Positions 1-64,000 of a DNA stretch of 64,000 bases are shown here, piece by piece. Each line of letters begins with the position of its first letter. The first letter of the stretch is position 1. The stretch covers positions 4,784 through 68,783 of the forward strand of contig JAAYJE010000022.1 in assembly GCA_012523095.1 (NCBI GenBank). The letters are read 5' to 3'. A program made the position numbers and the translations under genes. This DNA is from Actinomycetota bacterium (GTDB lineage: Bacteria; Actinomycetota; Thermoleophilia; RBG-16-64-13). The notes beneath the pieces are model-generated. The model did no database searches and was not told the origin of the DNA. It was given only the letters and a program-made list of their open reading frames with translations.

Positions 1-703
1 ATATGCGCCAAGTGTCGGTAGCAGCGTCGTAGCCTCGGATCGTGACGCCGTAGCGGTCGCGCGACGCCCCGGAAGGGAAGAGCACATCCTGGATACCCCG
101 GCCGCCAAAGACCCAGCCGAAACGCCATTGCCCGGTGGAAGTCCTGACGACGTCCCCTGGTCCGTACCAGTTGCAGTCGATGTCCCAGGAGCCTACGAAC
201 TGCCCATACGACATCAGCTTGCCGGCGTGCTGAAGCGAGGGACCGGTCGCCCCAGCCAAAGCCGCCACCGGCCCGGACTCGTCGATGGCCTGGATCCTAC
301 GAACGTGACGCCCACCCTCGAAGGGGGCGCCCAGCCACACCTCTACGATCCGAAGCGCGAGGTCCTCCGAGAGCAGACGCTCCCCTAGAGAGACCATGTT
401 CGCATCATTGTGGGCTCGGGCCAGACGAGCCGACTCCTCGGTCCAGCAGAGCGCGCAACGCACACCGGGATGCCGGTTGGCCGTCATCGCCTCACCGTTG
501 CCTGAGCCACCCAGGACGATCCCTCGTTCGCAATCGCCGGCCGCGACCGCGGAAGCCGCCGGATGTATGTAGGTAGGGTAGTCGACCGGATCGGCCGAAT
601 GAGCGCCGAAGTCCACGACCTCGTGTCCAAGAGCCTCCAGATGCTCGATGATGCGCGTCTTGTAACGAAAACCGGCGTGATCAGAAGCGATCGCTATCCG
701 CAT
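1..703 (-). CDS. rpiB: Ribose-5-phosphate isomerase B (RpiB/LacAB family), 3' end outside the window. The RpiB domain (~150 aa) is followed by at least 85 more in-frame residues.
   Basis: Hand translation of the minus strand from ATG at 703 gives MRIAIASDHAGFRYKTRIIEHLEALGHEVVDFG...ARAHNDANMVSLGERLL, typical of actinobacterial RpiB. No stop codon occurs in this frame down to position 1. It is absent from the ORF track because it runs off the window edge. Confidence 0.75.
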   Translation of the reverse strand, partial: MRIAIASDHAGFRYKTRIIEHLEALGHEVVDFGAHSADPVDYPTYIHPAASAVAAGDCERGIVLGGSGNGEAMTANRHPGVRCALCWTEESARLARAHNDANMVSLGERLLSEDLALRIVEVWLGAPFEGGRHVRRIQAIDESGPVAALAGATGPSLQHAGKLMSYGQFVGSWDIDCNWYGPGDVVRTSTGQWRFGWVFGGRGIQDVLFPSGASRDRYGVTIRGYDAATDTWRI

Positions 704-758
704 CGACATCCCCCTTGCACATGCGTTGTCCGGTCCACCGCGAGGCCGACCTAGACCT

Positions 759-1673
759 CTATGACCCCAGCCTGTCGCCCGCCTTCAATCCCGTCGAGGA
801 GACGAATTCCGCCGCCGAGATCTTAGCCGCGCCGGCCGGCTGTAACCGCTTCACGAAGATGCTCCCTCCACTCGCGGCGACAAGGAAGCCGTCGGCGGCG
901 ATCTCGAGCACGGTCCCGGGAGCCTCCGGGCCACTCACCGCGCGCCTTTCGCAATCGAATATCTTGATCTGCCGCCCCTGGTGGGTGGTAGCGGCTCCCG
1001 GCGAGGGATTGCAGCCCCGTATGACGTTGTAGACGACCCCTACGGGGTACATCCAGTCGATGGCCATACTCCTACAGACCGGCTCATACTCACCTTGGCT
1101 AAGATCTTGGACGATCTTGGGCGCCTTGCCCTCCTTGACCAAGCGCACCGACTCCACCATGGCCTCCACCCCCAAGGGGAAGAGCTTGCCGAAGTACACG
1201 GCGCCCAGAGTGTCGTCAGGCTCGATGGTGACCTCCTTCTGCAAGAGGATGGGACCGGTGTCCAGTCCTTCATCAGGCCAGAAAATAGAGAGGCCCGTCT
1301 TCGGCTCGCCATTCATCACAGCCCAGTTGATGGCGCTGGCGCCCCGGTGACGCGGCAATAGCGAGGGGTGGTACTGGATGGTCCCCAAACGCGGATGATT
1401 GAGGATGGCGGCCGGCACGATGTCGGTGACGAAGGCCATCACGTTGAGATCAACCTGGAACTGCTTGTAATCCTCAAAGACCTCAGGATCGCGCATGCGG
1501 CCCGGTTGCCGGACGGGTATGTCGTTCGCCTCCGCGAGCTCTCTGAAGGTGTTGCTCTTGCCCGGAGAAGCGTCGGGCGGCATGTACACCGCCACCACCT
1601 CTTCTCTTTCCGCGAGTAACGCTTCGAGGACCTTCTCTCCAAAGGCCGCCTGGCCGATAAGCACGATCTTCAT
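759..1673 (-). CDS. Formyltransferase family protein, methionyl-tRNA formyltransferase-like
   Basis: 326-aa ORF. The internal start MKIVLIGQ is preferred. It carries the HPSLLPRHRG formyltransferase motif and a C-terminal Fmt-like domain. The context (no def gene nearby) leaves the exact Fmt assignment uncertain. Confidence 0.7.
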   Translation of the reverse strand: MKIVLIGQAAFGEKVLEALLAEREEVVAVYMPPDASPGKSNTFRELAEANDIPVRQPGRMRDPEVFEDYKQFQVDLNVMAFVTDIVPAAILNHPRLGTIQYHPSLLPRHRGASAINWAVMNGEPKTGLSIFWPDEGLDTGPILLQKEVTIEPDDTLGAVYFGKLFPLGVEAMVESVRLVKEGKAPKIVQDLSQGEYEPVCRSMAIDWMYPVGVVYNVIRGCNPSPGAATTHQGRQIKIFDCERRAVSGPEAPGTVLEIAADGFLVAASGGSIFVKRLQPAGAAKISAAEFVSSTGLKAGDRLGS

Positions 1674-1932
1674 CCTGCACTCCCGTCTAGATAGCCCAGC
1701 CAACCCGCGATCTCCGTCGCCGGCTCTTCCTTCGAACAAGATTCTACCCCCTGCGATAACGTCCAGGTGGACACGGGCCTCACATTGAGGGACATATCAC
1801 CATCGCGAGCTCAGGGCAGCTCGACCCTGTCGGCAAGACCGCGGCCACGTGGGCGGGTTCGAGTACGCCTCCAACGAATACCATCCCTTCCTGCTGCACG
1901 ATCCGCCGCCGCAGTCCCGGCGGGAAGCGCAG

Positions 1933-2883
1933 CTACCGGCTGTAGAAGAGCGACGGCCAGTATTCGATGGCCTCTGAGCCGGCCGATACAAGTGTGCCGG
2001 CCTGTCCTTCGATGATGGCCGCGGCATCCTCCAAGGCGCCGATGCCCGCTCGACCGCCGGTAGCCGTGACGAAGTCACAGGCCGCTTCCACCTTAGGTCC
2101 CATCGATCCGGTCGCGAACCTGAGTGGCTCCAGTGCTTCGGGAGATGCCCTGCGGATGGCGCGCGAATCCGACGCGCCCCAATCCTCCCATACCGCCACG
2201 GCGTCGGTCAGCATCAGGAAGATGTCGACCCGGAGGGACTTCGCCAACAGGGCACTCGCGTAGTCCTTGTCTATCACGGCCTCGACACCCACGAGTGCTC
2301 CGCCCGGGGTCGGCATGGTAGGAATACCTCCTCCCCCCACGCAGATCACTGTCACCCCGCACTCCACGAGCCGCTCCACCGCTTTGATCTCGAGGATCCG
2401 CTTGGGCTTCGGCGACGGCACCAACCTGCGGTACCTGCCGTTGTCGGGTCCCATGGTCCACCCGTGCTCGCGCGCAAGACGCTCCGCTTCCTTCTGCGAA
2501 TACTGAGGCCCGATAGGCTTGGTGGGGTCCTGGAAAGCCGGATCGGCGGGGTCCACCTCCACCTGAGTGAGTATGGTGGCCAGGGGCATGTCGTCAGGGA
2601 GGGTGTTGCCCAGCTCCTGCTCGATCATGTAGCCGATCATCCCCTCCGACTGAGCCCCCAGCACATCGAGCGTGAAGGACCCCGCGCCTGCGTAGGTCGC
2701 GGCCGTCAAGGCGAGCAGGCCGACCTGTGGACCGTTACCGTGGGTGATGATGAGACTGTGCTCACGTGCGAGCGGAGCCAGCGCCCTGACCGCGATCTTG
2801 ACGTTCTCGCGCTGGTTGTGCGCGGTGAGCGGCTCCTCCCGTTTGAGAAGGGCGTTACCCCCGAGCGCTGCTACGATCCTCAT
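1933..2883 (-). CDS. arcC: Carbamate kinase
   Basis: N-terminus [12 protein letters not shown] and overall carbamate kinase-like sequence, 316 aa. Confidence 0.85.
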
Positions 2884-2901
2884 GGCGACAACGGACCCAC
2901 G

Positions 2902-3474
2902 CTATGCTCCGGCGCTTTTTCGCTTGGCTTTCTTGCCCCGCATGCTTCCGCGTGCAGTCAGCAGGGCGGACATCAGCTGAGCGGGCTCCCGGGTGCCGAT
3001 GAGCACCCGCCTGCCATCGCTCATGACCAGCTGGATGCCCTGATTGCCCGACGCGTTATATGCGCGTCCGTTCTTCAGCGAAGTCCGGATACCCCAGCCT
3101 CCATATTCGCGCAGTGCCGAGTACCGACGCGGCTCAGCGTCCGTGATGTCGGACAGGAGGATCTTCGCCCACCTGAACGGGTATACCCTCACTCTGAGGA
3201 CTCCTGGATGGACCTCCGTGATCATTCTCGCCATCACAGCGAAGAAAGGGAACCCAAAGCCGAACACAAGGCCGAGGGTCCATGCCACCCAATCAGGGAC
3301 GGGCTGCTCACCCAGAGGGTTCTTGAGCATTATCTGCTGGATGAACTGGTACCACACCAGCACTGTGACGATCAGGATAGGAACGTAAAAATACCATTGC
3401 CTGAATCTCTGCACCTCACGGTACAGAGGCTGTGCATCCAGACCGACCATCCCCTCGATCTCCTTGCCGTCCAT
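2902..3474 (-). CDS. Membrane protein with two TM helices and a bacterial PH-like domain (hypothetical)
   Basis: ORF 2902..3531. The start was moved to internal MDGKEIEG to avoid overlapping the divergent MFS gene. It has two hydrophobic helices followed by a PH-like soluble domain. Confidence 0.45.
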   Translation of the reverse strand: MDGKEIEGMVGLDAQPLYREVQRFRQWYFYVPILIVTVLVWYQFIQQIMLKNPLGEQPVPDWVAWTLGLVFGFGFPFFAVMARMITEVHPGVLRVRVYPFRWAKILLSDITDAEPRRYSALREYGGWGIRTSLKNGRAYNASGNQGIQLVMSDGRRVLIGTREPAQLMSALLTARGSMRGKKAKRKSAGA

Positions 3475-3525
3475 GCCGACCTCGCTGCCGTCATTTGGGG
3501 AGCACTCATAGTACACTAACCGGCA

Positions 3526-4809
3526 ATGCATACCGACCTTGCGAGAAACGAGCGGGCCGCGGGCAGGCGAGCCCGTCTGGCTTGGTATGTCTACGACCTC
3601 GGTAATACCTCGATCGAGTTCGCGATACCTCTCTATCTAACTATCTGGATAGTAAGCGACCTAGGTGTCGCAGCCTGGATCTTCGGCCTGGCTTCCGCCG
3701 GCTCTTCGGCGGCCATCGGCCTCAGCGGCCCCTACATCGGCGTCCACGCCGACGAGGCTCACGCTCGGCGCCGGTGGTTCGCAGCGTCGGTGCTCGTGGC
3801 GGCGACGCTGTTCGCTGCATTGCCCTTCCTACCCCATGGCGGCTCGGCGGCTCTGGCCCTGATACTGATCACGGCGATGCTCGCCAACTACTTCTTCCAG
3901 CTCTCCAGCCTCATCTACAACGCCTCCATGCTGCACGCCGCAGGCAAGGCCAACGTGGTCAGCGTGTCGTCGTTGGGCATCGCGTTCAGCTTCCTGGGCG
4001 GCGCCGTCGGTGTGGGCATCATGGAGCTGGTCATCCGCGGCCGATTGGTGCCCGGCGTGAGCGGTCGCGGCTTCGCCCTCGTCCCTGCGGCCCTCATCTT
4101 CATCGCCTGCGCCGCCCCCGGCGCCTTCACGAGAAGGCTGTGGCAGAAGGAGACCGACCAGATCTCCATCCCGTCGGGCCGCCTCCACCATCGCATGAAG
4201 GAGCTCTGGAACGAATCTTCCCGCGAATACCGGGCCGGATGGTTCCTGGCCGGCTATTTCGCTCTGAACTCGGCCATCATGGGCCTCACGCTCTATCTGC
4301 CGCTGCATGTACAGAGGGTCACCGACCTGGAGGGGACCGGACTGCTCTTGGCGGTAGGTATCGTGGTCTTCACCTCGGCCATCGGCGCCGGCATAGTCGC
4401 ATGCCTACGCCCCGAAGGCGTCATGGTCAAACGCATCATCCTAGTGGGACTTGCCCTGCTCGCTCTCAACTCCTTCTTCTTCAGCCTGGTGACCTCGCTC
4501 CCTCTGGTGATCCTTTGCGCCTGTTTCCATGGTCTCTTCTCGGGAGCCTTGGTTCCCACCGTGCGAGGAGCGTTCGCACAGACCTTCCGATCGGACTACC
4601 AGGCGCTGGCCTTCGGGCTGTTCGGCGCCGTGCAGCGCGTATCTCAGGGTCTGGGAGCGGCGCTGTGGCCACTGGCCGAGGTGGCCGGCGCCCACAGAAC
4701 CGCCTCCTGGGGCATCGCCGGGATGGGCTGTCTCGCGCTGGTCGGCATCCCTCTCTTCGCCCGCTGGAGATTCGGACGGCCCGTCGCTCCTGTTCCGGAA
4801 GCCGGTTGA
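3526..4809 (+). CDS. MFS transporter, UMF1 (Atg22-like) family
   Basis: 427 aa with 12 predicted TM segments. The N-terminal AWYVYDLGNTSIEFAIPLY motif is typical of UMF1-type MFS. Confidence 0.7.
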   Translation: MHTDLARNERAAGRRARLAWYVYDLGNTSIEFAIPLYLTIWIVSDLGVAAWIFGLASAGSSAAIGLSGPYIGVHADEAHARRRWFAASVLVAATLFAALPFLPHGGSAALALILITAMLANYFFQLSSLIYNASMLHAAGKANVVSVSSLGIAFSFLGGAVGVGIMELVIRGRLVPGVSGRGFALVPAALIFIACAAPGAFTRRLWQKETDQISIPSGRLHHRMKELWNESSREYRAGWFLAGYFALNSAIMGLTLYLPLHVQRVTDLEGTGLLLAVGIVVFTSAIGAGIVACLRPEGVMVKRIILVGLALLALNSFFFSLVTSLPLVILCACFHGLFSGALVPTVRGAFAQTFRSDYQALAFGLFGAVQRVSQGLGAALWPLAEVAGAHRTASWGIAGMGCLALVGIPLFARWRFGRPVAPVPEAG

Positions 4810-5010
4810 CCCGGTCCTATAGGCTCTCCCCGAGGGGAAGAACAACTCCGGCAACGACCAAGTGGTGTACGGTGCGTCCAACCCTTCCATCAGGTCCTTG
4901 ACCGTGTTGCCGGCCGAGCAGGCGCGCTCGAACTCCCAGGCCCTCTTGAAGAGCGAGGAAGTCGCCGAGCTCGGCGTAGAAGCGGACGTGCACGGCGCCC
5001 GTGTCCCGAT

Positions 5011-6336
5011 CTACCCCTTCTTCATCTCCAGCGCACACTTCAGCATGACGTCGAAAAGGTCGACGATCTCGTCTTCCTCGACGCACGAGATGGCTATGCG
5101 GATGTCGGCAGAACCGTTAGAGATCACCCCTACCCCGTACTCGCTCAGCAGTCGCGCCCGGTATGCTTCAGCATCGAGACCGTTCAGACGTACACATAAG
5201 AAGTAGCCGGAGTTGAACGGATACGGTGTCCAGGCTTCCGCGAACCGCGCCTCGGAGAGCACCTGCCGCGCCCTTGCCGCCCGGCCGGAGAGGATGGCGT
5301 ACTTCTCAGCCTTCTCGGCCTGATAGGCCGGATCGCTCATGGCTTTGAGGACCAGCGATTGCGACAGGTTGGACGAGTTGCTGACGGTGGCGCGGATGCA
5401 GCCCCCGGTCTTCTTCTCCAGAGCCTCGTAGGCTCCGGCCCCGTTGGCGATGCCGTACGTGATGAACCCTACCCGCAAACCCCAGGCGTAGTCTTCCTTG
5501 GAGGCACCGTCGAGCTTGACGGCAAGCAGGCGTGGATGAGCACCGGCCAGTCTGGTGAAGAGCGACTCCTTCATGACCTCGTCGTCATAGAAGAGCCCGA
5601 AGTAGGCATCGTCGCAGACGGCCACGATGTCGCACTCCTCCCGCGCGGCCGCCTCGACGAGGACGTCACGGATGGCGTCGGCCTCAGCAGGCGTGATGGA
5701 GTAACCGGTCGGGTTGTTCGGGAAGTTGAAAAGGACGATCATCTTGCCCACAGCCGCGTGGTTCTTGACGACTTTGCGGAAGCCTTCCACGTCAAAGCCC
5801 CCACCCAGGCGGAGCAACGGATACACGCCGGGGCGAGCGCCGCGCTTGACCTCGAAGATGAGACGGTAGTTGCCCCACAGATGATCGGGCATGAACAGCA
5901 GGTCGCCCTCGTCGACGAACATGTCGGCCACCGTACTCAGTCCGTGCGTGATGCCGCTGGTGACGACGGGCAGGCTCACAGGCGTGTCGCCGAGGGAGGG
6001 GTTCTTCTGCCTGAGCTCGGCCAGCCAGGCCCTTCGTAGGTCGGCCCGTCCGGAGGATGGGGCGTACGGCAACGCCTGATCGGGGCTGATCTCGCACAGA
6101 TGCCGCGTGATGGAGGGCAGACCCATGGAGTGCTTGGCTTCCCGGGCTTCGCCGATGGTGGCGTTGAACCGGTGCGCCTTTTCATTGGCCTCTGCCGTCT
6201 GAGTCAAGATCCCCTTGGGGAAGTACAGCGCCTTACCGAGCTCGGAAAGCACCCGGAACAGCGCAGGCGCCTCCTGCCGGATGGTCTGGTTCAGCTCGGC
6301 GGCAAGCGGGTTGAGTCCGGTGAGGAGAGGGCTCAA
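5011..6336 (-). CDS. PLP-dependent aminotransferase class I/II
   Basis: 441 aa with NPTGY and a lysine-containing SKED/KxxG region characteristic of class I aminotransferases. It lies 4 nt downstream of pckG. Confidence 0.8.
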   Translation of the reverse strand: MSPLLTGLNPLAAELNQTIRQEAPALFRVLSELGKALYFPKGILTQTAEANEKAHRFNATIGEAREAKHSMGLPSITRHLCEISPDQALPYAPSSGRADLRRAWLAELRQKNPSLGDTPVSLPVVTSGITHGLSTVADMFVDEGDLLFMPDHLWGNYRLIFEVKRGARPGVYPLLRLGGGFDVEGFRKVVKNHAAVGKMIVLFNFPNNPTGYSITPAEADAIRDVLVEAAAREECDIVAVCDDAYFGLFYDDEVMKESLFTRLAGAHPRLLAVKLDGASKEDYAWGLRVGFITYGIANGAGAYEALEKKTGGCIRATVSNSSNLSQSLVLKAMSDPAYQAEKAEKYAILSGRAARARQVLSEARFAEAWTPYPFNSGYFLCVRLNGLDAEAYRARLLSEYGVGVISNGSADIRIAISCVEEDEIVDLFDVMLKCALEMKKG

Positions 6337-6339
6337 CGG

Positions 6340-8157
6340 TCACCTCCCATGAAGACGCTCTTTCAACGCCTCAAGCTGCCCGCGGAGGGCCGTCGGTAAG
6401 CGGTCTCCGAACTCCTCATAATACTCAGACAGATCGGCGGCCTCTTGCTTCCAGGCCCCGACGTCGACCGTCAGCAGGGCCTCCAAGTCCGCCGCCGGCA
6501 GCTCTAGGCCGGAAAGATCGAGCGCCCCTGGAGCGGGCAGATTGCCGATGGGGGTCTTGACCGCCTGCCCGCCGCCTCCGACCCGCTCGAAGATCCACTT
6601 GAGCACCCGGCTGTTATCACCATACCCAGGCCACAGAAAATGGCCGTCCTCGCCCTTGCGGAACCAGTTGACGAAAAAGATGCGCGGCAGCTTCTGGGGG
6701 TCGGTGCGACCGGCCATCGACAACCAGTGCGCGAAATAGTCACCCATGTTATAGCCGCAGAAGGGCAGCATGGCGAAGGGGTCGTGGCGCAGGACGCCGG
6801 TCTTGCTCAAATTGGCGGCCGTGGTCTCCGAACCGGCCGCCGAGCCCATGAACACTCCGTGCTCCCAGTCGAAAGCTTCATAGACCAGCGGGACCGTGCC
6901 CGCCCGCCGTCCACCGAACAGGATGGCCGAGATGGGAACACCTGACGGGTTCTCCCAATCAGGATCGATCACCGGGCACTGTTCGGCCGGAGCCGTGAAC
7001 CGCGCATTGGGGTGAGCGGCCTTGCGATCGGAATCAGGCGTCCAGTCATCGCCCTCCCAGTCGATGAGGTGAGCAGGAGCCGGCACGCCCATGTCCTCCC
7101 ACCAGATATCGCCCTCGTCGGTAAGACCAGCGTTGGTGAAGATGCTGTTGCGCGTGAACGTCTCCATAGCATTGGGATTCGTGTCGTAGGAGGTCCCGGG
7201 AGCCACGCCGAAGAAACCCGTCTCGGGGTTCATGGCGTAGAGGCGGCCGTCCTCACCGATGCGCATCCAGGCGATATCGTCGCCCAGGCAGGTGACCTTC
7301 CAGCCCGGAAGAGTCGGCCGCATCATGGCCAAGTTGGTCTTGCCACACGCGCTGGGGAAGGCCCCGGCGATATACCTCTTCTCGCCCTCCGGCGACGTGA
7401 GACATAGGATCAGCATGTGCTCGGCCAACCAACCCTCCTTGCGGGCCAAGGCAGAAGCTATGCGTAACGCCAGGCATTTCTTGCCTAAGAGCGCGTTGCC
7501 GCCATAGCCCGAGCCGTAGGACCAGATGGAGGGATCGTCGGGGAAGTGGACGATGTACTTGTGGTTGGGATCACGTTCGCACGGCCAGGGAACGTCGCCC
7601 TGGAAGGGCTTGAGCGGCGCGCCCACCGAATGCAGGCAGGGGACGAACTCGCCATCGCTGCCCAGGGCCTCGAGCACCTTCGTGCCCACACGGGTCATAA
7701 TGGTCATGTTCGCGACCACGTACGCGGAATCGGTCACTTCGATGCCGATCTTGGAGAAGGGTGAACCGACCGGCCCCATGGAGAACGGGATGATGTACAT
7801 GGTCCGGCCCTCCATGCATCCATCGAAGATGGCGCACAACTTCCTCTTCATCTCCCGCGCCGGCGCCCAATTGTTGGTGGGTCCGGCCTCGATCTGATCG
7901 TTCGTACAGATGAAGGTCCTGTCTTCCACCCTGGCAACGTCGCTGGGGTGTGATCTGGCCAAGAAACAGTCGGGCCTGAGGGTGTCATTGAGGCGCGTGA
8001 AGGTACCGTGCTTCATCGCCACCTCACATATGTACCCATACTCCTCCGCAGAACCGTCGCACGTGTAGACGTTGTCCGGTTTGCAGAGTTGGACTACTTC
8101 CGTCAGCCAAGCCAGCAGTCTGCTGTGCTTTGTAAGCGTCTCAAACGCGGCCGCCAT
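6340..8157 (-). CDS. pckG: Phosphoenolpyruvate carboxykinase (GTP)
   Basis: 605 aa, full-length similarity to GTP-dependent PEPCK (kinase-1a and P-loop regions recognisable). Confidence 0.93.
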
Positions 8158-8198
8158 CCTGTCTCCTCTCGTTCCTCCGAGCGGTCGTCACTTGCTCC

Positions 8199-8248
8199 CA
8201 AATAAACACAGAGCCGGCGCGCACCACCTCACTCTCGCGCCGGTCTCT
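8199..8248 (-). terminator. Candidate intrinsic terminator/attenuator hairpin between fba and pckG
   Basis: On the minus strand, CCGGCGCG-(14 nt loop)-CGCGCCGG is followed by a U-rich tract CUCUGUGUUUAUUU. It sits ~160 nt downstream of the fba stop and ~45 nt upstream of the pckG start. Confidence 0.35.
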
Positions 8249-8408
8249 CATGGCGACCGGTGGACCGACTCCACCCCTCCGCCCGTTCGCCGGGGAAAAA
8301 TACCATGTATCGACCAAGCCGTGTACCGACCACATGTACGAAGGGCTGTCCGGCGGTCTCCTCACCGCCACCGCGATGGCGCCCAGGCCTACGTGGCCGG
8401 CCGGCCCC

Positions 8409-9359
8409 TCAACCCCCCACAGCCGCGCGGACCATGTCCAAGGTCCCGGCGGAGCGCAACTTCTCGTTCTTGTGGGCTATGAATCCGGCGTATTCGGCCA
8501 TGAAGACCTTGCCGGGGTCGCGCAGGTCGAACTTCTCAGGGTTATCACGGAAGAACTCCCGATGGACCCGGGTCCACACCAGACGCCCGTCGGTGTCGAT
8601 GTTCACCTTGGTCACGCCCAGGGGGACCGCCTTCGCGAACTCCTCCTCATCCACACCCTTGGCGCCCTTGAGGGCCCCGCCGGCATCATTGATACGCCGG
8701 ACTTCCTCCTGAGGCACCGACGAGGATCCGTGCATCACCAGAGGGAACCCTGGGAGACGCTTCTGGATCTCCGCGACCACCTCGAGATGCAGCCCTTGAT
8801 GTCCGGTGAACTTGTAGGCTCCGTGGCTGGTGCCGATGGCGACCGCAAGACTGTCGCAGCCCGTTTCACGCACGAACACCTCGGCTTCGGCCGGGTCGGT
8901 GAGATGCGCGTTCTTCTCGTCCACCTGCACGTGCTCCTCCACCCCGCCCAACCGACCCAGTTCCGCCTCCACGGAGACGCCCCGAGCGTGGGCGGCCTCG
9001 ACCACCTGTCGCGTGATGCGGATGTTCTCCTCGAGGGGTTCCTGAGAAGCGTCGATCATCACCGACGAGTAGAACCCGCTCTCCACACAGTCGAGCGCCG
9101 TGTCAAGGTCGCCGTGGTCCAGATGAACGGCGAACACGGCCTCGGGGAACATCTCGTCGGCGGCCTTGATCATGGCCTCCAACATGCGCTTGTCGGCGTA
9201 GGACCGCGCGCCTTTGGAGATCTGGAGGATGAAGGGCGCCCGGGAGTCGAGATTGCCCCGGAACAGCCCCAAGGTCTGCTCCATGTTGTTGATGTTGTAG
9301 GCCCCCACGGCGAACCTGCCGTAGGCGACTTTGAAGAGCTCCTCAGTGGTGACGATCAT
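8409..9359 (-). CDS. fba: Fructose-bisphosphate aldolase class II
   Basis: 316 aa with class II FBA motifs (HLDHG, metal-binding His residues). Confidence 0.93.
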   Translation of the reverse strand: MIVTTEELFKVAYGRFAVGAYNINNMEQTLGLFRGNLDSRAPFILQISKGARSYADKRMLEAMIKAADEMFPEAVFAVHLDHGDLDTALDCVESGFYSSVMIDASQEPLEENIRITRQVVEAAHARGVSVEAELGRLGGVEEHVQVDEKNAHLTDPAEAEVFVRETGCDSLAVAIGTSHGAYKFTGHQGLHLEVVAEIQKRLPGFPLVMHGSSSVPQEEVRRINDAGGALKGAKGVDEEEFAKAVPLGVTKVNIDTDGRLVWTRVHREFFRDNPEKFDLRDPGKVFMAEYAGFIAHKNEKLRSAGTLDMVRAAVGG

Positions 9360-9639
9360 TTAGCGCTCCCATCAGTTCCGAACAGTATCATCCAGTCTTG
9401 GCGGCGCCCCAGTGGGCTCCGGCTTCCTCTTCCATCTTCCGGACGGTCGTAGCCGTATGGGCGCAGACCGCTCATGACGCTCCTCCTCTCGTCTCGAGAG
9501 CCCCCTGAGCGGACCCGGCCCCGGCGATCCGAGAAGCTTCATGCTATGTGCCTCCCATACCCCCAGACCGCTGCGTTGACACGCGCCGCGGAGTACGGAG
9601 GACCTCACGTTCAGCATACCAGGCTGGGGAGACGCCGGC

Positions 9640-11391
9640 GTGCTAGTCTGGGGTGCGGGAAAGGAGCGTTTTGTGGCTATGAAAGCGATGATCCCGGTGA
9701 CGGGCTACATACCGCGGGCGCGTTCACGACGCAATCTGATCATCCTCGCGGCTTACGTGGTCTTCCTCGTCATCGTGGTATTGATCTACGCATGGGTGTT
9801 CCGTTACATGATGGCCGAGTACGAGAACGACCCCGGCCACACGTTCATCAACGGCATCTACTGGACCATAACCACGATGACCACCCTCGGATACGGGGAT
9901 ATCACCTTCACCTCCCCCGCCGGTCAGCTCTTCTCAGCGTTCGTGACGCTTTCGGGCTTCCTGTTCATCCTGATCCTGGTGCCCTTCGCGATCGTGAGCG
10001 TGATCTTCGGCCCCTGGCTGGAGAGCGTCCTACGGTACCGTCCTCGCATGAGACTCAAGCGGGGCGCCAAAGGCCACGTCGTGATCTGCGGCTGGGACTC
10101 AGTCACGGAAGCGCTCACGAAGAACCTGGTCGGGGCGGGTGTGCCCTATGTGGTGCTCATGCCCGATGTGGACGAGGTGCGCCGTCTTGATGAGGCGCGG
10201 ATCAATACGGCGTTGGGGACCCCCACCGACGCCGAAGCCCTGAAAAGGGTCCGGGTGGAAAACGCCAGGATGGTCGTCGGCAACATGAGCGACCCGGACA
10301 ACACCAACCTGGTGCTCACCGTCGCTTCGATATGCCCCACCCCCGTGACCGCTGTGGTCACCGAGCCCGAAAGGAAGGAGTTGCTGGCCATTGCCGGGGC
10401 CGCCCATGTCGTGCCTCTCAGAGAGACATTGGGCAACCACCTGGCGGTGCGGGCCACCACTCAAGGGGCCATGAGCCACGTGGTCGACGTCCTAGGCGAC
10501 CTTCTCTTCGCCGAGATGCCCTCCCACGGTACTCCGTTCGTCGGTCAGCCGCTCAAGGCGACGGGCATACGCACAAGCACCGGCGTATCCGTGATAGGGA
10601 TCTGGGAGCGGGGCCGCTTCTCCCTACCGGAAGCCGAGACCATCATCTCAGATGGGATGGTCATGCTGTTGGTGGGCACTGAGTCGAATCTGCGGGCCCT
10701 GGAGCAGATCACGGGAGAGCGCGCGGCGGACGATCTGGTGATCATCCTCGGATACGGTGCTGTTGGTAGAGCGGCGGCGGCGCTCCTGAAGCGCAGAGAC
10801 GTCCCCTATGTGATCGTTGACCGAGATATCTCGGAGGCGGCCGGCGGGCCGCACTTCTTCTTGGGAGACGCCAGCAAGCGAGATGTGCTCGAACGGGCGG
10901 GCATCACACAGGCCAAGGGCCTGATTGTCACCACCAACGACGACGGCACCAACGTGTTCCTCACCTTGGCCGGAAGGCACCTGAACCCCCACATCCGCAT
11001 AGTCGCCCGGGCCAACCGGGAGGAGAACGTAGAAGAGCTGTACGCCGCCGGGGCCGACTTCATCGTCTCGCACTCCTCCGTCGGGGCGAGCATCCTCTCG
11101 AACATCGTCCAGGGCAGGCAGAATGTGTTTCTAGCAGAGGGGATCCGCATCTTCTCAAGCCGGGTGCCCGACGCCCTGCACGGACGGACCCTTGCCGATT
11201 CGGGCGTGCGGGATCTCACCGGGGCCACCGTCGTGGCCATCCAGCTGGACCGCGACCGGATCGTGCTCGACCTGACCCCCGACACCGTCCTGGATCGCTC
11301 GACTTCACTCATCCTGGTCGGCGCCCCCGACTCGGAGGCGCTATTCTCAAAACGATTCGGCGAACGTAACAAACCCTGGAGAACCGCCTGA
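9640..11391 (+). CDS. Potassium channel (2TM pore with TLGYGD selectivity filter) fused to two TrkA-N/RCK domains
   Basis: TTMTTLGYGD filter, followed by two Rossmann-like RCK domains (GxGxxG-like VICGWD and ILGYGAVG). The start is uncertain: alternatives are GTG 9673 and ATG 9679 downstream of a GGAAAGGAG RBS. Confidence 0.8.
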   Translation: MLVWGAGKERFVAMKAMIPVTGYIPRARSRRNLIILAAYVVFLVIVVLIYAWVFRYMMAEYENDPGHTFINGIYWTITTMTTLGYGDITFTSPAGQLFSAFVTLSGFLFILILVPFAIVSVIFGPWLESVLRYRPRMRLKRGAKGHVVICGWDSVTEALTKNLVGAGVPYVVLMPDVDEVRRLDEARINTALGTPTDAEALKRVRVENARMVVGNMSDPDNTNLVLTVASICPTPVTAVVTEPERKELLAIAGAAHVVPLRETLGNHLAVRATTQGAMSHVVDVLGDLLFAEMPSHGTPFVGQPLKATGIRTSTGVSVIGIWERGRFSLPEAETIISDGMVMLLVGTESNLRALEQITGERAADDLVIILGYGAVGRAAAALLKRRDVPYVIVDRDISEAAGGPHFFLGDASKRDVLERAGITQAKGLIVTTNDDGTNVFLTLAGRHLNPHIRIVARANREENVEELYAAGADFIVSHSSVGASILSNIVQGRQNVFLAEGIRIFSSRVPDALHGRTLADSGVRDLTGATVVAIQLDRDRIVLDLTPDTVLDRSTSLILVGAPDSEALFSKRFGERNKPWRTA

Positions 11392-11477
11392 CACCTAAGC
11401 CGGCAGAGCGCCAAGAACCGGCGGCGCATCGAGGTCGCCCGGACGTCCGACGACGACCCGCTGTTCCCGCGATCCGC

Positions 11478-12059
11478 TCAAGACTCCTTGGATTCAAGCG
11501 CTTTGCCCACCGCGAAACCCCTGCCCAGGCTGTCGCCGAGAGCGTAGTACGTGTTGTCCGGTGAGGCCCAGGTGAAGGGCCGGACCAGTTCGGCTACGAC
11601 CTTTCCCTCCTCGTTCAGGCAGGCGCCATCCACCTTGACGTCCAGGATCTCCCCCACGAAGAGGGTGTGAAGTCCCAACTCGGCCACATGGACGATGTTA
11701 CATTCCAACACCATAGGGAACTCTTCTACGTAGGGCGCGTCCACCAGATCGGACCGCGCCGGCGTGAGGCCGGAGACGGCGAACTTGTCGACATCACGTC
11801 CTGAGGCGATGCCGAAATAGTCCGCGGCCACCACGTCGTCCCGGGAGGGCAGGCTGATTGTGAAGGCCTTCCGTCCCATCAGGTTCGCATATGTGTAGGT
11901 GGCCTTGCGAACAGCGATCGACACACACGGCGGCTTGGAACAGCAGATGCCTCCCCAGGCCACCGTCATAACATTGGGGCGGCCTTCTTGATCGTACGTG
12001 CCGACGACATAGACAGGGGCGGGGTAAACTATGGCTTTAGGTCCTATGGATGTCTTCAT
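11478..12059 (-). CDS. Flavin reductase-like (FMN-binding split barrel) family protein
   Basis: ORF 11478..12095, with the internal start MKTSIGPKA preferred. It shows the YPAPVYVVGT...PNVMTVAWGG pattern of the flavin reductase-like domain. Confidence 0.7.
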   Translation of the reverse strand: MKTSIGPKAIVYPAPVYVVGTYDQEGRPNVMTVAWGGICCSKPPCVSIAVRKATYTYANLMGRKAFTISLPSRDDVVAADYFGIASGRDVDKFAVSGLTPARSDLVDAPYVEEFPMVLECNIVHVAELGLHTLFVGEILDVKVDGACLNEEGKVVAELVRPFTWASPDNTYYALGDSLGRGFAVGKALESKES

Positions 12060-12168
12060 GCCGTCTCCTGCCAACGCTCTGATGGACGTGTTCATGGGCG
12101 AGTATCGAGGTGTATGGGCTAGAATACCAGGGGCGGCCCGTCATGCTACCGGAGGATGCCGAGACCCT

Positions 12169-12582
12169 ATGGAAACCAGGACTCTTTTCATCACCAGATC
12201 AGACCTCGAACGGCTCCAAGAGTTGCTTAACCAGCAGCGCGCCAAGCCAGGCGGTGGTGACTACCTGGCCAAACTGCAGGGCGAGCTCGACAAGGCCGAG
12301 GTCGTAGATCCCAAAGCGATACCCGCCGAAGTCGTCACCATGCGCTCAACGGTGGAGCTCACCGATCTCGATACCGGGGGCGTAGAAGTCTACGAACTCG
12401 TGTTTCCGGACGAGGCCGACCCTACCAAGAAGAAGATCTCCGTCCTCGCCCCCATTGGAACGGCCGTTCTCGGCTATCGAATGGGCGACGAGTTCGAGTG
12501 GAAGGTCCCGGCCGGCGTACGGAGGTTGCGGGTGACCAAGGTCCTCTACCAACCGGAAGCGGCGGGCGACTGGGATCTCTAG
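12169..12582 (+). CDS. rnk: GreA/GreB-family C-terminal domain protein (regulator of nucleoside diphosphate kinase Rnk-like)
   Basis: ORF 12031..12582, with the start moved to METRTLFI. A coiled N-terminal segment is followed by a GreA/B FKBP-like C-terminal domain. Confidence 0.7.
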   Translation: METRTLFITRSDLERLQELLNQQRAKPGGGDYLAKLQGELDKAEVVDPKAIPAEVVTMRSTVELTDLDTGGVEVYELVFPDEADPTKKKISVLAPIGTAVLGYRMGDEFEWKVPAGVRRLRVTKVLYQPEAAGDWDL

Positions 12583-12861
12583 CGGACCCCGCCCGCGTCG
12601 GTCATCAGGGTTTTCTGCGGATGGTTCACCCCACGCAAGACCGGGGCGGGCCGAGTGCCGATGGAGGGCGCCCGTTAATCGCTCCGCGGTGATCCGCTCG
12701 TTCTCAGATGCTCCGCCTGTGCCAGGCAAGATCTTCCGTCGATCGCGACCCCCAACAGATCCGACACCCATCGCGCTGCATCATAACCGGCGAGCAGCTA
12801 AAATGCACAGTTGCTGAATCGCTCGCGGAACAAACCGCATACACGGATAAAGGAACAGGAC

Positions 12862-14151
12862 ATGGCAGCCGCTTCGTCGTTCAACCCCTACACGATAGCG
12901 CAACAGCAGTTCGATCGGATCGCCGACATGCTCGAGTTGGACTCGGGGACTCGCGCGCTCCTACGAGAGCCGATTCGTGAGTACCAGTTCAGTATCCCCG
13001 TCCGCATGGACGACGGGCACGTAGAGGTTTTCCGGGGTTTTCGCGCGCAGCACAACGACGCTCTGGGGCCCTGCAAGGGTGGCATCCGCTTCCACCCTCA
13101 GGAGACGATCGACACCATAAGGGCTCTATCCATGTGGATGACCTGGAAGTGCTCGGTCGTCGACATCCCTCTTGGAGGAGCCAAGGGTGGCGTGATATGC
13201 GACCCACACGATCTGAGCGCCCGCGAACAGGAGGCCATCTGCCGCGGATGGGTGCGGCAACTGGCCCGAGTCGTCGGGCCGGTGATCGATGTACCCGCTC
13301 CCGACATCATGACCAGCGCCGACCACATGCTGTGGATGCTCGATGAGTTCGAGACCATCCACGGTGGACGCTACCCAGGCTTCATCACCGGCAAGCCGGT
13401 GGGTCTCGGCGGTTCTCTAGGCCGTAAAGAGGCCACGGGGTACGGGGTCGTGTTCGTGATGCGTGAGGCGTTCAAGGAGCTCGGGATAGACATCAGCCGC
13501 ACGACGGCCAGCGTCCAGGGCTTCGGCAATGTCGCTCAATACGCGGTGGAGCTCTACCGGCAGATGGGCGGTAAGGTGACCTGCATCTCGTGTTGGGACC
13601 AGCTCTCCTGCTCCGCGCATGCCTTCGTCAAGAAGGACGGAATCGACGTCGAGGATCTACGCTGCATCACTGATCGTTTTGGAGGAATCGACCAAGCTGA
13701 GGCCAAGGCCCGTGGATACGAGATGATCCCGGGAACGGAGTGGATCGCCCAAGACGTCGACATCCTTATACCGGCCGCTATGGAGAACCAGATAAGCGGA
13801 GACAACGTCCATGATATCTCCAAGCGTGTGAAACTGATCGCTGAGGGAGCCAACGGACCGACCGCCCCAGAGGCAGATCCCGCCCTCGCAGAGCGCGGGA
13901 TCGTGGTGCTGCCCGACTTCCTCACCAACGCCGGCGGCGTGACCTGCAGCTATTTTGAACAGGTCCAGAGCAACATGAACTACTACTGGCAAAGAGATGA
14001 GGTGCTCGAGAGACTCGACGCCAAGATGACGGCGGCATACCTCGCGGTGAGCGATCTTGCGAAGAGACGAAGCCTCTCGCTCCGTGATGCCGCATACGTC
14101 ATCGCTGTGGACCGGGTGGCCAAAGCCTGCCGGGACCGTGGTTGGGTCTGA
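12862..14151 (+). CDS. gdhA: Glutamate dehydrogenase (Glu/Leu/Phe/Val dehydrogenase family)
   Basis: The KGG catalytic motif (GPCKGGIRFHP) is present. The start was set at MAAASSF, 8 nt after an AAAGGA RBS. Confidence 0.88.
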   Translation: MAAASSFNPYTIAQQQFDRIADMLELDSGTRALLREPIREYQFSIPVRMDDGHVEVFRGFRAQHNDALGPCKGGIRFHPQETIDTIRALSMWMTWKCSVVDIPLGGAKGGVICDPHDLSAREQEAICRGWVRQLARVVGPVIDVPAPDIMTSADHMLWMLDEFETIHGGRYPGFITGKPVGLGGSLGRKEATGYGVVFVMREAFKELGIDISRTTASVQGFGNVAQYAVELYRQMGGKVTCISCWDQLSCSAHAFVKKDGIDVEDLRCITDRFGGIDQAEAKARGYEMIPGTEWIAQDVDILIPAAMENQISGDNVHDISKRVKLIAEGANGPTAPEADPALAERGIVVLPDFLTNAGGVTCSYFEQVQSNMNYYWQRDEVLERLDAKMTAAYLAVSDLAKRRSLSLRDAAYVIAVDRVAKACRDRGWV

Positions 14152-14172
14152 TGGTCTCATCAAGCAGCCGTG

Positions 14173-14463
14173 CTATTCGGCAACGTCCCGACCTTCGCCG
14201 CCGAGTATCCGTTCGGCGGCGTCGATGATCTCCTGTCTCATCTCTTCTTTGGACAGCTGCCGGCCCCAGACCTCCCATTCGCCCACCGACCCGCCGCGCC
14301 TCAGGCGGACGGGTCGCAACTCTTCCCATCGTGTCACGCGGTAGACCCTGCCCTCGTGCTGCACCACCCGCCCCACCTCCCATTCGGGGGAGCGAAACGA
14401 CGGTCGGTGCGTACGGAAGAGCGCTTTCTCCTTGCCCTTCGGCGAACCTCTCAGCCAGCTCAT
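14173..14463 (-). CDS. Hypothetical small protein (96 aa)
   Basis: ORF only. Its composition is protein-like, but no family was recognised. A plus-strand ORF in an alternative frame overlaps it. Confidence 0.3.
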   Translation of the reverse strand: MSWLRGSPKGKEKALFRTHRPSFRSPEWEVGRVVQHEGRVYRVTRWEELRPVRLRRGGSVGEWEVWGRQLSKEEMRQEIIDAAERILGGEGRDVAE

Positions 14464-14830
14464 CTCAGGCCGGTCCCAGAGCCTCCGTGCCTTTCCAAAC
14501 CCCGATCTGTAGAAGCTCCCATACGATCACAAACCTTGTCTGACATCTGATCGTCCGATCCATACTTCAAGGTGGTCCGCCCGCAACTCACCCGACGCGG
14601 CACCTCCATCCGGACCCCCTCAGAGCCGGTGAGTGGCCCGATGTTCACGTGACCGCCCCGGCACAGGCAGCGCAGGCGTAGCACTTAGAGTCGCGGTTCA
14701 AAGTGCATTTTGAGCACGTGGAGCCGACCCGGGCGCAGGAGTGTTGTCCAAACGCTGTAGGCCTTCGCATGTCTCCATCGAACACCATATCATTGCGAAC
14801 TCCTTCACACCCTCTGATCGGGAACCGTTC

Positions 14831-16234
14831 ATGCAGGAGGAATCGCGACGCGCGCGCAGCGTGCGGCGCGCTCACAGGCGTCGGCGCATCATCGCCGGCG
14901 GTGTCTTCGCCATAATGGTCTTGAGCGCCGCCGGCTACGTCGTGCACGCGTCGACGACCGGAGATGATCCAACCGCCGACGGCACTGAAGCCGGCGGTTC
15001 CAACTTCAACTCGACCACGAGAGGCGATACGCCCGCCCTCACCGTCCCGGATACGTCCCCGGCGGGCAGCGCGGGCCCGACCACCACCAACGAAGCTGCA
15101 GCCTTTTCCGGGGCCATCGACTCGCCCCCCCAGGAACTCACCATCACGGGCAACCCCGAGTTCATCAAGCTCAAGATCACCCTGCAGGACGGTACCGTCT
15201 TGACGGGGAAAACACCTTTCGCGGAGCAGGTCCCAGGAGGCAACATCCATGTCGAGTTCACCAAGGCAGGCTACAACACCACGAGTCGAGACCTGACCCT
15301 CGACGGACCTACTACTCTGAAGGTCTGGCTGGATCTGGAAGGACAGCTCTACGAGAGCCTGGTCCGCTTCAAGTGCGGAGCCAACCCCAAACAGGTGGCC
15401 TTCACTCCCGACGGCGAGGAATTGTGGGTCTCCCTGTTGGGAGGCTACGGACTCGAGGTCTACGAGCCGACCACAGGCGTGAGGTTGGGTGGAGTCAAGC
15501 TTGGTGAGCACGGTGCGGTGGAGGTCGTCTTCACCCGTGACGGACGAACCGTCTACGCCAGCCAGATGGAGACCGCCGCCGTCTACGAGATAGATCGGGC
15601 CACCCGCGCCATCAAACGCAAGTTCGACACCGGCGGTGACTGGACCAAGGTGGTCCTGTTGTCTCCGGACGAGAAGACCCTGTGGGCCTCCAACTGGGTG
15701 AGCAACAACGTCTCCGAGATCGACCTCGCCACGGGCAAGGCGGCTACGCTCTTAAGGACGGGAGGGGCCATGAGACATATGGTGGACGATGCCGCTCGAG
15801 GCCTGCTCTACGTGGACGACATGTCTACCGACGAGGTGTACGTAGTGGACCTCGACACCGACAAGGCCTCTAAGTTGGCCGACACCGACCGGCGGCCCAA
15901 CACCATGGACCTATCTCCCGACGGCCTACTGCTCTACGTATCCAACCGGGGCAAGGACAACCCCAAGACCTACTACCTCCCCGGCCCCGAATGGGGCACC
16001 GTCCTCGCTCTCGATACGGCCACGGGCAGGATCCTCGACGCCATCGTGGGCCGCAACCAGTGCACAGGGCTGGACGTGTCGCCCGACGGCTCCCTCTTGG
16101 CCTTTTCGAACTTCCTCGACAACCACATCGAGGTCTTCCGCATCCCCAGTTACGAGACCCTGCTGGCCGGCGGCGGCGGCCGGGCCGAGCAGCGCTTTGA
16201 GGATCGCGTCAAGGACCAACACGTCCTCCGTTAA
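14831..16234 (+). CDS. Membrane-anchored YVTN-family beta-propeller repeat protein with S/T/P-rich linker
   Basis: The start was set at MQEESRR. It has an Arg-rich cytoplasmic N-terminus, one TM helix, a Thr/Pro/Ser-rich linker, then repeated beta-propeller blades (LSPDG, VSPDG motifs). Confidence 0.65.
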   Translation: MQEESRRARSVRRAHRRRRIIAGGVFAIMVLSAAGYVVHASTTGDDPTADGTEAGGSNFNSTTRGDTPALTVPDTSPAGSAGPTTTNEAAAFSGAIDSPPQELTITGNPEFIKLKITLQDGTVLTGKTPFAEQVPGGNIHVEFTKAGYNTTSRDLTLDGPTTLKVWLDLEGQLYESLVRFKCGANPKQVAFTPDGEELWVSLLGGYGLEVYEPTTGVRLGGVKLGEHGAVEVVFTRDGRTVYASQMETAAVYEIDRATRAIKRKFDTGGDWTKVVLLSPDEKTLWASNWVSNNVSEIDLATGKAATLLRTGGAMRHMVDDAARGLLYVDDMSTDEVYVVDLDTDKASKLADTDRRPNTMDLSPDGLLLYVSNRGKDNPKTYYLPGPEWGTVLALDTATGRILDAIVGRNQCTGLDVSPDGSLLAFSNFLDNHIEVFRIPSYETLLAGGGGRAEQRFEDRVKDQHVLR

Positions 16235-16243
16235 CGCCCTCCG

Positions 16244-17893
16244 TCAGCTCAGCGGTATCTGGTACCCGCGGTCGAGCAGTCTCGACCTCACGGTCTCGTA
16301 AGGGACCTCGCTCAATCCGACACCCAGCTCAGCGGCCGTGATCACCATCATGGCGGCCGCTGCGCCCATGTTCGCCCTGCAGTGCTCCATGCGCACCGCG
16401 GAACAGTATGCAGCACTGTCGGTGGAGACTGCCGTCGACACCAGAAGGGCCGGGTGGCCGGCGGCTATCAGAGCCTCCATGGGCATATAGACGTAGCGCG
16501 TCGTCTCGATATGGGTGGGGTAGAAGGCGTCATGCCGGTCGTACTCGCAATAACAACCCACGGCGACCGGCTGACGGAGTGCCACGGAGCGAAGATCGTC
16601 CACTGTGTAGGTGTCGAGACCAACCACCCTGGGACCTTCGCGCACATACAACTTCTGCGGGATGGTGGCGACCCCCACCCGTGCGTATCCATTCTCCTGC
16701 AGGTATCGGGCCCGGTTGATCGTCCACTGCAACACCTGCTTGCGTATGTCGCCTCGCTTGTCGGGCTCGAACACCCACTGGAAGGCCCAGCCGATATCCG
16801 GATGGTCACTCCACGACTCGTTCAGTTCCCGCTTGTTCTTAGGAAGAACGGCGATCTTCATAGTCCAGCTGTTCGCGAAAGCGGCGACGTTCTTCGCGGC
16901 GAAGGTGGTGCCCGCGAACGAAGCCGGGTCGTAGTTGGGGTGTCGGAGATCGGCGACACGGGCCGCCTTTCCGGAGGAATACACCTGGAGCGTCAGCAAA
17001 GCTGAGAAGCGCTGAGGAGCGGTGACCCACCCGTTGTCCGAGCTCGGATAGGCAGGTCTGTTGCCCAGAACGTCATTGTAGACGTCCTCAGCGCGTCCGA
17101 TACGATAGTCGGCGCCCAGCATGCGGGCTAGGTCGGCTTCCACGCTGGCGTCGATGAAGTACTTGGTTCTCAGTCGTAGATCGCCGGCCCCCTCCACGCT
17201 GATGTCCACGTAACGGCCGTCGGACCCGTCATGCGCGTCCAGCAGCTTGGCCGAGTAGAATTGCACGTTGGGCAGGTTTGAGCCGGAGACGTAAGACCAC
17301 AGGATCTTCGCCGCCACTTCAGGCTCGTAAGTGAAGCGGCCGGTGCCGTTGGCCGCCTTCAGGCCGTGCAGAGAGTAGTAGCGCATCACCGTCTGGCGCC
17401 ATTCGCCGTAGAAACCGCCCGTGACGTGGCCGGCGTTCCGCACATCCTCCACGCTCAGACCCTGCGCCAGCGGAGTCTCCAGGAGATTGCCGCACGATAT
17501 AAGGGCCACCCGCAGCTGGGGCGCCCCCAGCGCCATTTCGCGCACCGCCGCCAGGCCGGAGGTCTGAGTGGCGTAGACCACCACATCAACATCGACGATA
17601 GGAAGTGCCTTCCCCACGCCGGCGGGATCGGGATCGACCTCGGCGACAGAGGCATCCGTGCCTCCTCCAGCCGTTTCGTGGGCAGCAGCCGAGACTCCTG
17701 TAGGAGCCCCGTTCGCCTTCGCCTGGACGGGAGAAGGATCATCCGCAGACACAGGACCGACGAGAGCCTGAGCTGAGAGGCCTAGAAGAGCATCGGATCT
17801 AGCCAAGGCCTCGGACTTAGAAGAGACCAGAGGCACCATCACTAGACAGAGAACGAGACCCGCCACTATCACCAGACCCAGGCGGCGGACCAT
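16244..17893 (-). CDS. Secreted/membrane-anchored FAD-dependent-oxidoreductase-like protein (PF12831-like) with degenerate dinucleotide-binding motif
   Basis: ORF 16244..17962, with the start MVRRLG preferred. It has an N-terminal signal/TM and an Ala/Pro-rich linker. DVDVVVYATQTSGLAAV sits where GxGxxG is expected. Confidence 0.6.
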   Translation of the reverse strand: MVRRLGLVIVAGLVLCLVMVPLVSSKSEALARSDALLGLSAQALVGPVSADDPSPVQAKANGAPTGVSAAAHETAGGGTDASVAEVDPDPAGVGKALPIVDVDVVVYATQTSGLAAVREMALGAPQLRVALISCGNLLETPLAQGLSVEDVRNAGHVTGGFYGEWRQTVMRYYSLHGLKAANGTGRFTYEPEVAAKILWSYVSGSNLPNVQFYSAKLLDAHDGSDGRYVDISVEGAGDLRLRTKYFIDASVEADLARMLGADYRIGRAEDVYNDVLGNRPAYPSSDNGWVTAPQRFSALLTLQVYSSGKAARVADLRHPNYDPASFAGTTFAAKNVAAFANSWTMKIAVLPKNKRELNESWSDHPDIGWAFQWVFEPDKRGDIRKQVLQWTINRARYLQENGYARVGVATIPQKLYVREGPRVVGLDTYTVDDLRSVALRQPVAVGCYCEYDRHDAFYPTHIETTRYVYMPMEALIAAGHPALLVSTAVSTDSAAYCSAVRMEHCRANMGAAAAMMVITAAELGVGLSEVPYETVRSRLLDRGYQIPLS

Positions 17894-17924
17894 CCCGCCC
17901 TCGCCTTGGCCTAGGCGGGCTATT

Positions 17925-18389
17925 TTAGATACGACCTTCCTCACGCAGCCTCCTAGAGTCATTCAATACGGTGGCCGCGTGCCCCTTGGCGCCCACCCGT
18001 TGATAGGCTAACAGAACGTCTCCGTCCTTGCCGACGAGGACGGTATCACGCTCATGTGAACTCTCAGGTCCGCCCTTCAGCGTTCCGAAGGCCTGCCCGA
18101 TCGCCCTGTCTCGGTCGCTTACGAATGGGAACCGCAGATCGTATTTGTCCCGGAACTTCTGCAACCGGGCCACCGAGTCTACCGAAGCGCCGACTATCCT
18201 CACCCCCAGTGTCTCGAACTCCGGCACCAATCGGTTGAACTCAACCGCTTCCACTGTTCACCCCGGGGTCAGTGCCCGAGGAAAGAAGTACAGCACTACC
18301 GGTCCCGATTCGAGCAGTGCCCCGAGATCGACGTCACCGTCACTTCCGGACGCTACAAACAGCGGCGCTTTGTCACCTACCGCCAGCAT
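17925..18389 (-). CDS. BCP/PrxQ-type peroxiredoxin with in-frame TGA (candidate selenocysteine) at the peroxidatic Cys position
   Basis: ATG at 18389 (RBS GGAGGTG 6 nt upstream) encodes MLAVGDKAPLFVASG...VVLYFFPRALTPG. An in-frame TGA follows at 18260..18258, then TVEAVEFNRL... through to the stop at 17925. The ORF track shows only the part after the TGA (17925..18254). In Cys homologues this position is the catalytic C of the FYPKDDTPGC motif. Total 154 codons. Confidence 0.6.
18229..18250 (-). ncRNA. Candidate bacterial SECIS hairpin within the peroxiredoxin coding region
   Basis: mRNA AAGCGGUUGAGUUCAACCGAUU starts 8-11 nt after the UGA. The CGGUUGA/UCAACCG stem has a GU-containing apical loop, matching the spacing (about 11 nt) and loop features of E. 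coli fdhF-type SECIS elements. Confidence 0.4.
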
Positions 18390-18405
18390 CACTGCACCTC
18401 CTCGG

Positions 18406-18711
18406 TCACGCCTCTCTCCTACGCGGCTCAATAGGTCCGTGGATGCTCTCGTACTTCCTCAGGTTATCCGCCAGCGCCTCGACGATGTGCTTCATGTGAG
18501 CGGGGCCGGTCACCACCCGCGCGACCACCTGTCCACCCGGGCCCATGACCATGGCGAAGTCCATCACGAACTCACCGGCCGTATGATGGACCATCATGGT
18601 GTTGCAGTAGACGCCCCCTGCTATCGTCTCGGGTACCCGCAGCTTCAGTTCGCGCTGCTTGCGACCGCCGCCGCCGTTCCCCGGCGTCCTCTGCGGGTTC
18701 GTCGTCGCCAT
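18406..18711 (-). CDS. DUF3467-family protein (function unknown)
   Basis: 101 aa with the GGVY.N...EFVMDF pattern typical of DUF3467. An AGGAGGAGG RBS precedes it. Its stop is 16 nt upstream of the peroxiredoxin ATG. Confidence 0.6.
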   Translation of the reverse strand: MATTNPQRTPGNGGGGRKQRELKLRVPETIAGGVYCNTMMVHHTAGEFVMDFAMVMGPGGQVVARVVTGPAHMKHIVEALADNLRKYESIHGPIEPRRREA

Positions 18712-18731
18712 GATCCTCCTCCTAACCGGCG

Positions 18732-18747
18732 CCGGGAGGTCTCCCGG
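18732..18747. promoter_or_regulatory. Perfect 16-bp palindrome CCGGGAGGTCTCCCGG in the leader of the DUF3467-peroxiredoxin operon
   Basis: Seen directly in the sequence, ~20 bp upstream of the DUF3467 start codon. It is a candidate operator or RNA hairpin. Confidence 0.4.
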
Positions 18748-18863
18748 AACACGTACCGGCGTTCTTCGACGTCAGACTGTCGACATCCCTAACAAGTATT
18801 GGCTGCCATGGGGTCCTGGTCCTGCCTCAGGGATCGAACATTCGGACGGTCCACAGCGATACA

Positions 18864-20321
18864 TCAATCTTCTCCCCGAGCCCGCGCGAAGCGACGCGCC
18901 CCATCCGCCACCGTCAGCCGTACCCGTCCGGTCAGGGTCTCGCCCAAGAACGCGCAGTTGCGACTCTTGCCCCTCAGCGTCTCGGGCGCTACCCGCCACC
19001 GTTCCTCGAGGTCGACGACGCAGAAGTCGGCGGGAGCCCCCTCTTCCAAGCGGGGCTCAGCGAGCCCCAAGACCCTGCAGGGCGCTCCCGACATAGCCTC
19101 CACGAGCCGCTCCAAGGACAGCTGCCCCGTCAGGACCAAACCGGTGTGGAGCGCAGCAAAAGCCGTCTCCAGCCCGGTCGTGCCGAAGAGGGCGTCCTCG
19201 ATGGGCACCTCCTTCTCCTGTGGAGCATGAGGAGCGTGGTCGGTACCGATACAGTCGACGGTCCCGTCGGCAAGGGCCGCCACCAGGGCGGCACGGTCCT
19301 CGGCGGAACGAATGGGCGGGTTGACCTTCAGGTTCTGGTCGAAACCTGTCAGCAGCTCGTCGGTCAACAGAAGGTGGTGAGGGGTGGCCTCGACGGTGAT
19401 GGGAAGCCCCTCCGCTTTCGCCTGCCGGACCAGCCTCACGCTGGCGGCTGCAGACAGGTGCTGGAAGTGTATGAGAGGCACCGCGGCCGCCGGAGGGCCG
19501 CTCGAGACGGCGCCGCCACCCGAAGCCGCGGCGACACCCGCAACCACACCGCCCCTCGTACCCCCCTGCCGCTTCTGCTCCGCATCGACGTAACGGACGA
19601 TCTCCAAGTCGCGGGCCAACGGGCCCGACTCGCAGGCGGCGGGCACTCCCCGCAAACCCAGTCGCGCGCTCCACCTGCCCTCGTGCATGACCCCGTCGAC
19701 AGACAGGCTCCTGTTCTCCAGATGGATCAGTAACGGTCGTCCGATCCCGCGAGTGTAACGTAACGCCTGAAGCAATAGATCCGCATCGGCGATAGGCCTG
19801 CCGTCGTCGGAGAAGGCGACCACTCCGGCGTCCGCCAGTTCGCGTATCTCGGCCAGCTCTTCACCTTTGAGACCCCTGCTCACGGCCCCCACCTGGCCCA
19901 CCCGGACCACGGCCTCCCTGGCCGCTTCGTCCAGGATCCAGGCGGCCACCGGGCCACAGTCCGCCACAGGATCAGTGTTGGCCATGGCCACCACCGCCAC
20001 GTAACCACCCGCCGCAGCGGCAAGCGGACCCGAAGTCAGATCCTCCTTGTATTCATGACCGGGCGTACGCAGATGGGCATGAGGGTCGACAAACCCAGGA
20101 AAAACCCAACAGCCGGCCAGGTCATCGAGTATCTCCACTTTCTCGGGCGCTCTCAACGCGTCGCCCCACCCAGCGATCTTGCCCTCTTCCACGAGTAGAT
20201 CTCCCACGAGGTCGACACCGTGTTGGGGATCGAACAGATGCACGGAAGGAATGACGAAAGTCTCGGGGGGCGCCGCCCGGCAGGTGAGCTTGGGCGCGGA
20301 AGGACGCGTGCTGGTGTCCAT
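18864..20321 (-). CDS. pyrC: Dihydroorotase
   Basis: Metal-binding DPHAHLR and DHAPH motifs. The start was set at MDTSTRP, after an AAAGGA RBS. It contains a Gly/Ala-rich insertion. Confidence 0.88.
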   Translation of the reverse strand: MDTSTRPSAPKLTCRAAPPETFVIPSVHLFDPQHGVDLVGDLLVEEGKIAGWGDALRAPEKVEILDDLAGCWVFPGFVDPHAHLRTPGHEYKEDLTSGPLAAAAGGYVAVVAMANTDPVADCGPVAAWILDEAAREAVVRVGQVGAVSRGLKGEELAEIRELADAGVVAFSDDGRPIADADLLLQALRYTRGIGRPLLIHLENRSLSVDGVMHEGRWSARLGLRGVPAACESGPLARDLEIVRYVDAEQKRQGGTRGGVVAGVAAASGGGAVSSGPPAAAVPLIHFQHLSAAASVRLVRQAKAEGLPITVEATPHHLLLTDELLTGFDQNLKVNPPIRSAEDRAALVAALADGTVDCIGTDHAPHAPQEKEVPIEDALFGTTGLETAFAALHTGLVLTGQLSLERLVEAMSGAPCRVLGLAEPRLEEGAPADFCVVDLEERWRVAPETLRGKSRNCAFLGETLTGRVRLTVADGARRFARARGED

Positions 20322-20363
20322 CCAAATTCCTTTCGGTCTCACGGGACTCGTTTAAAGGTCGAC

Positions 20364-21176
20364 CTATGTTATCGCGGAAGGATGAGCGGGTCCAGTCGGC
20401 TCGTGATCGAGCCACGTAGGCACATCCGTCCAGGCGACCCGCAGGAGTCTCCTATGAATGCGGCACTCGGGATCATGGTAACCAAGCAGGGTCCAGAAGC
20501 GCGGCGAGTGGTTCATCTCCACGGTATGGCAGAGCTCATGGAGCAGCACGTGCTCGACCACGTCCGGTGATAAGAAGAGGAGTCTCGCGTTCAAGGATAT
20601 GGTGTTATGCTGAGAACAACTCGCCCACCGGGAATGCTGGCGCCGTATCGAGATCCTGCCGTACGCTAAACGGTGCTTCAGAGCGAGCTCCTCGAGCCAG
20701 GGGACCAATGCCCGCCTCGCCCTGCGGCTTAACCAGCGACAGAGCGCGTCTCGGCAAGAATCGAAGTCGTCCGGATCGCCGGTCACGACAAGCCGCTCGC
20801 CGGAACGTTCCCGCACGACTGAGGCGGCCGCTTTGGGCGACGATGCCGCGCGCTTCGTCCGCGAGCGATACTCTACCTGCCACTCCTCGCCCACGGCCGG
20901 TAGAACGATCCACTCCGGCAACCGCGGGGGGTCCGCCTCCAGCCGGCGTCGCCGGGCATCGGTCCGATCCTTGATCCGCGCTGAAGCCCGCTCGATCCAC
21001 GCCCTCTTGCTCTCGAGCAGCCCGGGTATCTTACGCCGGTCGAAACGCCGGGGCACCACCACCTCCAGCCCTCCGTCCTCGCTCAACACCAGCCGCACAC
21101 GACGCGCCCGAGCGCTCTCCCGGACGGAATAGCCGGGGAGTGTCCCACGGGACGGTTCCAGGATGTCGCGGCCCAA
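20364..21176 (-). CDS. M48-family zinc metallopeptidase (YgjP/DUF45-like)
   Basis: HELCHTVEMNHS matches the HExxH...N/H zinc motif of YgjP-like proteins. 270 aa. Confidence 0.7.
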   Translation of the reverse strand: MGRDILEPSRGTLPGYSVRESARARRVRLVLSEDGGLEVVVPRRFDRRKIPGLLESKRAWIERASARIKDRTDARRRRLEADPPRLPEWIVLPAVGEEWQVEYRSRTKRAASSPKAAASVVRERSGERLVVTGDPDDFDSCRDALCRWLSRRARRALVPWLEELALKHRLAYGRISIRRQHSRWASCSQHNTISLNARLLFLSPDVVEHVLLHELCHTVEMNHSPRFWTLLGYHDPECRIHRRLLRVAWTDVPTWLDHEPTGPAHPSAIT

Positions 21177-21240
21177 GTGGGAGCTACCTCATCAACCGCG
21201 CGTCCGGTGTGATCTCGGGCGCCTGGGCGACGTCATACGT

Positions 21241-24200
21241 CTATCGCCCGTCTCCCGAACCATTCGCGAGGTCCTCGTCCTGCATGTCCCTCCCGGCCGG
21301 CAGGTTCAGGCCGGCGCTCTGACCGGTCACGTCGCGGGCGCCGGTGGCCGCCAGAGCCTCCTCGTCCACCACGCCGGGTTCGAACGGACAAGCTTCGGAG
21401 TAGACCATCTCCGCCTGCTGTTTGAGGACCTGCCACCGGGTACACACATGCCTCTGGGCCTTATCCCACAGCATGGACGCCGCTTCCGGATAGGCCTTCT
21501 TCAGCATGTTGTAGCGGTTCTCCGTGGGCACGAAATCGGCCACCGGCAGCATCGGTTCCTTAGAATCGATCTGCAGAGGGTTCTTGCCCTGAGTCGCCAA
21601 GCGGGGGTCGAACCGATAGCAGATCCACGAACCCGATTCCACAGCCAGCTTCTGCTGCTCGTAGCCCTTGCTCATGTCGATGCCCATGTTGATGCAGTGG
21701 CTGTAGGCGATGATGAGGCTGGGACCGTCGTAAGACTCAGCCTCCACGAATGCCCGCACAGTCTGCGAGTCGCTGTAGCCCATCGCCACCTGGGCCACGT
21801 AGATATTGCCGTAGGTCATGGCGATGGAGCCCAGGTCTTTCTTCCCGATGGTCTTGCCTCCGGCGGCGAACAGGGCCACCGAGCCCATCGGGGTGGCCTT
21901 GGACATCTGCCCCCCTGTGTTCGAATACATCTGGGTGTTCAGCACCAGCAGGTTGATGTTCCGTTGTGAAGCAAGGACGTGGTCCAGACCTCCGTAGCCT
22001 ATGTCGAAGGCCCAACCGTCGCCTCCCACCCCCCAGACGCTCTTCTTGACCAGGTGATCGGCCACTCCCAGCAACTGACCGTACCGATAGTCAGACCCAT
22101 CGTTCGCCAGAGCGTCCTGAAGCTTGGCCTTCACCTCGGCCACCCGGGTCCGTTGAGCAGCGATCTCGGCCTCGTCCTCCTGCTTGGACGACAGTAGCGC
22201 AGCCGCCAGGTCGGTTCCTATGATGTCGCGGAGCGAATCCACCAGCTCCCGGGCGAACTCCGCGTGTTTGTCCACAGTCAAGCGGAGGCCGTAACTGAAC
22301 TCCGCCGCGTCTTCGAACAGGGAGTTGTTCCATGTGGGCCCCCGGCCGTCTTCGTTGACGGAGTATGGAGTGGTGGGCAGATTACCCCCGTAGATGCTCG
22401 AACACCCGGTCGCATTGCCTATGAGCAGCCGATCGCCCACCAGCTGCGTGAGGAGCTTGATGTACGGGGTCTCGCCGCAGCCGGCGCAGGCCCCCGAGTA
22501 CTCGAAGAGCGGCCTCAGCAGCTGACTACCCTTGACGGTGTTCACACGCACGTCGGACCGGTCCGGGTCGGGTATGGTGAGGAAGAAGCGGTAGTTCTCC
22601 CGCTCCTGGCCGCGCAGTGGCGGCTGGAAGGCCATGTTGATGGCCCTCCGCTGCGGATCGGCCTTGTCTTTGCCGGGACAGATGTTGACGCACTCGGCGC
22701 AACCCGTGCAGTCCTCGGGCGCCACCTGGACCGTCCACTTCTTGCCCGCATGCTCCCTGCCCTTGGCGTCTACCGACTTGAAGGTAAGCGGGGCGCCCTC
22801 GAGGGTGTCCGCGGTATAGATCTTGGTGCGAATACTGGCGTGCGGACAGTGCAGCGAGCACTTGCCGCACTGTATGCAGAGTCCCGGCTCCCACACCGGG
22901 ATCTCGAGAGCGATGTTGCGCTTCTCCCACTTGGTCGTATCGACGGGCCAGACCCCGTCCTCGGGGATCTCGCTCACGGCCAGCTTGTCCCCGTCTCCCG
23001 CCATGATCCACGCAGTCACGTGTTGAACGAATCCGGGCGCTTCGCGAGGCACCAACCTCGGCTTCCGCTGGGTGCTGGAGACCGCGGCGGGCACGGTTAT
23101 CTCGTGCAGGTTGGCGAGAGACTGGTCGACGGCCATGTAGTTCATCGCCACGACTTTGTCGCCGCGCTTGCCGTAGGTCTTATTGATGGCGGCCTTGATG
23201 GCGGCGACGGCCTCATCCGGCGGGATGATGTTGGAGAGGTAGAAGAAGCAGGTCTGCATGATGGTGTTGATACGACCACCCATGCCGGTCTGCTTCGCCA
23301 CCTCATAGGCATTGATGGCATACACTTTCAAGCCGAGGTCGATGATCCGCTCTTGAGTCTCCATGGGCAGTCGGTCCCAGACCTCGTCCGCCGGGAAGGG
23401 AGCGTTGAGGAGGAAGGTGCCCCCGGGCGTCGCCGCCGAGAGGGTCTTGTAGCGCTCCAAGAACGCCCACACATGGCAGGCGATGAAGTCGGCCTTGTCC
23501 ACCAGGTACGCAGAGCGGATGGGCTGGGGACTGAGGCGTAGATGGCTCACGGTAAGGACTCCGGCTTTCTTGGAGTCGTATACGAAATAACCCTGCACGT
23601 AGTTGTCGGTGTCGTCGCCGATGATCTTGATGGAGTTCTTGTTGGCCCCCACGGTGCCGTCGCTGCCGAGACCGTAGAACAGAGCCCGGTAAACGCCGGC
23701 GGATTCGGTGGTGAAGGCCGAGTCGTACTCGAGACTGGTGTGAGTGACGTCATCGTTGATGCCGACGGTGAAGTGGTTCTTCGGCTCCGGCTTGGCCAGC
23801 TCGTCGAACACAGCCTTGACCATGGCCGGGGTGAACTCCTTGCTGGAGAGGCCGTAACGACCTCCGATGACCTTGGCCTTGAGGCCCGTCTCAGCCAGAG
23901 CGTTCACCACGTCAAGGTAGAGCGGTTCGCCCGCCGACCCCGGCTCCTTGGTGCGATCGAGCACCGCAAGTGTCCTCACCGTCTCTGGGAGGGCCGCCGC
24001 GAAATGCTCGACGCTGAAAGGCCGGTATAAGCGGACTTTCAGCACTCCCACCTTCTCCCCCCGGGCCGCCAGATGCTCGACGGTCTCGTGGGCCGTCTCC
24101 GCGCCCGAACCCATGAGCACGATCACACGTTCGGCGTCGGGGGCGCCGACGTAGTCGAAGAGGTGGTAACTCCGTCCGGTGAGCTTCGCGAACCGGTCCA

Positions 24201-24939
24201 TATACTCCTGCACCACCCCCGGGCAGGCGAGATAGAAGCGGTTGACGGTCTCGCGGCCCTGGAAGTACACGTCCGGGTTCTGGCTGGTGCCCCGCAGAGT
24301 AGGACGGTCGGGGGTCATGGCCCGCTCCCGGACGGCAAGCACGTATTCCTCGTCGATCATGGCCCGGAGTACATCGTCGGCCATGAATTCGAACTTCTGA
24401 ACCTCGTGGGAGGTGCGAAAGCCGTCGCAGAAGTGGATGAAGGGGACCCTCGACTTGAGTGTGGCGGCGGTGCCCACCAAAGCGAGATCGTGGGCCTCCT
24501 GCACGGAGTTCGACGCCAGGAGCGCGAACCCGGTCTGCCTCACCGCCATAACGTCTTGATGGTCGCCGAAGATGCTGAGCGCCTGCGCAGCGATGGATCG
24601 GGCCGTCACGTGCCAGCAGGTGGGGGTCAGCTCGCCGGCGATCTTATACATGGTGGGGATCATGAGTAGGAGCCCCTGGCTGGCGGTGAAGGTGGTACTG
24701 AGCGAACCGGCCTGGAGCGCTCCGTGCACGGCCGCCGCGGCTCCTCCCTCCGATTGCATCTCCACCACCACCGGCACCGACCCCCACAGATTAGGCCTAC
24801 CCGAGGCGCTCCACGCGTCGGCGTGTTCAGCGATCGGGCTGGACGGGGTGATCGGGTAGATGGCGATCACCTCGTTGATCTTGTGGGCCACGTGGGCAAT
24901 AGCTTCGGTGCCGTCCATCACTGCCGTGTTGCTTCTCAT
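21241..24939 (-). CDS. nifJ: Pyruvate:ferredoxin (flavodoxin) oxidoreductase
   Basis: 1232 aa single-chain PFOR. It has the N-terminal AIYPITPSS motif, two 4Fe-4S ferredoxin CxxCxxCxxxCP motifs, and a TPP-binding GDG region. Confidence 0.95.
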   Translation of the reverse strand: MRSNTAVMDGTEAIAHVAHKINEVIAIYPITPSSPIAEHADAWSASGRPNLWGSVPVVVEMQSEGGAAAAVHGALQAGSLSTTFTASQGLLLMIPTMYKIAGELTPTCWHVTARSIAAQALSIFGDHQDVMAVRQTGFALLASNSVQEAHDLALVGTAATLKSRVPFIHFCDGFRTSHEVQKFEFMADDVLRAMIDEEYVLAVRERAMTPDRPTLRGTSQNPDVYFQGRETVNRFYLACPGVVQEYMDRFAKLTGRSYHLFDYVGAPDAERVIVLMGSGAETAHETVEHLAARGEKVGVLKVRLYRPFSVEHFAAALPETVRTLAVLDRTKEPGSAGEPLYLDVVNALAETGLKAKVIGGRYGLSSKEFTPAMVKAVFDELAKPEPKNHFTVGINDDVTHTSLEYDSAFTTESAGVYRALFYGLGSDGTVGANKNSIKIIGDDTDNYVQGYFVYDSKKAGVLTVSHLRLSPQPIRSAYLVDKADFIACHVWAFLERYKTLSAATPGGTFLLNAPFPADEVWDRLPMETQERIIDLGLKVYAINAYEVAKQTGMGGRINTIMQTCFFYLSNIIPPDEAVAAIKAAINKTYGKRGDKVVAMNYMAVDQSLANLHEITVPAAVSSTQRKPRLVPREAPGFVQHVTAWIMAGDGDKLAVSEIPEDGVWPVDTTKWEKRNIALEIPVWEPGLCIQCGKCSLHCPHASIRTKIYTADTLEGAPLTFKSVDAKGREHAGKKWTVQVAPEDCTGCAECVNICPGKDKADPQRRAINMAFQPPLRGQERENYRFFLTIPDPDRSDVRVNTVKGSQLLRPLFEYSGACAGCGETPYIKLLTQLVGDRLLIGNATGCSSIYGGNLPTTPYSVNEDGRGPTWNNSLFEDAAEFSYGLRLTVDKHAEFARELVDSLRDIIGTDLAAALLSSKQEDEAEIAAQRTRVAEVKAKLQDALANDGSDYRYGQLLGVADHLVKKSVWGVGGDGWAFDIGYGGLDHVLASQRNINLLVLNTQMYSNTGGQMSKATPMGSVALFAAGGKTIGKKDLGSIAMTYGNIYVAQVAMGYSDSQTVRAFVEAESYDGPSLIIAYSHCINMGIDMSKGYEQQKLAVESGSWICYRFDPRLATQGKNPLQIDSKEPMLPVADFVPTENRYNMLKKAYPEAASMLWDKAQRHVCTRWQVLKQQAEMVYSEACPFEPGVVDEEALAATGARDVTGQSAGLNLPAGRDMQDEDLANGSGDGR

Positions 24940-25023
24940 GGGCGGTCCTCTCAGTCGACGTTCCCGGCGACGAGACTCGATCCCGTGACGCCGAGACTGA
25001 TCTACGCGTCTCGATAGAAGGTT

Positions 25024-25944
25024 CTACCCGGTGGGCTCCTCGCTCAAGCTTCCCGCCAGACACTGGTACAGGATGGCCATGCGTACGGCCAAGCCCGACT
25101 CCACCTGATGCAGGATCAAGGAGCGGTCGTCATCGGCCAGGTCGGCTGAGAGCTCCACCCCCCGGTTGATGGGTCCCGGATGCATAACGCGCTGCCCGGC
25201 CTTGACCCTGTACGGTGACAGTCCCCAGACCCTGCTGTATTCCCGTAGCGAGGGCACCGGCGGCACCTTGCCTTTGGCCCGTTCGAGTTGCATGCGCAGG
25301 AGGTATATAACGTCGACGTCCTCTAGGGCGTCGAGATCATGGTGGATGGGCGCACCCCAGTATTCGATTCCCGGAGGCATCAGGGTCGGCGGGCCCACGA
25401 GACTCACTTCGATACCCATCTTGCGGAATCCGAAGAGGTCGGAGCGGGCTACGCGACTGCGGAGCACGTCTCCCACGATGGCCACCCTGAGACCCTCGAA
25501 CTCACCGTACACCCGCCGCAGGCTGTACAGGTCGAGCAGGCACTGCGTGGGGTGCTCCCCAGTCCCATCACCCGCGTTGACCACCGAGGCGTCCGTATAC
25601 CGTGTGGCCATGCGCGACGCCCCCACCCGAGGGTGGCGCATGACCATGATGTCGGGACGATAGCTCTCGAGCGTGAGGATGGTGTCCTTGAGGCTTTCCC
25701 CTTTGGAAACGCTGGACGACGACTCCTTGATGTTGATCACGTCGGCGGAGAGCCGTTTCCCGGCCAGTTCAAACGACGATTGCGTACGAGTGGACGGCTC
25801 CATGAAGACGTTCACTATGGTGCGCCCGCGGAGAGTAGGGACCTTCTTGATGGAGCGAGAGGCGACCTCGAGGAAGCCGTCGCTCAGCCTGAAGAGATTG
25901 TCGATGTCGGCTGCGGTGAGATCGTCAATGGAGATCAAGTGCAT
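25024..25944 (-). CDS. pyrB: Aspartate carbamoyltransferase catalytic subunit
   Basis: STRTR carbamoyl-phosphate binding motif and HPGP..R motif. 306 aa. Confidence 0.95.
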   Translation of the reverse strand: MHLISIDDLTAADIDNLFRLSDGFLEVASRSIKKVPTLRGRTIVNVFMEPSTRTQSSFELAGKRLSADVINIKESSSSVSKGESLKDTILTLESYRPDIMVMRHPRVGASRMATRYTDASVVNAGDGTGEHPTQCLLDLYSLRRVYGEFEGLRVAIVGDVLRSRVARSDLFGFRKMGIEVSLVGPPTLMPPGIEYWGAPIHHDLDALEDVDVIYLLRMQLERAKGKVPPVPSLREYSRVWGLSPYRVKAGQRVMHPGPINRGVELSADLADDDRSLILHQVESGLAVRMAILYQCLAGSLSEEPTG

Positions 25945-25949
25945 ATCGG

Positions 25950-25990
25950 TACCCTTTCGGCCTCACTGGACACGTTTAAAGGTTCGCCTG
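25950..25990 (-). promoter_or_regulatory. Candidate PyrR binding loop in the pyrB leader
   Basis: The mRNA sense strand reads ...ACGUGUCCAGUGAGGCCGAAAGGGUACCGAUAUG. UGUCCAGUGAGG matches the conserved RUCCNGNGAGG PyrR-binding-loop core. It lies immediately 5' of the pyrB RBS (AAAGGG) and start codon. Confidence 0.45.
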
Positions 25991-26053
25991 TCCGTAGGAT
26001 TGTATCGCGTCGCAGGCGGCGACTCCAACACCCGAAGCCGACAAGCGTCGAGC

Positions 26054-26632
26054 TTACTCTTCGATGGTGACCTCATCCACCCCGTTTGCCTCCTTCAGAT
26101 GCACCACCACCCGTTCGCTGCGGCTGGTGGGGACATTCTTTCCCACGAAGTCAGGTCTGATGGGCAGGTCGCGATGCCCCCGGTCGACCAGCACCGCCAA
26201 CCGCACCGCCTGCGGACGGCCGTAGTCGAAGAGAGCGTCGATGGCCGCCCGGATGGTGCGCCCTGTGTAGAGCACGTCGTCAATCAGCACCACGACCTTC
26301 TCGTTGATGTCGAAAGGCAGATCGGTGGTACGGACCTTAGGCTGCCCATATTCCCTGCCCAGACGGATGTCAAGGTCATCGCGGTAGAAGGTGATGTCGA
26401 CGGCGCCCTTCGGGGGCTTGATGGAATAGAAGGTATCGAACAGCTCGGCCAGGCGGGCCGCCAACTCCACTCCCCCACTCTGGATGCCGACCAGCACCAC
26501 AGAGGCCAGGTCGGGAGCATACTCAGCGATCTCGTGGGTCATGCGGGCGAGCGTCCGCCCGATCTGCGCCTCGTCCAAGAGGACTTTGCGCTTACGCCTC
26601 TCGTCGCTGCTCCTGTTCGCCACGGCGCTCAC
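26054..26632 (-). CDS. pyrR: Bifunctional pyrimidine operon regulator / uracil phosphoribosyltransferase PyrR
   Basis: 192 aa with the PRPP-binding VVLIDDVLYTGRT motif. Its start overlaps the tal stop by 4 nt. Confidence 0.9.
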   Translation of the reverse strand: MSAVANRSSDERRKRKVLLDEAQIGRTLARMTHEIAEYAPDLASVVLVGIQSGGVELAARLAELFDTFYSIKPPKGAVDITFYRDDLDIRLGREYGQPKVRTTDLPFDINEKVVVLIDDVLYTGRTIRAAIDALFDYGRPQAVRLAVLVDRGHRDLPIRPDFVGKNVPTSRSERVVVHLKEANGVDEVTIEE

Positions 26633-27762
26633 CAGCCTTTCGCGAGATACTTCCGCCTTTTCTCTTCCAGAGCCGCCAGCAGGGCCTCTTGTGAATCGAC
26701 GAAGGCCCGCACCCCCTCGCGCTCCAGGGCGGCGGTCACCTCAGACATGTCTATACCCATAGCCCGTAACTCGGCCAGATGAGCGGCCGCCTCGTCCACG
26801 CCCGCCGTGACCGTCTCGGCAGGCACACCGTGATCGCGGAAGGCGTCGATGGTGGCAAGGGGCATCGTACTCACGGTGTCGGACCCTATCAACTCCTGCA
26901 CATAGAGGATGTCGCTATAGGCAGGATCCTTGGTGCTCGTGCTCGCCCAGAGAGGCCTCTGCACAGTCGCGCCGAGCGCCTCGAGGGCGGCCCATCTTGC
27001 TCCAGAGAAGGTCTCGCGGAACTGGCGGTAGGCGCATTTAGCGCCGGCGACCGCGGTTTTCCCCCGCAGCTCGGAACGATCACCCAGACGCTTGTCGACC
27101 GCGGTATCCACTCGACTCACGAAAAAACTCGCCACGCTGTGCACCTGGTCCAACAAGGGAACAGTCTCGCCGGCATCCCGGCGGGCCTCCAACGCCTCCA
27201 AACCCGACAGGAAGGCATCCATGACCGCCTCATACCGCTCCAGCGAGAAGATCAGCGTCACGTTCACCGAGCAGCCGCAACCCGTGAGGTCACGGATGGC
27301 GGCCACCCCCTCCTCTGTGGCCGGCACCTTCACCAACACGTTGGGTCGATCGACCGCAGCCTTGATCCGCATGGCCTCAGAGACCGTCCCCTGGGTGTCG
27401 TAGGCAAGAGTAGGAGCCACTTCGATACTGACCCATCCATCACGAGAGCCGGTGGCAAGATAGATACGGTGCAACTGGTCCGCCGCCATCCGGATGTCGT
27501 CGATCATGAGCGCCTCCATGATCTCCCCGGCCCCCGCTCCGTCGGACGCGAGGCGGCGCACCGCCTCGTCGTAAGCAGAGCTGCCCACGATCGCCTTGTG
27601 GAAGATAGTGGGATTAGAGGTAACCCCAGATATGCCGTCCTCTTCTATGAGGGTCTGCAACCGCCCGGCCAATAGAAGATCCCTGCCGATGTCGTCGCAC
27701 CAGACGCTCTGTCCGAAATCACCCAGGCGGGCCAAAGGATTCCGTGCTTCATCCATAGTCAT
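26629..27762 (-). CDS. tal: Transaldolase (actinobacterial long type)
   Basis: SVWCDD and VTSNPTIF motifs. 377 aa. It overlaps the tkt stop by 4 nt. Confidence 0.9.
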
Positions 27763-29789
27763 CCGATCTTCTCCATCGCCTTCTTGACCACTCGTTCGCT
27801 GGTCAGGCCCAGTTTCTTATAAAGGACGTCCGCCGGCGCCGACGCCCCGAAGCGATCGATGCCGATGACGGCGCCTTCGGATCCCACGTAACGTTCCCAG
27901 CCGAAGGTAGAACCGGCCTCAATGGCTATACGGGCCTTGATCTCGGGAGGCAACACCTCCTCTCTGTACGCAGCCGTCTGCGCCTCGAAGAGCTCCCAGC
28001 TGGGCAGCGCCACCACCCGGGCCGCCACCCCACGTCCCGCCAAAGCGGCGGACGCCTCCAAGGCGATGGACACCTCCGAACCCGTTGCCAGCAAGATGAC
28101 GTCGGGTAGTCCGTCGCCCGGGTCACTGAGTATGTACCCACCTTTGCGCAGTTCCTCGGCAGACGCCAGACCGTCACGGTCGAGCACGGGAAGGCTCTGT
28201 CTGCTCAGCACCAGGAGGGTGGGACCCTTTCTTCTCCTGAGCGCGACCTCCCAGGCCACCACCGTCTCCGCCGCGTCGCTCGGTCGGATCACCACCAGCC
28301 CCGGCATCGCCCGCAAAGAGGCAAGGTGCTCGACCGGCTGATGAGTGGGACCATCCTCCCCCAGAGCTACACTGTCGTGAGTGAGGACGTACACCACGGG
28401 CAGATGCATGAGAGCCGCCAGACGGATGGCCGGCCTCATGTAGTCGGTGAACACGAAGAACGTCCCGCCGAAGACGAAGAGGCCGCCGTGCAGGGCCATG
28501 CCGTTCAGAACACCGCCCATGGCGTGCTCGCGGACGCCGAAGCGGAGGTTGCGTCCGGTGCGTTCGCCGGTCTGGAAGTCTCCCAATCCGACGAGGTACG
28601 TGTTGTTCGACGGGGCAAGGTCGGCTGAACCACCCACCAACGTGGGCATCCGATTCGCCAGGGCGTTCAGGACTTTGCCCGAAGCCGCCCGAGTGGCGAT
28701 CTTCTCACCTGGGGTGAAACGGGGCAACCCGGCCTTCCAGCCGGCGGGGAGCCTCCCCTCAAGCGCCGCCTCCCACCGGCCCGCCAAGTCGGGGTGCGCC
28801 GCTCTATAGCCGGACAGGATCTCCTGCCAGCGGGCCCGTGCTTCCGCGCCGCCGGCCACCACCTCGGCGTATCTCTTGCGCACCCGCTCGGGCACGGCGA
28901 AATGCAGGTCGCCCGGCCAGCCCAGAGCTTCTTTGGTGGCCCGGGTCTCGTCGACTCCGAGAGGCGCGCCATGAGCGTCCGCGCTGCCCACCTTCGCGGG
29001 GCTGCCGTAGCCGATCATGGTCCGCACCTTGATAAGACTGGGCCTGGTCGTCTCGATCCGGGCGGCCTTGAGCGCCTCATCGATGGCGTCAAGATCGTTA
29101 CCGTCGGCGACCGTCAGCACCTGCCATCCGTAGGCCTCGAACCTCAGCCCCACGTCCTCGGTGAAGGCCAGGTGGGTGCCGCCCTCGATGCTGATCTGGT
29201 TGTCGTCGTACAGACAGATGAGCTTGTCGAGTCCGAGATGACCCGCCAGCGAGGCGGCCTCGGACGACACCCCTTCCATCAGGTCCCCGTCTCCCACCAT
29301 GACGTACGTCCGGTGGTCCACCAACCGATAGTCTCCGCGGTTGAAGGTCGCTCCCAAGAAGGCCTCCGCTATGGCCATCCCCACAGCATTGGAGAAACCT
29401 GCGCCCAGCGGCCCGGTGGTGGTCTCCACCCCCGGCGTCAGCCCATGCTCGGGATGTCCCGGGGTCCGGCTGCCCCATTGCCGAAAGGCCTCCAGTTCCT
29501 CGATCCCCAGGTCGAAACCCGCCAAATGCAGAAGCGCGTAAAGCAGTGCAGACCCATGTCCGGCGCTCAGAACGAACCGGTCCCGGTCCGGCCACGCCGG
29601 ATTGGCAGGGTCGGACTTCAGATGCCGCGTCCAGAGGACATGCGCCATGGGAGCCGCCCCCAGAGGCATCCCCGGGTGACCGGAGTTCGCCTTCTGCACC
29701 GCATCGATAGCCAGCGCGCGGATCGTGGCGACCGCCAACTCGTCGAGATCGCGACCCTCGGCCAGACTGTCCGGGAACGCGTCAGCCAT
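27759..29789 (-). CDS. tkt: Transketolase
   Basis: 676 aa with the TPP-binding GDG...N region. Transketolase motifs HPGMPLG and SAGHGS are present. Confidence 0.95.
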
Positions 29790-29822
29790 GTACCTGCCTC
29801 CTTAGGTTGGTCCTGTCGGGTG

Positions 29823-30554
29823 TCATCGAATGATCGGCCATCCAGCTGCCCAAGCAGCCTCTTGTAGAGGGGGACGGGGGTTGACGGCCACAGGGTGGCC
29901 GACCGATCTGAGCAGGGTCAGGTCGGAACCATGGTCGGCGTAGGCCCAACAGTCCTCCGCCTTCACATCCCAGCGGGCCATGAACTCCGCCGCGATACGC
30001 GCCTTCTCCTCGTCGATGGGGATGGCTCCCTCCAATCGACCCGTGTAGCGCCCGTCCTCCAGTTGACAGGCGGTACCGGCGTAGTCACCGATGTCCAACC
30101 TGGCGCATAGAGCGCTCACCACCGGCTCCAGCGCCGCCGAGATCACCGCTACTCGGTCGCCTTCAGCGCGGTGCTCGGCAAGGGCCGCCGATACGGCCGG
30201 GTGCATCCGAGGCATCAGGATCTCATCGGCGAAGCGGGTCATGAGCTCCTCCGCCTCCTGCACCGTCAGTCCCTTGAACACCTGGGCGCCCTTCTCACGA
30301 GCACCGGCGCTCACCCTGTAGAAGCCCGCCTTGTAGCCTAGGAACCAGAGACCTGCGACGATCAGGAAAGCCCAATCCGCCACTCCCGCCCTACGGAGGA
30401 ACTTGACCAGGAGGAGCGTCGTCTGACCGACGACAAGGGTGCCGTCCAGGTCGAAGAAGGCGGCCGCCGGAGCCCTGACCTCCCCGGCCGCCCGTCCATC
30501 GCTCTCGATAGGAGCGCCTGATCCGAGGGATGAGTTTTCGGCGACGTCATTCAC
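29823..30554 (-). CDS. HAD-IB family hydrolase (SerB-like)
   Basis: FFDLDGTL motif I, plus downstream HAD motifs. 243 aa. Confidence 0.65.
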   Translation of the reverse strand: MNDVAENSSLGSGAPIESDGRAAGEVRAPAAAFFDLDGTLVVGQTTLLLVKFLRRAGVADWAFLIVAGLWFLGYKAGFYRVSAGAREKGAQVFKGLTVQEAEELMTRFADEILMPRMHPAVSAALAEHRAEGDRVAVISAALEPVVSALCARLDIGDYAGTACQLEDGRYTGRLEGAIPIDEEKARIAAEFMARWDVKAEDCWAYADHGSDLTLLRSVGHPVAVNPRPPLQEAAWAAGWPIIR

Positions 30555-30596
30555 GGTGCCTGAAGTCTAGCACCCGGAGCACCTCTACCGGCCCAT

Positions 30597-31493
30597 CTAA
30601 GCCCGCAGCTTGGCCAGTGCCGCAGCCAGGTCGACCGGCAACGGCGACTCCACGTCGACGACCTCCCCCGTCATCGGATGGACGAACGACAGGTGATGGC
30701 TGTGCAGGAACTGTCTCCCCAGGCCCAGGGTGTCGCGGCGCGCGTATGTCGGGTCTCCGACCACCGGGTGGCCTATAGCGAGGAAATGCACCCGGATCTG
30801 ATGAGTACGGCCCGTGTCCAGCCGCGCCTCCACCAGTGTGAGGTCGCCCAGACGTTCCAACACTCTGAAGTGGGTGCGCGCCTCGCGGGCGGCCACCCCC
30901 CCGATGGTCATAGACTTGCGCCGCGCGGGATCACGCCCCACGGGCGCTTCGATGGTGCCGGTCTCTGCGGCGATACTACCGTGCACCAGGGCGAGGTACC
31001 GGCGATCGACGGCCTTGCGCCGCATCATCGCTACCAGCCGGCGATAAGCTTCCGGAGACTTAGTCAATACAAGCAGTCCCGTCGTATCTTTGTCGAGCCG
31101 GTGGACGACCCCCGGGCGGAACTCCTCCCCCCCTGAGAGCCCGTGCCCCAGCAGAGCGCCCACCAGGGTGCCCGTTGCATGACCTCGAGACGGGTGCACA
31201 GGCATGCCGGCCGGCTTGTCGGCCACGAGGAGCCACTCGTCTTCGTACAGCACCGGCACCTCGTGAGGCTCAACGACCAAGTCCGGAGCCGCCTCCCGCT
31301 TGGGCGTCACCTCCACCACCTGACCTTCATCGAGGAGATGGCTCTTGGCACGGACCGCTCCATCCACCGTCACTTCCCCCGCTCGGATCAGAGCCGCTAC
31401 TCGGGACCGGCTACCCATCTCCGCGCGCCTGCCCAGGAAGACGTCCAAGCGCGCACCCGCCTCGTCCGGTGGGACCACATACCGATGGCGCAT
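30597..31493 (-). CDS. rluD: RluA-family 23S rRNA pseudouridine synthase (RluD-like)
   Basis: S4-like N-terminal domain followed by the catalytic HRLDKDTTGLLV motif. The start was moved to MRHRYVVP; the ORF track extends to 31640. Confidence 0.78.
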   Translation of the reverse strand: MRHRYVVPPDEAGARLDVFLGRRAEMGSRSRVAALIRAGEVTVDGAVRAKSHLLDEGQVVEVTPKREAAPDLVVEPHEVPVLYEDEWLLVADKPAGMPVHPSRGHATGTLVGALLGHGLSGGEEFRPGVVHRLDKDTTGLLVLTKSPEAYRRLVAMMRRKAVDRRYLALVHGSIAAETGTIEAPVGRDPARRKSMTIGGVAAREARTHFRVLERLGDLTLVEARLDTGRTHQIRVHFLAIGHPVVGDPTYARRDTLGLGRQFLHSHHLSFVHPMTGEVVDVESPLPVDLAAALAKLRA

Positions 31494-31516
31494 CACGTCG
31501 ACAGGAGGACCATCCA

Positions 31517-32074
31517 CTAGGATGAAGCGGGCTTCCGACGCCCCGCCCTGTAAAGCCGCACCGCCTCCCACACCAATCCTATGACGATGGCGGCGATGCC
31601 GGCGTCGATGAATACGTCGGCCATATTGAAGTTGGGCCAATGGGGGAACTTCATGAAGTCGGTCACGTGCCCGTCGCCGCTCAGCCGTTGGATCAGGTTA
31701 CCTACACTGCCCCCCACCACGGCGCCTCCGGCGAGGCCGGCAAGCCAGGCTCGGCGTTCCATGAGCACATAGAATCCCACCACAGCCAGAGCCACGAAGT
31801 TGGCCACGATGATGAAAGTGGTCTTGCCCCCCAGAAGCCCGAAAGCAGCTCCGTCGTTGGCTGTGCGGTCGAGGTAGAAGAAGGAGCAGACTCGGATGGT
31901 CTCGTCCAGGGCGATCCGCTGCTCGGCCAGGTGCTTGGTCACCAGGTCCACCGCCAGACAGATCCCGGCCGTCACCCCGAAGATAGACCACTTGAGCAGA
32001 AGACGACCCCTCGAGGAGCGCACCGTGGACGACCCGGCGCCATCCTTCTTCGACAGTCTTCCCGTATTCGTCAC
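31517..32074 (-). CDS. lspA: Lipoprotein signal peptidase II
   Basis: Four TM helices with the conserved N..D (ANDGAAFG) and FNxAD (FNMADVFI) motifs. Confidence 0.85.
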   Translation of the reverse strand: MTNTGRLSKKDGAGSSTVRSSRGRLLLKWSIFGVTAGICLAVDLVTKHLAEQRIALDETIRVCSFFYLDRTANDGAAFGLLGGKTTFIIVANFVALAVVGFYVLMERRAWLAGLAGGAVVGGSVGNLIQRLSGDGHVTDFMKFPHWPNFNMADVFIDAGIAAIVIGLVWEAVRLYRAGRRKPASS

Positions 32075-32228
32075 AACGTCCGCAGCTCCCGTTCCTCAGT
32101 TTGTACAGAACCCGTCCGACCCGCGCCGGCGCCGCTCGGGCATTGTTCGGCAAGGTGAGGTCTATCTCGTGGGTGGGACGTTCTTAGGCTTGGAGAAGTT
32201 GCCCCTGAGCGCCCTGCGGTCCAACTGC

Positions 32229-32549
32229 TTACTGCCCTTTTGCCGGATAATCTCCCTCCAGCAGCTCGGTCAGCCGGCTCCTCAGCTCGGGTTCATCTAT
32301 GCCCTTGAAGGCTACCACCTTATCTCGACTCCCGCGGCCTGCGACGATGCTCACGTCATCTCGGCGTAGGTCCAGCCAACCGGCCAAGGCCTCCACGAGT
32401 TGCCGGTTCGCCCTGTTGTCTTCAGGGGGTGCAGTGACCGAGACCTTGAGGCGGTCGCCGTAGACGCCCCGCGCGGCCGTCCGCGGGGCAGAAGGGGTGA
32501 GACGCACTCCCAGAAGCAGGCCACCACTCCCCGCGGTTATGCGCAACAT
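32229..32549 (-). CDS. DUF167 (YggU-like) protein
   Basis: 106 aa from MLRITAG. The conserved DUF167 core (RLKVSVTAPPEDNRANRQLVEALA) is present. The ORF track lists a longer Arg-rich N-extension (32229..33071) that overlaps divIVA and is rejected. Confidence 0.6.
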   Translation of the reverse strand: MLRITAGSGGLLLGVRLTPSAPRTAARGVYGDRLKVSVTAPPEDNRANRQLVEALAGWLDLRRDDVSIVAGRGSRDKVVAFKGIDEPELRSRLTELLEGDYPAKGQ

Positions 32550-32577
32550 AGTCCCGGGGGAAGCCGACAACCGTTGA

Positions 32578-33504
32578 TCACCACTCGAAATCGCGCCCCT
32601 TATGTTTGTTCGTGCCATCCTCACCCGGGAATGTGTCGTCGACGTCGTCCAACTGCCGGCCGAAGAAGAACCCGCGGATAGAGGCGTCGTCCACGGGCTC
32701 TCCGGGAGAAGGCACAGGCCGGTTCGAGACCGGCTCGGCTGTGACATCGGCCGTAGCGTCCCCGGCCGCCTTCTTGATCTGCTCGGCGATATAGGACTCC
32801 GCAACCGGCCGGGCTTCGAGCAAAGGCGCCTCGGTCTCTTCGGTGGGTATGTCTTCGTCGTTGACCGCCGCGGCCTGGGGCGCCCGTGCGAAGGACGAAG
32901 CCTCGGAGGCGACCGCCTGCGCCTCACCTGTATTAGCTCGGGCTTCAGAGGCGATGGCCCGGGCAGAAGGGGCTTGAGGAGCGGCAGACAGGACTTCAAC
33001 CTTAGGTGCCTCGACGGTCTGCGCCTGCCCGCCCGTGGCGAGCGAGGTCTCGGTCGATGCCACCGCCGCATCGTCCAGCAGCTTCAGGTAACCCTCCAGC
33101 AACGAGCGGAACTTGAAACGGAACTCCTCTTCCAAGCGCTTCAACTGCACCAGCGTTTGCTGCGCCTTCTGAGCTTCGCCGTATGATTCGTTGACGATCC
33201 CTCTGGCTTTGAGTTGGGCATCGCGGAGGATCAGTTCGCTCTCCTTGTGCGCGTTTGCCCTGATCTCCTCGGACTGGAGTTGAGCGGAGACGAGGGTCTT
33301 TTCAAGAGCGTCTCTCATCTGCGCGTGGCCGGCGATCTGCTCGTCGAGACGTTGGGCGCGATCCTGCATCTCCATGTTCTCCTGGAACAGCCGCTCGAAC
33401 TCATCGGCCACCTCATCGAGGAAGATGTCCACCTCCTCATCGGAGTAACCGCGCATAGAGCGCCTGAACTCTTTTCGCCTGATATCGAGAGGTGTGATCT
33501 TCAC
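32578..33504 (-). CDS. divIVA: DivIVA-domain cell division/polar growth protein
   Basis: N-terminal MKITPLDIRRKEFRRSMRGYSDEEVDIFLDEV DivIVA domain and coiled coil, with an Ala/Glu-rich C-terminal tail. Confidence 0.85.
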   Translation of the reverse strand: MKITPLDIRRKEFRRSMRGYSDEEVDIFLDEVADEFERLFQENMEMQDRAQRLDEQIAGHAQMRDALEKTLVSAQLQSEEIRANAHKESELILRDAQLKARGIVNESYGEAQKAQQTLVQLKRLEEEFRFKFRSLLEGYLKLLDDAAVASTETSLATGGQAQTVEAPKVEVLSAAPQAPSARAIASEARANTGEAQAVASEASSFARAPQAAAVNDEDIPTEETEAPLLEARPVAESYIAEQIKKAAGDATADVTAEPVSNRPVPSPGEPVDDASIRGFFFGRQLDDVDDTFPGEDGTNKHKGRDFEW

Positions 33505-33568
33505 TTCGATCCCCCTTCGCTCGAGGCGGCCCGCTCCAAAACTGCCGGCCGACTTGGTCTTGGTCTAT

Positions 33569-34237
33569 TCAATCACGCGGGGCCTGGTCGCGTCTCGCCG
33601 TCTCTGGATCCTGAGCGGCCGCCAGTTCCGCGGCCCGTATGAACGCCCCACGGGTCGCCCTGTCCTCCAGAGCCGCCAGCCCGGCGATGGTGGTGCCGCC
33701 CGGAGAAGCCACCCGGTCCTTGAGATCGGCCGGCGATCCGATGTGGTCCTGCAACAGGAGGGCCGTAGCCATCAAGGTCTGACGCACAAACGCCCGGGCG
33801 ACGGATCTGGGCAGACCGGCTTCCACAGCGCCTTCCTCTATGCCCTCCAAGGCTACGGTGATGAAGCCCACCGACGACCGGCTCACCGCGGCGCATGCGG
33901 CCAGCAGGCTCTCGGGCGCTACCTGGACCTTGCCTGCCGTCTCCAACAGACGCACGACCCGCCCCGCGGCCTCAGGAGGCGCCCCTTCCTCGGCGCACAG
34001 GAGGACCGTTCCGGCGCCGGGTCCGGTTCCCGATCCAACAATCGCTCTGAACAGAGCCGGCTCCTCGCCGAGGATAGATCGCGCCTCCGCAAGCGTGGCG
34101 GCTTCATCTCCGTCCAGGACAACGGTCGAAACGCCCTCGCGGACCTCTCCCAACGACCCCACCACGTCTACGCCGCTACTCCGCGCCAAGGCGGCCGCCA
34201 GACGCCCTTCGCCCACCACACATATTTTCGCATCCAT
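33569..34237 (-). CDS. proC: Pyrroline-5-carboxylate reductase
   Basis: N-terminal NADP-binding fold and the C-terminal SPGGTTIAGLAALE P5CR signature. Short (222 aa). Confidence 0.65.
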   Translation of the reverse strand: MDAKICVVGEGRLAAALARSSGVDVVGSLGEVREGVSTVVLDGDEAATLAEARSILGEEPALFRAIVGSGTGPGAGTVLLCAEEGAPPEAAGRVVRLLETAGKVQVAPESLLAACAAVSRSSVGFITVALEGIEEGAVEAGLPRSVARAFVRQTLMATALLLQDHIGSPADLKDRVASPGGTTIAGLAALEDRATRGAFIRAAELAAAQDPETARRDQAPRD

Positions 34238-34277
34238 TGGAGCCCTAACTAGACGCTGCCATGACCCGCGCCGGCCT

Positions 34278-34841
34278 TCAGAATTGGTTGAAGAAGCCCT
34301 TCTCCAACAGACGCTGGCGTTCCTCGGCCGAGACCTCTACGTTCTTGGGAGTCAGCAGGAACACCTTGTCGGCCACGCGCTGCATACCTCCATTCAGCGC
34401 GTAGGTGAGCCCGCTCGCGAAGTCAATGAGTCTCTTGGCCAGATCAGTCTCACTCGCCTGCAGGTTCAGGATGACGGGGATGTCGCTCTTGAACTTGTCG
34501 GCGATGACCTGGGCGTCGTTGAAGTTCTTGGGCATGACCAAGTGCACACGGACCGGGGGCTGCTCCGCAGGAGTAGGGAGAGGTCTGAGAGAGCCACTCC
34601 GCTGCCCGGACGCAGATGCACGCTGGCCCCGATAGGGATCGTCCGCGAAGATGTCATCGAATTCCGTGGACTGTCGGCGACGGCTGCTCCGGTCGATCTT
34701 GCGCACGTTATGGCGGTCTCTCTCCCGATAGGTAGGCTCTATCTCTTGGGGGATGCCGAACGTGTCGTCCTCATAATCATCGTCCTCATCGGCGAGGCCG
34801 AAGTACACCAGGGTCTTGTGCCACAAGCCGCCGCCTGCCAT
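34278..34841 (-). CDS. sepF: Cell division protein SepF
   Basis: The conserved C-terminal SepF domain is present (PVILNL...LIDFASGLTYAL..G...V....FLL). Confidence 0.85.
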   Translation of the reverse strand: MAGGGLWHKTLVYFGLADEDDDYEDDTFGIPQEIEPTYRERDRHNVRKIDRSSRRRQSTEFDDIFADDPYRGQRASASGQRSGSLRPLPTPAEQPPVRVHLVMPKNFNDAQVIADKFKSDIPVILNLQASETDLAKRLIDFASGLTYALNGGMQRVADKVFLLTPKNVEVSAEERQRLLEKGFFNQF

Positions 34842-34851
34842 CCCATCCTCC

Positions 34852-35538
34852 TTATGCCTGTGAGAAGAGCGCGCTTCCCAACCTGACGATCGTGGCGCCT
34901 TCTTCGACAGCTACTTCGTAATCGTTGCTCATGCCCATGGACAGTTCGGACAGTTCGTAGCGGCCGATGAACACAGTAGCAAGACGGTCGCGAAGCTCAC
35001 GCAGGCCCCGGAAGATCGGCCTTGCCGATTCTGGGTCCTCCACCAATGGGGCCATGGTCATGAGCCCCACGAAGACGACCTTCCGATAGGCTGAAGCCTG
35101 CTCCAGAAAAGCTTCCGCGGCCTCCGGGAGAATACCATATTTGGTCTTTTCCCTGCTCACGTTGACCTCTAACAGCACCCGTATCTCCGATTCCGTCCGT
35201 TTGTCGAGCTCTTCCACCAAAGACGTCGACTCCACCGAGTGGATCATGGCCGCACACGGCAGGACCTGCCGGGCCTTCCGACGCTGCAGATGGCCTATGA
35301 AGTGGAACTCGAACACCTCGTTCCACCTCCGCCATTTTGCCTCCAACTCATCTGCCCTGTTCTCCCCCACCAGACGTATTCCTGCCCCCGAAAGAGCACC
35401 CATTTCTTCCACGTCTAGATACTTGGTAGCCACCAGAAGCCTGGGAGAGTCGACACGGCCGCTCCGTCGGCACGCATCGGCGATACGCCGCTCGACCTCC
35501 TCGAGACTGCCGCACAGCTTTTCGCAGTCGAGGTTCAC
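34852..35538 (-). CDS. yggS: YggS-family PLP homeostasis protein
   Basis: 228 aa alanine-racemase-N-like TIM barrel with the LVATKY PLP-lysine motif. Confidence 0.85.
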   Translation of the reverse strand: MNLDCEKLCGSLEEVERRIADACRRSGRVDSPRLLVATKYLDVEEMGALSGAGIRLVGENRADELEAKWRRWNEVFEFHFIGHLQRRKARQVLPCAAMIHSVESTSLVEELDKRTESEIRVLLEVNVSREKTKYGILPEAAEAFLEQASAYRKVVFVGLMTMAPLVEDPESARPIFRGLRELRDRLATVFIGRYELSELSMGMSNDYEVAVEEGATIVRLGSALFSQA

Positions 35539-36383
35539 GCGGACGCCACCCAGGCCACGCAGCCCTGCCGGCCGGTCACCGGGCCCTCTTTGCGGTAGGA
35601 GTAGAAGAAGTCGCTATTACAGGCCGTGCAGAGACGGGGGTTCACCACCTGCTCGGGCCGTATACCGAGTTCCACACACGCCCCGGCCGTCGCGGCCCAG
35701 AGGTCCACGCGGGGCAGGTCGTTCCCTTCACCGGAACCTCGTCCTGGAGACATAACCACGTCCGCGCCAAAGCGGGCGGCGAAGGCCTCGGCGACCTCGA
35801 CACCCACCGCGAAACAGCACGGGCCTATGCTGGGACCGATCACCGCCGCAGCCGGCGGGCCGATCATCGCCCGCCCGGCCTGTTGCACTATCCCCCCCAG
35901 TATCCCGCGCCACCCCCCGTGCGCGACCGCCATGTCGACCTCTCCGCAAAGGACCACGGGAACGCAATCCGCGAACAGCAGGAGGGCGGCCAGCCCTTTG
36001 TCGATCTCGGGATGCAGGGTGAGGCCGTCACAGGGCTCCCCCGCGGGTCCACCGGCGCACTCGGCCGCGCCCGCAACCCGCAACCCATGGACCTGCGTCG
36101 GGCTCACCAATCGCCGGTCCAGCCAAGCAGCGATGCGCTGTCGGTTGCGCGCCACGGCCGCGGGGTCGTCTTCCGAACGGGGGTCCAGATTCAGCGATGA
36201 GAAACGCCCGACGCTGTCGCCTCCGAGGCGGGTGGTGAAGAGAGCCCGGAATGCGCCTGGGAGGCGGCACTCGAGTACCGGGACGCCGTCAATCCCGCGG
36301 ACGTCCATCCTGGACTCAGCCGCAGGGTCGATGCGCTCCGCGAGCACCTCGGTCGGGGGGCTGCCGTCACGCTCCGCCGTCAC
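35535..36383 (-). CDS. pgeF: Peptidoglycan editing factor PgeF (YfiH/laccase-domain)
   Basis: Cu-oxidase_4/YfiH family pattern (TTRLGG...SLNL, HGG.RG). Confidence 0.8.
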   Translation of the reverse strand: MTAERDGSPPTEVLAERIDPAAESRMDVRGIDGVPVLECRLPGAFRALFTTRLGGDSVGRFSSLNLDPRSEDDPAAVARNRQRIAAWLDRRLVSPTQVHGLRVAGAAECAGGPAGEPCDGLTLHPEIDKGLAALLLFADCVPVVLCGEVDMAVAHGGWRGILGGIVQQAGRAMIGPPAAAVIGPSIGPCCFAVGVEVAEAFAARFGADVVMSPGRGSGEGNDLPRVDLWAATAGACVELGIRPEQVVNPRLCTACNSDFFYSYRKEGPVTGRQGCVAWVASA

Positions 36384-36407
36384 TCTGATGACTCGTCCTC
36401 AGTGCCG

Positions 36408-37511
36408 CTAGTCTTTGTCGCGCAAGAACTTCGGGATGTCGAGGATATCGTCCTCCATCTCGAATGTGTGCGTCTTCGGAGGCAGCATCTCGGCCAGATC
36501 GACCGGCGGACGAGGCGCTTCGACCTCCGCGGGCCGTTCGACCCCCTGCCTCGCCTGCATCCGTTCCTTGTCGAATCCGGTGGCGATAACCGTCACCCGC
36601 ACCTGATCGCCCAGCGATTCGTCGATGACCGCGCCGAAGATGACGTTGGCATCGGTGTCGGCCGCGTTCGCGATCACCCCCGCCGCCTCGTTCACCTCGA
36701 ATAGACCCATGTCGAGCGGACCGCTGATGTTGAGCAGGATGCCGGTGGCCCCCTCGATGGACGACTCCAGGAGGGGCGACGATATGGCCGTCTTCGCAGC
36801 CTCCACTCCCCGATTCTCACCACTGGCGAGACCGATTCCCATGAGCGCCGAACCGGCGTCGCTCATGATGGTCCGGACGTCGGCGAAGTCGAGGTTGATG
36901 AGTCCTGGAACGGTTATGAGGTCCGTGATGCCCTGCACGCCCTGCCGAAGGACATCGTCCGCCACCCTGAAGGCCTCGATGATGGAGGTGCGCTTCTCCA
37001 CCACCTGCAGCAATCGATCGTTCGGGATGATGATAAGGGTGTCGACCTTCTTGGATAGGGCCTCGATGCCCGACTCGGCCTGACTGGCCCGTTTCCTGCC
37101 TTCGAAAGTGAATGGCTTAGTGACCACGCCCACCGTGAGCGCTCCTATTTCGCGAGCCAGCTCGGCGATGACCGGAGCGCCGCCGGTACCGGTGCCGCCG
37201 CCCTTGCCGGCCGTGACGAACACCATATCGGCGCCCTTCAACACCTCGCGGATATCGTCCCGGCTCTCCTCCGCCGCTTCGCGACCCACCTCTGGATTCG
37301 CTCCGGCGCCGAGGCCTTTAGTGACCTTGCCGCCTATGTGCAGTTTCACATCGGCATCGCACATCAGCAACGCCTGCGCGTCGGTGTTGACCGCGATGAA
37401 CTCGACTCCCTTGAGCCCCGCGTCCACCATGCGGTTGACGGCGTTGGTGCCGCCCCCGCCCACCCCAACGACCTTGATCACCGCAAGGTAGCCGGATCCC
37501 GTGTCGTTCAT
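36408..37511 (-). CDS. ftsZ: Cell division GTPase FtsZ
   Basis: GGGTGTG tubulin signature and NTDAQAL motif. 367 aa. Confidence 0.97.
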
Positions 37512-37647
37512 GGCACTCGAACCTCCAAACTCCTCTGATCACAGGACTCCAACTTGACCCTTTGCGAGAAGCCCTCAACTGACGCTTCACACTCCGACCA
37601 GTACGTGGTCCTATCGTCGATTCCTGCTGAGACGCAAGATAGCACTT

Positions 37648-38421
37648 TCATTTCGCTTTCACCGCCAGTTTGTCCGCCACCGTGGCATCCACATACTCAA
37701 GCGGCGTCCCATCCCTCAAGTATTGCTCGATGATCTGCAAAGCGCCCTTCAACTTCTGGTCGAGCTTCGTCGGGTCGCCGAGCCGCAGTTCGGCACCTTC
37801 TTTCAACACGATGGTGAGCGCGCCGGATGGGGATACCCAGATCTCCTTCGCGGACGCCAGATGTCTGTTGGCGCTCTCATCCGCCATGATGACCGCCAGG
37901 GGAAGCGCCTGCGCAACGATCTCAGAGACTTGCTGCCCGGCGACAGGGGTCTCGTCCGTCGATGGCACGACCAGGGGCAGACCCGCCCCTGCAGGCGGAA
38001 CGACCACCTCGAGCGCGCGACCGTTATCGGCCACCACCCAGACGGCGCCGTCGCCGGCTTTGAGGCGGGCGATCGGTTCATACTCTTCCAAACGCACGTC
38101 CAAGGTGTTAGGGAAGCGACGGTAAACCTCGGCCGAGCGCACATAGGGCAGCGAGCGCAGGGCTTCTTCAAGATCCGCCGTCGATAGACGGAACAGGCTT
38201 TCTCCGATAGCTTCCGACGCTACCCGAGACACTTCTTCCTGAGCGATACGCTCCGTGGCGGTGGCCGTGACCGTCCGCACGGCAAAGACATCGGAGGAAC
38301 GCAACCAGACGAACAGGACCGCGGCCGCCACCAGAAGGCCGAAAACGAAGACCAGACCCGCGCGTCGCCTGCCGCGCTGCCGGCCCACCGCTCGGCGTCG
38401 GTCGCGGATCCGACTATTCAT
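37648..38421 (-). CDS. ftsQ: Cell division protein FtsQ/DivIB (POTRA domain)
   Basis: Single TM followed by POTRA-like domain. The start was set at MNSRIRD. Synteny places it between murB and ftsZ. Confidence 0.7.
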   Translation of the reverse strand: MNSRIRDRRRAVGRQRGRRRAGLVFVFGLLVAAAVLFVWLRSSDVFAVRTVTATATERIAQEEVSRVASEAIGESLFRLSTADLEEALRSLPYVRSAEVYRRFPNTLDVRLEEYEPIARLKAGDGAVWVVADNGRALEVVVPPAGAGLPLVVPSTDETPVAGQQVSEIVAQALPLAVIMADESANRHLASAKEIWVSPSGALTIVLKEGAELRLGDPTKLDQKLKGALQIIEQYLRDGTPLEYVDATVADKLAVKAK

Positions 38422-39400
38422 GAATGCCAGGCGGCCCCTGGGACGCGTCAGAGGATGAATCCCACGGGAAGCGCGCACCGAGCAGCCTGACCTCCGGCTC
38501 CAACAGCACGTTGTTCGCCCGCTTGACTTCCTGTCTCATGAGATGCATCAAGGCAAGCACATCCGCAGTAGTCGCGTCTCCCAGGTTGACCAAAAAATTG
38601 GCGTGTACCCTGGATATTTCGGCGTCGCCCCGGCGCACTCCTTTTAGGCCGGCGGCGTCGATCAACCGGCCTGCTCCCCCACCGGACGGGTTCATAAACG
38701 CGCAGCCGAAAGTGCGCACCCCTTGGGGATGAGACCGGCGGCGCCGCTGTAGGATCGAACGATGATGCTTCATGACCTCCGCCGAGTCGCCGGGGGTGAG
38801 CGTCAAGCGAACGGCGGTGATCACCGCACCGGCCGGCAGGTGGCAACGACGATAGCTCCAGGTTAGATCCGCAGCACGCATCCAAGAAGCGCCGCGGCCG
38901 TCCGCCAGTTCGACTTCCTGGACGACCTCGGCCATGGACGACCCATAGGCGCCGGCATTCGTGGCGATAGCTCCACCCACCGAACCCGGGATGCCGCAGG
39001 CGAACTCCAAGCCCGTCAGGCCGGCTTCGCCGACCACTATAGCCAGCCTGGGGAGCAGGGTGCCTGCCCCAACGGTGACGGTCACCGGTCCCTCCACAGA
39101 ATCCGGCTCCAGGGGCATGCCCTCGACATAATGGAAGCTGTCGTCGAGTTTCACCACCACCCCCGGGTATCCCTCGTCGGCGACCAAGAGATCGGTGCCG
39201 GCGCCCAGACAGAACCACGAGGCGCCGCCATCAAGGATCTTGAGCGTGGCCACAAGCGCGGGTGTATCGACCACGGTCACCATCACCGCGGCCTTGCCCC
39301 CCGTACCGATAGTAGTGAAGGGAGCCATGGGTGCATCGACCCAGATGCGTGAGCCATCGACGGCACGCAGTGCTTGGATCAGGTCGGAAGAAGCCGTCAT
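38414..39400 (-). CDS. murB: UDP-N-acetylenolpyruvoylglucosamine reductase
   Basis: FAD-binding PCMH domain plus the MurB C-terminal domain. 328 aa. Confidence 0.88.
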   Translation of the reverse strand: MTASSDLIQALRAVDGSRIWVDAPMAPFTTIGTGGKAAVMVTVVDTPALVATLKILDGGASWFCLGAGTDLLVADEGYPGVVVKLDDSFHYVEGMPLEPDSVEGPVTVTVGAGTLLPRLAIVVGEAGLTGLEFACGIPGSVGGAIATNAGAYGSSMAEVVQEVELADGRGASWMRAADLTWSYRRCHLPAGAVITAVRLTLTPGDSAEVMKHHRSILQRRRRSHPQGVRTFGCAFMNPSGGGAGRLIDAAGLKGVRRGDAEISRVHANFLVNLGDATTADVLALMHLMRQEVKRANNVLLEPEVRLLGARFPWDSSSDASQGPPGIHE

Positions 39401-39412
39401 ATCGATACCAGG

Positions 39413-40816
39413 TCAGGCAGTGGCCAGAAAACGCTCGCCCACCCGGTGGATGTCACCCGCCCCCAATGTGAGCACCAGATCGCCCGGCGTCACGATCTGC
39501 TCAAGGTACTCGACTATAGAGCCCAATCGGGGCAGGTAGGCCACCGGCTTCTTGACGGAGTTCCTCAGCATGCTGTCGACGATCAGTTTGCCGCTCACCC
39601 CGGGACGCGGGGCTTCCCGAGCCCCGAACACGTCGGTGACGACCGCCACATCCGCCTCCATCAGTGCATCTGCGAACTCCGCGTGGAGAAACTCGGTACG
39701 TGAGTACAGATGAGGCTGAAAGACCGCGATCACCCGTGACCATTCACCCTCCTGCGCCGCACGCAGGGTGGCCAGCAGTTCTGTGGGATGGTGGGCGTAG
39801 TCGTCGACCACCGTTACTCCATCGCGTTCGCCTATACGCTGGAATCGCCGGACCGCCCCGTTGAAGGTGTTCAGCGCCGCGACAACCACGGAGGTGTCTA
39901 TCCCGAGCTCGCTGAGAGTCGCGAAACAGGCGAGAGCGTTCAGCACATTGTGCCTCCCAGGCGCCTGAAGAACTACCGAGGCCAGCTTCCTCCCACCGCT
40001 CCATACCTCGAAGCTACTGCCGGGATGTCCGGCCACGACCTCCCGCGCCTGGTACGCAGCCGAGGAATCGAACCCGTACGAACAGGTCCTGCAACCTGAC
40101 TTGACCGCCAGCGCCGTAACGCGGGGTTCTTCTCCGCAGTAGACGAGCAGTCCGTGGTCGGGGAGACGGCTCAGGAAGGTCTCGAAGACACGCTCCACAT
40201 CCTCGATGTGCAGGTAGTGGCTGTGGTGGTCCAGCTCCACATTGGTGAGCACGGCTATCTCCGGCCTGAGCAGCAGAAACGACCTGTCCGACTCATCGGC
40301 TTCGCACACCACGAAGGGCCCTTCACCGTGACGGGCGTTCGAGCCCAGATCGTTGAGTTCGCCGCCGACCAGGAAAGTGGGATCGAAACCGCCGTCGACC
40401 AACGCCCGGCTGATCATCGAGGTGGTGGTGGTCTTGCCGTGCGTGCCGCAGACGGCGATGCCGCGGGCGCAGTCCATCAGCCAGGCCAATGCTTGGGCGC
40501 GTCTGACGACGAGGATGCCGCGCCTCCGGGCCTCCTGCAACTCCACGTTGTGCGCGGGGATGGCTGATGAGATGACCACCACGTCCGGCTGATCCAGGTT
40601 CGACGCTCTGTGGCCGATCTTGACCGGCGCTCCGGCGTCCTCCAGAAGGGCGGTGTAGCGAGAAGGTTTGAGATCGGACCCGGTGACCTGATAGCCACGC
40701 TTGTGCAGCACCAGAGCGATGCCGCTCATCCCTGCGCCCCCAATCCCGATGAAATGGAAGCTGCGCAGCCACTCAGGGGCGGCGATGCTCGAGGTGTCGA
40801 TGGCTGGTTCAGTCAT
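39413..40816 (-). CDS. murC: UDP-N-acetylmuramate--L-alanine ligase
   Basis: Mur ligase with N-terminal GIGGAGMSG and the central GTHGKTTT P-loop. Confidence 0.93.
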   Translation of the reverse strand: MTEPAIDTSSIAAPEWLRSFHFIGIGGAGMSGIALVLHKRGYQVTGSDLKPSRYTALLEDAGAPVKIGHRASNLDQPDVVVISSAIPAHNVELQEARRRGILVVRRAQALAWLMDCARGIAVCGTHGKTTTTSMISRALVDGGFDPTFLVGGELNDLGSNARHGEGPFVVCEADESDRSFLLLRPEIAVLTNVELDHHSHYLHIEDVERVFETFLSRLPDHGLLVYCGEEPRVTALAVKSGCRTCSYGFDSSAAYQAREVVAGHPGSSFEVWSGGRKLASVVLQAPGRHNVLNALACFATLSELGIDTSVVVAALNTFNGAVRRFQRIGERDGVTVVDDYAHHPTELLATLRAAQEGEWSRVIAVFQPHLYSRTEFLHAEFADALMEADVAVVTDVFGAREAPRPGVSGKLIVDSMLRNSVKKPVAYLPRLGSIVEYLEQIVTPGDLVLTLGAGDIHRVGERFLATA

Positions 40817-41912
40817 AGTGTTCCCCGGTACGCCGGGCGATCAATTCTACTACGACATCGGCTATGCGGACAGCCGCGTCCGGTCTGGCCAGTCGCAGAG
40901 CGGCTTCACTCATGCGGCGGTTGGTGTGAGGATCGAGCAGGGTGGCCACGGCCTCAGCCAGATCCTTAGCGGTCAGATCGGCGTCCGTGATCATGAGGGC
41001 GGCACCCGCCTCGGCGACCGTGCGGGCATTGACCGTCTGGTGGTCACCCGTAGCCAACGGATAGGGTACCAGCAGAGACGGCACCCCACGAGCTAAGACC
41101 TCCGATACCGACCCGCCCGCCCTCCCCACCACCGCGTCGGCGGCGGCCAACGCCAGAGGGAAATCGTCCAGGAAGGCGTGGATCTGATAAGCCGCGTTGG
41201 CATCCGGACCGCTTAGGGCCTCTGCCACACGGGCATGTTCGCGCTCTCCCGTGATATGTACGATCTGGAACGGCGTGGCGGTCCGTGCGAACGCGTCCAC
41301 CGTTGCCTCGTTCAGGGTATGCGAACCCAAGCTCCCACCGAACACCAGAAGCACGTCCCTGGCCGGGTCCAAACCGAAACGAACCAGACCTTCATCGCGG
41401 GTCGCCGAGAGTAACGCCGGCCGCAGGGGCCGACCTGTATAGATATACTTCTCACCCGTCCGGCGTGGATCGGGAAAAGAGAGACACACTTTGTCGACCA
41501 TGCGACTTAGGATACGGTTGGTCCAACCCATGTAGGAGTCCATCTCCACGGCCACGGTCGGGACCCTGCCCGCCGCAGCCTCGGCCACCACCGGGCCCGA
41601 GGCATAGGCTCCCACGCCGATCACGCAGTCGGGACGGAAGGTGCGGAGCAGCCTCCAAGCGTCGACCCCCGCCACTGGGATAGACCCCAGGGTGCGCAGG
41701 GTGGAGAGCCCCAGTCTGCGCTCGAAGCCGCGGATGCGGACGGCATACAGGGGGTAGCCGGCCCGAGGGACCAACTCCCTTTCCATCCCCCGCCCTGTGC
41801 CGCAGAATGCTACCTCGAGACTCCGGCTCGACAGGACGTCAGCGAGGGCTAGGGCGGGCACCACGTGCCCCGCCGTACCGCCGCCCGCGATCAATACGCG
41901 TGACATTCTCAT
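40809..41912 (-). CDS. murG: UDP-GlcNAc:lipid I N-acetylglucosaminyltransferase
   Basis: GGGTAGHVVPALA N-terminal motif. 367 aa. Confidence 0.9.
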   Translation of the reverse strand: MRMSRVLIAGGGTAGHVVPALALADVLSSRSLEVAFCGTGRGMERELVPRAGYPLYAVRIRGFERRLGLSTLRTLGSIPVAGVDAWRLLRTFRPDCVIGVGAYASGPVVAEAAAGRVPTVAVEMDSYMGWTNRILSRMVDKVCLSFPDPRRTGEKYIYTGRPLRPALLSATRDEGLVRFGLDPARDVLLVFGGSLGSHTLNEATVDAFARTATPFQIVHITGEREHARVAEALSGPDANAAYQIHAFLDDFPLALAAADAVVGRAGGSVSEVLARGVPSLLVPYPLATGDHQTVNARTVAEAGAALMITDADLTAKDLAEAVATLLDPHTNRRMSEAALRLARPDAAVRIADVVVELIARRTGEHYD

Positions 41913-43125
41913 ACCTCACTGCTGGAGACGGCGCCGGCCGGGCAGGCGCGCGTCTGGCGACTGCCAGGATCACTCCTACGGCCATCAGCATCGCCACCAG
42001 GCTGCTACGGCCGTAGCTGATGAAAGGTAAGGGTACCCCAGTCAGAGGCAGCGCGCCGATGACGCCGCCGATGTTGACGACGGCCTGCAGCGTCACCAGC
42101 ATGCCGCAACCGGCTATCAGATATTTGCCCATGGGGTCCGAACAGCGCCTGGCGAGTTGCCAGCAGGCGAACGCGAACACGCCGAAGAGCACCAGCACCG
42201 ATCCGGCTCCCACAAGGCCGAATTCTTCACCCAGGATGCTGAAGATCATGTCGGTATGCGCTTTGGGCAGGTACTGGAACTTCTGGACGCTCTCCCCCGG
42301 CCCCACTCCAATCCAGCCGCCCCTGCCGAGCGCAACCATAGACTGCCCCAACTGGTATGCCGCTCCCTGAGGATCAGACGACGGATCGAGGAAGGAGAAG
42401 ACCCGGCTCATACGCACGTGACTCGTGAAGACGAGAGCCATAGCCGCCGCTGCTCCTGTGCCGGTCAGGGCCAACCAATGCGTGGCCTTCATTCCCCCAA
42501 GCCACAGCATTCCCATCACCAACCCGGCCATTATTATGGCGGTCCCCAGATCGCCCTCAAGCGTGACCATCACGCACATGCCTAAGCCGATCGCGCCGAA
42601 GGGCCACATGAACGCCTCGAAATCACCAGCCCCCCTCCGACGCCTCGAAAGAAGATGAGCTCCGAGCAGCACCAGGGCCAACTTGGCCAACTCCGACGGC
42701 TGCAGCGTGAAGAGACCGATCTTGAGGTAGCTCCTGGCCCCGCCGGCCATCTGGCCGAACTGAGGGACGTGCACCAGGATAAGCAGAAACCCCACTAGAG
42801 CAAGAAACGCTACGGAGATCACCCGCAGCCTGCGATAATCGAGACGCCACAGGGCCACGAGCAGCACCAGGCCCACAGCCGCCGCGATGCCTTGCGCGCG
42901 GACGTAGCCGTACTTGGACCCCCCGTTGACGCCTTCCGCCACCGATACCGACAGCATCATGCACATGCCGGCCACAAGCAGAATCAGCGTGGTCACCCAT
43001 ACCAGATGGTAGACCGCCGGAGAGGAGTCCCTGAGCGTGACCGTCGCCCGGGGTCGCGGATAGGGAGCGGGCGCCTTGGCGTCCTCGGCGCCTGGACGTT
43101 GCGTGCGGGCCGTCGCGGAGCTCAT
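41839..43125 (-). CDS. ftsW: Peptidoglycan glycosyltransferase FtsW (SEDS family)
   Basis: 10-TM SEDS protein with the SEDS periplasmic loop motif (LPKAHTDMIFSILGEE). Its 3' end overlaps the murG start by ~70 nt. Confidence 0.88.
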   Translation of the reverse strand: MSSATARTQRPGAEDAKAPAPYPRPRATVTLRDSSPAVYHLVWVTTLILLVAGMCMMLSVSVAEGVNGGSKYGYVRAQGIAAAVGLVLLVALWRLDYRRLRVISVAFLALVGFLLILVHVPQFGQMAGGARSYLKIGLFTLQPSELAKLALVLLGAHLLSRRRRGAGDFEAFMWPFGAIGLGMCVMVTLEGDLGTAIIMAGLVMGMLWLGGMKATHWLALTGTGAAAAMALVFTSHVRMSRVFSFLDPSSDPQGAAYQLGQSMVALGRGGWIGVGPGESVQKFQYLPKAHTDMIFSILGEEFGLVGAGSVLVLFGVFAFACWQLARRCSDPMGKYLIAGCGMLVTLQAVVNIGGVIGALPLTGVPLPFISYGRSSLVAMLMAVGVILAVARRAPARPAPSPAVRYENVTRIDRGRRYGGARGARPSPR

Positions 43126-44567
43126 AGCGTGTCGCCGGCCAGTCGGCGGACAAGCGCGCAGAAATGCAGACCACGCTCTTCGAAGTCTTCGTACTGGTCG
43201 AAGCTGGCACAGGCAGGGGCAAGGAGCACCACATCGCCGGCCGTCGACTTCCGTGCCGCGAGCCGAACGGCGGCCTCCAGATCACCACATACCAGAGGCT
43301 CGAGCGCCCCTTGGACCTTCTCCTCGTCTCGGACTTCGCGGAAGGCCGTCTCGATGAGCGGACTCGCCTCACCGATAAGGTACACGGCTTCACAGCCCCG
43401 CGCGCAGGCACGGGCCACAGGTCGGTAATCGGAAGCTTTGTCGCGTCCTCCCAAGATCAGATGCGTCCTTTCTGGATACGCCTTCAGAGCGGTGAGCGTA
43501 GCCTCCACGTTGGTAGCCTTACTGTCGTTGACATACGTCACCCCGGCGACCATTCCTGCCCTCTCGAGCCGGTGAGCGACCCCAGCGAAGGAGCCCAGAC
43601 CCTCGGCTACAACACTTGGATCAAGCCCGCGGGCCAGGGCCGCGGTGCCCGCCGCGAGACAGTTCTCCAAGTTGTGGACGCCGGGCAAACGGATGTCGCT
43701 CACCCTGATCGACCGCTCCTCTTCAAGGTAGACCCACCCGTCCTCTACCCAGGACACCAGCTGCCGTCCGCCCGTGCGGGTCGTGGTTGAGAAGAAGGCC
43801 ACACGAGGGCCGTCGGGGCGGCCGGCCAACTCAAGGCCAAGCCCGGCCACGAAGGGATCAGACAAGTTCAACACAGCTACGTCCCCCGCATGCTGTCCGG
43901 CGAACAGGTTGGCCTTGCATGCCAGGTAGCATCCCATGGAGCCGTGACGGTCCAGATGATCGGGCGTGAGGTTGAGGAAGACGCCCACCGTGGGCCGAAA
44001 TGCGTGCACATCCTCCAGTTGAAAACTCGACACCTCCACCACCAGCTCCTCGTCGGGCGCGATCTCACCGGCCACCGAGGTTACGGCGATCCCGATGTTG
44101 CCGAGCACTCGCGCCGGTCGCCCGGCCACGGTGAACAGATGGCCCAGGAGCGCCGTGGTGGTGGTCTTACCGTTGGTGCCGGTGACCGCATCGAAGGGAT
44201 TCGGGAACAGGGCGTACGCGAGCTCGAGCTCGCTCCACACCGGCACGCCTCGTTGCCTCGCCCACACCACCGGCCCCGCCTCTCCAGGGACCCCGGGACT
44301 CTTCACCACCAGATCGGGCTCCGGCCACGAGACGTCGAGTGTGCCCTCAGACTGAAAGCGGACGCCCACGCCGGTCGCGGCGGCCGGCGTGGGCAGTAAC
44401 GCCGGTTCGCGCCGGTCGCTCAAAATGACGTCGCGTCCCAACCGAGCAAGGGCGAGTGCCGCGCTGGTGCCGGAGCGACCCGCCCCCAGGACCAGCACCC
44501 GTCTCACCGAGTCTGGAAGTCCCGCGCCTCCATCAGCGACTCCAGGAGGCCCATCGCCGTGACCCAT
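43122..44567 (-). CDS. murD: UDP-N-acetylmuramoylalanine--D-glutamate ligase
   Basis: Mur ligase P-loop GTNGKTTTT. The ORF track extends to 44945, but the start was set at ATG 44567, immediately after the mraY stop. The N-terminal VLVLGAGRSG Rossmann motif follows. Confidence 0.85.
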   Translation of the reverse strand: MGHGDGPPGVADGGAGLPDSVRRVLVLGAGRSGTSAALALARLGRDVILSDRREPALLPTPAAATGVGVRFQSEGTLDVSWPEPDLVVKSPGVPGEAGPVVWARQRGVPVWSELELAYALFPNPFDAVTGTNGKTTTTALLGHLFTVAGRPARVLGNIGIAVTSVAGEIAPDEELVVEVSSFQLEDVHAFRPTVGVFLNLTPDHLDRHGSMGCYLACKANLFAGQHAGDVAVLNLSDPFVAGLGLELAGRPDGPRVAFFSTTTRTGGRQLVSWVEDGWVYLEEERSIRVSDIRLPGVHNLENCLAAGTAALARGLDPSVVAEGLGSFAGVAHRLERAGMVAGVTYVNDSKATNVEATLTALKAYPERTHLILGGRDKASDYRPVARACARGCEAVYLIGEASPLIETAFREVRDEEKVQGALEPLVCGDLEAAVRLAARKSTAGDVVLLAPACASFDQYEDFEERGLHFCALVRRLAGDTL

Positions 44568-44572
44568 CACGA

Positions 44573-45553
44573 TCAACCTCCCGAGATGCGTGTGTTGCTG
44601 AGGTAGTAGAGGGCGAACCCTGCTGCGGCCAGTATGGCGGAGATGATCCAGAACCTCACGATGATCTTCGTCTCCGACCAACCTTTGAGCTCGAAATGGT
44701 GGTGGATGGGGGCCATCAGGAAGACCCGCCGGTGGAATACCCGGAAGCTGAATACCTGGATCGTGACGCTCAAGGCTTCCAGCACGAACAGACCCCCTAC
44801 CAGGAAGAGAAGGATCTCCATGTTGGTGGCGATGGCCATGCCTGCCACTGCTCCCCCCAGCGCCAGCGAGCCGGTATCCCCCATGAAGACCGTCGCCGGG
44901 TGGGTGTTGTACCAGAGAAAGCCGACACAGGCGCCCGTGAAACACGCGCCTAGGGTGGCCAGATCATACTTCCCTTGGAGAAAGGCGATCCCCGCGTAGG
45001 CGAACAGAGCGATCCCCGCAGTGCCGGCGGCCAGGCCGTCCAGTCCGTCGGTGAGATTGACTGCATTGGTGAAACCGACGATGAAGAGGAAGGCGAAGAT
45101 GTAGTAGAACCAGCCTATCTCCAAACCGGCGCGCACGAACGGCACGCTCAGCCGCGTATCGACTCCCCCGTACTTGGTGGCGAGCCACAAGGCGACGCCG
45201 AACACCGGGAGCATAAGGAGCAGCTTGAATCTGGCACTCAGACCCAAAGAGCGTTGCCGCCACTGACTCATGAAGTCGTCGGCGAAGCCGATCATTCCGC
45301 CGCCCAGTGCCAAGACGATGACCACCAGGGTCGGCACCGTCTTGGTGGCGAATATCAAATAAGGGATGAGCGTAGCCGCTAAGAGCAGCAGACCACCCAT
45401 GGTAGGCGTACCTGCTTTGACGCTGTGAGCCTTGGGGCCCAGTTCGCGGATGTTCTGCCCGATCCCCCGTCGACTCAGCCAACGTATGAAACGGGGGCCG
45501 GCCACCATCCCGATAACCAACGCCACGAGGGTGGCCGACAGCACTTTCAGCAC
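44573..45553 (-). CDS. mraY: Phospho-N-acetylmuramoyl-pentapeptide transferase
   Basis: 326 aa, 10 TM helices, with DD..D and NxxNxxDGxDGL motifs. Confidence 0.95.
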   Translation of the reverse strand: MLKVLSATLVALVIGMVAGPRFIRWLSRRGIGQNIRELGPKAHSVKAGTPTMGGLLLLAATLIPYLIFATKTVPTLVVIVLALGGGMIGFADDFMSQWRQRSLGLSARFKLLLMLPVFGVALWLATKYGGVDTRLSVPFVRAGLEIGWFYYIFAFLFIVGFTNAVNLTDGLDGLAAGTAGIALFAYAGIAFLQGKYDLATLGACFTGACVGFLWYNTHPATVFMGDTGSLALGGAVAGMAIATNMEILLFLVGGLFVLEALSVTIQVFSFRVFHRRVFLMAPIHHHFELKGWSETKIIVRFWIISAILAAAGFALYYLSNTRISGG

Positions 45554-47070
45554 CGGCGCGTCTCCTTAGTCCCGTTCTCCGTCTCGTCACCAGGCCCGCG
45601 TTCCACAACGAGACGATCCTCATCCGTCGGCCGACGCTCGGCCACGAGCCGTCGCACCATGGTCTCGAGGCGCATGCTCCGCGACGCCTTGAAGAGCACT
45701 ATGTCGCCCGGCTCCAAAGCAGCCGACACCGATGATGTTTCTTCGGCCGAGGTCACATGTCCTGCCCTCCAGTCGACGTCCCCCGTCTTGCCTTCCCACC
45801 ATCTCTGGAAACCTGCGACCGTGAGCGCCGACAGCTCACCGACTCCCCACAGCGCCCGTACCCCGGCTCTGCCCGCGTACTCCCCGATCTCGAAGTGGTA
45901 ACGCTCCGCCTCCGGCCCCAGTTCGAGCATATCGCCCAGCACCGCGACCGCCCTACCCCCCAACAGCCCGGCCATGTCCACGAGGTCGTCCAGAGCGGCA
46001 CGCACCGCGGCAGGATTAGCGTTGTAGGTATCGTCGATGATGGTCAGCCCAGGCAAACGAACAACATCGCCCCTACCATCACTCAACCTCGCCATGGCGA
46101 TCCCCGCCGCGCACTCGGCGACCGGCAGGCCCGCGGCATAACAGGCCGCCGCGGCTGCAGTGGCATTCTCAACCTGATGTCGAGCCATACGGCGGGTCTT
46201 GACCTCGACCTGACCTCCGGGCCATATGAGACTCAGCACGTGCTCCGCTTCCCCGGCCGCTGCGCGCAACGAACCTCTCACATCGGCGGCACACCCAGGT
46301 CGATCCAAGCCAAAACGCACCACGGGGCGCTCAGCCAAGCCGATATATGGCTGCAAAACAGAGCATTCCGCTGGAATCACGAGGGGAGCACCTCGCCGCA
46401 GGCCCCCTGCAAGCTCAGCCTTGGCTTTAGCGATATTGTCCAACGACCCCAGAAGCTCAAGGTGAACTGGATGGATGTTGGTTATCACTCCAATGTCAGG
46501 TTCGGTGACCTCAGCAAGCGCGGCAATCTGGCCGAGGCCGCGCATGCCCATCTCCACCACAACCGCCTCGGTATCGGGGGTGACGGCGAGAAGCGTGAGC
46601 GGCACTCCCACTTCGTTGTTCTGGTTCGCGGCCGTCATCACCAAACAGCGGACTCGGCCCACCATGGCGCCCAAATAGTCCTTGGTGCTGGTCTTGCCGA
46701 CGCTTCCGGTCACAGCGAAAACGAGGGCGTCGGACTTGCGACGCACCTCTCGAGCCAGCGCCCAGAGCGCCATCAACGTGTCATCCACTTCATAGACGGA
46801 CGCCGTACCGACGTCCGGGCGGCCCCCGAGGCGGCCGCCTCTGCCTATCTCGCGACCACCCCAGCTCTCGCGCGCCACAACCACCCCCGACGCGCCGGCG
46901 GCAAAAGCCTTCTCGACAAAGTCGTGGCCGTCAAGGCGTTCACCTTTGAGCGCTACGAACAGATCGCCCGGCGTCAGTGTCCGTGTGTCGATGCTGATGC
47001 CGAGAACCGCAGCCGACAATGCCTGCAGTCCCAGCGCCCTTCCGGCCTCTTCCGCGGTTAGGGGGATCAT
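45547..47070 (-). CDS. murF: UDP-MurNAc-tripeptide--D-alanyl-D-alanine ligase
   Basis: Mur ligase family with GSVGKTSTK P-loop. 507 aa. Confidence 0.9.
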   Translation of the reverse strand: MIPLTAEEAGRALGLQALSAAVLGISIDTRTLTPGDLFVALKGERLDGHDFVEKAFAAGASGVVVARESWGGREIGRGGRLGGRPDVGTASVYEVDDTLMALWALAREVRRKSDALVFAVTGSVGKTSTKDYLGAMVGRVRCLVMTAANQNNEVGVPLTLLAVTPDTEAVVVEMGMRGLGQIAALAEVTEPDIGVITNIHPVHLELLGSLDNIAKAKAELAGGLRRGAPLVIPAECSVLQPYIGLAERPVVRFGLDRPGCAADVRGSLRAAAGEAEHVLSLIWPGGQVEVKTRRMARHQVENATAAAAACYAAGLPVAECAAGIAMARLSDGRGDVVRLPGLTIIDDTYNANPAAVRAALDDLVDMAGLLGGRAVAVLGDMLELGPEAERYHFEIGEYAGRAGVRALWGVGELSALTVAGFQRWWEGKTGDVDWRAGHVTSAEETSSVSAALEPGDIVLFKASRSMRLETMVRRLVAERRPTDEDRLVVERGPGDETENGTKETRRC

Positions 47071-48674
47071 GTCGGCCGACCTCGATCACGCCGTCGGGCT
47101 CGAAGGTCACGTTCAAGCTCCTGCCGGCGGGCCAGCAACAACTCTCTGGCTATCTGCCGGTCGTCGAAGGGAGTCGTCTCGGTTGCGAACTCCTGGCCGA
47201 GTTCATGACCTTTCCCCAGAATCATGACTACGTCGCCGCCCTCCGCTCGGTCAAAGGCCTCCGCGATGGCGAGCCGCCGGTCGGGCTGCACGACGGCGGC
47301 AGCCGGGCGATCCAGGCCGCCTACTATCTCGGCGATGATGGAGAGGGGATCTTCGCTGCGAGGATTGTCCGATGTGACCACCACCAGGTCGGCCGCGCTC
47401 TCCGCCTCCCTGCCCATGAGTGGCCGTTTGAGCCTATCACGGTCGCCTCCGCAGCCGATCACCGCGATGAGTCTGCCACGAGTGATACCCCGGGCAGCCC
47501 GGAGAACGTTCCGGACAGAGTCGGGGGTATGCGCATAGTCCACCAGAACCAAGAAGTCCTGCCCGGCGTTCACCGATTCCATGCGTCCGGGCACGCCCCG
47601 GAACGTGCGCATGCCGACGAGCATCTCGTCTAGGTCCAGGCCGAGCCCCAGCCCCACACCGAGGGCGGTCAGTGTGTTGCCCACATTGAAGTCCCCCACC
47701 AGTGAGGTGGCCATCTCCAGCCGCTGCTCGCCACAAGCGGTGGGATCGGGAACGACTCGCCCGCGGGCGCACTTCAACGCCGTGCCTCTTACCACCAGGA
47801 CGCCCCTGATACCGGCGGCATCCTTCTGGTATTCGCTCATCTCCAAGTCGGCAGGGCCCCATTCCGATATCTCCGACCGACTGGAGAAACCTATCACTCG
47901 CTCTCTCGGGCACCGGAAGGCCAGCTCACGCCCATGGGGGTCGTCCACGTTGATGACCGCGACGGTCAAGCCGGTGGCAAAATCCGCCTCCAGGAACAAC
48001 CTGCTCTTGGCCGCGAAGTAGTCTTCCAGCGTCTTGTGGTAGTCGAGGTGGTCCTGGGTCAGATTGGTGAAGGCGACGGCGCGGAAGGCGATATCGGCGA
48101 CGCGGCCCAGGTCGAGCGCGTGAGACGACACCTCCATGACAACCGCCAGGTCGCCCGCATCCGCCATGAGGGCCAGGTCGCGTTGAATATCGAGCGCCTC
48201 CGGAGTCGTCCGGCCCGCAGGGAGCGTCCGACCCCCTATCCGTCGTTCGACGGTTCCCATGAGTCCGCAACTCAGACCCGCGTGCTCGAGCAGATGAGCG
48301 ACCAAGAAGGCCGACGTGGTCTTGCCGTTGGTTCCGGTGATGCCGACTGTGAGCAGACGCCTGCCGGGGTGTCCGTAGAAAGTGGCGCCCACCGGCCCCA
48401 TGGCCGCCCGCACCGATGGAACCACGACCTGGGCCACCGGCAAACCCAGAGGGCGCTCCACGCACAAAGCCGTCGCGCCCCGGGCCACCGCGTCCGGAGC
48501 GAAGTCATGCCCATCGCGAACGAACCCGGGTACGCAGAAAAACAGACTGCCAGGACCCGCCTGATCGCTGCGGTAGGTGAGTGAGGTGATGCCAACGTCA
48601 CCGGCGCCCGCCAGGCGCCAGCCCTCGACACCGGCGAAGAGGTCACAGAGTCTCACAGGGGAGGATTCTACCAT
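47067..48674 (-). CDS. murE: UDP-MurNAc-L-Ala-D-Glu--2,6-diaminopimelate ligase
   Basis: Mur ligase with GTNGKTT P-loop and a C-terminal DNPR-like region. 535 aa. Confidence 0.9.
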   Translation of the reverse strand: MVESSPVRLCDLFAGVEGWRLAGAGDVGITSLTYRSDQAGPGSLFFCVPGFVRDGHDFAPDAVARGATALCVERPLGLPVAQVVVPSVRAAMGPVGATFYGHPGRRLLTVGITGTNGKTTSAFLVAHLLEHAGLSCGLMGTVERRIGGRTLPAGRTTPEALDIQRDLALMADAGDLAVVMEVSSHALDLGRVADIAFRAVAFTNLTQDHLDYHKTLEDYFAAKSRLFLEADFATGLTVAVINVDDPHGRELAFRCPRERVIGFSSRSEISEWGPADLEMSEYQKDAAGIRGVLVVRGTALKCARGRVVPDPTACGEQRLEMATSLVGDFNVGNTLTALGVGLGLGLDLDEMLVGMRTFRGVPGRMESVNAGQDFLVLVDYAHTPDSVRNVLRAARGITRGRLIAVIGCGGDRDRLKRPLMGREAESAADLVVVTSDNPRSEDPLSIIAEIVGGLDRPAAAVVQPDRRLAIAEAFDRAEGGDVVMILGKGHELGQEFATETTPFDDRQIARELLLARRQELERDLRARRRDRGRPT

Positions 48675-48774
48675 CAGGTCACCTCCCGGTTCGAGGGCCC
48701 TAAGGGTCCGGAGGAAGACCGGCGCTTCGCGTTCATCGGCTCGAAGGGCCCGGCGGCCACAGCGGCCGTCTCAT

Positions 48775-50457
48775 TCACTCGACGGGCGTGGGCGGGATGC
48801 CCAGAGCCCTTAAGGAGAACGCTGCGATATCCGCGAACGCCGGTGCCGCCACATATGCCCCCAAGTGCTGAGTCGCGGGATCGTCCACCGTCACCAGGAT
48901 GACCAGCCGCGGACTATCGGCCGGCACCATACCGACAAAAGAAGCCACTACGTGGTCCTGATGGTAACCCCCGCCCTCTTTGACCTTCTGGGCCGTCCCC
49001 GTCTTGCCGGCCACCTTGTAGCCGGCCACCCGAGCCAGCTTGCCGGTACCGTCATCCACTGTGACGGTCAGCATCCGGCGCAGTTGCGCGGCGACGTCTT
49101 CGCTCACCACGCGCCGGCTCCAGGGCTCGGTGCGTCCCTTGGCGAGATGGGGCTGTATGAGCACCCCGTCATTGGCGATCGCAGCGTAAGCGGCGGCGAG
49201 TTGAAGAGGCGACACGGCCACACCGTGGCCTATGGGCACGTTGGCGATCGTGGTGCCCGACCACTTCTTCGCCGGAAGCATCTGCCCGCCGGTCTCGCCG
49301 GGGAAGTCCACGCCGAGCTTCTCGGTGAAGCCGAATTTGCCGATCATCTCCACCAACCGGGTCTTTCCGACCTCCAACCCGAGTTTGACCGTGCCCACAT
49401 TGGACGACTGAGCCAGTATCTCGGTCACGGTGAGATCCCGCACCTCCGGAACCCCCTCCTCGTGGGCTTCATGGATGGTCACGTCGTAGACCGTGATGCT
49501 CTTGCCCAACCGAAACGTGGTCTCCGGTGTGACCAAACCGGCCTCCAGGGCCGCAGCCGTGGTCACCATTTTAAAGGTGGACCCGGGTTCGTACTGATCG
49601 GTCACGGCCATGTTGCGGCGATCGCTCTCGGCGATATCGCCGGAGGCATAGCGGTTGGCGTCGAAGACCGGGGTATTGGCCATGGCGATGATCTCCCCCG
49701 TGCTGGGATCGAGGACCACGGCGCACGCCTTGGCGGCTTGGAACTCTCTCACGACCTCGGTAAGGATCTTCTCCGTCTCGTACTGGATATCAGCGTCGAT
49801 AGCAAGGACGATGTCGGCGCCGGCCTCCGCCTCTCTCACCGAGACTGTGGAGAGACGGTTACCCTCGTGGCCGCTGATGATCTGCTGGGCGCCGGGCAGA
49901 CCGGCCAATAGATCCTCGTACTCCAGTTCCAGCCCCGCCAGACCCGCGTAGTCGTCTCCTCCCACCAAGCCCAGCAGTTGCGGCGCCAGCGCCCCTTTCG
50001 GATAGACCCGTTTCACCTCCGGGCACACTCCGATGCCGGTCAGATCCTCCTCCTCGACCAAGGCCTGCACCTGCTTACCCACCGACTGTTCCACCCTCCG
50101 GGCAAGGTATCTGAAGCCGGAATCTGCGCTCAGCTTTTCCACCAAGTCCTGTTCCGGCACTTCGAGTATGGAGGCCAGCATCTTAGCCGCCCCCGCCGGC
50201 CCCTCGACTTGGCGGGGATTGGCATAGACGGACGCCATGGTCTGCGACACGGCCAGGGCCTGGCCGTCGCGGTCGTATATGGTGCCCCGCGGCGCCTCCA
50301 ACGCGATAGACCGCAAGGACTGGCCCTCGCCCTTCTCCTGCAGGGCGGGAGCGGCGATGACCTGCACGTAGAACGTCCGACCGAGGAGAACGGCCAGGAA
50401 CACGATAGCGAGGCCCATGAACAGCGCCAGACGCTTGTTCGTCCGGCCCACGGTCAC
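48775..50457 (-). CDS. ftsI: Penicillin-binding protein 2/FtsI family transpeptidase
   Basis: N-terminal TM, PBP dimerisation domain, and transpeptidase motifs STFK, SSN and KTGT. Confidence 0.9.
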   Translation of the reverse strand: MTVGRTNKRLALFMGLAIVFLAVLLGRTFYVQVIAAPALQEKGEGQSLRSIALEAPRGTIYDRDGQALAVSQTMASVYANPRQVEGPAGAAKMLASILEVPEQDLVEKLSADSGFRYLARRVEQSVGKQVQALVEEEDLTGIGVCPEVKRVYPKGALAPQLLGLVGGDDYAGLAGLELEYEDLLAGLPGAQQIISGHEGNRLSTVSVREAEAGADIVLAIDADIQYETEKILTEVVREFQAAKACAVVLDPSTGEIIAMANTPVFDANRYASGDIAESDRRNMAVTDQYEPGSTFKMVTTAAALEAGLVTPETTFRLGKSITVYDVTIHEAHEEGVPEVRDLTVTEILAQSSNVGTVKLGLEVGKTRLVEMIGKFGFTEKLGVDFPGETGGQMLPAKKWSGTTIANVPIGHGVAVSPLQLAAAYAAIANDGVLIQPHLAKGRTEPWSRRVVSEDVAAQLRRMLTVTVDDGTGKLARVAGYKVAGKTGTAQKVKEGGGYHQDHVVASFVGMVPADSPRLVILVTVDDPATQHLGAYVAAPAFADIAAFSLRALGIPPTPVE

Positions 50458-51026
50458 CTGCCGCTGATGGTAGGCTCACCTTCCGCCACTGGTGGACCCG
50501 GCTCAGCCTCCACGTAATGTACGTAGACGGCCGGACCCAGACCGAGTCGAGTCGCCTGTTCGGCAACCCTCTCAGGAGACGATAGCGCAGATATCTGAGC
50601 GGACAAGGCCGAGTTCGCCGCGGCCAACTCCTTCTGCTCAGACTCCAGCCGGCCGATCGTGGATTCTAGATCAGTCGAGGCTGAGTGGATCAACATCGGA
50701 GCGATGATGCAGGCCGCCACCAGAGCCCCGATCATCGCCAAAGCCATCACGATGAGGCCCCAGCGAGGTTGTTGCCGCCGGGCGACCAGCCGCAGTCGGG
50801 GCAGCGGCCTGGGAGCAACAACGGTGTCGCGCGACGGCTGCAGCACCCGAGCGGTGGCTTCACGGCCGTAATAGCGGGAAGAGTCCATACGGGCGGTCAC
50901 CTGTGTGCGAGCGGTGGGCCGCGTCTCTCCGAAACCCTTCGTCCCGCTTCTCCGTGAGGCCGACGAGGCACGGACGCTCTCTTCCCAATCCGCCATCCAA
51001 GCCAAACGCGCGATGCTGGTCATCAC
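50454..51026 (-). CDS. ftsL: Cell division protein FtsL-like (septum formation initiator family)
   Basis: Single TM followed by a short coiled coil. It sits between rsmH and ftsI. The start is uncertain. Confidence 0.5.
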   Translation of the reverse strand: MMTSIARLAWMADWEESVRASSASRRSGTKGFGETRPTARTQVTARMDSSRYYGREATARVLQPSRDTVVAPRPLPRLRLVARRQQPRWGLIVMALAMIGALVAACIIAPMLIHSASTDLESTIGRLESEQKELAAANSALSAQISALSSPERVAEQATRLGLGPAVYVHYVEAEPGPPVAEGEPTISGR

Positions 51027-51949
51027 AGCCTCCGAAGGACGCGCAACTTAGCCGAGCTGGAGCGCGGATTGGCTTCAAGCTCGCGCAACCCAGGAGTCAC
51101 GGCCTTGGGGGTTATGACCTCACCGGTTGCCCTGCCTCCGCACACACACACCGGGAATTCCGGCGGACAGGTGCACGCTCGAGCCTTGCCCGCGAAGAAC
51201 CCCTTGACCATACGATCCTCCAGTGAATGGAAGGTGATAACCGCCATGGAGCCTCCCGATTCGAGGAGCTCGAACGCCTCGGGGAGGGCGCGGCGTAGGC
51301 TGTTGAGCTCGTCGTTGACCTCGATGCGCAGCGCCTGGAAGACCCGCCGGGCCGGGTTGCCGGCGCCGAAACGGGCCGGTGTGGGGATGGCCCTCTTGAT
51401 GATGTCCACCAACTCGGCCGTGCGGGTGAACGGAGTCTGCGCCCGCCGGGCCACGATGGCCCGCGCGATTCGGCCTGAGTAACGTTCCTCGCCGTAGTTG
51501 CCGAACAGGCTGGTCAGCCTCCTCTCCGGCCACGTGTTCACGATATCCGCCGCCGTGATGGCCGACGCCGGGTCCATGCGCATGTCGAGAGGAGCATCGT
51601 AACTGTAGGAGAAGCCCCGCTCGGGAGTATCGATCTGCATGCTGCTGACACCCAAGTCCATGTATATATGAGTAGCTCGAAAGCCTTCATCGAGCAGGTC
51701 GGCGAGCGTGTCGGCGAAGTCCCCTGCGTAGAAGCGTGACTTACAGCGCAGTCCTGCCTTGAAGGAGACGTAGTACTCGTAGGCGACAGGATCTTGATCG
51801 CAGCAGATGATCGAACCGCCAGGGCCTAGTTTCGCCGCGACGGCGCCGGCATGTCCACTCGCGCCGAACGTGCAGTCGACCACTTGGGCGTTGCTTCCCA
51901 CGTCGAGCAGGTCGAGTAGTTCTTGCGTCAGTACCGGAACGTGAGCCAT
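51023..51949 (-). CDS. rsmH: 16S rRNA (cytosine1402-N4)-methyltransferase
   Basis: MAHVPVLTQELLDLL N-terminus and SAM-binding motifs. The ORF track extends to 52147; the start was set at ATG 51949, 6 nt after GGAG. Confidence 0.88.
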   Translation of the reverse strand: MAHVPVLTQELLDLLDVGSNAQVVDCTFGASGHAGAVAAKLGPGGSIICCDQDPVAYEYYVSFKAGLRCKSRFYAGDFADTLADLLDEGFRATHIYMDLGVSSMQIDTPERGFSYSYDAPLDMRMDPASAITAADIVNTWPERRLTSLFGNYGEERYSGRIARAIVARRAQTPFTRTAELVDIIKRAIPTPARFGAGNPARRVFQALRIEVNDELNSLRRALPEAFELLESGGSMAVITFHSLEDRMVKGFFAGKARACTCPPEFPVCVCGGRATGEVITPKAVTPGLRELEANPRSSSAKLRVLRRL

Positions 51950-51980
51950 GGCCATCTCCGTCACGAATGAGGCTGCCGCG

Positions 51981-52403
51981 CTAGCCATCCCCGCCCCTTT
52001 CCGCCGCTTCGAGAGCGTCGTAGGTCTCGGGATCCCAGATCTCCAGATGAGTACGGTTGCCGATGATCTTGATCTTCCCGGAGAGGCCCAATTCCTTGAT
52101 CCTCTGAGCGGGCACCAGGACCCGTCCCGACCGGTCAGGTTCAACACAGATCTGGTTCTTGTAGATCAAGCGGGTCTTCCATCTGTCCGTCCGGCTGCCG
52201 AACTCGTCCAGAGGCTCGATGTATTTGGCATCGAACTCCTTCCACGCCGCCGGGTGGTAGACGCGGATACAGGGCTCGTCGTCCAGCAGGCGAACGAGTA
52301 CGGCGCCGTACTGGAAATAGTCTCGATATCGCGCAGGAAGGGTGACTCGGCCTTTGGGGTCGAGTGTGTGGTCGTACTCCCCTGAGAGCAATTCCTGTTG
52401 CAT
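51981..52403 (-). CDS. mraZ: Transcriptional regulator MraZ
   Basis: Two SpoVT/AbrB-like repeats with the DxKGR motif (LDPKGRVTLPA and PDRSGRVLVPA). The start was set at MQQELLSGEYDHTLD. Confidence 0.9.
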   Translation of the reverse strand: MQQELLSGEYDHTLDPKGRVTLPARYRDYFQYGAVLVRLLDDEPCIRVYHPAAWKEFDAKYIEPLDEFGSRTDRWKTRLIYKNQICVEPDRSGRVLVPAQRIKELGLSGKIKIIGNRTHLEIWDPETYDALEAAERGGDG

Positions 52404-52640
52404 GGAACCCACAATAGCCCAAATTGTTCCACTATGCAATACATTTCTTCCATTTCAGCCCACCGAATCCTCTACGGACGGCCTGTGGGAGCAGGATCTG
52501 AAGATGTGAGGAGACGCCTCATCGAGATGGGTCAAAACGGAGGTTACTGCACTATTCAATGCAGTACAAAATTACGCAAGATATATTACATCAAGCGCCC
52601 GAAACGACGCCTGCGCAACGCTCGCGGTGTTCAGATGTCG
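52404..52640 (-). promoter_or_regulatory. dcw-cluster/mraZ promoter region: AT-rich, candidate leaderless promoter TTGCAT-17-TATTGT, plus two 14-bp direct repeats and a 6-bp inverted repeat
   Basis: On the minus strand, TTGCAT (52439..52434) is separated by 17 bp from TATTGT (52416..52411), about 7 nt upstream of the mraZ ATG. The direct repeats are CACTATGCAATACA (52430-52443) and CACTATTCAATGCA (52550-52563). The palindrome is ACTGCA-N8-TGCAGT (52546-52565). Local GC is about 45%, against about 67% in the surroundings. Confidence 0.4.
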
Positions 52641-53149
52641 CGGGCTTCCAATCTGAGCAGAGCCTCTTTCCGCTCTAGCCCTCCGGCAAAACCGGTGAGA
52701 GCGCCGTTGCTTCCGACAACCCGATGGCAGGGGATGATGATCGACACGGGATTACGTCCCACCGCCGCACCTACCGCACGTGCGGCTTGAGGTCTGCCCA
52801 GATCACGAGCGATGTCCCCGTACGAGATCCGAGCCCCATATGGGATCCTCTGAAGGCACTGCCAAACCTCTTGCTGGAAGGGGGTCCCTACCGGGGCCGA
52901 CGGGAGCTCGAAGCAGGTTCGTGACCCGTCGAAATACTCCGCGAGTTGAGACGCGACCGCCAAGAAGAGGGGAAGGGAATCATCCCGTATCCAGTCGCCC
53001 CCCGGCCGAGGCTCGTACTTCTCTCCCTCCAGATAGAGGCCGGTGAGCGAGCCGCCCTCGGAGGTAACAAGGATGCGGCCGAGCGGGCTCTCCGTGTAGG
53101 AGTAGATCACTGTGGTACCCCTGTTCATCGCAGTCCCCTTGGTCATCAT
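52631..53149 (-). CDS. ogt: Methylated-DNA--protein-cysteine methyltransferase
   Basis: PCHRV active-site motif with a C-terminal HTH. 172 aa. Confidence 0.9.
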   Translation of the reverse strand: MMTKGTAMNRGTTVIYSYTESPLGRILVTSEGGSLTGLYLEGEKYEPRPGGDWIRDDSLPLFLAVASQLAEYFDGSRTCFELPSAPVGTPFQQEVWQCLQRIPYGARISYGDIARDLGRPQAARAVGAAVGRNPVSIIIPCHRVVGSNGALTGFAGGLERKEALLRLEARDI

Positions 53150-54636
53150 GACTCCTCTGTTGGTCGTCGATCCTCAGTTGAGCGTCGATCCTCTATGTGC
53201 TGCTCCTCCAGCATCCGCCAAAGATGCATGACCGCGTATGAACGCCAGGGTCGCCACACTTCCGCGCGCTTCTGCGCGCGCTTCGGATCGTCCTCCTGCA
53301 TGGCCCTGAGTACACCACGATCTGAGGCAGGAAAGCTGTCGGGCCACGTAAGACCTCGCATCACCACGTACTCAGCCGTCCAGTCACCCACCCCCTGTAG
53401 CCGCCGGAGCGAGGCGTCAAGGAGGGTTGGGTCACCGCCCGGCGCTATCGAGAGCTCCCCGGAGGCAACGGCCTGGGCCACTCCAACGATGGAGCGGGCC
53501 CGCGTGCCCACCACACCCAGGACCTGGATGTCCGCGGGAGAGGTCTCGGCCAGCCGTTCTGCCGTCGGAAAAAGGTGCGAAAGCCCCGCAGGCGCGGAAG
53601 TGAGAGGCTCTCCAAACGACCGGACCAGCCGGGTGGCAAGGGTGCGCGCGGCCTGTACCGTCACTTGTTGGCCGAGGATCGCCCGGGCCGTCAGCTCAAA
53701 ACCATCCCAGGACCCCGGCAGGCGGAGTCCGGGACGTCGAGCGGCAAGATCACCCAACCCCGCCGCCACGGCATCAGGGTCCGATGACAGATCGAAGGCC
53801 TGTTTGGCCCGACTGAGCACGCGAGGAAGGACTTTCGACAGAGAGGCCGAGACCATCATGATCAGCGCCGGCTTCGTCTGCGAAGGGGAAGCCGAGATCC
53901 ATCCGGTATGGATCTCACCATGATGCTCGATGCGGAGCGTCCGATAATACGTGTCACCGTCGACGGATTCCACGCCCCCTATCGCCCTGCGTCCAAGGAA
54001 GGAGCGAAGGGCATCCCAGTCGAGCGGCGGACGGTAGGTAAGCTCGAACCTGAACGCGCCGAGCGAAGAAGACCCTCTCCTCTGCTTCCGGAGGGTGGTG
54101 GGACTCAAGCGGTATCGCTCCTGGAACAAGGCGTTGAAACGCTGGATACTGCCGAATCCACACGCGAACGCAACCTCGGCCATCGACAGGTGCGTATCTG
54201 TGAGCAGCCGTTTGGCGAGCAGCAGTCGTTGTGTCTGAGCGAAGACAACGGGGGAGACTCCGAACTCGGCTTTGAAAACCCGACGTAGGTGACGAAGCGT
54301 CACCGCAAGCCCCTGGGCCAGAGCGTCGAGATCGAGTCCGTTCGATATGCGGTCCTCGATCATGCCTGCCGCTCGTTGCGCGAGCCTGCCGGATGCGTCG
54401 ACGCCGGCATTCCCGGGAGCCAGTTCAGGGCGGCAGAGAAGACAGGGACGATATCCGGCAGCCTCGGCGGCCGCCGCGCTTGGGAAGAAGGAGCAGTTGC
54501 CGGGCTTGGGCCGGCGGGCGCGACATACAGGACGACAATAGACGCCGGTTGAGGAGACGCCTACGAAAAACCGGCCATCAAAACGCGGATCGCGGGCGCT
54601 CATGGCTCTGTAGCATGCGTCGGGGTCGAGCATCAT
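53146..54636 (-). CDS. alkA: Bifunctional Ada N-terminal domain (methylphosphotriester repair, AraC-type HTH) fused to DNA-3-methyladenine glycosylase II (AlkA)
   Basis: N-terminal Zn-binding Cys cluster (CRPVCRARRPKPGNCSFF...CLLC), AraC HTH, then an HhH-GPD glycosylase domain. The fusion plus downstream ogt mirrors the known mycobacterial arrangement. Confidence 0.85.
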   Translation of the reverse strand: MMLDPDACYRAMSARDPRFDGRFFVGVSSTGVYCRPVCRARRPKPGNCSFFPSAAAAEAAGYRPCLLCRPELAPGNAGVDASGRLAQRAAGMIEDRISNGLDLDALAQGLAVTLRHLRRVFKAEFGVSPVVFAQTQRLLLAKRLLTDTHLSMAEVAFACGFGSIQRFNALFQERYRLSPTTLRKQRRGSSSLGAFRFELTYRPPLDWDALRSFLGRRAIGGVESVDGDTYYRTLRIEHHGEIHTGWISASPSQTKPALIMMVSASLSKVLPRVLSRAKQAFDLSSDPDAVAAGLGDLAARRPGLRLPGSWDGFELTARAILGQQVTVQAARTLATRLVRSFGEPLTSAPAGLSHLFPTAERLAETSPADIQVLGVVGTRARSIVGVAQAVASGELSIAPGGDPTLLDASLRRLQGVGDWTAEYVVMRGLTWPDSFPASDRGVLRAMQEDDPKRAQKRAEVWRPWRSYAVMHLWRMLEEQHIEDRRSTEDRRPTEES

Positions 54637-54638
54637 GG

Positions 54639-57083
54639 CTACACTTTCTTCAGCGGCGCGTACTCGAGCAGTAGACGCTTCTGTTCCCCCAGTCCCGTGA
54701 AGAAGACACGGACAACGCCGCCGGGCTCAACGCCCAGCACCACCCCCTCACCGAACTTAGCGTGGATGACCTTGTCGCCCGTGGCGAGGCCGGAAACCGC
54801 CGGTGCGGCCGCCCGCCCTGGGCCGCGGGTCGCACGAGGCCGGCCGGGGACCCCGCGTCCCTGACCGCCGTCGCCTCGGAACTCCACCAGCTTCGCGGGT
54901 ATCTCCCCCAGGAAGCGGCTCGGCAACCTGTAGCCGGCGCCCCCATGAAGGGTCCGCGACCTGGCGTGCGACAGATAGAGGCGGTCCTTGGCCCGCGTGA
55001 TACCCACGTAGCAGAGACGTCGCTCCTCCTCCAGTCGCTGCTCATCCAGTGAGCGAGAGTGCGGGAACAGCCCCTCCTCCATCCCCGTGATGAACACCAC
55101 CGGGAATTCCAGGCCTTTCGCATTGTGAAGCGTCATGAGCGTGACGACCGGCCGTCCCTCCTCCATGCTGTCGATGTCGGCATAAAGACTGATCTCCTGC
55201 AAAAAGTCGGTGAGGGTCCCCTCGGGATTCATACGATCGAACTCCGCGGCCACGTTCACGAATTCCTCCAGGTTCTCGACGCGCCCTTCCGCTTCTAGAG
55301 TCCTCTCAGCTCTCAGCGCTTGGAGAAGCCCGCTCTCCTCGAGTACCCGGCGCACGACATCGGCGACAGGGACCCGCTCCTTCGCGGCATCGACAGTCGC
55401 TGCCGCAGTGACTTCCGCAGCGACTTCCGCAGCGACTTCCGCAGCGGTCTCGGCCGCAACGACCTCCGAACCGGCCTCGGCCACGCCGAGAACCCCGGCG
55501 GTGGCTCCGGCCCGACCCGCATCTGCTGCCTCGGCCTCCTCGGAGCCGGTGGTCTCGGCTTCGCCGGCCTCGGTCACACCCGCCGCCTCCGCCCAGCATA
55601 CGAAGCCCTCCCCCAACCGTACACAGGCCGCGGTGGCCGCGGAGGTCAGACCCTGCACCTCCGTCGCCCTTGCCAAGGCCTCGCGCAGAGGTATTTCCTG
55701 ATCGCGCGCGTAGCCCTGCAGCCGACCGACGGCGATGTCTCCCAATCCCCGCCGCGGCGTGTTGATGACACGGAGGAGAGACAGGTCGTCGGTCACGTTG
55801 ACCATCACGCGCAGGTAGGCCAGCAGATCTTTGATCTCGGCACGCTGGTAGAACTTGGCGCCGCCTATGATCCGATAACCGATACCTTGCCGGACCAGCA
55901 TATCCTCAAGCACTCGAGATTGGGCATTGACTCGATAGAACACGGCCACATCGGAGGCGGGCCGCTCCCGGAGTGTCTTCACCATCTCTTCACAGATCAG
56001 CCGCGCCTCCTCGTGCTCGTCGCGGCATTCGAGCACTACCACCTGATCGCCGGTGCCTCGCTCGCTCCAGAGATTCTTGGGTTTGCGACCCCTATTGTGG
56101 GAAACGAGAGCGTTCGCCACGTCGAGGATGGTGGAGGTGGAGCGATAATTCTGTTCCAGCTTGACGACCTTGGTATCGGGGAAGTCCTCCTCGAAGTTGA
56201 GGATGTTGCGAACATCGGCTCCACGCCAAGAGTACACCGACTGGTCGTCGTCGCCGACCACGGTCACCTGGCGGTGCTCCTCGGTCAGCAATTTTACCAG
56301 CACGTACTGGGCCCGGTTCGTGTCCTGGTACTCATCCACCAGGACATGACGGAATTGATCGCGGTAATACTCGAGCCGCTCGGGGAACAGCCGCAACACG
56401 TCCACCACACGCATGAGCAGATCATCGAAATCTAAGGCGTTCTGATCCAGGAGCCGTGCCTGGTAGCGCTTGTAGACCTGAGCCGACACGTCCCAATAGC
56501 CGGACGGCCCGTCCTCGGCGGCCATCCCCTCGGGCCAGGAGCCGCCACCCGCAGAACCTCCGCCGCCCATGGAGCGTTGCCGGGCGAAATCGTCCACGTC
56601 CACAAGCCTGCTCTTAGCGTCGGAGATGAGGTTCTGGACCCCCCTTGGGGGAAACCGCTTTGTGTCGAGACGCAGATCTTCCAGGCAGTGCTTGATGAGC
56701 CGGGTGGAATCATCTTCGTCGTAGATGGTGAAGTTGGAGCGATAACCGAGCAGGGGAGCGTCGGTACGGAGCATGCGGGCACAGGCCGAGTGGAACGTGG
56801 AGACCCACATCCATCCGGACACGTGGCCCAGAAGGCCCGCCACCCTCTCCCGCATCTCCCCGGCGGCCTTATTGGTGAAGGTGATGGCCAGAGTCTGATA
56901 CGGCCGCACCTGTCCACTCTCGATGAGATAGGCCAACCGATAAGTCAGTACCCTGGTCTTGCCGGAGCCGGCGCCGGCCAGCACCAACAGGGGACCGCCG
57001 GAATGGAGGACGGCCTCCCGCTGCCTGTCGTTGAGGTCGGCAGCCAGGCCGGAGCCCGCCGGCTCAGGAGTCCGGCGCGTCAT
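54639..57083 (-). CDS. pcrA: ATP-dependent DNA helicase PcrA/UvrD
   Basis: Walker A GAGSGKT and UvrD helicase motifs. 814 aa. It contains an Ala/Glu-rich low-complexity insertion. Confidence 0.9.
55399..55470. repeat. 12-bp tandem repeat (GACTTCCGCAGC x3 plus degenerate copies) inside pcrA
   Basis: Seen directly in the sequence. It encodes the [12 protein letters not shown] repeat within the PcrA insertion. Confidence 0.7.
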
Positions 57084-57933
57084 CGGCTAGAAATGCATCG
57101 CAGGCCGTATCCAGACTCGGGAGAGGCTGCCCCAAGCCGCGGTCCTCATCCGTCGCCACGACCGGGAGCGTCTCTGCATCACCGGCCGTTTCGCGAAGCC
57201 GTCTGATCTCGTTCTCCAGGTGCACCACTCGACGTACCAGGCATTTCATGGCTTCGGCCACCGGGTCGGGGAGAAGGGTGTAGTCGATGTCGGGGATGCC
57301 GACCTTCGCCCCCTCGCTCATGACAGGACGCCCGGGATTGCCCACCACAGTCGAATTGTCGGGGACGTCGTGTATCACGACGCTGCCGGCTCCGACTCTC
57401 ACGTTGTCGCCCACCTTGATCGAGCCGAGGAGCAGCGAGCCGGCGCCGATCACCGCGTTGTCACCCACGGTGGGATGGCGCTTGCCCGTTTCTTTGCCGG
57501 TGCCCCCTAGGGTCACTCCCTGGTAGATGGTGACGTTCTCTCCTAGCTCGGCAGTCTCTCCGATAACCACACCGGCCCCATGGTCGATGAAGAATCCATC
57601 GCCCAGGGTGGCCCCCGGATGTATCTCGATGCCGGTGGCGAGACGCGCGACCTGGGAAATGACCCGCGGGACACAGGGTACGTTGCGCCCCCAGAGAGAG
57701 TGAGCCAGGCGATGCAACCAGACGGCGTGCAGGCCCGGATAGCAGACTAGAATCTCGAACAGATTGCGGGCGGCGGGGTCCCGCTGTCTGATCGCTTTGA
57801 TATCGCTCGCGAAGAGGGTGGTCATGCGGGCGGCTGCAGCGCTGAGACGGGCAAGGCTGCCGGTGCCTTTGCCGTGTGCCGCTGAGAGGCCGCTCTGTCC
57901 GCCCTGTTTCCCCTCGTCGATCGGTCCGTTCAT
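57064..57933 (-). CDS. cysE: Serine O-acetyltransferase with ~70-aa C-terminal extension
   Basis: SAT N-terminal helical domain followed by left-handed beta-helix hexapeptide repeats ([26 protein letters not shown]). Alternative start MTTLFASD at 57825. Confidence 0.85.
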
Positions 57934-58820
57934 GCCTTCTCCTCCGACGCGGCGCCAAGTGATGTACGCGCCGCGACGTCCCTCAACGCCTCGTTCAAGC
58001 CGCCGCTTCTGAAACCCTCCAGATCCAGCGCCACATGGATGTAGCCCACCTCGCGCAGGCGCCTAACGATAGCACGCCGCACGGACTCCTCCGCCGCCAC
58101 GGGGATGTCGTCTACGCCCACTTCGATCCGAGCCAGGTCCCCATGGTGCCGCACGCGACAGGTCGTCAGCCCGAGCCCCCGCAGATGACGTTCCCCTTCG
58201 GCCACCATACGGAGTTTGGCCACGGTAAGCGACTCACCGTAAGGGAACCGGGAGGCCAGGCAGGGAGACGCCGGCCGGTCCCAGTCCGGCAGCCCAAGTT
58301 CCCGCGCCAGGGCGCGGACTCCGGCCTTGCCGATGCCGGCCTCGGCCAGAGGGCTGCGAACACCCAACTCCGCCGCCGCCCGACTTCCCGGACGGTAGTC
58401 GGCTTCGTCATCGAGGTTGCCGCCATCGACGACGGTCTTCAAATCCTCAGCCCATGCTATTTCTACCAACTTCGCGTACATGCACCTCTTGCATAAGTAA
58501 CAACGGTCGGGAGGATTGGCACTGAAGCCGGGGATAGCGAGCTCGCTCGTGCAAATGACCAGGTGGCGGGCGCCCAGTCGCGCGGCCGTTTCACGGGCCG
58601 CGGCCGCCTCCTCATCGGTATGCACGTCACCACACGCGGTCACCGCCAGGACGCGTTCAGCCCCCAGTTCGTCCACTGCGACTCTGAGGACCACGGTGGA
58701 GTCCACGCCTCCCGAAAATGCCACCAGCAACGGGCCCCATTCTCGCACAAGGCCGCGGAGCTTCTCTTCGCCGGAAGGGGCGCTCATGGAGCCGCCACCG
58801 TCCGCCTGCTCCCACAGCAC
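57930..58820 (-). CDS. PP-loop ATP pyrophosphatase family protein, LarE-like (TIGR00268-like) with a Cys cluster
   Basis: SGGVDS PP-loop near the N-terminus and a C..(16)..CxxCxxC cluster (CTSE...DRCYLCKRC). 296 aa. My line-position indexing in this region drifts by 1 nt relative to the ORF track, so coordinates are taken from the track. Confidence 0.6.
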
Positions 58821-59554
58821 GCGCAGTCAGGATCCTGGGGCACGTCCAATCTCTCACAGGTCGGTCCCCACAGGTCTACCACAAGGAGGGCACGGCTTCG
58901 AGCCGCCGGATCTACGACCAGCTTGATGGCTTCAGTCGCCTCCACGCTCCCGATCACGGCGGCCACGGTGTTCAGGACTCCGACGACGTCGGTGGTGAGA
59001 GACTGCTCCCGGGGAGGCAGTTCGGGGACCAGACAACGCAGGCACGGCCCCTCACCGGGGACGATGGTCATGGACATGCCCGCCGTAGTGATAACCCCGC
59101 CGTACACCCAGGGCATCCCGCGGGCCACGGCATAGTCATTGATGGAGAAGCGAGTGGGGAAGTTGTCGGTGCCGTCGACGAGAAGGTCGAGGTCGTCGGC
59201 CAGGACAGGCAGGTTGCCAACGTCCACCGCGGCCACCACCGACTCCACCATCACCCGGCTGTTCACCTTACGCAGATACGCGGCGGCCGCCTCGGCTTTG
59301 TGGAGCCCCCGGGCTACATCCTCCTCCGTGAAGACGATCTGCCGTTGCAGATTGTGCATCTCCAGATAGTCCTTGTCGACGATGCGCAGTAGTCCGACGC
59401 CTGCTCGGACCAGATGACTCGCGATGACGGAGCCGAGGGCCCCGCACCCGATCACACCGATACGAGCTGCGGCCAGCTTCTGCTGGCCGGTACGGCCGAT
59501 CTGCGGCAGCAACATCTGCCGGCTGTATCGTTCGAAGCCGCCATCGGATCCCAC
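58784..59554 (-). CDS. ThiF/MoeB/HesA-family E1-like adenylyltransferase
   Basis: RYSRQ motif, GxGxxG (VIGCGALGS) and a C-terminal CxxC...CxxC. Confidence 0.85.
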   Translation of the reverse strand: MGSDGGFERYSRQMLLPQIGRTGQQKLAAARIGVIGCGALGSVIASHLVRAGVGLLRIVDKDYLEMHNLQRQIVFTEEDVARGLHKAEAAAAYLRKVNSRVMVESVVAAVDVGNLPVLADDLDLLVDGTDNFPTRFSINDYAVARGMPWVYGGVITTAGMSMTIVPGEGPCLRCLVPELPPREQSLTTDVVGVLNTVAAVIGSVEATEAIKLVVDPAARSRALLVVDLWGPTCERLDVPQDPDCACCGSRRTVAAP

Positions 59555-59567
59555 GAGCCTTACCTTA

Positions 59568-60815
59568 CTACCCTACCGGTTCGGTGATCTTTGTGGGGGG
59601 TACGTAGTCTTTGCCCAGCACCAATACCATGTGTCCCTGCTCCAGAGTGGCGTCCTCGGAAACGATGCCCACACCCAAGAAGCTCCGCACCCGGTGCGCC
59701 TCGGCCGTCGCGTCGGGAGAGGCGGTGATGCAGGTCTGCTTAACGCTGGGGAAGCCCCGAGCGTTGACGACCGGCAGCATCGTGTAGCCCATGGCCTGCA
59801 GTAGTTCTACCGTCTGCTCCGCGATGCCCACCACACCCGAGCCGTTCTGCACCTGCACTGTGAACTCCAGGCCGTCCCAGGTGCCATCGAGGAGGGCCTT
59901 CGCATGCTTGATATCCGGCTCGATGTACCGGCCTCCGGCGCTCTCCACCAGGCGACCGCCGAGTTCGGCGGCCGTCCACTCACCGTCCGCCAAGGACGCA
60001 GCCATCCCTGCCATGGCCTCGCGCAGACCCGAGGAGTCGCCGCCCAGCGACAGCCCGTCCCAGAAAGACCCGGCGGCCGATTCACTCCCGCCCAGCGATG
60101 CCAACACGGCACGGGCTACCTGCTCGCTCTCGTTTCCTGTGGAGGTGAGGGTCTCCGGTGGCAGGTCTTCCACCCCGGCCGTCGCGAGCGCACCTCTAAG
60201 CTCGGCCCAAGGTACTGAGGCGGTAGGCAAAGGCGTCACCCCCAAGGCCTCGCCCACCACTACGCCCAGCTCACCATCCTCGCCGGTCTCGCAGAGCTCG
60301 ATCAAGGTTCTGAATCCCTCGGAAGGGGTGTTGAGCAGCGTGAGTCCAGGCATGGCCAGGACGAGTCCACCGTGCTCGCGGGCCTGGAGCAACACCACCA
60401 GCGGTACATCCTCCTGCCCCTCAACGACGACCAGCCCCCCTGGATAGGCCTTGGCGGGAGCCAGAGTCGTAGTCGGTTGTGTGCCCGTCTCGGGACCTCC
60501 AAGAAACGTGAGCAGCGTCACAACCACGGCGATCACCACCGCCGCCGGGGCTACCATCAACCACAACCTGGTGTGAGACCTACGCCGCCGCTCCGCGCGC
60601 CGGTAGGTCCGCCTCTCAGAACGCGAACGGTAACCCAGGGGGTTCGGCGGCGGCGCGGGGCTGTCGGTCTTGGCGAGAGCCTGGTAAAGCTCGAGTTCCT
60701 CGGGAGTAGGAGCCGCCCTCGAATCCAGGGGAACACCGGTCTTCGATTCTTTGGAGCGATGGTCCTTCCGCGCCCTACGACTTCCCGGAGCCTGTTCGTC
60801 GCTCACGGTCGACAC
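59568..60815 (-). CDS. Membrane-anchored protein with C-terminal LytR_C domain
   Basis: Pro/Arg-rich cytoplasmic N-terminus, one TM, and a C-terminal region with the VQVQNGSGVVGIAEQTVELLQAMGY LytR_C-like motif. Confidence 0.55.
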   Translation of the reverse strand: MSTVSDEQAPGSRRARKDHRSKESKTGVPLDSRAAPTPEELELYQALAKTDSPAPPPNPLGYRSRSERRTYRRAERRRRSHTRLWLMVAPAAVVIAVVVTLLTFLGGPETGTQPTTTLAPAKAYPGGLVVVEGQEDVPLVVLLQAREHGGLVLAMPGLTLLNTPSEGFRTLIELCETGEDGELGVVVGEALGVTPLPTASVPWAELRGALATAGVEDLPPETLTSTGNESEQVARAVLASLGGSESAAGSFWDGLSLGGDSSGLREAMAGMAASLADGEWTAAELGGRLVESAGGRYIEPDIKHAKALLDGTWDGLEFTVQVQNGSGVVGIAEQTVELLQAMGYTMLPVVNARGFPSVKQTCITASPDATAEAHRVRSFLGVGIVSEDATLEQGHMVLVLGKDYVPPTKITEPVG

Positions 60816-61504
60816 CTTTTACGACCCGCAGTCTGGGATCCGCCCGTTTTGTAGTAGCCGGACTTGTCGATCAGCTCGGCCACCGGATCTGGAACCAGAT
60901 ATCGTACCGTCTTGCCGACGGCCAGACGTTCTCTGATCATACTGGATGAGATCGCCAGGGCCGGCACCTCCATGATTCTGACCCTGGCTTCCGGCACGAG
61001 ATCCACCGTCTTCGAACGCAGCTCCTCCAGGAGCTCAGAAAGACGCGATAGATCGTAGCCGGGCCGGGTCGCCGCGATGAAGGCCGACAGCTCCAGCACC
61101 CGGGCGGGATCCTTCCAGGTGAGGATCTCCAACACTGCATCGGCCCCTGTGATGAAGAACATCTCGGTCCCCTGTGGGACGATGCCGGCCAGGTACTCCA
61201 GCGTGTCAACCGTGTAGCTCACCTTGTTACGGTCTATCTCGAAACGCGAGACGGAGAAATGGGGGTTGCTGGCGGTAGCAGTGGCCACCAGCAGATACCG
61301 GAACTCAGGCGGCGCGCCGTGCCTACTCTTGTGAGGAGCGTCACCTGCCGGCATGAAGAGCACCTGGTCTAGGTCAAAATGTACCAAGGCCTCTTGCGCC
61401 GTCACCAGATGCGCTATATGCACAGGGTCGAAGGTACCTCCCATGACGCCCAGACGCAGACCGGGTCGGTTGCACAGCCGCGCGATGAGACCGTCTTGCT
61501 GCAT
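60803..61504 (-). CDS. nadD: Nicotinate-nucleotide adenylyltransferase
   Basis: GGTFDPVHIAHL (HxGH-type) motif. 233 aa. Confidence 0.9.
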   Translation of the reverse strand: MQQDGLIARLCNRPGLRLGVMGGTFDPVHIAHLVTAQEALVHFDLDQVLFMPAGDAPHKSRHGAPPEFRYLLVATATASNPHFSVSRFEIDRNKVSYTVDTLEYLAGIVPQGTEMFFITGADAVLEILTWKDPARVLELSAFIAATRPGYDLSRLSELLEELRSKTVDLVPEARVRIMEVPALAISSSMIRERLAVGKTVRYLVPDPVAELIDKSGYYKTGGSQTAGRKRCRP

Positions 61505-61541
61505 GTTCCTCTCTAGTCTTTCAAGTCGTCCCGCTCCTACC

Positions 61542-62807
61542 TCACCGGACGTGTCCGCTACCGGTCACCACGTACTTGGTGGAGGTGAGCTCCTTGAGGG
61601 CCAGCGGCCCCCGCGCATGCAACTTCTGGGTTGAGATGCCTATCTCCGCCCCCAGCCCGAAGACGCCGCCGTCCGTGAAGCGCGTAGAGGCGTTGATGTA
61701 GACCACGCCGGCGTCGACAGATTGAGAGAAGCGCCGGCTGGCTTTCAGGTCGCGCGTGATGATCGCCTCCGAGTGACCCGTGCCGAACCTGTTGATGTGG
61801 TCGACCGCCTCTTCCAGGCTCTCCACCACCTTGATGGCCATCTCAAGACTCAGGAACTCGGTGGCATAGTGTTTGTCTGTTGCTTTCAGCACCTTGGCCG
61901 CCGTGTCTCCGGCGAACTCCCGCGTGCAGCTGTCGCCGTGCAGTTTCACCTTGCGTTCCGCGAGAGCGTTCACCACGACGGGGACGAACCTGGCTGCCAC
62001 CGCCTCGTGCACCAACAACGTCTCGACCGCATTACAGACCCCAGGTCTTTGGCATTTGGCGTTGATGGTGATGGCCAGGGCCTGCTTGAGATCGGCCGCT
62101 TTGTCTACGTAGACGTGGCAGTTGCCTCCGGCAGCCGCTATAACCGGGATCTTGGAGTGCTCCAACAGGAACTCCTTCAGCGCTTCCCCTCCACGGGGTA
62201 TGACCAGGTCGATGCAGTCTCTGAACTGGAGCAGATCGACCAACGCATCTCTATCCTTGACGGGGACGAACTGGATGCAATCCGCGGGAAGGTCGCTCTC
62301 GATTGCCGCGCCCGTGATGACCTCAGCCATGATGCGATTGGAACGGAAGGCGTCGCTCCCTCCCCGCAGGATCACAGAATTCCCGGTCTTGATGCATAAG
62401 GCGGCAGCATCAACAGTGACATTCGGACGCGCTTCGTAGACCACCATGATGACCCCGAAAGGTACGCGTACCTTTTGTAGTTCGAGCCCCTCGGGAGTCC
62501 GCCAGCCACCGACGATCTCACCTACAGGGTCGGCTAGAGCGGCCACGTCTCTCAAGCTTCCTGCAACACCGGACAGCCGACTCTCGTCCAGAAGGAGCCG
62601 GTCTATCAGCGCCGGCGAGAGTCCGTTCTTACGTCCCTCCGACACGTCATGCGCATTCTCCTCGAGGATCTCAGCAGATCGGCGTTCCAACGCTTCCGCC
62701 ATAGCCAGAAGAGCGCGGTTCTTGCGAGCAGCGTCGAGCGTCGCAAGGATGCGCGACGCCTGTTTCGCCTTGCCCGCCAGGTTCTTCATCTTCAATTCTC
62801 CTCCCAC
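61542..62807 (-). CDS. proA: Glutamate-5-semialdehyde dehydrogenase (gamma-glutamyl phosphate reductase)
   Basis: 421 aa ALDH-fold ProA with catalytic Cys region. Confidence 0.93.
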   Translation of the reverse strand: MGGELKMKNLAGKAKQASRILATLDAARKNRALLAMAEALERRSAEILEENAHDVSEGRKNGLSPALIDRLLLDESRLSGVAGSLRDVAALADPVGEIVGGWRTPEGLELQKVRVPFGVIMVVYEARPNVTVDAAALCIKTGNSVILRGGSDAFRSNRIMAEVITGAAIESDLPADCIQFVPVKDRDALVDLLQFRDCIDLVIPRGGEALKEFLLEHSKIPVIAAAGGNCHVYVDKAADLKQALAITINAKCQRPGVCNAVETLLVHEAVAARFVPVVVNALAERKVKLHGDSCTREFAGDTAAKVLKATDKHYATEFLSLEMAIKVVESLEEAVDHINRFGTGHSEAIITRDLKASRRFSQSVDAGVVYINASTRFTDGGVFGLGAEIGISTQKLHARGPLALKELTSTKYVVTGSGHVR

Positions 62808-62811
62808 ATTG

Positions 62812-63921
62812 CTAGCACACCAGCACCATGTAGTCTCTGTGTATGGCCTCCGGCGATGCCTGGGGAAGCAGTTCCGCCACCCGGCCGCTCTGAAGACCCT
62901 TGGCCCGGTCGAGATCCTTATTCGAATACGTGATCAGTCCCTTGGCCAATTCGGCGCCCTGCTCGTCGACGACCATCACCGCGTCGCCCGGCACGAAGTC
63001 GCCCTCGACTTCAACCACTCCCACAGGCAGCAGACTACTCTTGCCTCGCAAAGCCTTGACGGCGCCTGCGTCCACCACTACCCGGCCCTGGACCGGTTTT
63101 CCGTAAAGCAACCACAATTTATAGTCAGGGATCCCCAGACGCCGCGGAGCGAACCGGGTGCCCACCTCTCTGCCGGCCACACAGTCTTTGAGCACGTCGG
63201 CCCGATCACCCCGGGCGATCACGGTCTCCACGCCTCCGCTCGTGGCGATCAGAGCGCTGCTCACCTTACTGCCCATACCACCCCTGCCCAAGCTCCCGAT
63301 GGCGCCTATGCTCACGCACTCTAATTGGTCCGGGTCGTCGACTTTGGTGATCAGTCGTGCGCTCCCGTCTTCGTGCGGGTCGGCTGTGAAAAGACCGTCG
63401 GTATCGGTGAGCAGCACCAGGAGGTCGGCTTTGACGAGCAGGGCTACTTGCGCCGCCAGAGTATCGTTGTCGCCGAAACAGAGCTCGTCGGTGGCGGTAG
63501 TGTCGTTCTCGTTGATGATCGGCACCACCTTCCAGTCCAAGAGCCGCCTGAGCGTGTTGCGCGCGTTCAGATACTGGGTCCGCGCGGCGACGTCGAACGC
63601 CGTCAGCAGCACTTGAGCGGTCAGCACGTTCTCGTGTGAGAACAACTCGGTGTAGATATGGAATAGATACCCCTGCCCCACCGCCGCGGCCGCCTGGAGA
63701 TCGACCACCTCGGTTGGACGCTCACTCAAGTGGAGCACTCCCATACCTGAAGACACCGCCCCCGAGGAAACCACCAAGACACGGTGGTCCTGGGCGTGCA
63801 GCCCGCAGATCTCCGCCACCAATGTCGCCACCGGATCCAGCCGTAACGTGCCCCGGCTGCTTGTGAGGGTACTGGAGCCGATCTTGACTACGACCGTCTT
63901 GCCCGAGCCTCTGCCTACCAC
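62812..63921 (-). CDS. proB: Glutamate 5-kinase with PUA domain
   Basis: VVKIGSS amino-acid kinase N-terminus and a C-terminal PUA domain. 369 aa. Confidence 0.93.
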   Translation of the reverse strand: MVGRGSGKTVVVKIGSSTLTSSRGTLRLDPVATLVAEICGLHAQDHRVLVVSSGAVSSGMGVLHLSERPTEVVDLQAAAAVGQGYLFHIYTELFSHENVLTAQVLLTAFDVAARTQYLNARNTLRRLLDWKVVPIINENDTTATDELCFGDNDTLAAQVALLVKADLLVLLTDTDGLFTADPHEDGSARLITKVDDPDQLECVSIGAIGSLGRGGMGSKVSSALIATSGGVETVIARGDRADVLKDCVAGREVGTRFAPRRLGIPDYKLWLLYGKPVQGRVVVDAGAVKALRGKSSLLPVGVVEVEGDFVPGDAVMVVDEQGAELAKGLITYSNKDLDRAKGLQSGRVAELLPQASPEAIHRDYMVLVC

Positions 63922-63930
63922 AACACCGCC

Positions 63931-64000
63931 CTACTGATACTCGAAAGCGTAGCCTTCTATGTCTACGTCGTCCCCCGGCTGAGCCCCCTGCGCCCGCAGA
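63931..64000 (-). CDS. obg: Partial CDS (C-terminal 22 codons), possibly the Obg GTPase C-terminus; 5' end outside window
   Basis: Open minus-strand frame ends ...GYAFEYQ with stop TAG at 63933..63931. The obg-proB-proA-nadD order is conserved in many bacteria. Confidence 0.35.
   Translation of the reverse strand, partial: LRAQGAQPGDDVDIEGYAFEYQ

Follow-up and report, generated by a model that had tools for sequence, protein, structure and literature searches.

The question raised by this locus is whether three neighbouring genes on the minus strand of the window (the whole stretch of 64,000 nucleotides of DNA that was analysed), encoding a DUF3467 protein, a peroxiredoxin (Prx) with an in-frame UGA codon and a PF12831-like protein, act together as one undescribed envelope peroxide/thiol redox module, as the original prediction had it, or are linked in some other way. 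All three genes were found where they had been placed (Table 1). The reading that we favour, and which we think rather likely, is that they form a lineage-specific, probably co-transcribed three-gene string at the distal end of a pyrC(-carA) cluster, with a selenocysteine (Sec) peroxiredoxin as its one well-defined part, and that they do not amount to a demonstrated biochemical module.

Table 1. Features of the three-gene locus and its neighbours, with positions counted along the window.
Feature	Position	Strand	Size, family or remarks
PEGA + YncE/YVTN-type beta-propeller gene, TM-anchored, convergent	14741..16234	+	separate transcription unit
PF12831-like GR2-fold protein gene	16244..17944	-	~566 aa from GTG 17944
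prx, PrxQ/BCP-type peroxiredoxin gene	17925..18389	-	154 codons, in-frame UGA inside
bSECIS-like hairpin C-GGUUG-AGUU-CAACC-G (candidate)	18232..18247	-	stem begins 11 nt past UGA; GU in apical loop
UGA codon 44, peroxidatic position	18258..18260	-	context PRALTPG-U-T
DUF3467 gene	18406..18711	-	101 aa; PF11950
pyrC, dihydroorotase, upstream neighbour	18864..20342	-	TIGR00857, 351 bits, over cut-off

The stop codon of the DUF3467 gene is separated from the ATG of prx by 16 nt, with a GGAGG ribosome-binding site present, and the ATG of the DUF3467 gene is itself preceded by GGAGGAGG. For the third gene, ATG 17893 and ATG 17962 are alternative starts besides GTG 17944. The gaps had originally been given as 16 nt and about 31 nt, of which the first stands and the second holds when counted from the prx stop codon (17925-17927) to ATG 17893 (31 nt), but GTG 17944 is more likely to be the start than ATG 17893 because it is preceded by GGAGG, because the N-terminal MRKVVSKIARLG that it adds is conserved in homologs, and because it yields a 20-nt overlap with prx, as gene callers have in relatives. 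Such tight packing is not special within the window, where same-strand gaps have a median of 16 nt and 21 of the 35 junctions measure 35 nt or less. Consensus scans of the minus strand between 16244 and 18863 found no promoter or terminator. The short 16-nt gap and the conserved 20-nt overlap of prx with the PF12831-like gene suggest that the three genes are probably co-transcribed, as had been proposed.

The TGA at codon 44 of prx falls on the Cys position of the active-site motif PxxxTxxC, which is otherwise complete (P37-R-A-L-T41-P-G-U44). Comparison of this codon covered nine TGA lineages (the window and eight diverged relatives), two TGC loci and seven full-length Cys-form proteins. TGA is present in the window and in L001, L006 (with L004 and L005), L007 (with L002, L008 and L009), L010, L011, L012, L096 and L097, the Prx of the window being 61-89% identical to those of its eight TGA relatives; TGC is present in L003 and L095, and all seven full-length homologs have Cys at this position. 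In tblastn searches the relatives align directly across the in-frame stop, and about 85 of the best 120 database matches are C-terminal fragments of 85-111 aa, as expected where gene callers stop at the UGA; they split prx everywhere, leaving an N-terminal piece of 43 aa. TGA is the normal stop codon of 27 of the 42 genes in the window, and the commonest there, so there is no global reassignment of the codon. At the GC content of the window, a scan for further in-frame TGA candidates had no discriminating power. The peroxiredoxin is very probably a selenoprotein, with Sec predicted to be inserted at codon 44, which agrees with what had been proposed for this gene. That the TGA is instead a true stop, with prx a pseudogene or split gene or the result of faulty assembly, could be argued from the universal splitting of prx by gene callers and from the Sec machinery not being seen within the window (selA, selB, selC and selD were all absent from the 64 kb, 0 tRNAs were found there, and no such family appeared among the 36 ORFs scanned), but the codon is TGA in nine independent assemblies with the protein conserved on both sides of it, and it stands exactly at a catalytic Cys for which Cys-bearing homologs exist. 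This reading is strongly disfavoured, and we consider it extremely unlikely.

With the stop read as Cys, the prx product matched PF00578 (AhpC-TSA; E = 4.4e-27, 94.9 bits against a cut-off of 26) and PF08534 (E = 4.6e-19). Its best NCBIfam model was the Bcp-type thiol peroxidase NF006960, at 79.5 bits and below the cut-off of 140, and it scored 27.5 bits against the PrxU equivalog NF040737, below the cut-off of 270. The conserved active-site Arg lies in a HERDTVLVGKDG segment, which aligns by eye with RSTVLIGKDG of ordinary BCP homologs. Among prokaryotic selenoproteins, peroxiredoxins with a PxxxTxxU motif form an established family (PMC13188914; PMC1794560), to which the window Prx is very probably a new addition. 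It resembles the family, whose prototype is PrxU of Eubacterium acidaminophilum, in its AhpC/TSA fold (PF00578), in the predicted Sec at the peroxidatic position, in having Cys-bearing close homologs and in a candidate hairpin just 3' of the UGA; it is not, however, an equivalog of PrxU, being nearer to the Bcp/PrxQ models, strictly 1-Sec and from a Thermoleophilia/Gaiellales host. With Bcp/PrxQ proteins of the E. coli Bcp type (NF006960) it shares a length of about 154 aa, the active-site segment TPGxT and the segment with the conserved Arg, and it differs from them in scoring below the cut-off, in having predicted Sec for Cys and in lacking a resolving Cys. There are zero Cys residues in the 154-aa product, neither CP+5 nor helix 3 offering a resolving one, which makes it a predicted 1-Sec peroxiredoxin and not an atypical 2-Cys Bcp/PrxQ.

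In the mechanism that we propose, UGA44 would be recoded to Sec with the aid of the hairpin 11 nt downstream, and the Sec44 selenolate, positioned by Thr41 and by the conserved Arg that lies in the ERDT segment, would attack H2O2 or an organic hydroperoxide and, judging from peroxiredoxin chemistry, would then become a selenenic acid. As the Prx has neither a resolving Cys nor any other, an external thiol reductant would be needed, and a thioredoxin or mycoredoxin-type system may recycle the enzyme. No signal peptide or hydrophobic segment was found in the Prx, which is probably cytoplasmic.

The hairpin that may assist recoding (GGTTG-AGTT-CAACC) has a stem of 5-6 bp and an AGUU loop, with a local fold of -8.1 kcal/mol; a 73-nt stretch compared with shuffled sequence folded no better than the shuffles (z = 0.6). 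The hairpin is retained in every Sec form, its synonymous sites included, which favours recoding: the sequence GGTTGAGTTCAACC is identical in eight of the nine Sec lineages, down to a rare GTT Val codon, and the ninth carries a wobble-compatible A-to-G change in the hairpin. The hairpin also overlaps the conserved peptide AVEFN, so that amino-acid constraint accounts for part of its conservation. RNAalifold on seven Sec forms detected no covariation in it and gave a consensus structure shifted off the obvious hairpin, and Rfam returned no SECIS or other relevant family, either for the whole window at the gathering threshold or for the locus at E values up to 10.

The DUF3467 protein matched PF11950 (E = 2.7e-18, 66.2 bits against a cut-off of 25) and shares the conserved N, H, E, F, D, R, P and H positions of that family. 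N37, F48 and P70 are invariant, and its single Cys is not conserved; DUF3467 is therefore no thiol redox partner. It too lacks a signal peptide and any hydrophobic segment and, like the Prx, is predicted to be cytoplasmic. An AlphaFold2 model of moderate confidence (mean pLDDT 65) has a beta-beta-beta-alpha core, which gave no Foldseek match in the PDB at E <=0.001, and an HMM search of PDB sequences with DUF3467 also gave no match. A SecB-like identity was rejected (hhalign probability 0.1% against E. coli SecB). Literature searches on DUF3467 and PF12831 returned no informative match.

The third protein had been described as a signal-anchored, PF12831-like protein with AxQxxG in place of the FAD-binding GxGxxG, a description that was borne out. 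It matched the whole PF12831 profile (positions 1-416 of 416; E = 3.5e-36, 125.8 bits against a cut-off of 27), and where GxGxxG is expected it has A-T-Q-T-S-G, within the segment Y-A-T-Q-T-S-G. This is a feature of the family, since in an alignment of 56 homologs Q111 reaches at least 90% conservation and T112, S113 and G114 never vary; 70 columns of this alignment are invariant. Both hydropathy (a Kyte-Doolittle 19-residue maximum of 2.96) and a helix at residues 2-24 of the structural model indicate an N-terminal hydrophobic anchor, the layout being a TM anchor, about 65 aa of disordered linker and a predicted extracytoplasmic domain. The protein is thus probably membrane-anchored and extracytoplasmic, and would be the sole extracytoplasmic member of the trio. 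Export by the Tat route was rejected, as homologs do not keep the RR pair.

Foldseek comparison of the AlphaFold2 model of the third protein (pLDDT 87, pTM 0.82) with the PDB gave generic FAD-fold matches only (FrdA/SdhA, E ~1e-9, TM ~0.3, probability 1.0), the best PDB HMM match (E = 0.02) covered the N-terminal part only, and no NCBIfam model was found for it. It is like the PF12831 / GR2 two-domain flavoprotein fold in its full-length Pfam match and its Foldseek matches to FAD enzymes, and differs in the subfamily-wide x-T-Q-T-S-G, the N-terminal membrane anchor and the disordered linker; no solved structure comes close to it. Its IDAS...D and C-terminal SxVRME...G(A)AAA segments we take to be typical of PF12831, and the residue after strand 2, which in this fold is presumably acidic as a rule, appears from the alignment to be Ser. 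Flavin binding by the subfamily is uncertain because Gln stands in for the middle Gly of GxGxxG.

The arrangement of the trio recurs in at least eight diverged lineages of the same clade and is conserved only within the Thermoleophilia/Gaiellales; among the DUF3467 and PF12831 loci sampled, the association was not found beyond this immediate clade. The trio comes immediately after pyrC-carA in most relatives, through junctions that measure 9 nt or overlap (the DUF3467-carA junction is 9 nt in six of them), and so forms the end of a longer housekeeping string and not a stand-alone unit. Since the whole surrounding region is syntenic as well, the trio is not specifically conserved. Its members also occur apart, with DUF3467 and a Cys-form Prx but no PF12831-like gene in L095, a Sec-form Prx and a PF12831-like gene but no DUF3467 in L012, and the PF12831-like gene alone in L013, L014, L098 and L099. 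DUF3467 and Prx are adjacent in 10 of the 11 Prx-bearing lineages, in most of which 15-37 nt separate them; L004 has 94 nt between the two genes, and in L095 they overlap by 17 nt.

The broad sample of DUF3467 neighbourhoods was drawn from one other subclade with many short contigs. None of its 80 loci had a Prx or PF12831 homolog near DUF3467 (within 4 kb on each side, many contigs being shorter), and the 52 loci with enough flank had heterogeneous immediate neighbours, with AhpC-TSA and Redoxin not among the top families. The association of DUF3467 with peroxiredoxins or oxidoreductases, on whose conservation in other genomes the original prediction depended, therefore broke down in the one subclade sampled outside this clade, and adjacency to Prx sets the DUF3467 of the window apart from the other PF11950 clade sampled. 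MobA/FdhD genes beside DUF3467 in several loci were discarded as a lead, four of the MobA loci being one lineage counted repeatedly.

Taken together, these observations tell against the three proteins forming one envelope peroxide/thiol redox module, which we now regard as very unlikely. The genes are tight or overlapping, the trio is kept in those eight or more lineages and two of the three proteins come from redox-related families, all of which would suit such a module, but the Prx and DUF3467 lack export signals, which would leave the third protein as the only one outside, DUF3467 has no conserved Cys, the parts are separable (L012, L013, L014, L095, L098 and L099), DUF3467 occurs elsewhere without Prx or PF12831 neighbours (the 80 loci of one subclade), and the trio sits at the tail of a pyrC-carA string in a region that is itself syntenic. 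A smaller partnership, in which the PF12831-like protein would be an extracytoplasmic flavin oxidase releasing H2O2 and the translationally coupled Sec-Prx would shield the cytoplasm, with DUF3467 a bystander, would fit the conserved 20-nt overlap, the GR2 FAD-oxidoreductase-type fold and the 70 invariant columns, which imply a working site. It seems unlikely nonetheless, given the change of the central Gly to Gln in at least 90% of the 56 homologs, the apparent Ser where the fold usually has an acidic residue, and the occurrence of PF12831 without Prx in four contexts and of Prx without PF12831 in L095.

The adjacency of DUF3467 and Prx, which survives both the Sec-to-Cys change and the loss of PF12831 in L095, could reflect a real functional pairing. 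One form of this would be a dedicated two-protein unit of DUF3467 and PrxQ, with DUF3467 as an adaptor or chaperone for a 1-Sec/1-Cys Prx and the PF12831-like protein as an add-on. That idea draws on the 10 of 11 adjacent lineages, but it has to contend with the Sec-Prx without DUF3467 in L012, with DUF3467 lying equally tight to carA (9 nt, in six relatives), with no such adjacency at the 80 loci of another DUF3467 clade, and with a DUF3467 protein lacking both a conserved Cys and an informative fold match, and we think it improbable. Bolder still is the proposal that in the Thermoleophilia DUF3467 is the Cys-free partner of a 1-Sec/1-Cys PrxQ and that the pair handles an oxidant by-product of a translationally coupled extracytoplasmic TQTSG-type PF12831 enzyme, as a new peroxide-handling system; this we consider quite unlikely. 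In our preferred reading, the trio is linked by probable co-transcription and by synteny within the clade, and not as one biochemical module.

The finding is modest overall; a three-part redox module would have been of greater interest, and the evidence is against it. As prx is mis-annotated in public assemblies as two fragments, of 43 aa and 85-109 aa, reading it as one selenoprotein corrects the annotation and would extend, by a strictly 1-Sec Sec-PrxQ, the selenoproteome of an actinobacterial class that is uncultured and abundant in the environment. A Sec-PrxQ also implies Sec decoding by these Thermoleophilia organisms, and the presence of Sec and Cys forms of Prx in one clade offers a natural series for Sec/Cys exchange. 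The Gln-for-Gly PF12831 subfamily is a defined target for asking whether the fold can work without canonical FAD binding, and a DUF3467-PrxQ-PF12831 peroxide system, if true, would give DUF3467 its first function.

The membrane-anchored YVTN beta-propeller gene that had been reported to converge on the trio was recovered as a TM-anchored gene of PEGA and YncE/YVTN type; it is syntenic in most relatives, with glyoxalase genes instead in L011 and L097.

The peroxiredoxin gene (prx) carries an in-frame TGA within the sequence PRALTPG-TGA-TVEAVEF, at the Cys site of the peroxiredoxin PxxxTxxC motif, and the complete 154-residue protein aligned through this stop in every relative by tblastn. The codon is TGA in nine lineages, namely the window and eight of the related loci compared with it (L001, L006, L007, L010, L011, L012, L096 and L097, with Prx proteins 61-89% identical to that of the window), and TGC in two others (L003 and L095), while all 7 full-length database homologs (54-74% identical) have Cys at this position. 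About 85 of the best 120 database matches were fragments of 85-111 amino acids, as results when gene callers halt at the UGA. TGA is the normal stop of 27 of the 42 window genes and recoding at codon 44 is therefore site-specific; no selenocysteine (Sec) machinery was found within the 64-kb window. PxxxTxxU peroxiredoxins are an established prokaryotic selenoprotein family, and Sec users are known among Actinobacteria (PMC13188914; PMC1794560). The original prediction of a probable selenoperoxidase was thus borne out by the TGA kept in nine lineages and the Cys of the homologs, and the window protein is, judged by sequence, very probably a selenoprotein. The solid result is one additional member of an already known selenoprotein family, its gene, which public annotation divides in two, now being properly delimited. 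The protein contains no Cys and therefore has no resolving residue, and it is a predicted 1-Sec PrxQ/BCP-like enzyme, falling far below the equivalog cut-offs both for PrxU (27.5 bits against 270) and for E. coli Bcp (79.5 bits against 140) and hence belonging to neither.

Downstream of the UGA is a hairpin (GGUUG-AGUU-CAACC, with an extra C-G pair in the window), whose DNA is the same in all but one of the nine Sec lineages, including a GTT Val codon that is unusual at a genome third-position GC of about 75-80%. In the remaining lineage an A-to-G change leaves the pairing intact as G-U, and both Cys forms are altered, one by a mismatch and the other by a double change with pairing kept. In bacterial SECIS elements the apical loop lies at least about 16 nt from the UGA and contains G and U, and we take the geometry of the prx hairpin to agree with these. 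The case for the hairpin is weakened by the lack of covariation, a fold energy no better than that of shuffles and the lack of any Rfam family matching the hairpin or locus.

Positions of the features discussed, read high to low on the minus strand where so given
Feature	Coordinates	Strand	Details
DUF3467 gene	18711-18406	minus	101 aa; PF11950, E 2.7e-18
Peroxiredoxin gene (prx)	18389-17925	minus	PF00578, E 4.4e-27, internal stop taken as Cys
In-frame TGA of prx	18260-18258	minus	codon 44
Hairpin	18246-18233	minus	starts 11 nt past UGA
PF12831-like gene	down to 16244	minus	PF12831, E 3.5e-36, entire profile covered
Candidate starts of PF12831-like gene	17893-17962	minus	ATG 17962, GTG 17944, ATG 17893
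N-terminal hydrophobic helix of PF12831-like protein	about 17830-17880		Cys in L-C-L/F
Convergent neighbour	14741-16234	convergent on the trio	TM-anchored; PEGA and YncE/YVTN-type propeller
pyrC-DUF3467 interval of window	18712-18863		carA missing
Pyruvate:ferredoxin oxidoreductase (PFOR) and YgjP-like peptidase genes	21241-24939		PFOR 1232 aa; between pyrB and pyrC
Long ORFs	2464-3519, 8250-9452, 33840-34886		no Pfam match; third-position GC 0.64-0.67

The arrangement foreseen from the sequence, with three consecutive genes (DUF3467, prx and PF12831-like, hereafter the trio) and a YVTN beta-propeller gene converging on them, was confirmed, with 16 nt from the DUF3467 stop to the prx ATG, GGAGG lying inside this gap, and 31 nt from the prx stop (17927-17925) to ATG 17893. 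Among the three candidate starts of the PF12831-like gene, GTG 17944 is favoured because of the GGAGG upstream of it, the conserved N-terminus and a 20-nt overlap with prx, which gene callers also gave in four relatives. This start adds the N-terminal MRKVVSKIARLG, which is basic and kept among homologs, and the overlap suggests translational coupling. The trio is probably transcribed together; tight spacing is a general rule across the window, as neighbouring genes on one strand are separated by a median of 16 nt (35 nt or less at 21 of 35 junctions).

The PF12831-like protein has the hydrophobic N-terminal helix that was anticipated (Kyte-Doolittle 2.96, basic residues ahead), which a disordered stretch of about 65 residues links to a folded domain of pLDDT >90, and the GxGxxG site is, again as anticipated, degenerate, being occupied by Y-A-T-Q-T-S-G. 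Among homologs the first position of this dinucleotide motif is G, A or S; nearly all have Gln instead of the second Gly (one has Thr), and T-S-G comes next. The residue after strand 2 of the GR2-type FAD fold is usually acidic, and at what is presumably this place the family has a conserved Ser. Across 56 homologs (44-90% identical) 70 columns are invariant, which indicates strong selection on the protein. Foldseek groups the model with FAD enzymes (FrdA/SdhA and flavocytochrome c3), but with a TM-score of only about 0.3, and no solved structure was close in sequence. Tat export is unlikely because the N-terminal RR pair varies among homologs. Many close homologs keep a Cys midway along the hydrophobic helix; its sequence does not fit a lipobox.

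The trio is conserved within one actinobacterial class, the closest genome loci being MAGs of Gaiellales/Thermoleophilia, Actinomycetota. The order DUF3467-Prx(Sec)-PF12831 is shared by the window, L001, L004-6, L007-9 (with L002), L010, L011, L096 and L097, and L003, in which a Cys-form Prx precedes PF12831, probably has the complete trio, since a 108-aa DUF3467 protein (P0010) lies on a contig matching it in size (1609 bp). In six lineages the trio immediately follows pyrC-carA, with pyrC and carA overlapping and a carA-DUF3467 gap of 9 nt. Wider surroundings are also kept (OsmC, YgjP, the convergent propeller and an amino-acid permease), and conservation of the trio is therefore indistinguishable from regional synteny. 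Its parts also occur separately: in L095 the propeller comes directly after pyrC-DUF3467-Prx(Cys), the PF12831 gene being missing; L012 has carA-Prx(Sec)-PF12831 without DUF3467; and in four unrelated contexts (L013, L014, L098 and L099) a PF12831 homolog of 50-58% identity is found without the other two genes.

This separate occurrence, together with the topology and chemistry of DUF3467 and Prx, argues against the undescribed envelope peroxide/thiol redox module originally proposed. Neither protein has a hydrophobic segment that would indicate export (maximum 19-residue Kyte-Doolittle score 1.2 in each), and DUF3467 has no conserved Cys. A redox module dedicated to these three proteins, or one located in the envelope, is not supported. 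A pairing in which the PF12831-like protein would be an extracytoplasmic oxidase coupled to the cytoplasmic peroxidase Prx is improbable; Prx occurs without the PF12831 gene in L095. DUF3467 and Prx remain together in L095, and DUF3467 is missing beside Prx in L012; we consider it just as doubtful that they form a functional pair. An association of DUF3467 with peroxiredoxins or oxidoreductases in other genomes, whose absence had been named at the outset as refuting the proposal, did not emerge either, as neither a Prx nor a PF12831 homolog lay near DUF3467 at any of 80 metagenome loci from one other subclade (up to 4 kb per side, many contigs being shorter). The 79 immediate neighbours, from 52 usable loci, were spread over 76 Pfam families. 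Neither AhpC-TSA nor Redoxin ranked among the top families, and 54 of the neighbours were singletons after clustering.

DUF3467 is a large family (1,237 representatives of 50% clusters), and many members are tandem two-domain forms of 190-260 aa, which suggests that the single-domain form may act as a dimer. N37, F48 and P70 are invariant, and H43, E47, D51, R65 and H72 nearly so. The model, of only moderate confidence, shows a sheet of three strands with a long helix after it; no significant structural or profile match was obtained for DUF3467, and a comparison with SecB failed.

Most relatives (L004-L006, L010, L011, L096 and L097) have carA in the interval from pyrC to DUF3467, and it is missing there in the window, L007-L009 and L095; carB follows carA in none of the compared loci. 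An OsmC-family (organic hydroperoxide reductase-like) gene is found upstream of YgjP-pyrC in several of L010, L011, L012, L095 and L096, and is absent from this position in the window. The PF12831 homolog of L097 (6441-7800) is called in two pieces of 364 and 108 aa, and the adjoining pyrC and carA are fragmented too, reflecting either poor assembly or a decaying locus. At L098 (1840-6563) a 58%-identical homolog comes after a gene for an ECF sigma factor and two genes lacking annotation, which hints at envelope-stress regulation of the family in another lineage. At L099 (5001-10767) a 52%-identical homolog has two notable neighbours, a gene for a molybdopterin oxidoreductase and another gene of FAD fold, which is more canonical and likewise matches PF12831.

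The window itself is core-genome DNA, with nearly all genes on one strand, running from a dcw cluster (mraW, ftsI, mur ligases, ftsW, murB and ftsZ), then divIVA and rluD, and transketolase and transaldolase genes to pyrR, pyrB, PFOR, the YgjP-like peptidase, pyrC and the trio. The PFOR and YgjP insertion, which breaks the usual pyrR-pyrB-pyrC order, is also present in L007 and L096. Three long ORFs of lower third-position GC may be shadow ORFs and not genes.

Follow-up and report, generated by a model that had tools for sequence, protein, structure and literature searches.

A probable selenocysteine-containing BCP/PrxQ-type peroxiredoxin, annotated as a truncated gene, in an uncultured Gaiellales/Thermoleophilia-like actinobacterium

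The DNA analysed here is a single stretch of 64,000 nt, referred to below as the window. It contains a peroxiredoxin gene, prx, whose reading frame is interrupted by a single TGA. The features of prx and of its two adjoining genes are listed below in the order in which they are read on the minus strand.

18406..18711, minus strand: gene for a DUF3467 protein of 101 aa (Pfam PF11950, E = 2.7e-18); its TGA stop is followed after 16 nt by the prx ATG
18397..18403, minus strand: Shine-Dalgarno sequence GAGGAGG, with a 7-nt spacer to the prx ATG, as read from the sequence
17925..18389, minus strand: predicted Sec-peroxiredoxin coding sequence, 43 codons, UGA (Sec44) and 110 codons, then TAA
18267..18281, minus strand: codons for Pro37...Thr41 of the motif P-x-x-x-T-x-x-U; Pro37 and Thr41 are invariant in 18/18 Sec-form orthologues
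18258..18260, minus strand: in-frame UGA, putatively read as Sec (U44), in the PxxxTxxU motif at the place of the peroxidatic residue
18232..18247, minus strand: SECIS-like hairpin with stem 18247..18242 CGGUUG / 18237..18232 CAACCG and loop AGUU (18241..18238)
18048..18050, minus strand: codon for Arg114, the active-site arginine of the HERDT motif, invariant in two alignments (A1 and A3)
16244..17893, minus strand: gene for a FAD-dependent oxidoreductase of 549 aa (PF12831, Pfam E = 4e-36); the start is taken from the JGI gene call

The mechanical ORF call at this locus covers only 17925..18254, a product of 109 aa from a GTG start two codons past the TGA. The sequence-only reading had regarded this ORF as a fragment without the peroxidatic residue and had pointed to an upstream ATG at 18389 in the same frame, preceded by a ribosome-binding site. 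Both observations hold: the called ORF begins past the TGA, and GAGGAGG, 7 nt and the ATG (18389..18387) follow one another on the minus strand. Between this ATG and the TGA lie 43 sense codons, which end in ...VVLYFFPRALTPG. The residues after the TGA are TVEAVEFNRL..., the start of a run of 110 codons closed by a TAA stop at 17927..17925, and translation with the TGA read through yields a full-length product of 154 aa. With Cys set at the TGA, the Pfam family AhpC-TSA (PF00578) matched residues 4-125 over positions 1-121 of the 124 in the model (E = 4.4e-27). Since the matched domain spans the TGA, the peroxiredoxin domain is complete only if the TGA is decoded. We conclude that prx is a real gene, encoding a small enzyme predicted to detoxify peroxides, that has been annotated as truncated.

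By subfamily prx is BCP-like, but it does not qualify as an equivalog of the E. coli enzyme. The best NCBIfam match was PRK09437 (NF006960, BCP; E = 2.4e-22), at 79.5 bits compared with an equivalog cutoff of 140, while the score against the PrxU model NF040737 was 27.5 bits, below the equivalog cutoff of 270. The best matches in the PDB were also BCPs (5enu, 5iph and 3gkk; E ~1e-22), with the TGA aligned to the catalytic Cys. Pro37...Thr41 aligned with the ‘PKDxTPGCT’ motif of the solved BCPs, the TxxU motif of prx being T41-P-G-U44, and Arg114 aligned with the ERST/IRST arginine of these structures. The 154-aa protein contains no Cys residue at all. The +5 position is occupied by Val49, and from the alignment with the solved BCPs the equivalent of the Xanthomonas resolving Cys is presumably Arg80. 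The resolving cysteine that characterizes the atypical 2-Cys BCP/PrxQ enzymes, at CP+5 or, in Xanthomonas BCP, in helix alpha3, is absent, and a protein with no Cys anywhere would have to work as a ‘1-Sec’ peroxiredoxin.

We compared prx with its relatives in protein and nucleotide collections. The homologue search was run with Cys substituted at the TGA position, and the closest 120 clusters were considered. Most of these are stored as fragments of 85-111 aa that start just past the catalytic residue. When the DNA of three such fragment entries was examined, each showed 43 codons, TGA, a Thr codon and the remainder, the same architecture as in the window. A minority of close relatives are full-length proteins of 154 aa (62-74% identity) with Cys at the TGA column, in the context ...FFPRAxTxGCTxEA.... 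The earlier claim that the single TGA sits exactly where Cys homologues carry the catalytic residue was thus borne out, and the alignment of the 154-aa protein with Cys homologues that had been proposed as a check places the TGA in the catalytic Cys column. Cys occupies this column in P0001-P0014 (P0013 excepted), L011, L023, 5enu and 5iph. The exception, P0013, is a 154-aa homologue (63% identity) on a 1286-bp JGI contig with Trp at the catalytic position (TSGWTVEA). It differs by a one-base change from TGA to TGG, which may reflect an error in sequencing or a copy that has been inactivated or put to another use.

With alignment A3 as the query, a scan of the GTDB in which each species was represented by one genome gave 29 loci. 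TGA was found at the catalytic codon in 25 of the 29 (26/30 with the window), the other four having TGC or TGT. In the actinobacterial subfamily to which prx itself belongs, TGA was present in 23/25 GTDB loci; two Terriglobia homologues with 38-39% identity were also among the TGA loci. In JGI/ENA metagenome contigs, 39 of the 44 scorable prx loci had TGA and five had Cys codons. Neither TAA nor TAG was found at the catalytic codon in the 29 GTDB-species loci or the 44 metagenome loci. Altogether, the orthologues with the same architecture amount to 60+ loci. Stops at varying positions in relatives, which the sequence-only reading had named as a sign of a pseudogene, were not what we found; dozens of loci carry this same TGA. 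In three Nanopore-derived MAGs (L015, L028 and L029; MFD isolates) prx, at ~10001-10465 in each, is frameshifted downstream of the TGA. These frameshifts are most likely homopolymer indel errors of assembly and not pseudogenes.

A short hairpin follows the TGA. Its core consists of 5 bp (GGUUG-AGUU-CAACC; the window stem has 6 bp) and begins 11 nt past the UGA. As established in work on E. coli, a bacterial SECIS has its upper stem ~11 nt past the UGA, 16 nt from UGA to loop and a small apical loop that contains G-U; the geometry of the prx hairpin appears to fit this rule. The core stem was fully paired in 24/24 aligned Sec forms, with no broken pair, and compensatory changes on both sides were seen in 7 cells of the comparison, distributed over three core pairs. 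None of 500 column shuffles reached the observed covariation score, sliding the 3′ arm abolished the pairing, and the AGUU loop was invariant in the aligned Sec forms. All five core pairs were present in 41/41 actinobacterial Sec forms, compared with 5, 4, 3 and 2 in the actinobacterial Cys forms; no hairpin was found by folding in the Cys forms L023 and L032. The variant stems include GCCAUCG/CGAUGGC (L014), GCCGUUG/CAACGGC (L018, L019 and L029), GGUCG/CGACC (L013 and L066), GCCAUUG/CAAUGGC (L049) and GCCGUCG/CGACGGU (L061). Some of them force coupled residue changes, in which Val49/Asn52 become Ile/Asp or Val/Asp. The DNA just 3′ of the UGA is almost invariant, synonymous positions included, and Val49 is encoded by GTT in 16 of 18 sequences while the other Val codons of prx favour GTG or GTC.

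Folding of the extended stems gave −27.7 kcal/mol (z = −3.3) for L014 and −24.4 kcal/mol (z = −2.0) for L019. The window hairpin folded alone did not exceed shuffled sequence in stability (z = −0.10), so that its significance rests entirely on comparative data; we therefore rejected single-sequence thermodynamics as evidence for the hairpin and used covariation instead. In the Terriglobia homologues the hairpin is another one, CCAGUUC...GAACUGG, and lies 18 nt past the UGA. No Rfam family matched the window at gathering thresholds; Rfam is not known to hold a general bacterial SECIS model. When the window was searched for other sites combining a TGA, a spacer and a hairpin with an NGUN loop, only the prx site and one antisense site at 38240 were obtained. 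The latter, on the plus strand, has CGUGGC-GGUG-GCCGUG after an 11-nt spacer in an open frame, and lies antisense to well-supported minus-strand genes. It was rejected as a second selenoprotein because such sites occurred at chance frequency in shuffles. A GC3-based scan of the window for read-through TGA codons was too noisy to use, its matches being adjacent same-frame genes or antisense frames.

We also searched for the genes of the Sec-decoding machinery. Rubrobacter, also a deep lineage of Actinobacteria, possesses SelA/B/D together with five selenoproteins (PMC1794560). A tblastn search with the SelA/B/D proteins of E. coli and Rubrobacter detected no selA, selB or selD in the window or in ~0.94 Mb of DNA flanking related loci, and no selC/tRNA-Sec of the actinobacterial clade was found in the window or in these flanks. 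ARAGORN found no tRNA genes in the window. The 10 kb beyond each window end, which extends the coverage around prx to ~84 kb, likewise yielded no sel genes. In a protein search with Rubrobacter SelB the best 120 matches were all from Rubrobacteraceae (identity >=67%), and a search at the 50%-representative level gave 150 clusters. Ranking of these clusters by amino-acid composition and lookup of their members returned one taxon name, Chloroflexota. Two candidate SelB contigs for the clade were discarded, their neighbouring genes (sigma-54 activator, sulfatases) being non-actinobacterial. A tRNA-Sec(UCA) gene was found ~7.7 kb upstream of the TGA-containing prx in two Terriglobia contigs that are independent of each other (L030, 1505..1599, plus strand; L076, 2237..2331, plus strand). 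Because it was present near prx in both contigs, the genome of the Acidobacteriota homologue has selC, and the linkage is conserved. This linkage and the SelA/B/D of Rubrobacter lend indirect support to a Sec reading of the UGA.

A UGA of this kind might be recoded as Cys and not Sec, through the same hairpin and SelB but with a Cys-charged tRNA that resembles tRNA-Sec. Mukai and colleagues reportedly found such a tRNA, charged with Cys, in some bacteria. The conserved TGA, the hairpin and the selection on the frame would suit any SelB/SECIS-dependent insertion equally well, and SelA and SelD were not found in the window or the related flanks. However, positive evidence for Cys recoding is nil. 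Switches between Sec and Cys accompanied by decay of the hairpin are typical of true selenoproteins, the TxxU type of Prx/Bcp is a recognised Sec family, and a costly device for inserting a residue that TGC could encode would be hard to keep over so many species. We consider recoding as Cys to be very unlikely.

Much less probable still is the loss of prx function by a nonsense mutation at the catalytic codon, which would make prx a pseudogene or a gene in decay that yields either no product or only a 109-aa piece without catalytic activity. That gene callers report only fragments of 85-109 aa, and that the hairpin of the window taken by itself has no unusual stability, would agree with such decay. 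However, the identical TGA occurs in more than 60 loci with up to 40% protein divergence, and loci so divergent cannot be copies of a single sequence produced in assembly. Neither TAA nor TAG ever takes the place of the TGA, and the hairpin covaries. In 18 intact Sec-form orthologues, in which synonymous differences are near saturation (pS ~0.6), pN/pS was 0.318 for codons 1-43, upstream of the TGA, compared with 0.333 for codons 62-154. Equal values on either side indicate that both halves of prx are translated and equally constrained. A purine-rich GGAGG-like motif precedes the prx ATG in all orthologues. For the internal GTG at 18254 we saw no such ribosome-binding motif in the sequence, and at its position the orthologues mostly have non-start codons (GCG, ACG, CTC, ATC and others). 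With neither a ribosome-binding site nor conservation as a start, the internal GTG is a poor candidate for separate translation of a C-terminal fragment.

An error of sequencing or assembly, with TGC or TGT as the true codon, has an exceedingly small probability. It is a general possibility for any such codon, and the three Nanopore-derived MAGs mentioned above do contain frameshifts elsewhere in prx. However, an independent JGI assembly, Ga0239563_000313, is 100% identical to the window over 14925..21254 (6.3 kb compared), and the same TGA appears in both Illumina- and Nanopore-based assemblies from many studies. By its reported coordinates this JGI contig (72,555 bp) does not contain the whole window, which must derive from a different and longer assembly of the same organism. 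The identical independent assembly and the recurrence of the TGA together exclude a sequencing error as well as a private nonsense mutation; the TGC or TGT that the sequence-only reading had allowed for at this codon was not found. Equally negligible is a global reassignment of TGA to sense, or its read-through by near-cognate tRNA-Trp: the Trp-containing homologue P0013 would fit it, but TGA is the commonest stop in the window, where it closes 19 of 35 Pfam-supported genes, among them the one directly upstream of prx, and orthologous prx genes can themselves end in TGA (L001), so that the codon is an ordinary stop elsewhere and not globally reassigned, and with Trp as the peroxidatic residue the enzyme would be inactive and the conserved hairpin needless.

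We believe that the locus very probably encodes a BCP/PrxQ-type peroxiredoxin with selenocysteine at the peroxidatic position, a prediction from comparative sequence analysis. The conserved TGA, the equal selection on both sides of it, the covarying hairpin, the Cys homologues and the use of TGA as a normal stop elsewhere all support the selenoprotein reading proposed earlier. In the mechanism that we propose, the UGA at codon 44 would not be taken as a stop during translation. Instead, the mRNA hairpin 11 nt past the UGA would recruit SelB carrying Sec-tRNA(Sec), and Sec would be inserted; the dependence on SelB and tRNA-Sec is presumed. In the enzyme, Thr41 and Arg114 would activate the selenolate of Sec44 for attack on H2O2 or an organic hydroperoxide, and Sec44 would pass into a selenenic acid intermediate. 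This intermediate would probably be re-reduced directly by an external thiol, either a thioredoxin-like protein or a low-molecular-weight thiol.

The DUF3467 gene and prx are probably co-transcribed, because only 16 nt separate the stop of the former from the ATG of the latter. We know of no function for DUF3467. The FAD-dependent oxidoreductase gene starts 31 nt past the prx stop, and its product is a possible redox partner of prx. Both genes adjoin prx in about two thirds of the actinobacterial loci and both are absent from one subclade. Since this subclade keeps Sec-prx without either gene, neither product is an obligate partner, and the FAD-dependent oxidoreductase was accordingly rejected as an obligate reductase. 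The block formed by the three genes (16244..18711, minus strand) sits just downstream of pyrC(/carA). The three fragment loci share with the window the gene order PFOR, YgjP, dihydroorotase, (carA), DUF3467, prx and FAD-oxidoreductase. In the window the PFOR is a single-chain protein of 1232 aa (21241..24939, minus strand), encoded between pyrB (25024..25944)/pyrR (26054..26632) and YgjP/pyrC.

Further from prx, gene calls on contigs identical to the window place a fructose-bisphosphate aldolase at 8409..9359 (minus strand) and an Ion_trans_2/TrkA_N/TrkA_C potassium-channel protein at 9640..11391 (plus strand). The ORFs 8250..9452 and 9474..10190, both on the plus strand, had no Pfam matches and were dismissed as genes, the identical contigs being called otherwise. 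Contigs identical to the window are of anaerobic-digester origin (PRJNA283612, JGI 3300038805). This origin, together with the PFOR, points to an anaerobic lifestyle of the host. The nearest relatives are labelled as Gaiellales, Thermoleophilia or Actinomycetota MAGs. The host is an uncultured Gaiellales/Thermoleophilia-like actinobacterium of anaerobe type from anaerobic digesters.

In a neighbour-joining tree, which is indicative only because the protein is short, Cys forms fell in at least five separate places. P0001, P0002 and L011/P0003 were nested among Sec forms, while P0017 and L073 were basal. The scatter of the Cys forms suggests repeated interconversion of Sec and Cys in the prx subfamily. 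A broader joint reading is that Sec is ancestral and dominant (~85-90% of sampled members) in a peroxiredoxin subfamily that is confined to uncultured, anaerobic Gaiellales/Thermoleophilia-like Actinomycetota, is cysteine-free and of the ‘1-Sec’ type, and has reverted to Cys several times independently; we find the case for and against it evenly balanced. As part of the same reading, the SECIS stem embedded in the coding sequence may force the co-substitution of Val49/Asn52 by Ile/Asp, and the SECIS may decay stepwise in the revertants; on this too our judgement is divided in equal measure. If the joint reading is true, it would give the first indication of a Sec-decoding trait across the whole lineage, and would offer a compact natural series for the exchange of Sec and Cys. 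We found no paper in the searchable literature that links selenocysteine with Thermoleophilia or Gaiellales.

Current inferences of function or antioxidant capacity for these abundant actinobacteria of soil, sediment and digesters miss a predicted active peroxidase and a presumed need for selenium. The main practical value of the finding is to correct a systematic mis-annotation and to flag selenium dependence in an uncultured clade. It also extends an established selenoprotein family to a poorly known, uncultured and deep-branching actinobacterial lineage, in which Sec forms, recent Cys revertants and SECIS elements in decay can be compared in one clean series. What is understood of selenoproteins and peroxiredoxins is unchanged by it.

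The expectation that a BCP/PrxQ-type selenoprotein in an actinobacterium would be notable held only in part. The window prx is a new, lineage-specific member, but the BCP-type TxxU family is already catalogued and selenoproteins are known in Actinobacteria; because of that catalogue, the identification is correct but unsurprising, and it has little novelty. Prx (COG1225/Bcp, TxxU) has appeared in lists of bacterial selenoprotein families since 2004–2006. A 2006 catalogue (PMC1794560, supplement 4) includes BCP-type Sec-peroxiredoxins with a T(P/S)GU motif from Geobacter, Anaeromyxobacter, Syntrophobacter and Syntrophus, and in Table 1 of a 2022 review (PMC9312934) the family is treated as established, under the entry ‘Peroxiredoxin (Prx), COG1225 (Bcp), TxxU’. 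Few selenoprotein families of bacteria are as widespread as the Sec-peroxiredoxins, which are present in 78 organisms (Peng et al. 2016, PMC5029168), and Actinobacteria were already one of three selenoprotein-rich phyla.

The closest known counterparts of the window prx are the catalogued TxxU proteins of Geobacter metallireducens, Anaeromyxobacter dehalogenans (Prx_1), Syntrophobacter fumaroxidans and Syntrophus aciditrophicus, with 36-40% identity over the full length (E 4e-30 to 5e-22). They share with it the AhpC/TSA fold, the motif ...(Y/F)F(Y/F)PxxxT(P/S)GUTxEA... and a length of ~150-160 aa, and like it occur mainly in anaerobes. In contrast to them, the window prx belongs to a distinct subfamily (<=40% identity), has a 5-residue deletion in the loop past ‘GT’, and contains no cysteine. 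PrxU of Eubacterium (Peptoclostridium) acidaminophilum is the experimentally characterised Sec-peroxiredoxin, according to the citation of Sohling et al. 2001 in PMC9312934. As is predicted for the window prx, it has Sec in place of the peroxidatic Cys and its UGA is decoded via a bacterial SECIS. However, PrxU-like sequences have a ‘DFTFVU’ motif and a length of ~200 aa (PMC1794560 supplement), and belong to a different peroxiredoxin subfamily.

The Cys-type BCP/PrxQ enzymes, such as E. coli BCP and the proteins of Xanthomonas campestris (3gkk/5iiz) and Burkholderia (5enu), have the active-site Pro, Thr and Arg in common with prx, whereas prx would have Sec in place of Cys and has no resolving Cys at +5. 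The SECIS of E. coli fdhF, the model example among bacterial elements for Sec insertion, is a stem-loop directly 3′ of the UGA within the coding sequence, with the essential upper stem ~11 nt past the UGA and a G-U in the apical loop. The prx hairpin has the same placement as this element; it is much shorter (a stem of 5-8 bp and a 4-nt AGUU loop) and has no obvious bulged U.

Follow-up and report, generated by a model that had tools for sequence, protein, structure and literature searches.

A probable bacterial SECIS element within the coding region of a BCP/PrxQ-type peroxiredoxin gene of uncultured Actinomycetota

Introduction

Selenocysteine-containing peroxiredoxins (Sec-Prx) that carry a TxxU motif in a PF00578 domain are an established family of bacterial selenoproteins, in which cysteine and selenocysteine have been interconverted repeatedly (PMC1794560 Table 1; PMC13188914 Table 1). 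According to the bacterial SECIS consensus of bSECISearch (Zhang and Gladyshev 2005, summarised in PMC13188914 Fig. 2), the upper stem has 4-16 bp and the apical loop 3-9 nt, one or both of the first two loop nucleotides are G, as a rule with G or U next, the UGA and the apical loop are 16-37 nt apart, and the minimum free energy (MFE) is -7.5 kcal/mol or lower. In the fdhF gene of E. coli the upper hairpin has 17 nt (nt 15-31) and follows an 11-nt gap; its bulged U17 is essential and its loop presents G23 and U24 (PMC8659212). Literature searches on Sec use in Thermoleophilia or Gaiellales, or on Sec-PrxQ specifically, gave nothing relevant.

In this work we have analysed a small hairpin directly downstream of an in-frame UGA in a 64-kb stretch of DNA, which as a whole is called the window. 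A sequence-only reading of the window had proposed that this hairpin is a SECIS resembling that of fdhF. We now conclude, with a probability of roughly 0.87, that the hairpin is a bSECIS within the coding region of a Sec-containing BCP/PrxQ peroxiredoxin. The proposal is supported by the register of the hairpin relative to the UGA, by covariation in the stem, by constraint on the codons that make up the element, and by the contrast between Sec and Cys forms of the gene.

Materials and Methods

Comparisons were drawn from 136 related loci, which were collected from a scan of species-representative genomes, a metagenome scan, and eight contigs encoding Cys orthologues. The Sec orthologue set consists of 21 distinct TGA-bearing sequences forming one clade with 69-90% amino-acid identity; the sources are MAGs labelled Gaiellales, Actinomycetota or 'Actinobacteria bacterium RBG_16_64_13', and bioreactor, sediment and soil metagenomes. 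Nine close Cys orthologues have 62-74% identity and have the DUF3467 neighbour in common wherever upstream sequence is present. The bSECIS consensus was applied by hand. For the comparison of Sec and Cys forms, a consensus-type hairpin was defined as a perfect stem of at least 5 bp with a loop of 3-9 nt, a G in the first two loop positions, a distance of 16-37 nt from the codon and an energy of -4 kcal/mol or lower. For the chance expectation, the window was scanned for 6-bp Watson-Crick hairpins at +10..+13 with a G early in a loop of 3-6 nt.

Results

The reading frame lies on the minus strand, with its ATG at 18389 and its TAA stop at 17927..17925 (Table 1). When its in-frame UGA is read through, the product matches Pfam AhpC-TSA (PF00578; E = 4e-27) and Redoxin (E = 5e-19). 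The top NCBIfam match is thiol peroxidase PRK09437, under its cut-off, and solved structures of BCP (bacterioferritin-comigratory-protein) align to the product at E = 1e-22, with query position 44 falling on the Cys of the PGCT motif. The active site reads P37-R-A-L-T41-P-G-U44 in the context ..YFFPRALTPG-U-TVEAVEF.., so that the AhpC/TSA domain and the PxxxTxxU motif of the Sec-containing peroxiredoxins (Prx, TxxU) occur together, in a product that contains no cysteine at all. The protein is assigned to the BCP/PrxQ branch of the peroxiredoxins. Identity with PrxU (NF040737) was ruled out by a score of 27.5 bits against an equivalog cut-off of 270 bits.

Table 1. Features of the candidate selenoprotein gene and its hairpin, in window positions
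Feature	Position	Strand	Description
Predicted BCP/PrxQ-type peroxiredoxin selenoprotein gene	17925..18389	minus	154 codons including one in-frame UGA, plus TAA stop
In-frame UGA, codon 44, peroxidatic Cys position	18258..18260	minus	Predicted to be read as selenocysteine
Spacer, 10 nt, ACAGUGGAAG	18248..18257	minus	Between UGA and hairpin; synonymous sites vary freely among orthologues
Hairpin 5' arm CGGUUG	18242..18247	minus	End of Ala48 codon GCG, Val49 GUU, G of Glu50; MFE structure
Apical tetraloop AGUU	18238..18241	minus	G at +18, U at +19/+20 after UGA
Hairpin 3' arm CAACCG	18232..18237	minus	C of Phe51, Asn52 AAC, CG of Arg53
AUU directly 3' of hairpin	18231..18229	minus	Sequence
Possible extended element	18215..18260	minus	MFE fold; tentative

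TGA is found at the identical codon in the 21 orthologues and in six distant homologues, which makes 27 distinct sequences from four phyla with TGA at the catalytic residue, and the remaining homologues have TGC or TGT there. Downstream of the UGA the orthologue alignment shows conserved amino acids and variable synonymous sites, and on either side of this codon the frame is unbroken and evolves under purifying selection. Among the long ORFs of the window TGA is the commonest ordinary stop, closing 23 of 37, which excludes a general reassignment of UGA. At 18260..18258 the UGA is very probably a sense codon, and the two short ORFs that flank it would then be one gene for a selenoprotein of 154 residues.

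Folding with RNAfold gives the hairpin as six base pairs closed by AGUU, occupying +11..+26 (16 nt) after the UGA, with 18247..18242 paired to 18237..18232 in the MFE structure as well as in the centroid; the pair probability of the six stem pairs is 0.75-0.78 in a 121-nt context. The sequence and minus-strand place of the hairpin had thus been read correctly and its folding is confirmed (pair probability about 0.78), although the 7 bp with a GU loop that were originally drawn would require a loop of 2 nt, which is sterically too small to close. The stem had been said to begin 11 nt after the UGA: its first base is indeed the 11th nucleotide, leaving a spacer of 10 nt, and the 5-bp core that is kept in all orthologues starts at the 12th. 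Two additional A-U pairs, proposed across a single mismatch (G.A), are present in the window but are not conserved among the orthologues. In the MFE fold the apical hairpin is enclosed by two further helices, one between (U)GAAC at 18260..18256 and GUUC(G) at 18219..18215, and one of 3 bp between UGG at 18253..18251 and CCG at 18224..18222, an arrangement in which the UGA, like that of fdhF, lies within the lower stem. Both helices are only tentatively regarded as part of the element; the columns of the lower one, UGAAC/GUUCG, code for UGA-Thr and Phe and are invariant for that reason, so that they are no evidence for or against pairing.

Set beside the bSECIS consensus, the hairpin lies directly 3' of an in-frame UGA that aligns with the redox-active Cys (PGCT) of homologues, and its loop of 4 nt, its stem of 5-6 bp and its loop sequence A-G-U-U all fall within the consensus. 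The spacing of 16 nt is exactly the lower bound; it is 16-17 nt in 26 of the 27 Sec sequences and 21 nt in the remaining one (L027). The window element passes the energy threshold with -8.1 kcal/mol for 22 nt (+9..+30) and -14.2 kcal/mol for 49 nt, whereas the minimal hairpin of most orthologues has only -4.4 to -5.9 kcal/mol and reaches the threshold only with flanking pairs. In Rfam no family reached its gathering score in the window, and with E values up to 10 the interval 18100..18400 gave only an irrelevant match to ffh sRNA on the other strand; this negative carries little weight because no family matched at all and none is confirmed to model the bacterial SECIS.

It had been suggested that the hairpin should be sought in orthologues together with compensatory substitutions, and it is kept in every Sec-Prx gene examined (the 21 orthologues and six sequences from three other phyla), with compensatory changes at three of the five core pairs. 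In the 21-sequence alignment the core pairs GGUUG/CAACC are formed in 105 of 105 cells; the covariation score and percentage paired of this core stem were reached by none of 500 column shuffles, and sliding the 3' arm by 1-3 nt lowers pairing from 77% to 18-44%. The double changes amount to seven cells in all, with G-C replaced by C-G in L008, L016, L055 and L060, G-C by A-U in L008 and L055, and U-A by C-G in L008. Some of the compensations in these four sequences called for coordinated replacements in the protein (V to I, N to D, Q to G): a change of Val to Ile (AUC/AUU) is paired with Asn AAC becoming Asp GAU or the synonymous AAU, and Ala GCG to GCC goes with Gln to Gly. The coordinated replacements keep the pairs, so that the RNA structure appears to constrain the protein sequence. 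All double changes come from this one four-sequence subclade and the number of independent covariation events is consequently small. The outermost C-G pair (18247/18232) is limited to the window and the same subclade, most orthologues having Gln CAA and a 5-bp stem. Stem length is 6 bp in the window and 5-9 bp in the orthologues, and the loop AGUU is invariant in 21 of 21.

Codon choice within the element is tightly constrained. Val49 is GTT in 19 of 19 orthologues, a codon which accounts for 9 of the 298 other Val codons of these genes (3%) and for 9.3% in the long ORFs of the window. Glu50, whose third base is the G of the loop, is GAG in 21/21, Phe51 is TTC in 21/21 and Asn52 is AAC in 18/19, while variation at the adjacent synonymous sites is nearly saturated (codon entropies of 0.9-1.9 bits). 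The loop takes its UU from a Phe codon that is conserved in nearly all homologues examined, and the loop G is the third base of the codon before it. Gln53 is CAA in 14 of 16 Sec orthologues compared to 19% of the Gln codons of the window, and CAG in most Cys orthologues.

By chance a hairpin of this kind follows 7 of the 1742 TGA triplets of the window (0.4%), and it occurs at 0.3% of all window positions. When codons 45-57 were recoded synonymously with window codon usage, 2.8% of the recodings formed the hairpin. The stability of the fold is not unusual: the 49-nt fold has z = -1.16 with respect to dinucleotide shuffles, and the native 39-nt MFE of -8.5 kcal/mol is weaker than the mean of the synonymous recodings (-10.7 kcal/mol) because codons typical of this genome (64% GC) are richer in G and C. 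The case for the element therefore rests on register, covariation and codon constraint and not on stability.

A pattern contrary to a SECIS, in which Sec-Prx genes lack the hairpin and Cys-Prx genes retain it, had been raised in the sequence-only reading. The opposite was found: all 27 distinct Sec sequences have a consensus-type hairpin, but only 21 of the 99 Cys sequences do (Fisher p = 1e-14). Among the nine close Cys orthologues it is kept in three (L129, L131, L006) and lost in six (L130 with GUC, L133 with AUC, L134, L135, L136, L014). In high-GC Cys homologues whose V/I-E-F-N peptide is identical, the V/I codon is GUC or AUC and there is no pairing (L081, L095, L100, L114, L121, L130, L133). 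Among homologues that keep Glu50, the Sec forms have 24 GAG and no GAA, and the Cys forms 45 GAG and 28 GAA (Fisher p = 1.4e-4). Position 49 is only V or I in Sec forms, and Leu, Arg and Phe also occur there in Cys orthologues. The structure is thus maintained in Sec forms and relaxed in Cys forms. In a rough NJ tree the Cys forms make up one clade between Sec clades, and also appear as isolated tips inside Sec clades (L129 next to L002; L134 next to L004/L053), a pattern as expected if Sec and the SECIS were ancestral in the clade and the hairpin decayed after Sec-to-Cys conversion.

Sec sequences outside the actinobacterial clade have hairpins of their own. In Caldilineaceae (L042) the hairpin is CUCGCGG-GUU-CCGCGAG, starting at +11, and in Dormibacterota (L045-48) it is GACCGA-GUU-UCGGUC, starting at +12; in both the GUU triloop lies at +18..+20. 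These stems are unrelated to that of the window, and yet they present G-U-U at the window's own +18..+20. In Acidobacteriota (L027) a 6-bp stem starts at +16 and carries the loop CGUGACC.

Genes of the Sec pathway were also looked for. Neither selA, selB nor selD was found among the 30 longer window ORFs scanned with NCBIfam, which gave only housekeeping genes, including PEPCK, pyr genes, tkt/tal, the dcw cluster and proAB. ARAGORN, run to look for a tRNA-Sec, found no tRNA in the window and none in the flanking DNA of 27 related loci. Further selenoprotein candidates with UGA and hairpin were looked for in a crude scan of the window, and none was convincing; the GC3 filter was so strict that even the Prx gene was missed, which makes this outcome uninformative.

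Some 90 of the best 120 database protein clusters are fragments of 85-111 residues that start after the UGA, including the one that corresponds to the window gene (P0004). This selenoprotein clade therefore appears to be widespread in Actinomycetota of soil, sediment and bioreactors and to be systematically mis-annotated.

Discussion

If the hairpin acts as a bSECIS, the ribosome would near the UGA at codon 44 while the C-terminal domain of elongation factor SelB bound the apical stem-loop 11-26 nt downstream, a stem of 5-6 bp whose AGUU loop would expose G and U. SelB would bring Sec-tRNA(Sec) and GTP, and the ternary complex would be tethered beside the A site, so that release factor 2 would be outcompeted; selenocysteine would then be inserted at the peroxidatic position and translation would go on for 110 codons. 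For this gene we infer both SelB binding and Sec insertion from what is established about the bacterial Sec pathway.

Several observations count against a bSECIS. There are no sel genes among the scanned window ORFs and three close Cys orthologues have the hairpin; in addition the element has no excess of stability, its covariation comes from one subclade, its 5' arm has an alternative pairing, and it has no bulged U.

The alternative pairing leads to a different account of the element, in which it is a bSECIS whose SelB-bound form is a longer hairpin, the short one being a competing or intermediate conformer. In the longer form, which is available to the Gln-Leu part of the clade and excludes the short one, the 5' arm (A)GCGGUUG pairs with the codons that follow, CAAYUGCU (alignment columns 18-25 with 34-41), around an 8-nt loop, AGUUCAAC. 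We consider this account quite unlikely. In its register 86% of cells pair across the 21 Sec orthologues, compared to 16-62% in slid controls, but this percentage was reached by 61 of 500 shuffles and the covariation is not significant, with one double-change cell only. The longer stems reach 8-12 bp in some orthologues (L001, L007, L010, L012, L054), whereas in the window the form has six pairs, of which three are wobble pairs, and the probability of the short form is 0.78. The longer hairpin is moreover broken in the NG subclade (L008, L016, L055, L060), in which the short hairpin lengthens to 6-9 bp, and distant Sec lineages show only simple short hairpins. Its loop begins A-G-U at +17..+19 and so also fits the consensus model, the codon CAA of Gln53 is preserved well beyond its window usage, and one Cys orthologue (L135) has a compensated version of 10 bp. 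In either conformer the G and the U are exposed at equal distance from the UGA.

A related idea, which we regard as unlikely, is that the SECIS of the actinobacterial clade is a two-state element, in which GGUUG would have two alternative partners: CAACC, which closes the AGUU tetraloop, and the directly repeated CAAYU, which makes a stem of 8-12 bp with the AGUUCAAC loop. If this were true, the balance of the conformers would tune Sec insertion against termination, and it would explain both the fixed rare CAA of Gln and the conservation of both pairings.

It is very unlikely that the hairpin has no function at the RNA level and only reflects the conserved peptide A-V-E-F-N(Q/R) with its self-complementary codons GUU GAG UUC AAC. 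Stem and loop do come wholly from the codons of conserved residues, with the UU of the loop supplied by a Phe that is near-universally conserved among the homologues examined; yet so few synonymous recodings (2.8%) form the hairpin, and the rare GUU is fixed in 19/19. The hairpin is also present in some Cys homologues that share the peptide (L072, L110, L129, L131, L006), whereas the seven high-GC Cys homologues with an identical peptide use GUC/AUC and do not pair. The overall folding energy is unexceptional, as already noted, but the amino-acid changes in the stem come as compensating pairs, and position 49 can be L, R or F in Cys orthologues and only V or I in Sec forms. Codon and covariation data together appear largely to refute this reading. 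That the UGA is not Sec at all, being either a genuine stop in a split or decaying gene or a site of hairpin-stimulated, selenium-independent read-through at which a near-cognate tRNA inserts Trp or Cys, is highly improbable. In its favour, the scanned window ORFs hold no Sec machinery, gene callers end or start genes at the TGA and one pipeline translated it as W. Against it, TGA is fixed at the catalytic residue in 27 distinct sequences of four phyla with purifying selection on the frame on both sides, TGA ends more of the long window ORFs than any other stop, a Trp in the peroxidatic position would leave the enzyme inactive, and the TxxU Sec-Prx are an already established family (PMC1794560, PMC13188914).

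The practical value of recognising the bSECIS is the correction of annotation. The data set is in addition a natural experiment in which a SECIS in the coding region constrains codon choice and even amino acids (V/I49, N/D52, Q/G53), and in which the decay of that constraint after Sec-to-Cys replacement is also displayed.

Among known Sec-peroxiredoxins, such as PrxU of Eubacterium acidaminophilum, the window protein is alike in its PF00578 domain and in having the predicted Sec at the peroxidatic Cys position of PxxxTxxU (P37-T41-U44). It differs from PrxU in falling outside NF040737, in its placement in the BCP/PrxQ branch and in being free of cysteine, and it comes from uncultured Actinomycetota (Gaiellales-like MAGs), in which it is annotated only as shortened fragments.

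Like the SECIS of E. coli fdhF, the window element lies within the coding region directly 3' of the UGA, its conserved 5-bp core starts at nt 15 (the U of UGA being nt 1) after an 11-nt gap, its small apical loop exposes G and then U, and the UGA can pair in a lower helix. Unlike that of fdhF, its stem is perfect and lacks a bulged U, the hairpin has 14-16 nt and not 17, and the G and U of the loop are at nt 21/22 and not 23/24, 2 nt nearer to the UGA. The loop of fdhF is GGUC and that of the window element AGUU; the 5' arm of fdhF also begins GGUUG, a likeness that is probably coincidence. The match to fdhF that had been claimed on two counts, the 11-nt start of a hairpin of about 17 nt and the exposed G and U, accordingly holds for the register of the core and for the exposure of the two bases, and fails for the bulged U, for the length of the window hairpin (16 versus 17 nt) and for the distance of the loop bases, which are 2 nt closer. 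The element would work like the fdhF SECIS without belonging to its subtype. As an ordinary, well-supported example of a known bacterial mechanism, it adds no new one.

Sequence features of the peroxiredoxin

Cysteine is entirely absent from the Sec orthologues, both in the window gene (17925..18389, minus strand) and in those among the related loci L001-L060, and in the Cys orthologues the peroxidatic Cys is the sole cysteine. With no cysteine in the one form and only the peroxidatic residue in the other, the enzyme lacks a resolving Cys, which makes it a predicted '1-Sec' BCP/PrxQ. Internal frameshifts within the gene bodies of four orthologues (L009, L013, L014, and L016), all from long-read MAGs, put part of their translation out of frame; these orthologues are otherwise conserved, and the frameshifts are probably assembly indel errors and not pseudogenes.

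The first two bases of codon 53 lie in the 3' arm of the candidate bSECIS hairpin. Gln53 is encoded by the rare codon CAA in 14 of 16 Sec orthologues, compared with 19% CAA in the window ORFs, and by CAG in most Cys orthologues; the two A's of the codon appear to be constrained. In the window gene the codon is CGA (Arg), which contributes the sixth pair to the hairpin. A separate hairpin, with a perfect 11-bp stem and a 9-nt loop (GAAGUGAAA), is common to five Cys-containing loci (L080, L093, L096, L099, and L101; peptide TEAIEFREVKSEFD), where it spans +14..+44 downstream of the Cys codon, within the coding sequence, and has an energy of -9 to -12 kcal/mol.

Genomic context

The peroxiredoxin is surrounded by housekeeping genes throughout the window (1..64000; 63.7% GC), and neither tRNA genes nor Rfam families were found in these 64 kb. 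A DUF3467 gene, putative in the window, also adjoins the peroxiredoxin on its upstream side in loci L130 and L132-L135, overlaps its start at some loci, and accompanies Sec as well as Cys orthologues. Its position directly upstream of both forms suggests that the two genes constitute an operon.

Features of the window and their coordinates
Feature	Position	Strand	Remark
Putative DUF3467 gene	18406..18711	-	101-aa ORF, immediately upstream of peroxiredoxin
Codon 53	18231..18233	-	columns 34-36 of A3, the alignment of 21 distinct Sec orthologues
PEPCK	8157..6340		
pyrC	20342..18864		
dcw cluster	36408..52147		ftsZ, murB, murC, ftsW, murD, PBP, rsmH
fmt, carbamate kinase, glutamate dehydrogenase	window		
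pyrB; transaldolase/transketolase; RluD-like	window		
PcrA helicase; proA/proB	window		

Database annotation

Public annotation systematically truncates the Sec form. Among the 120 best-matching protein clusters in the databases, roughly 90 (P0004, P0012, and P0015-P0101) start after the TGA, are 85-111 residues long, and carry the names 'peroxiredoxin Q/BCP' or 'redoxin domain-containing protein'. One of these, P0004, is the window's own gene: it is a 109-aa call from a JGI contig of 72.5 kb and matches at 100% identity. The JGI protein P0013 has W as its active-site residue where the DNA codon is TGA, and its locus (L132:301-765) 'does not translate to the query'. This disagreement between locus and protein indicates that the source pipeline translated the TGA under another genetic code.
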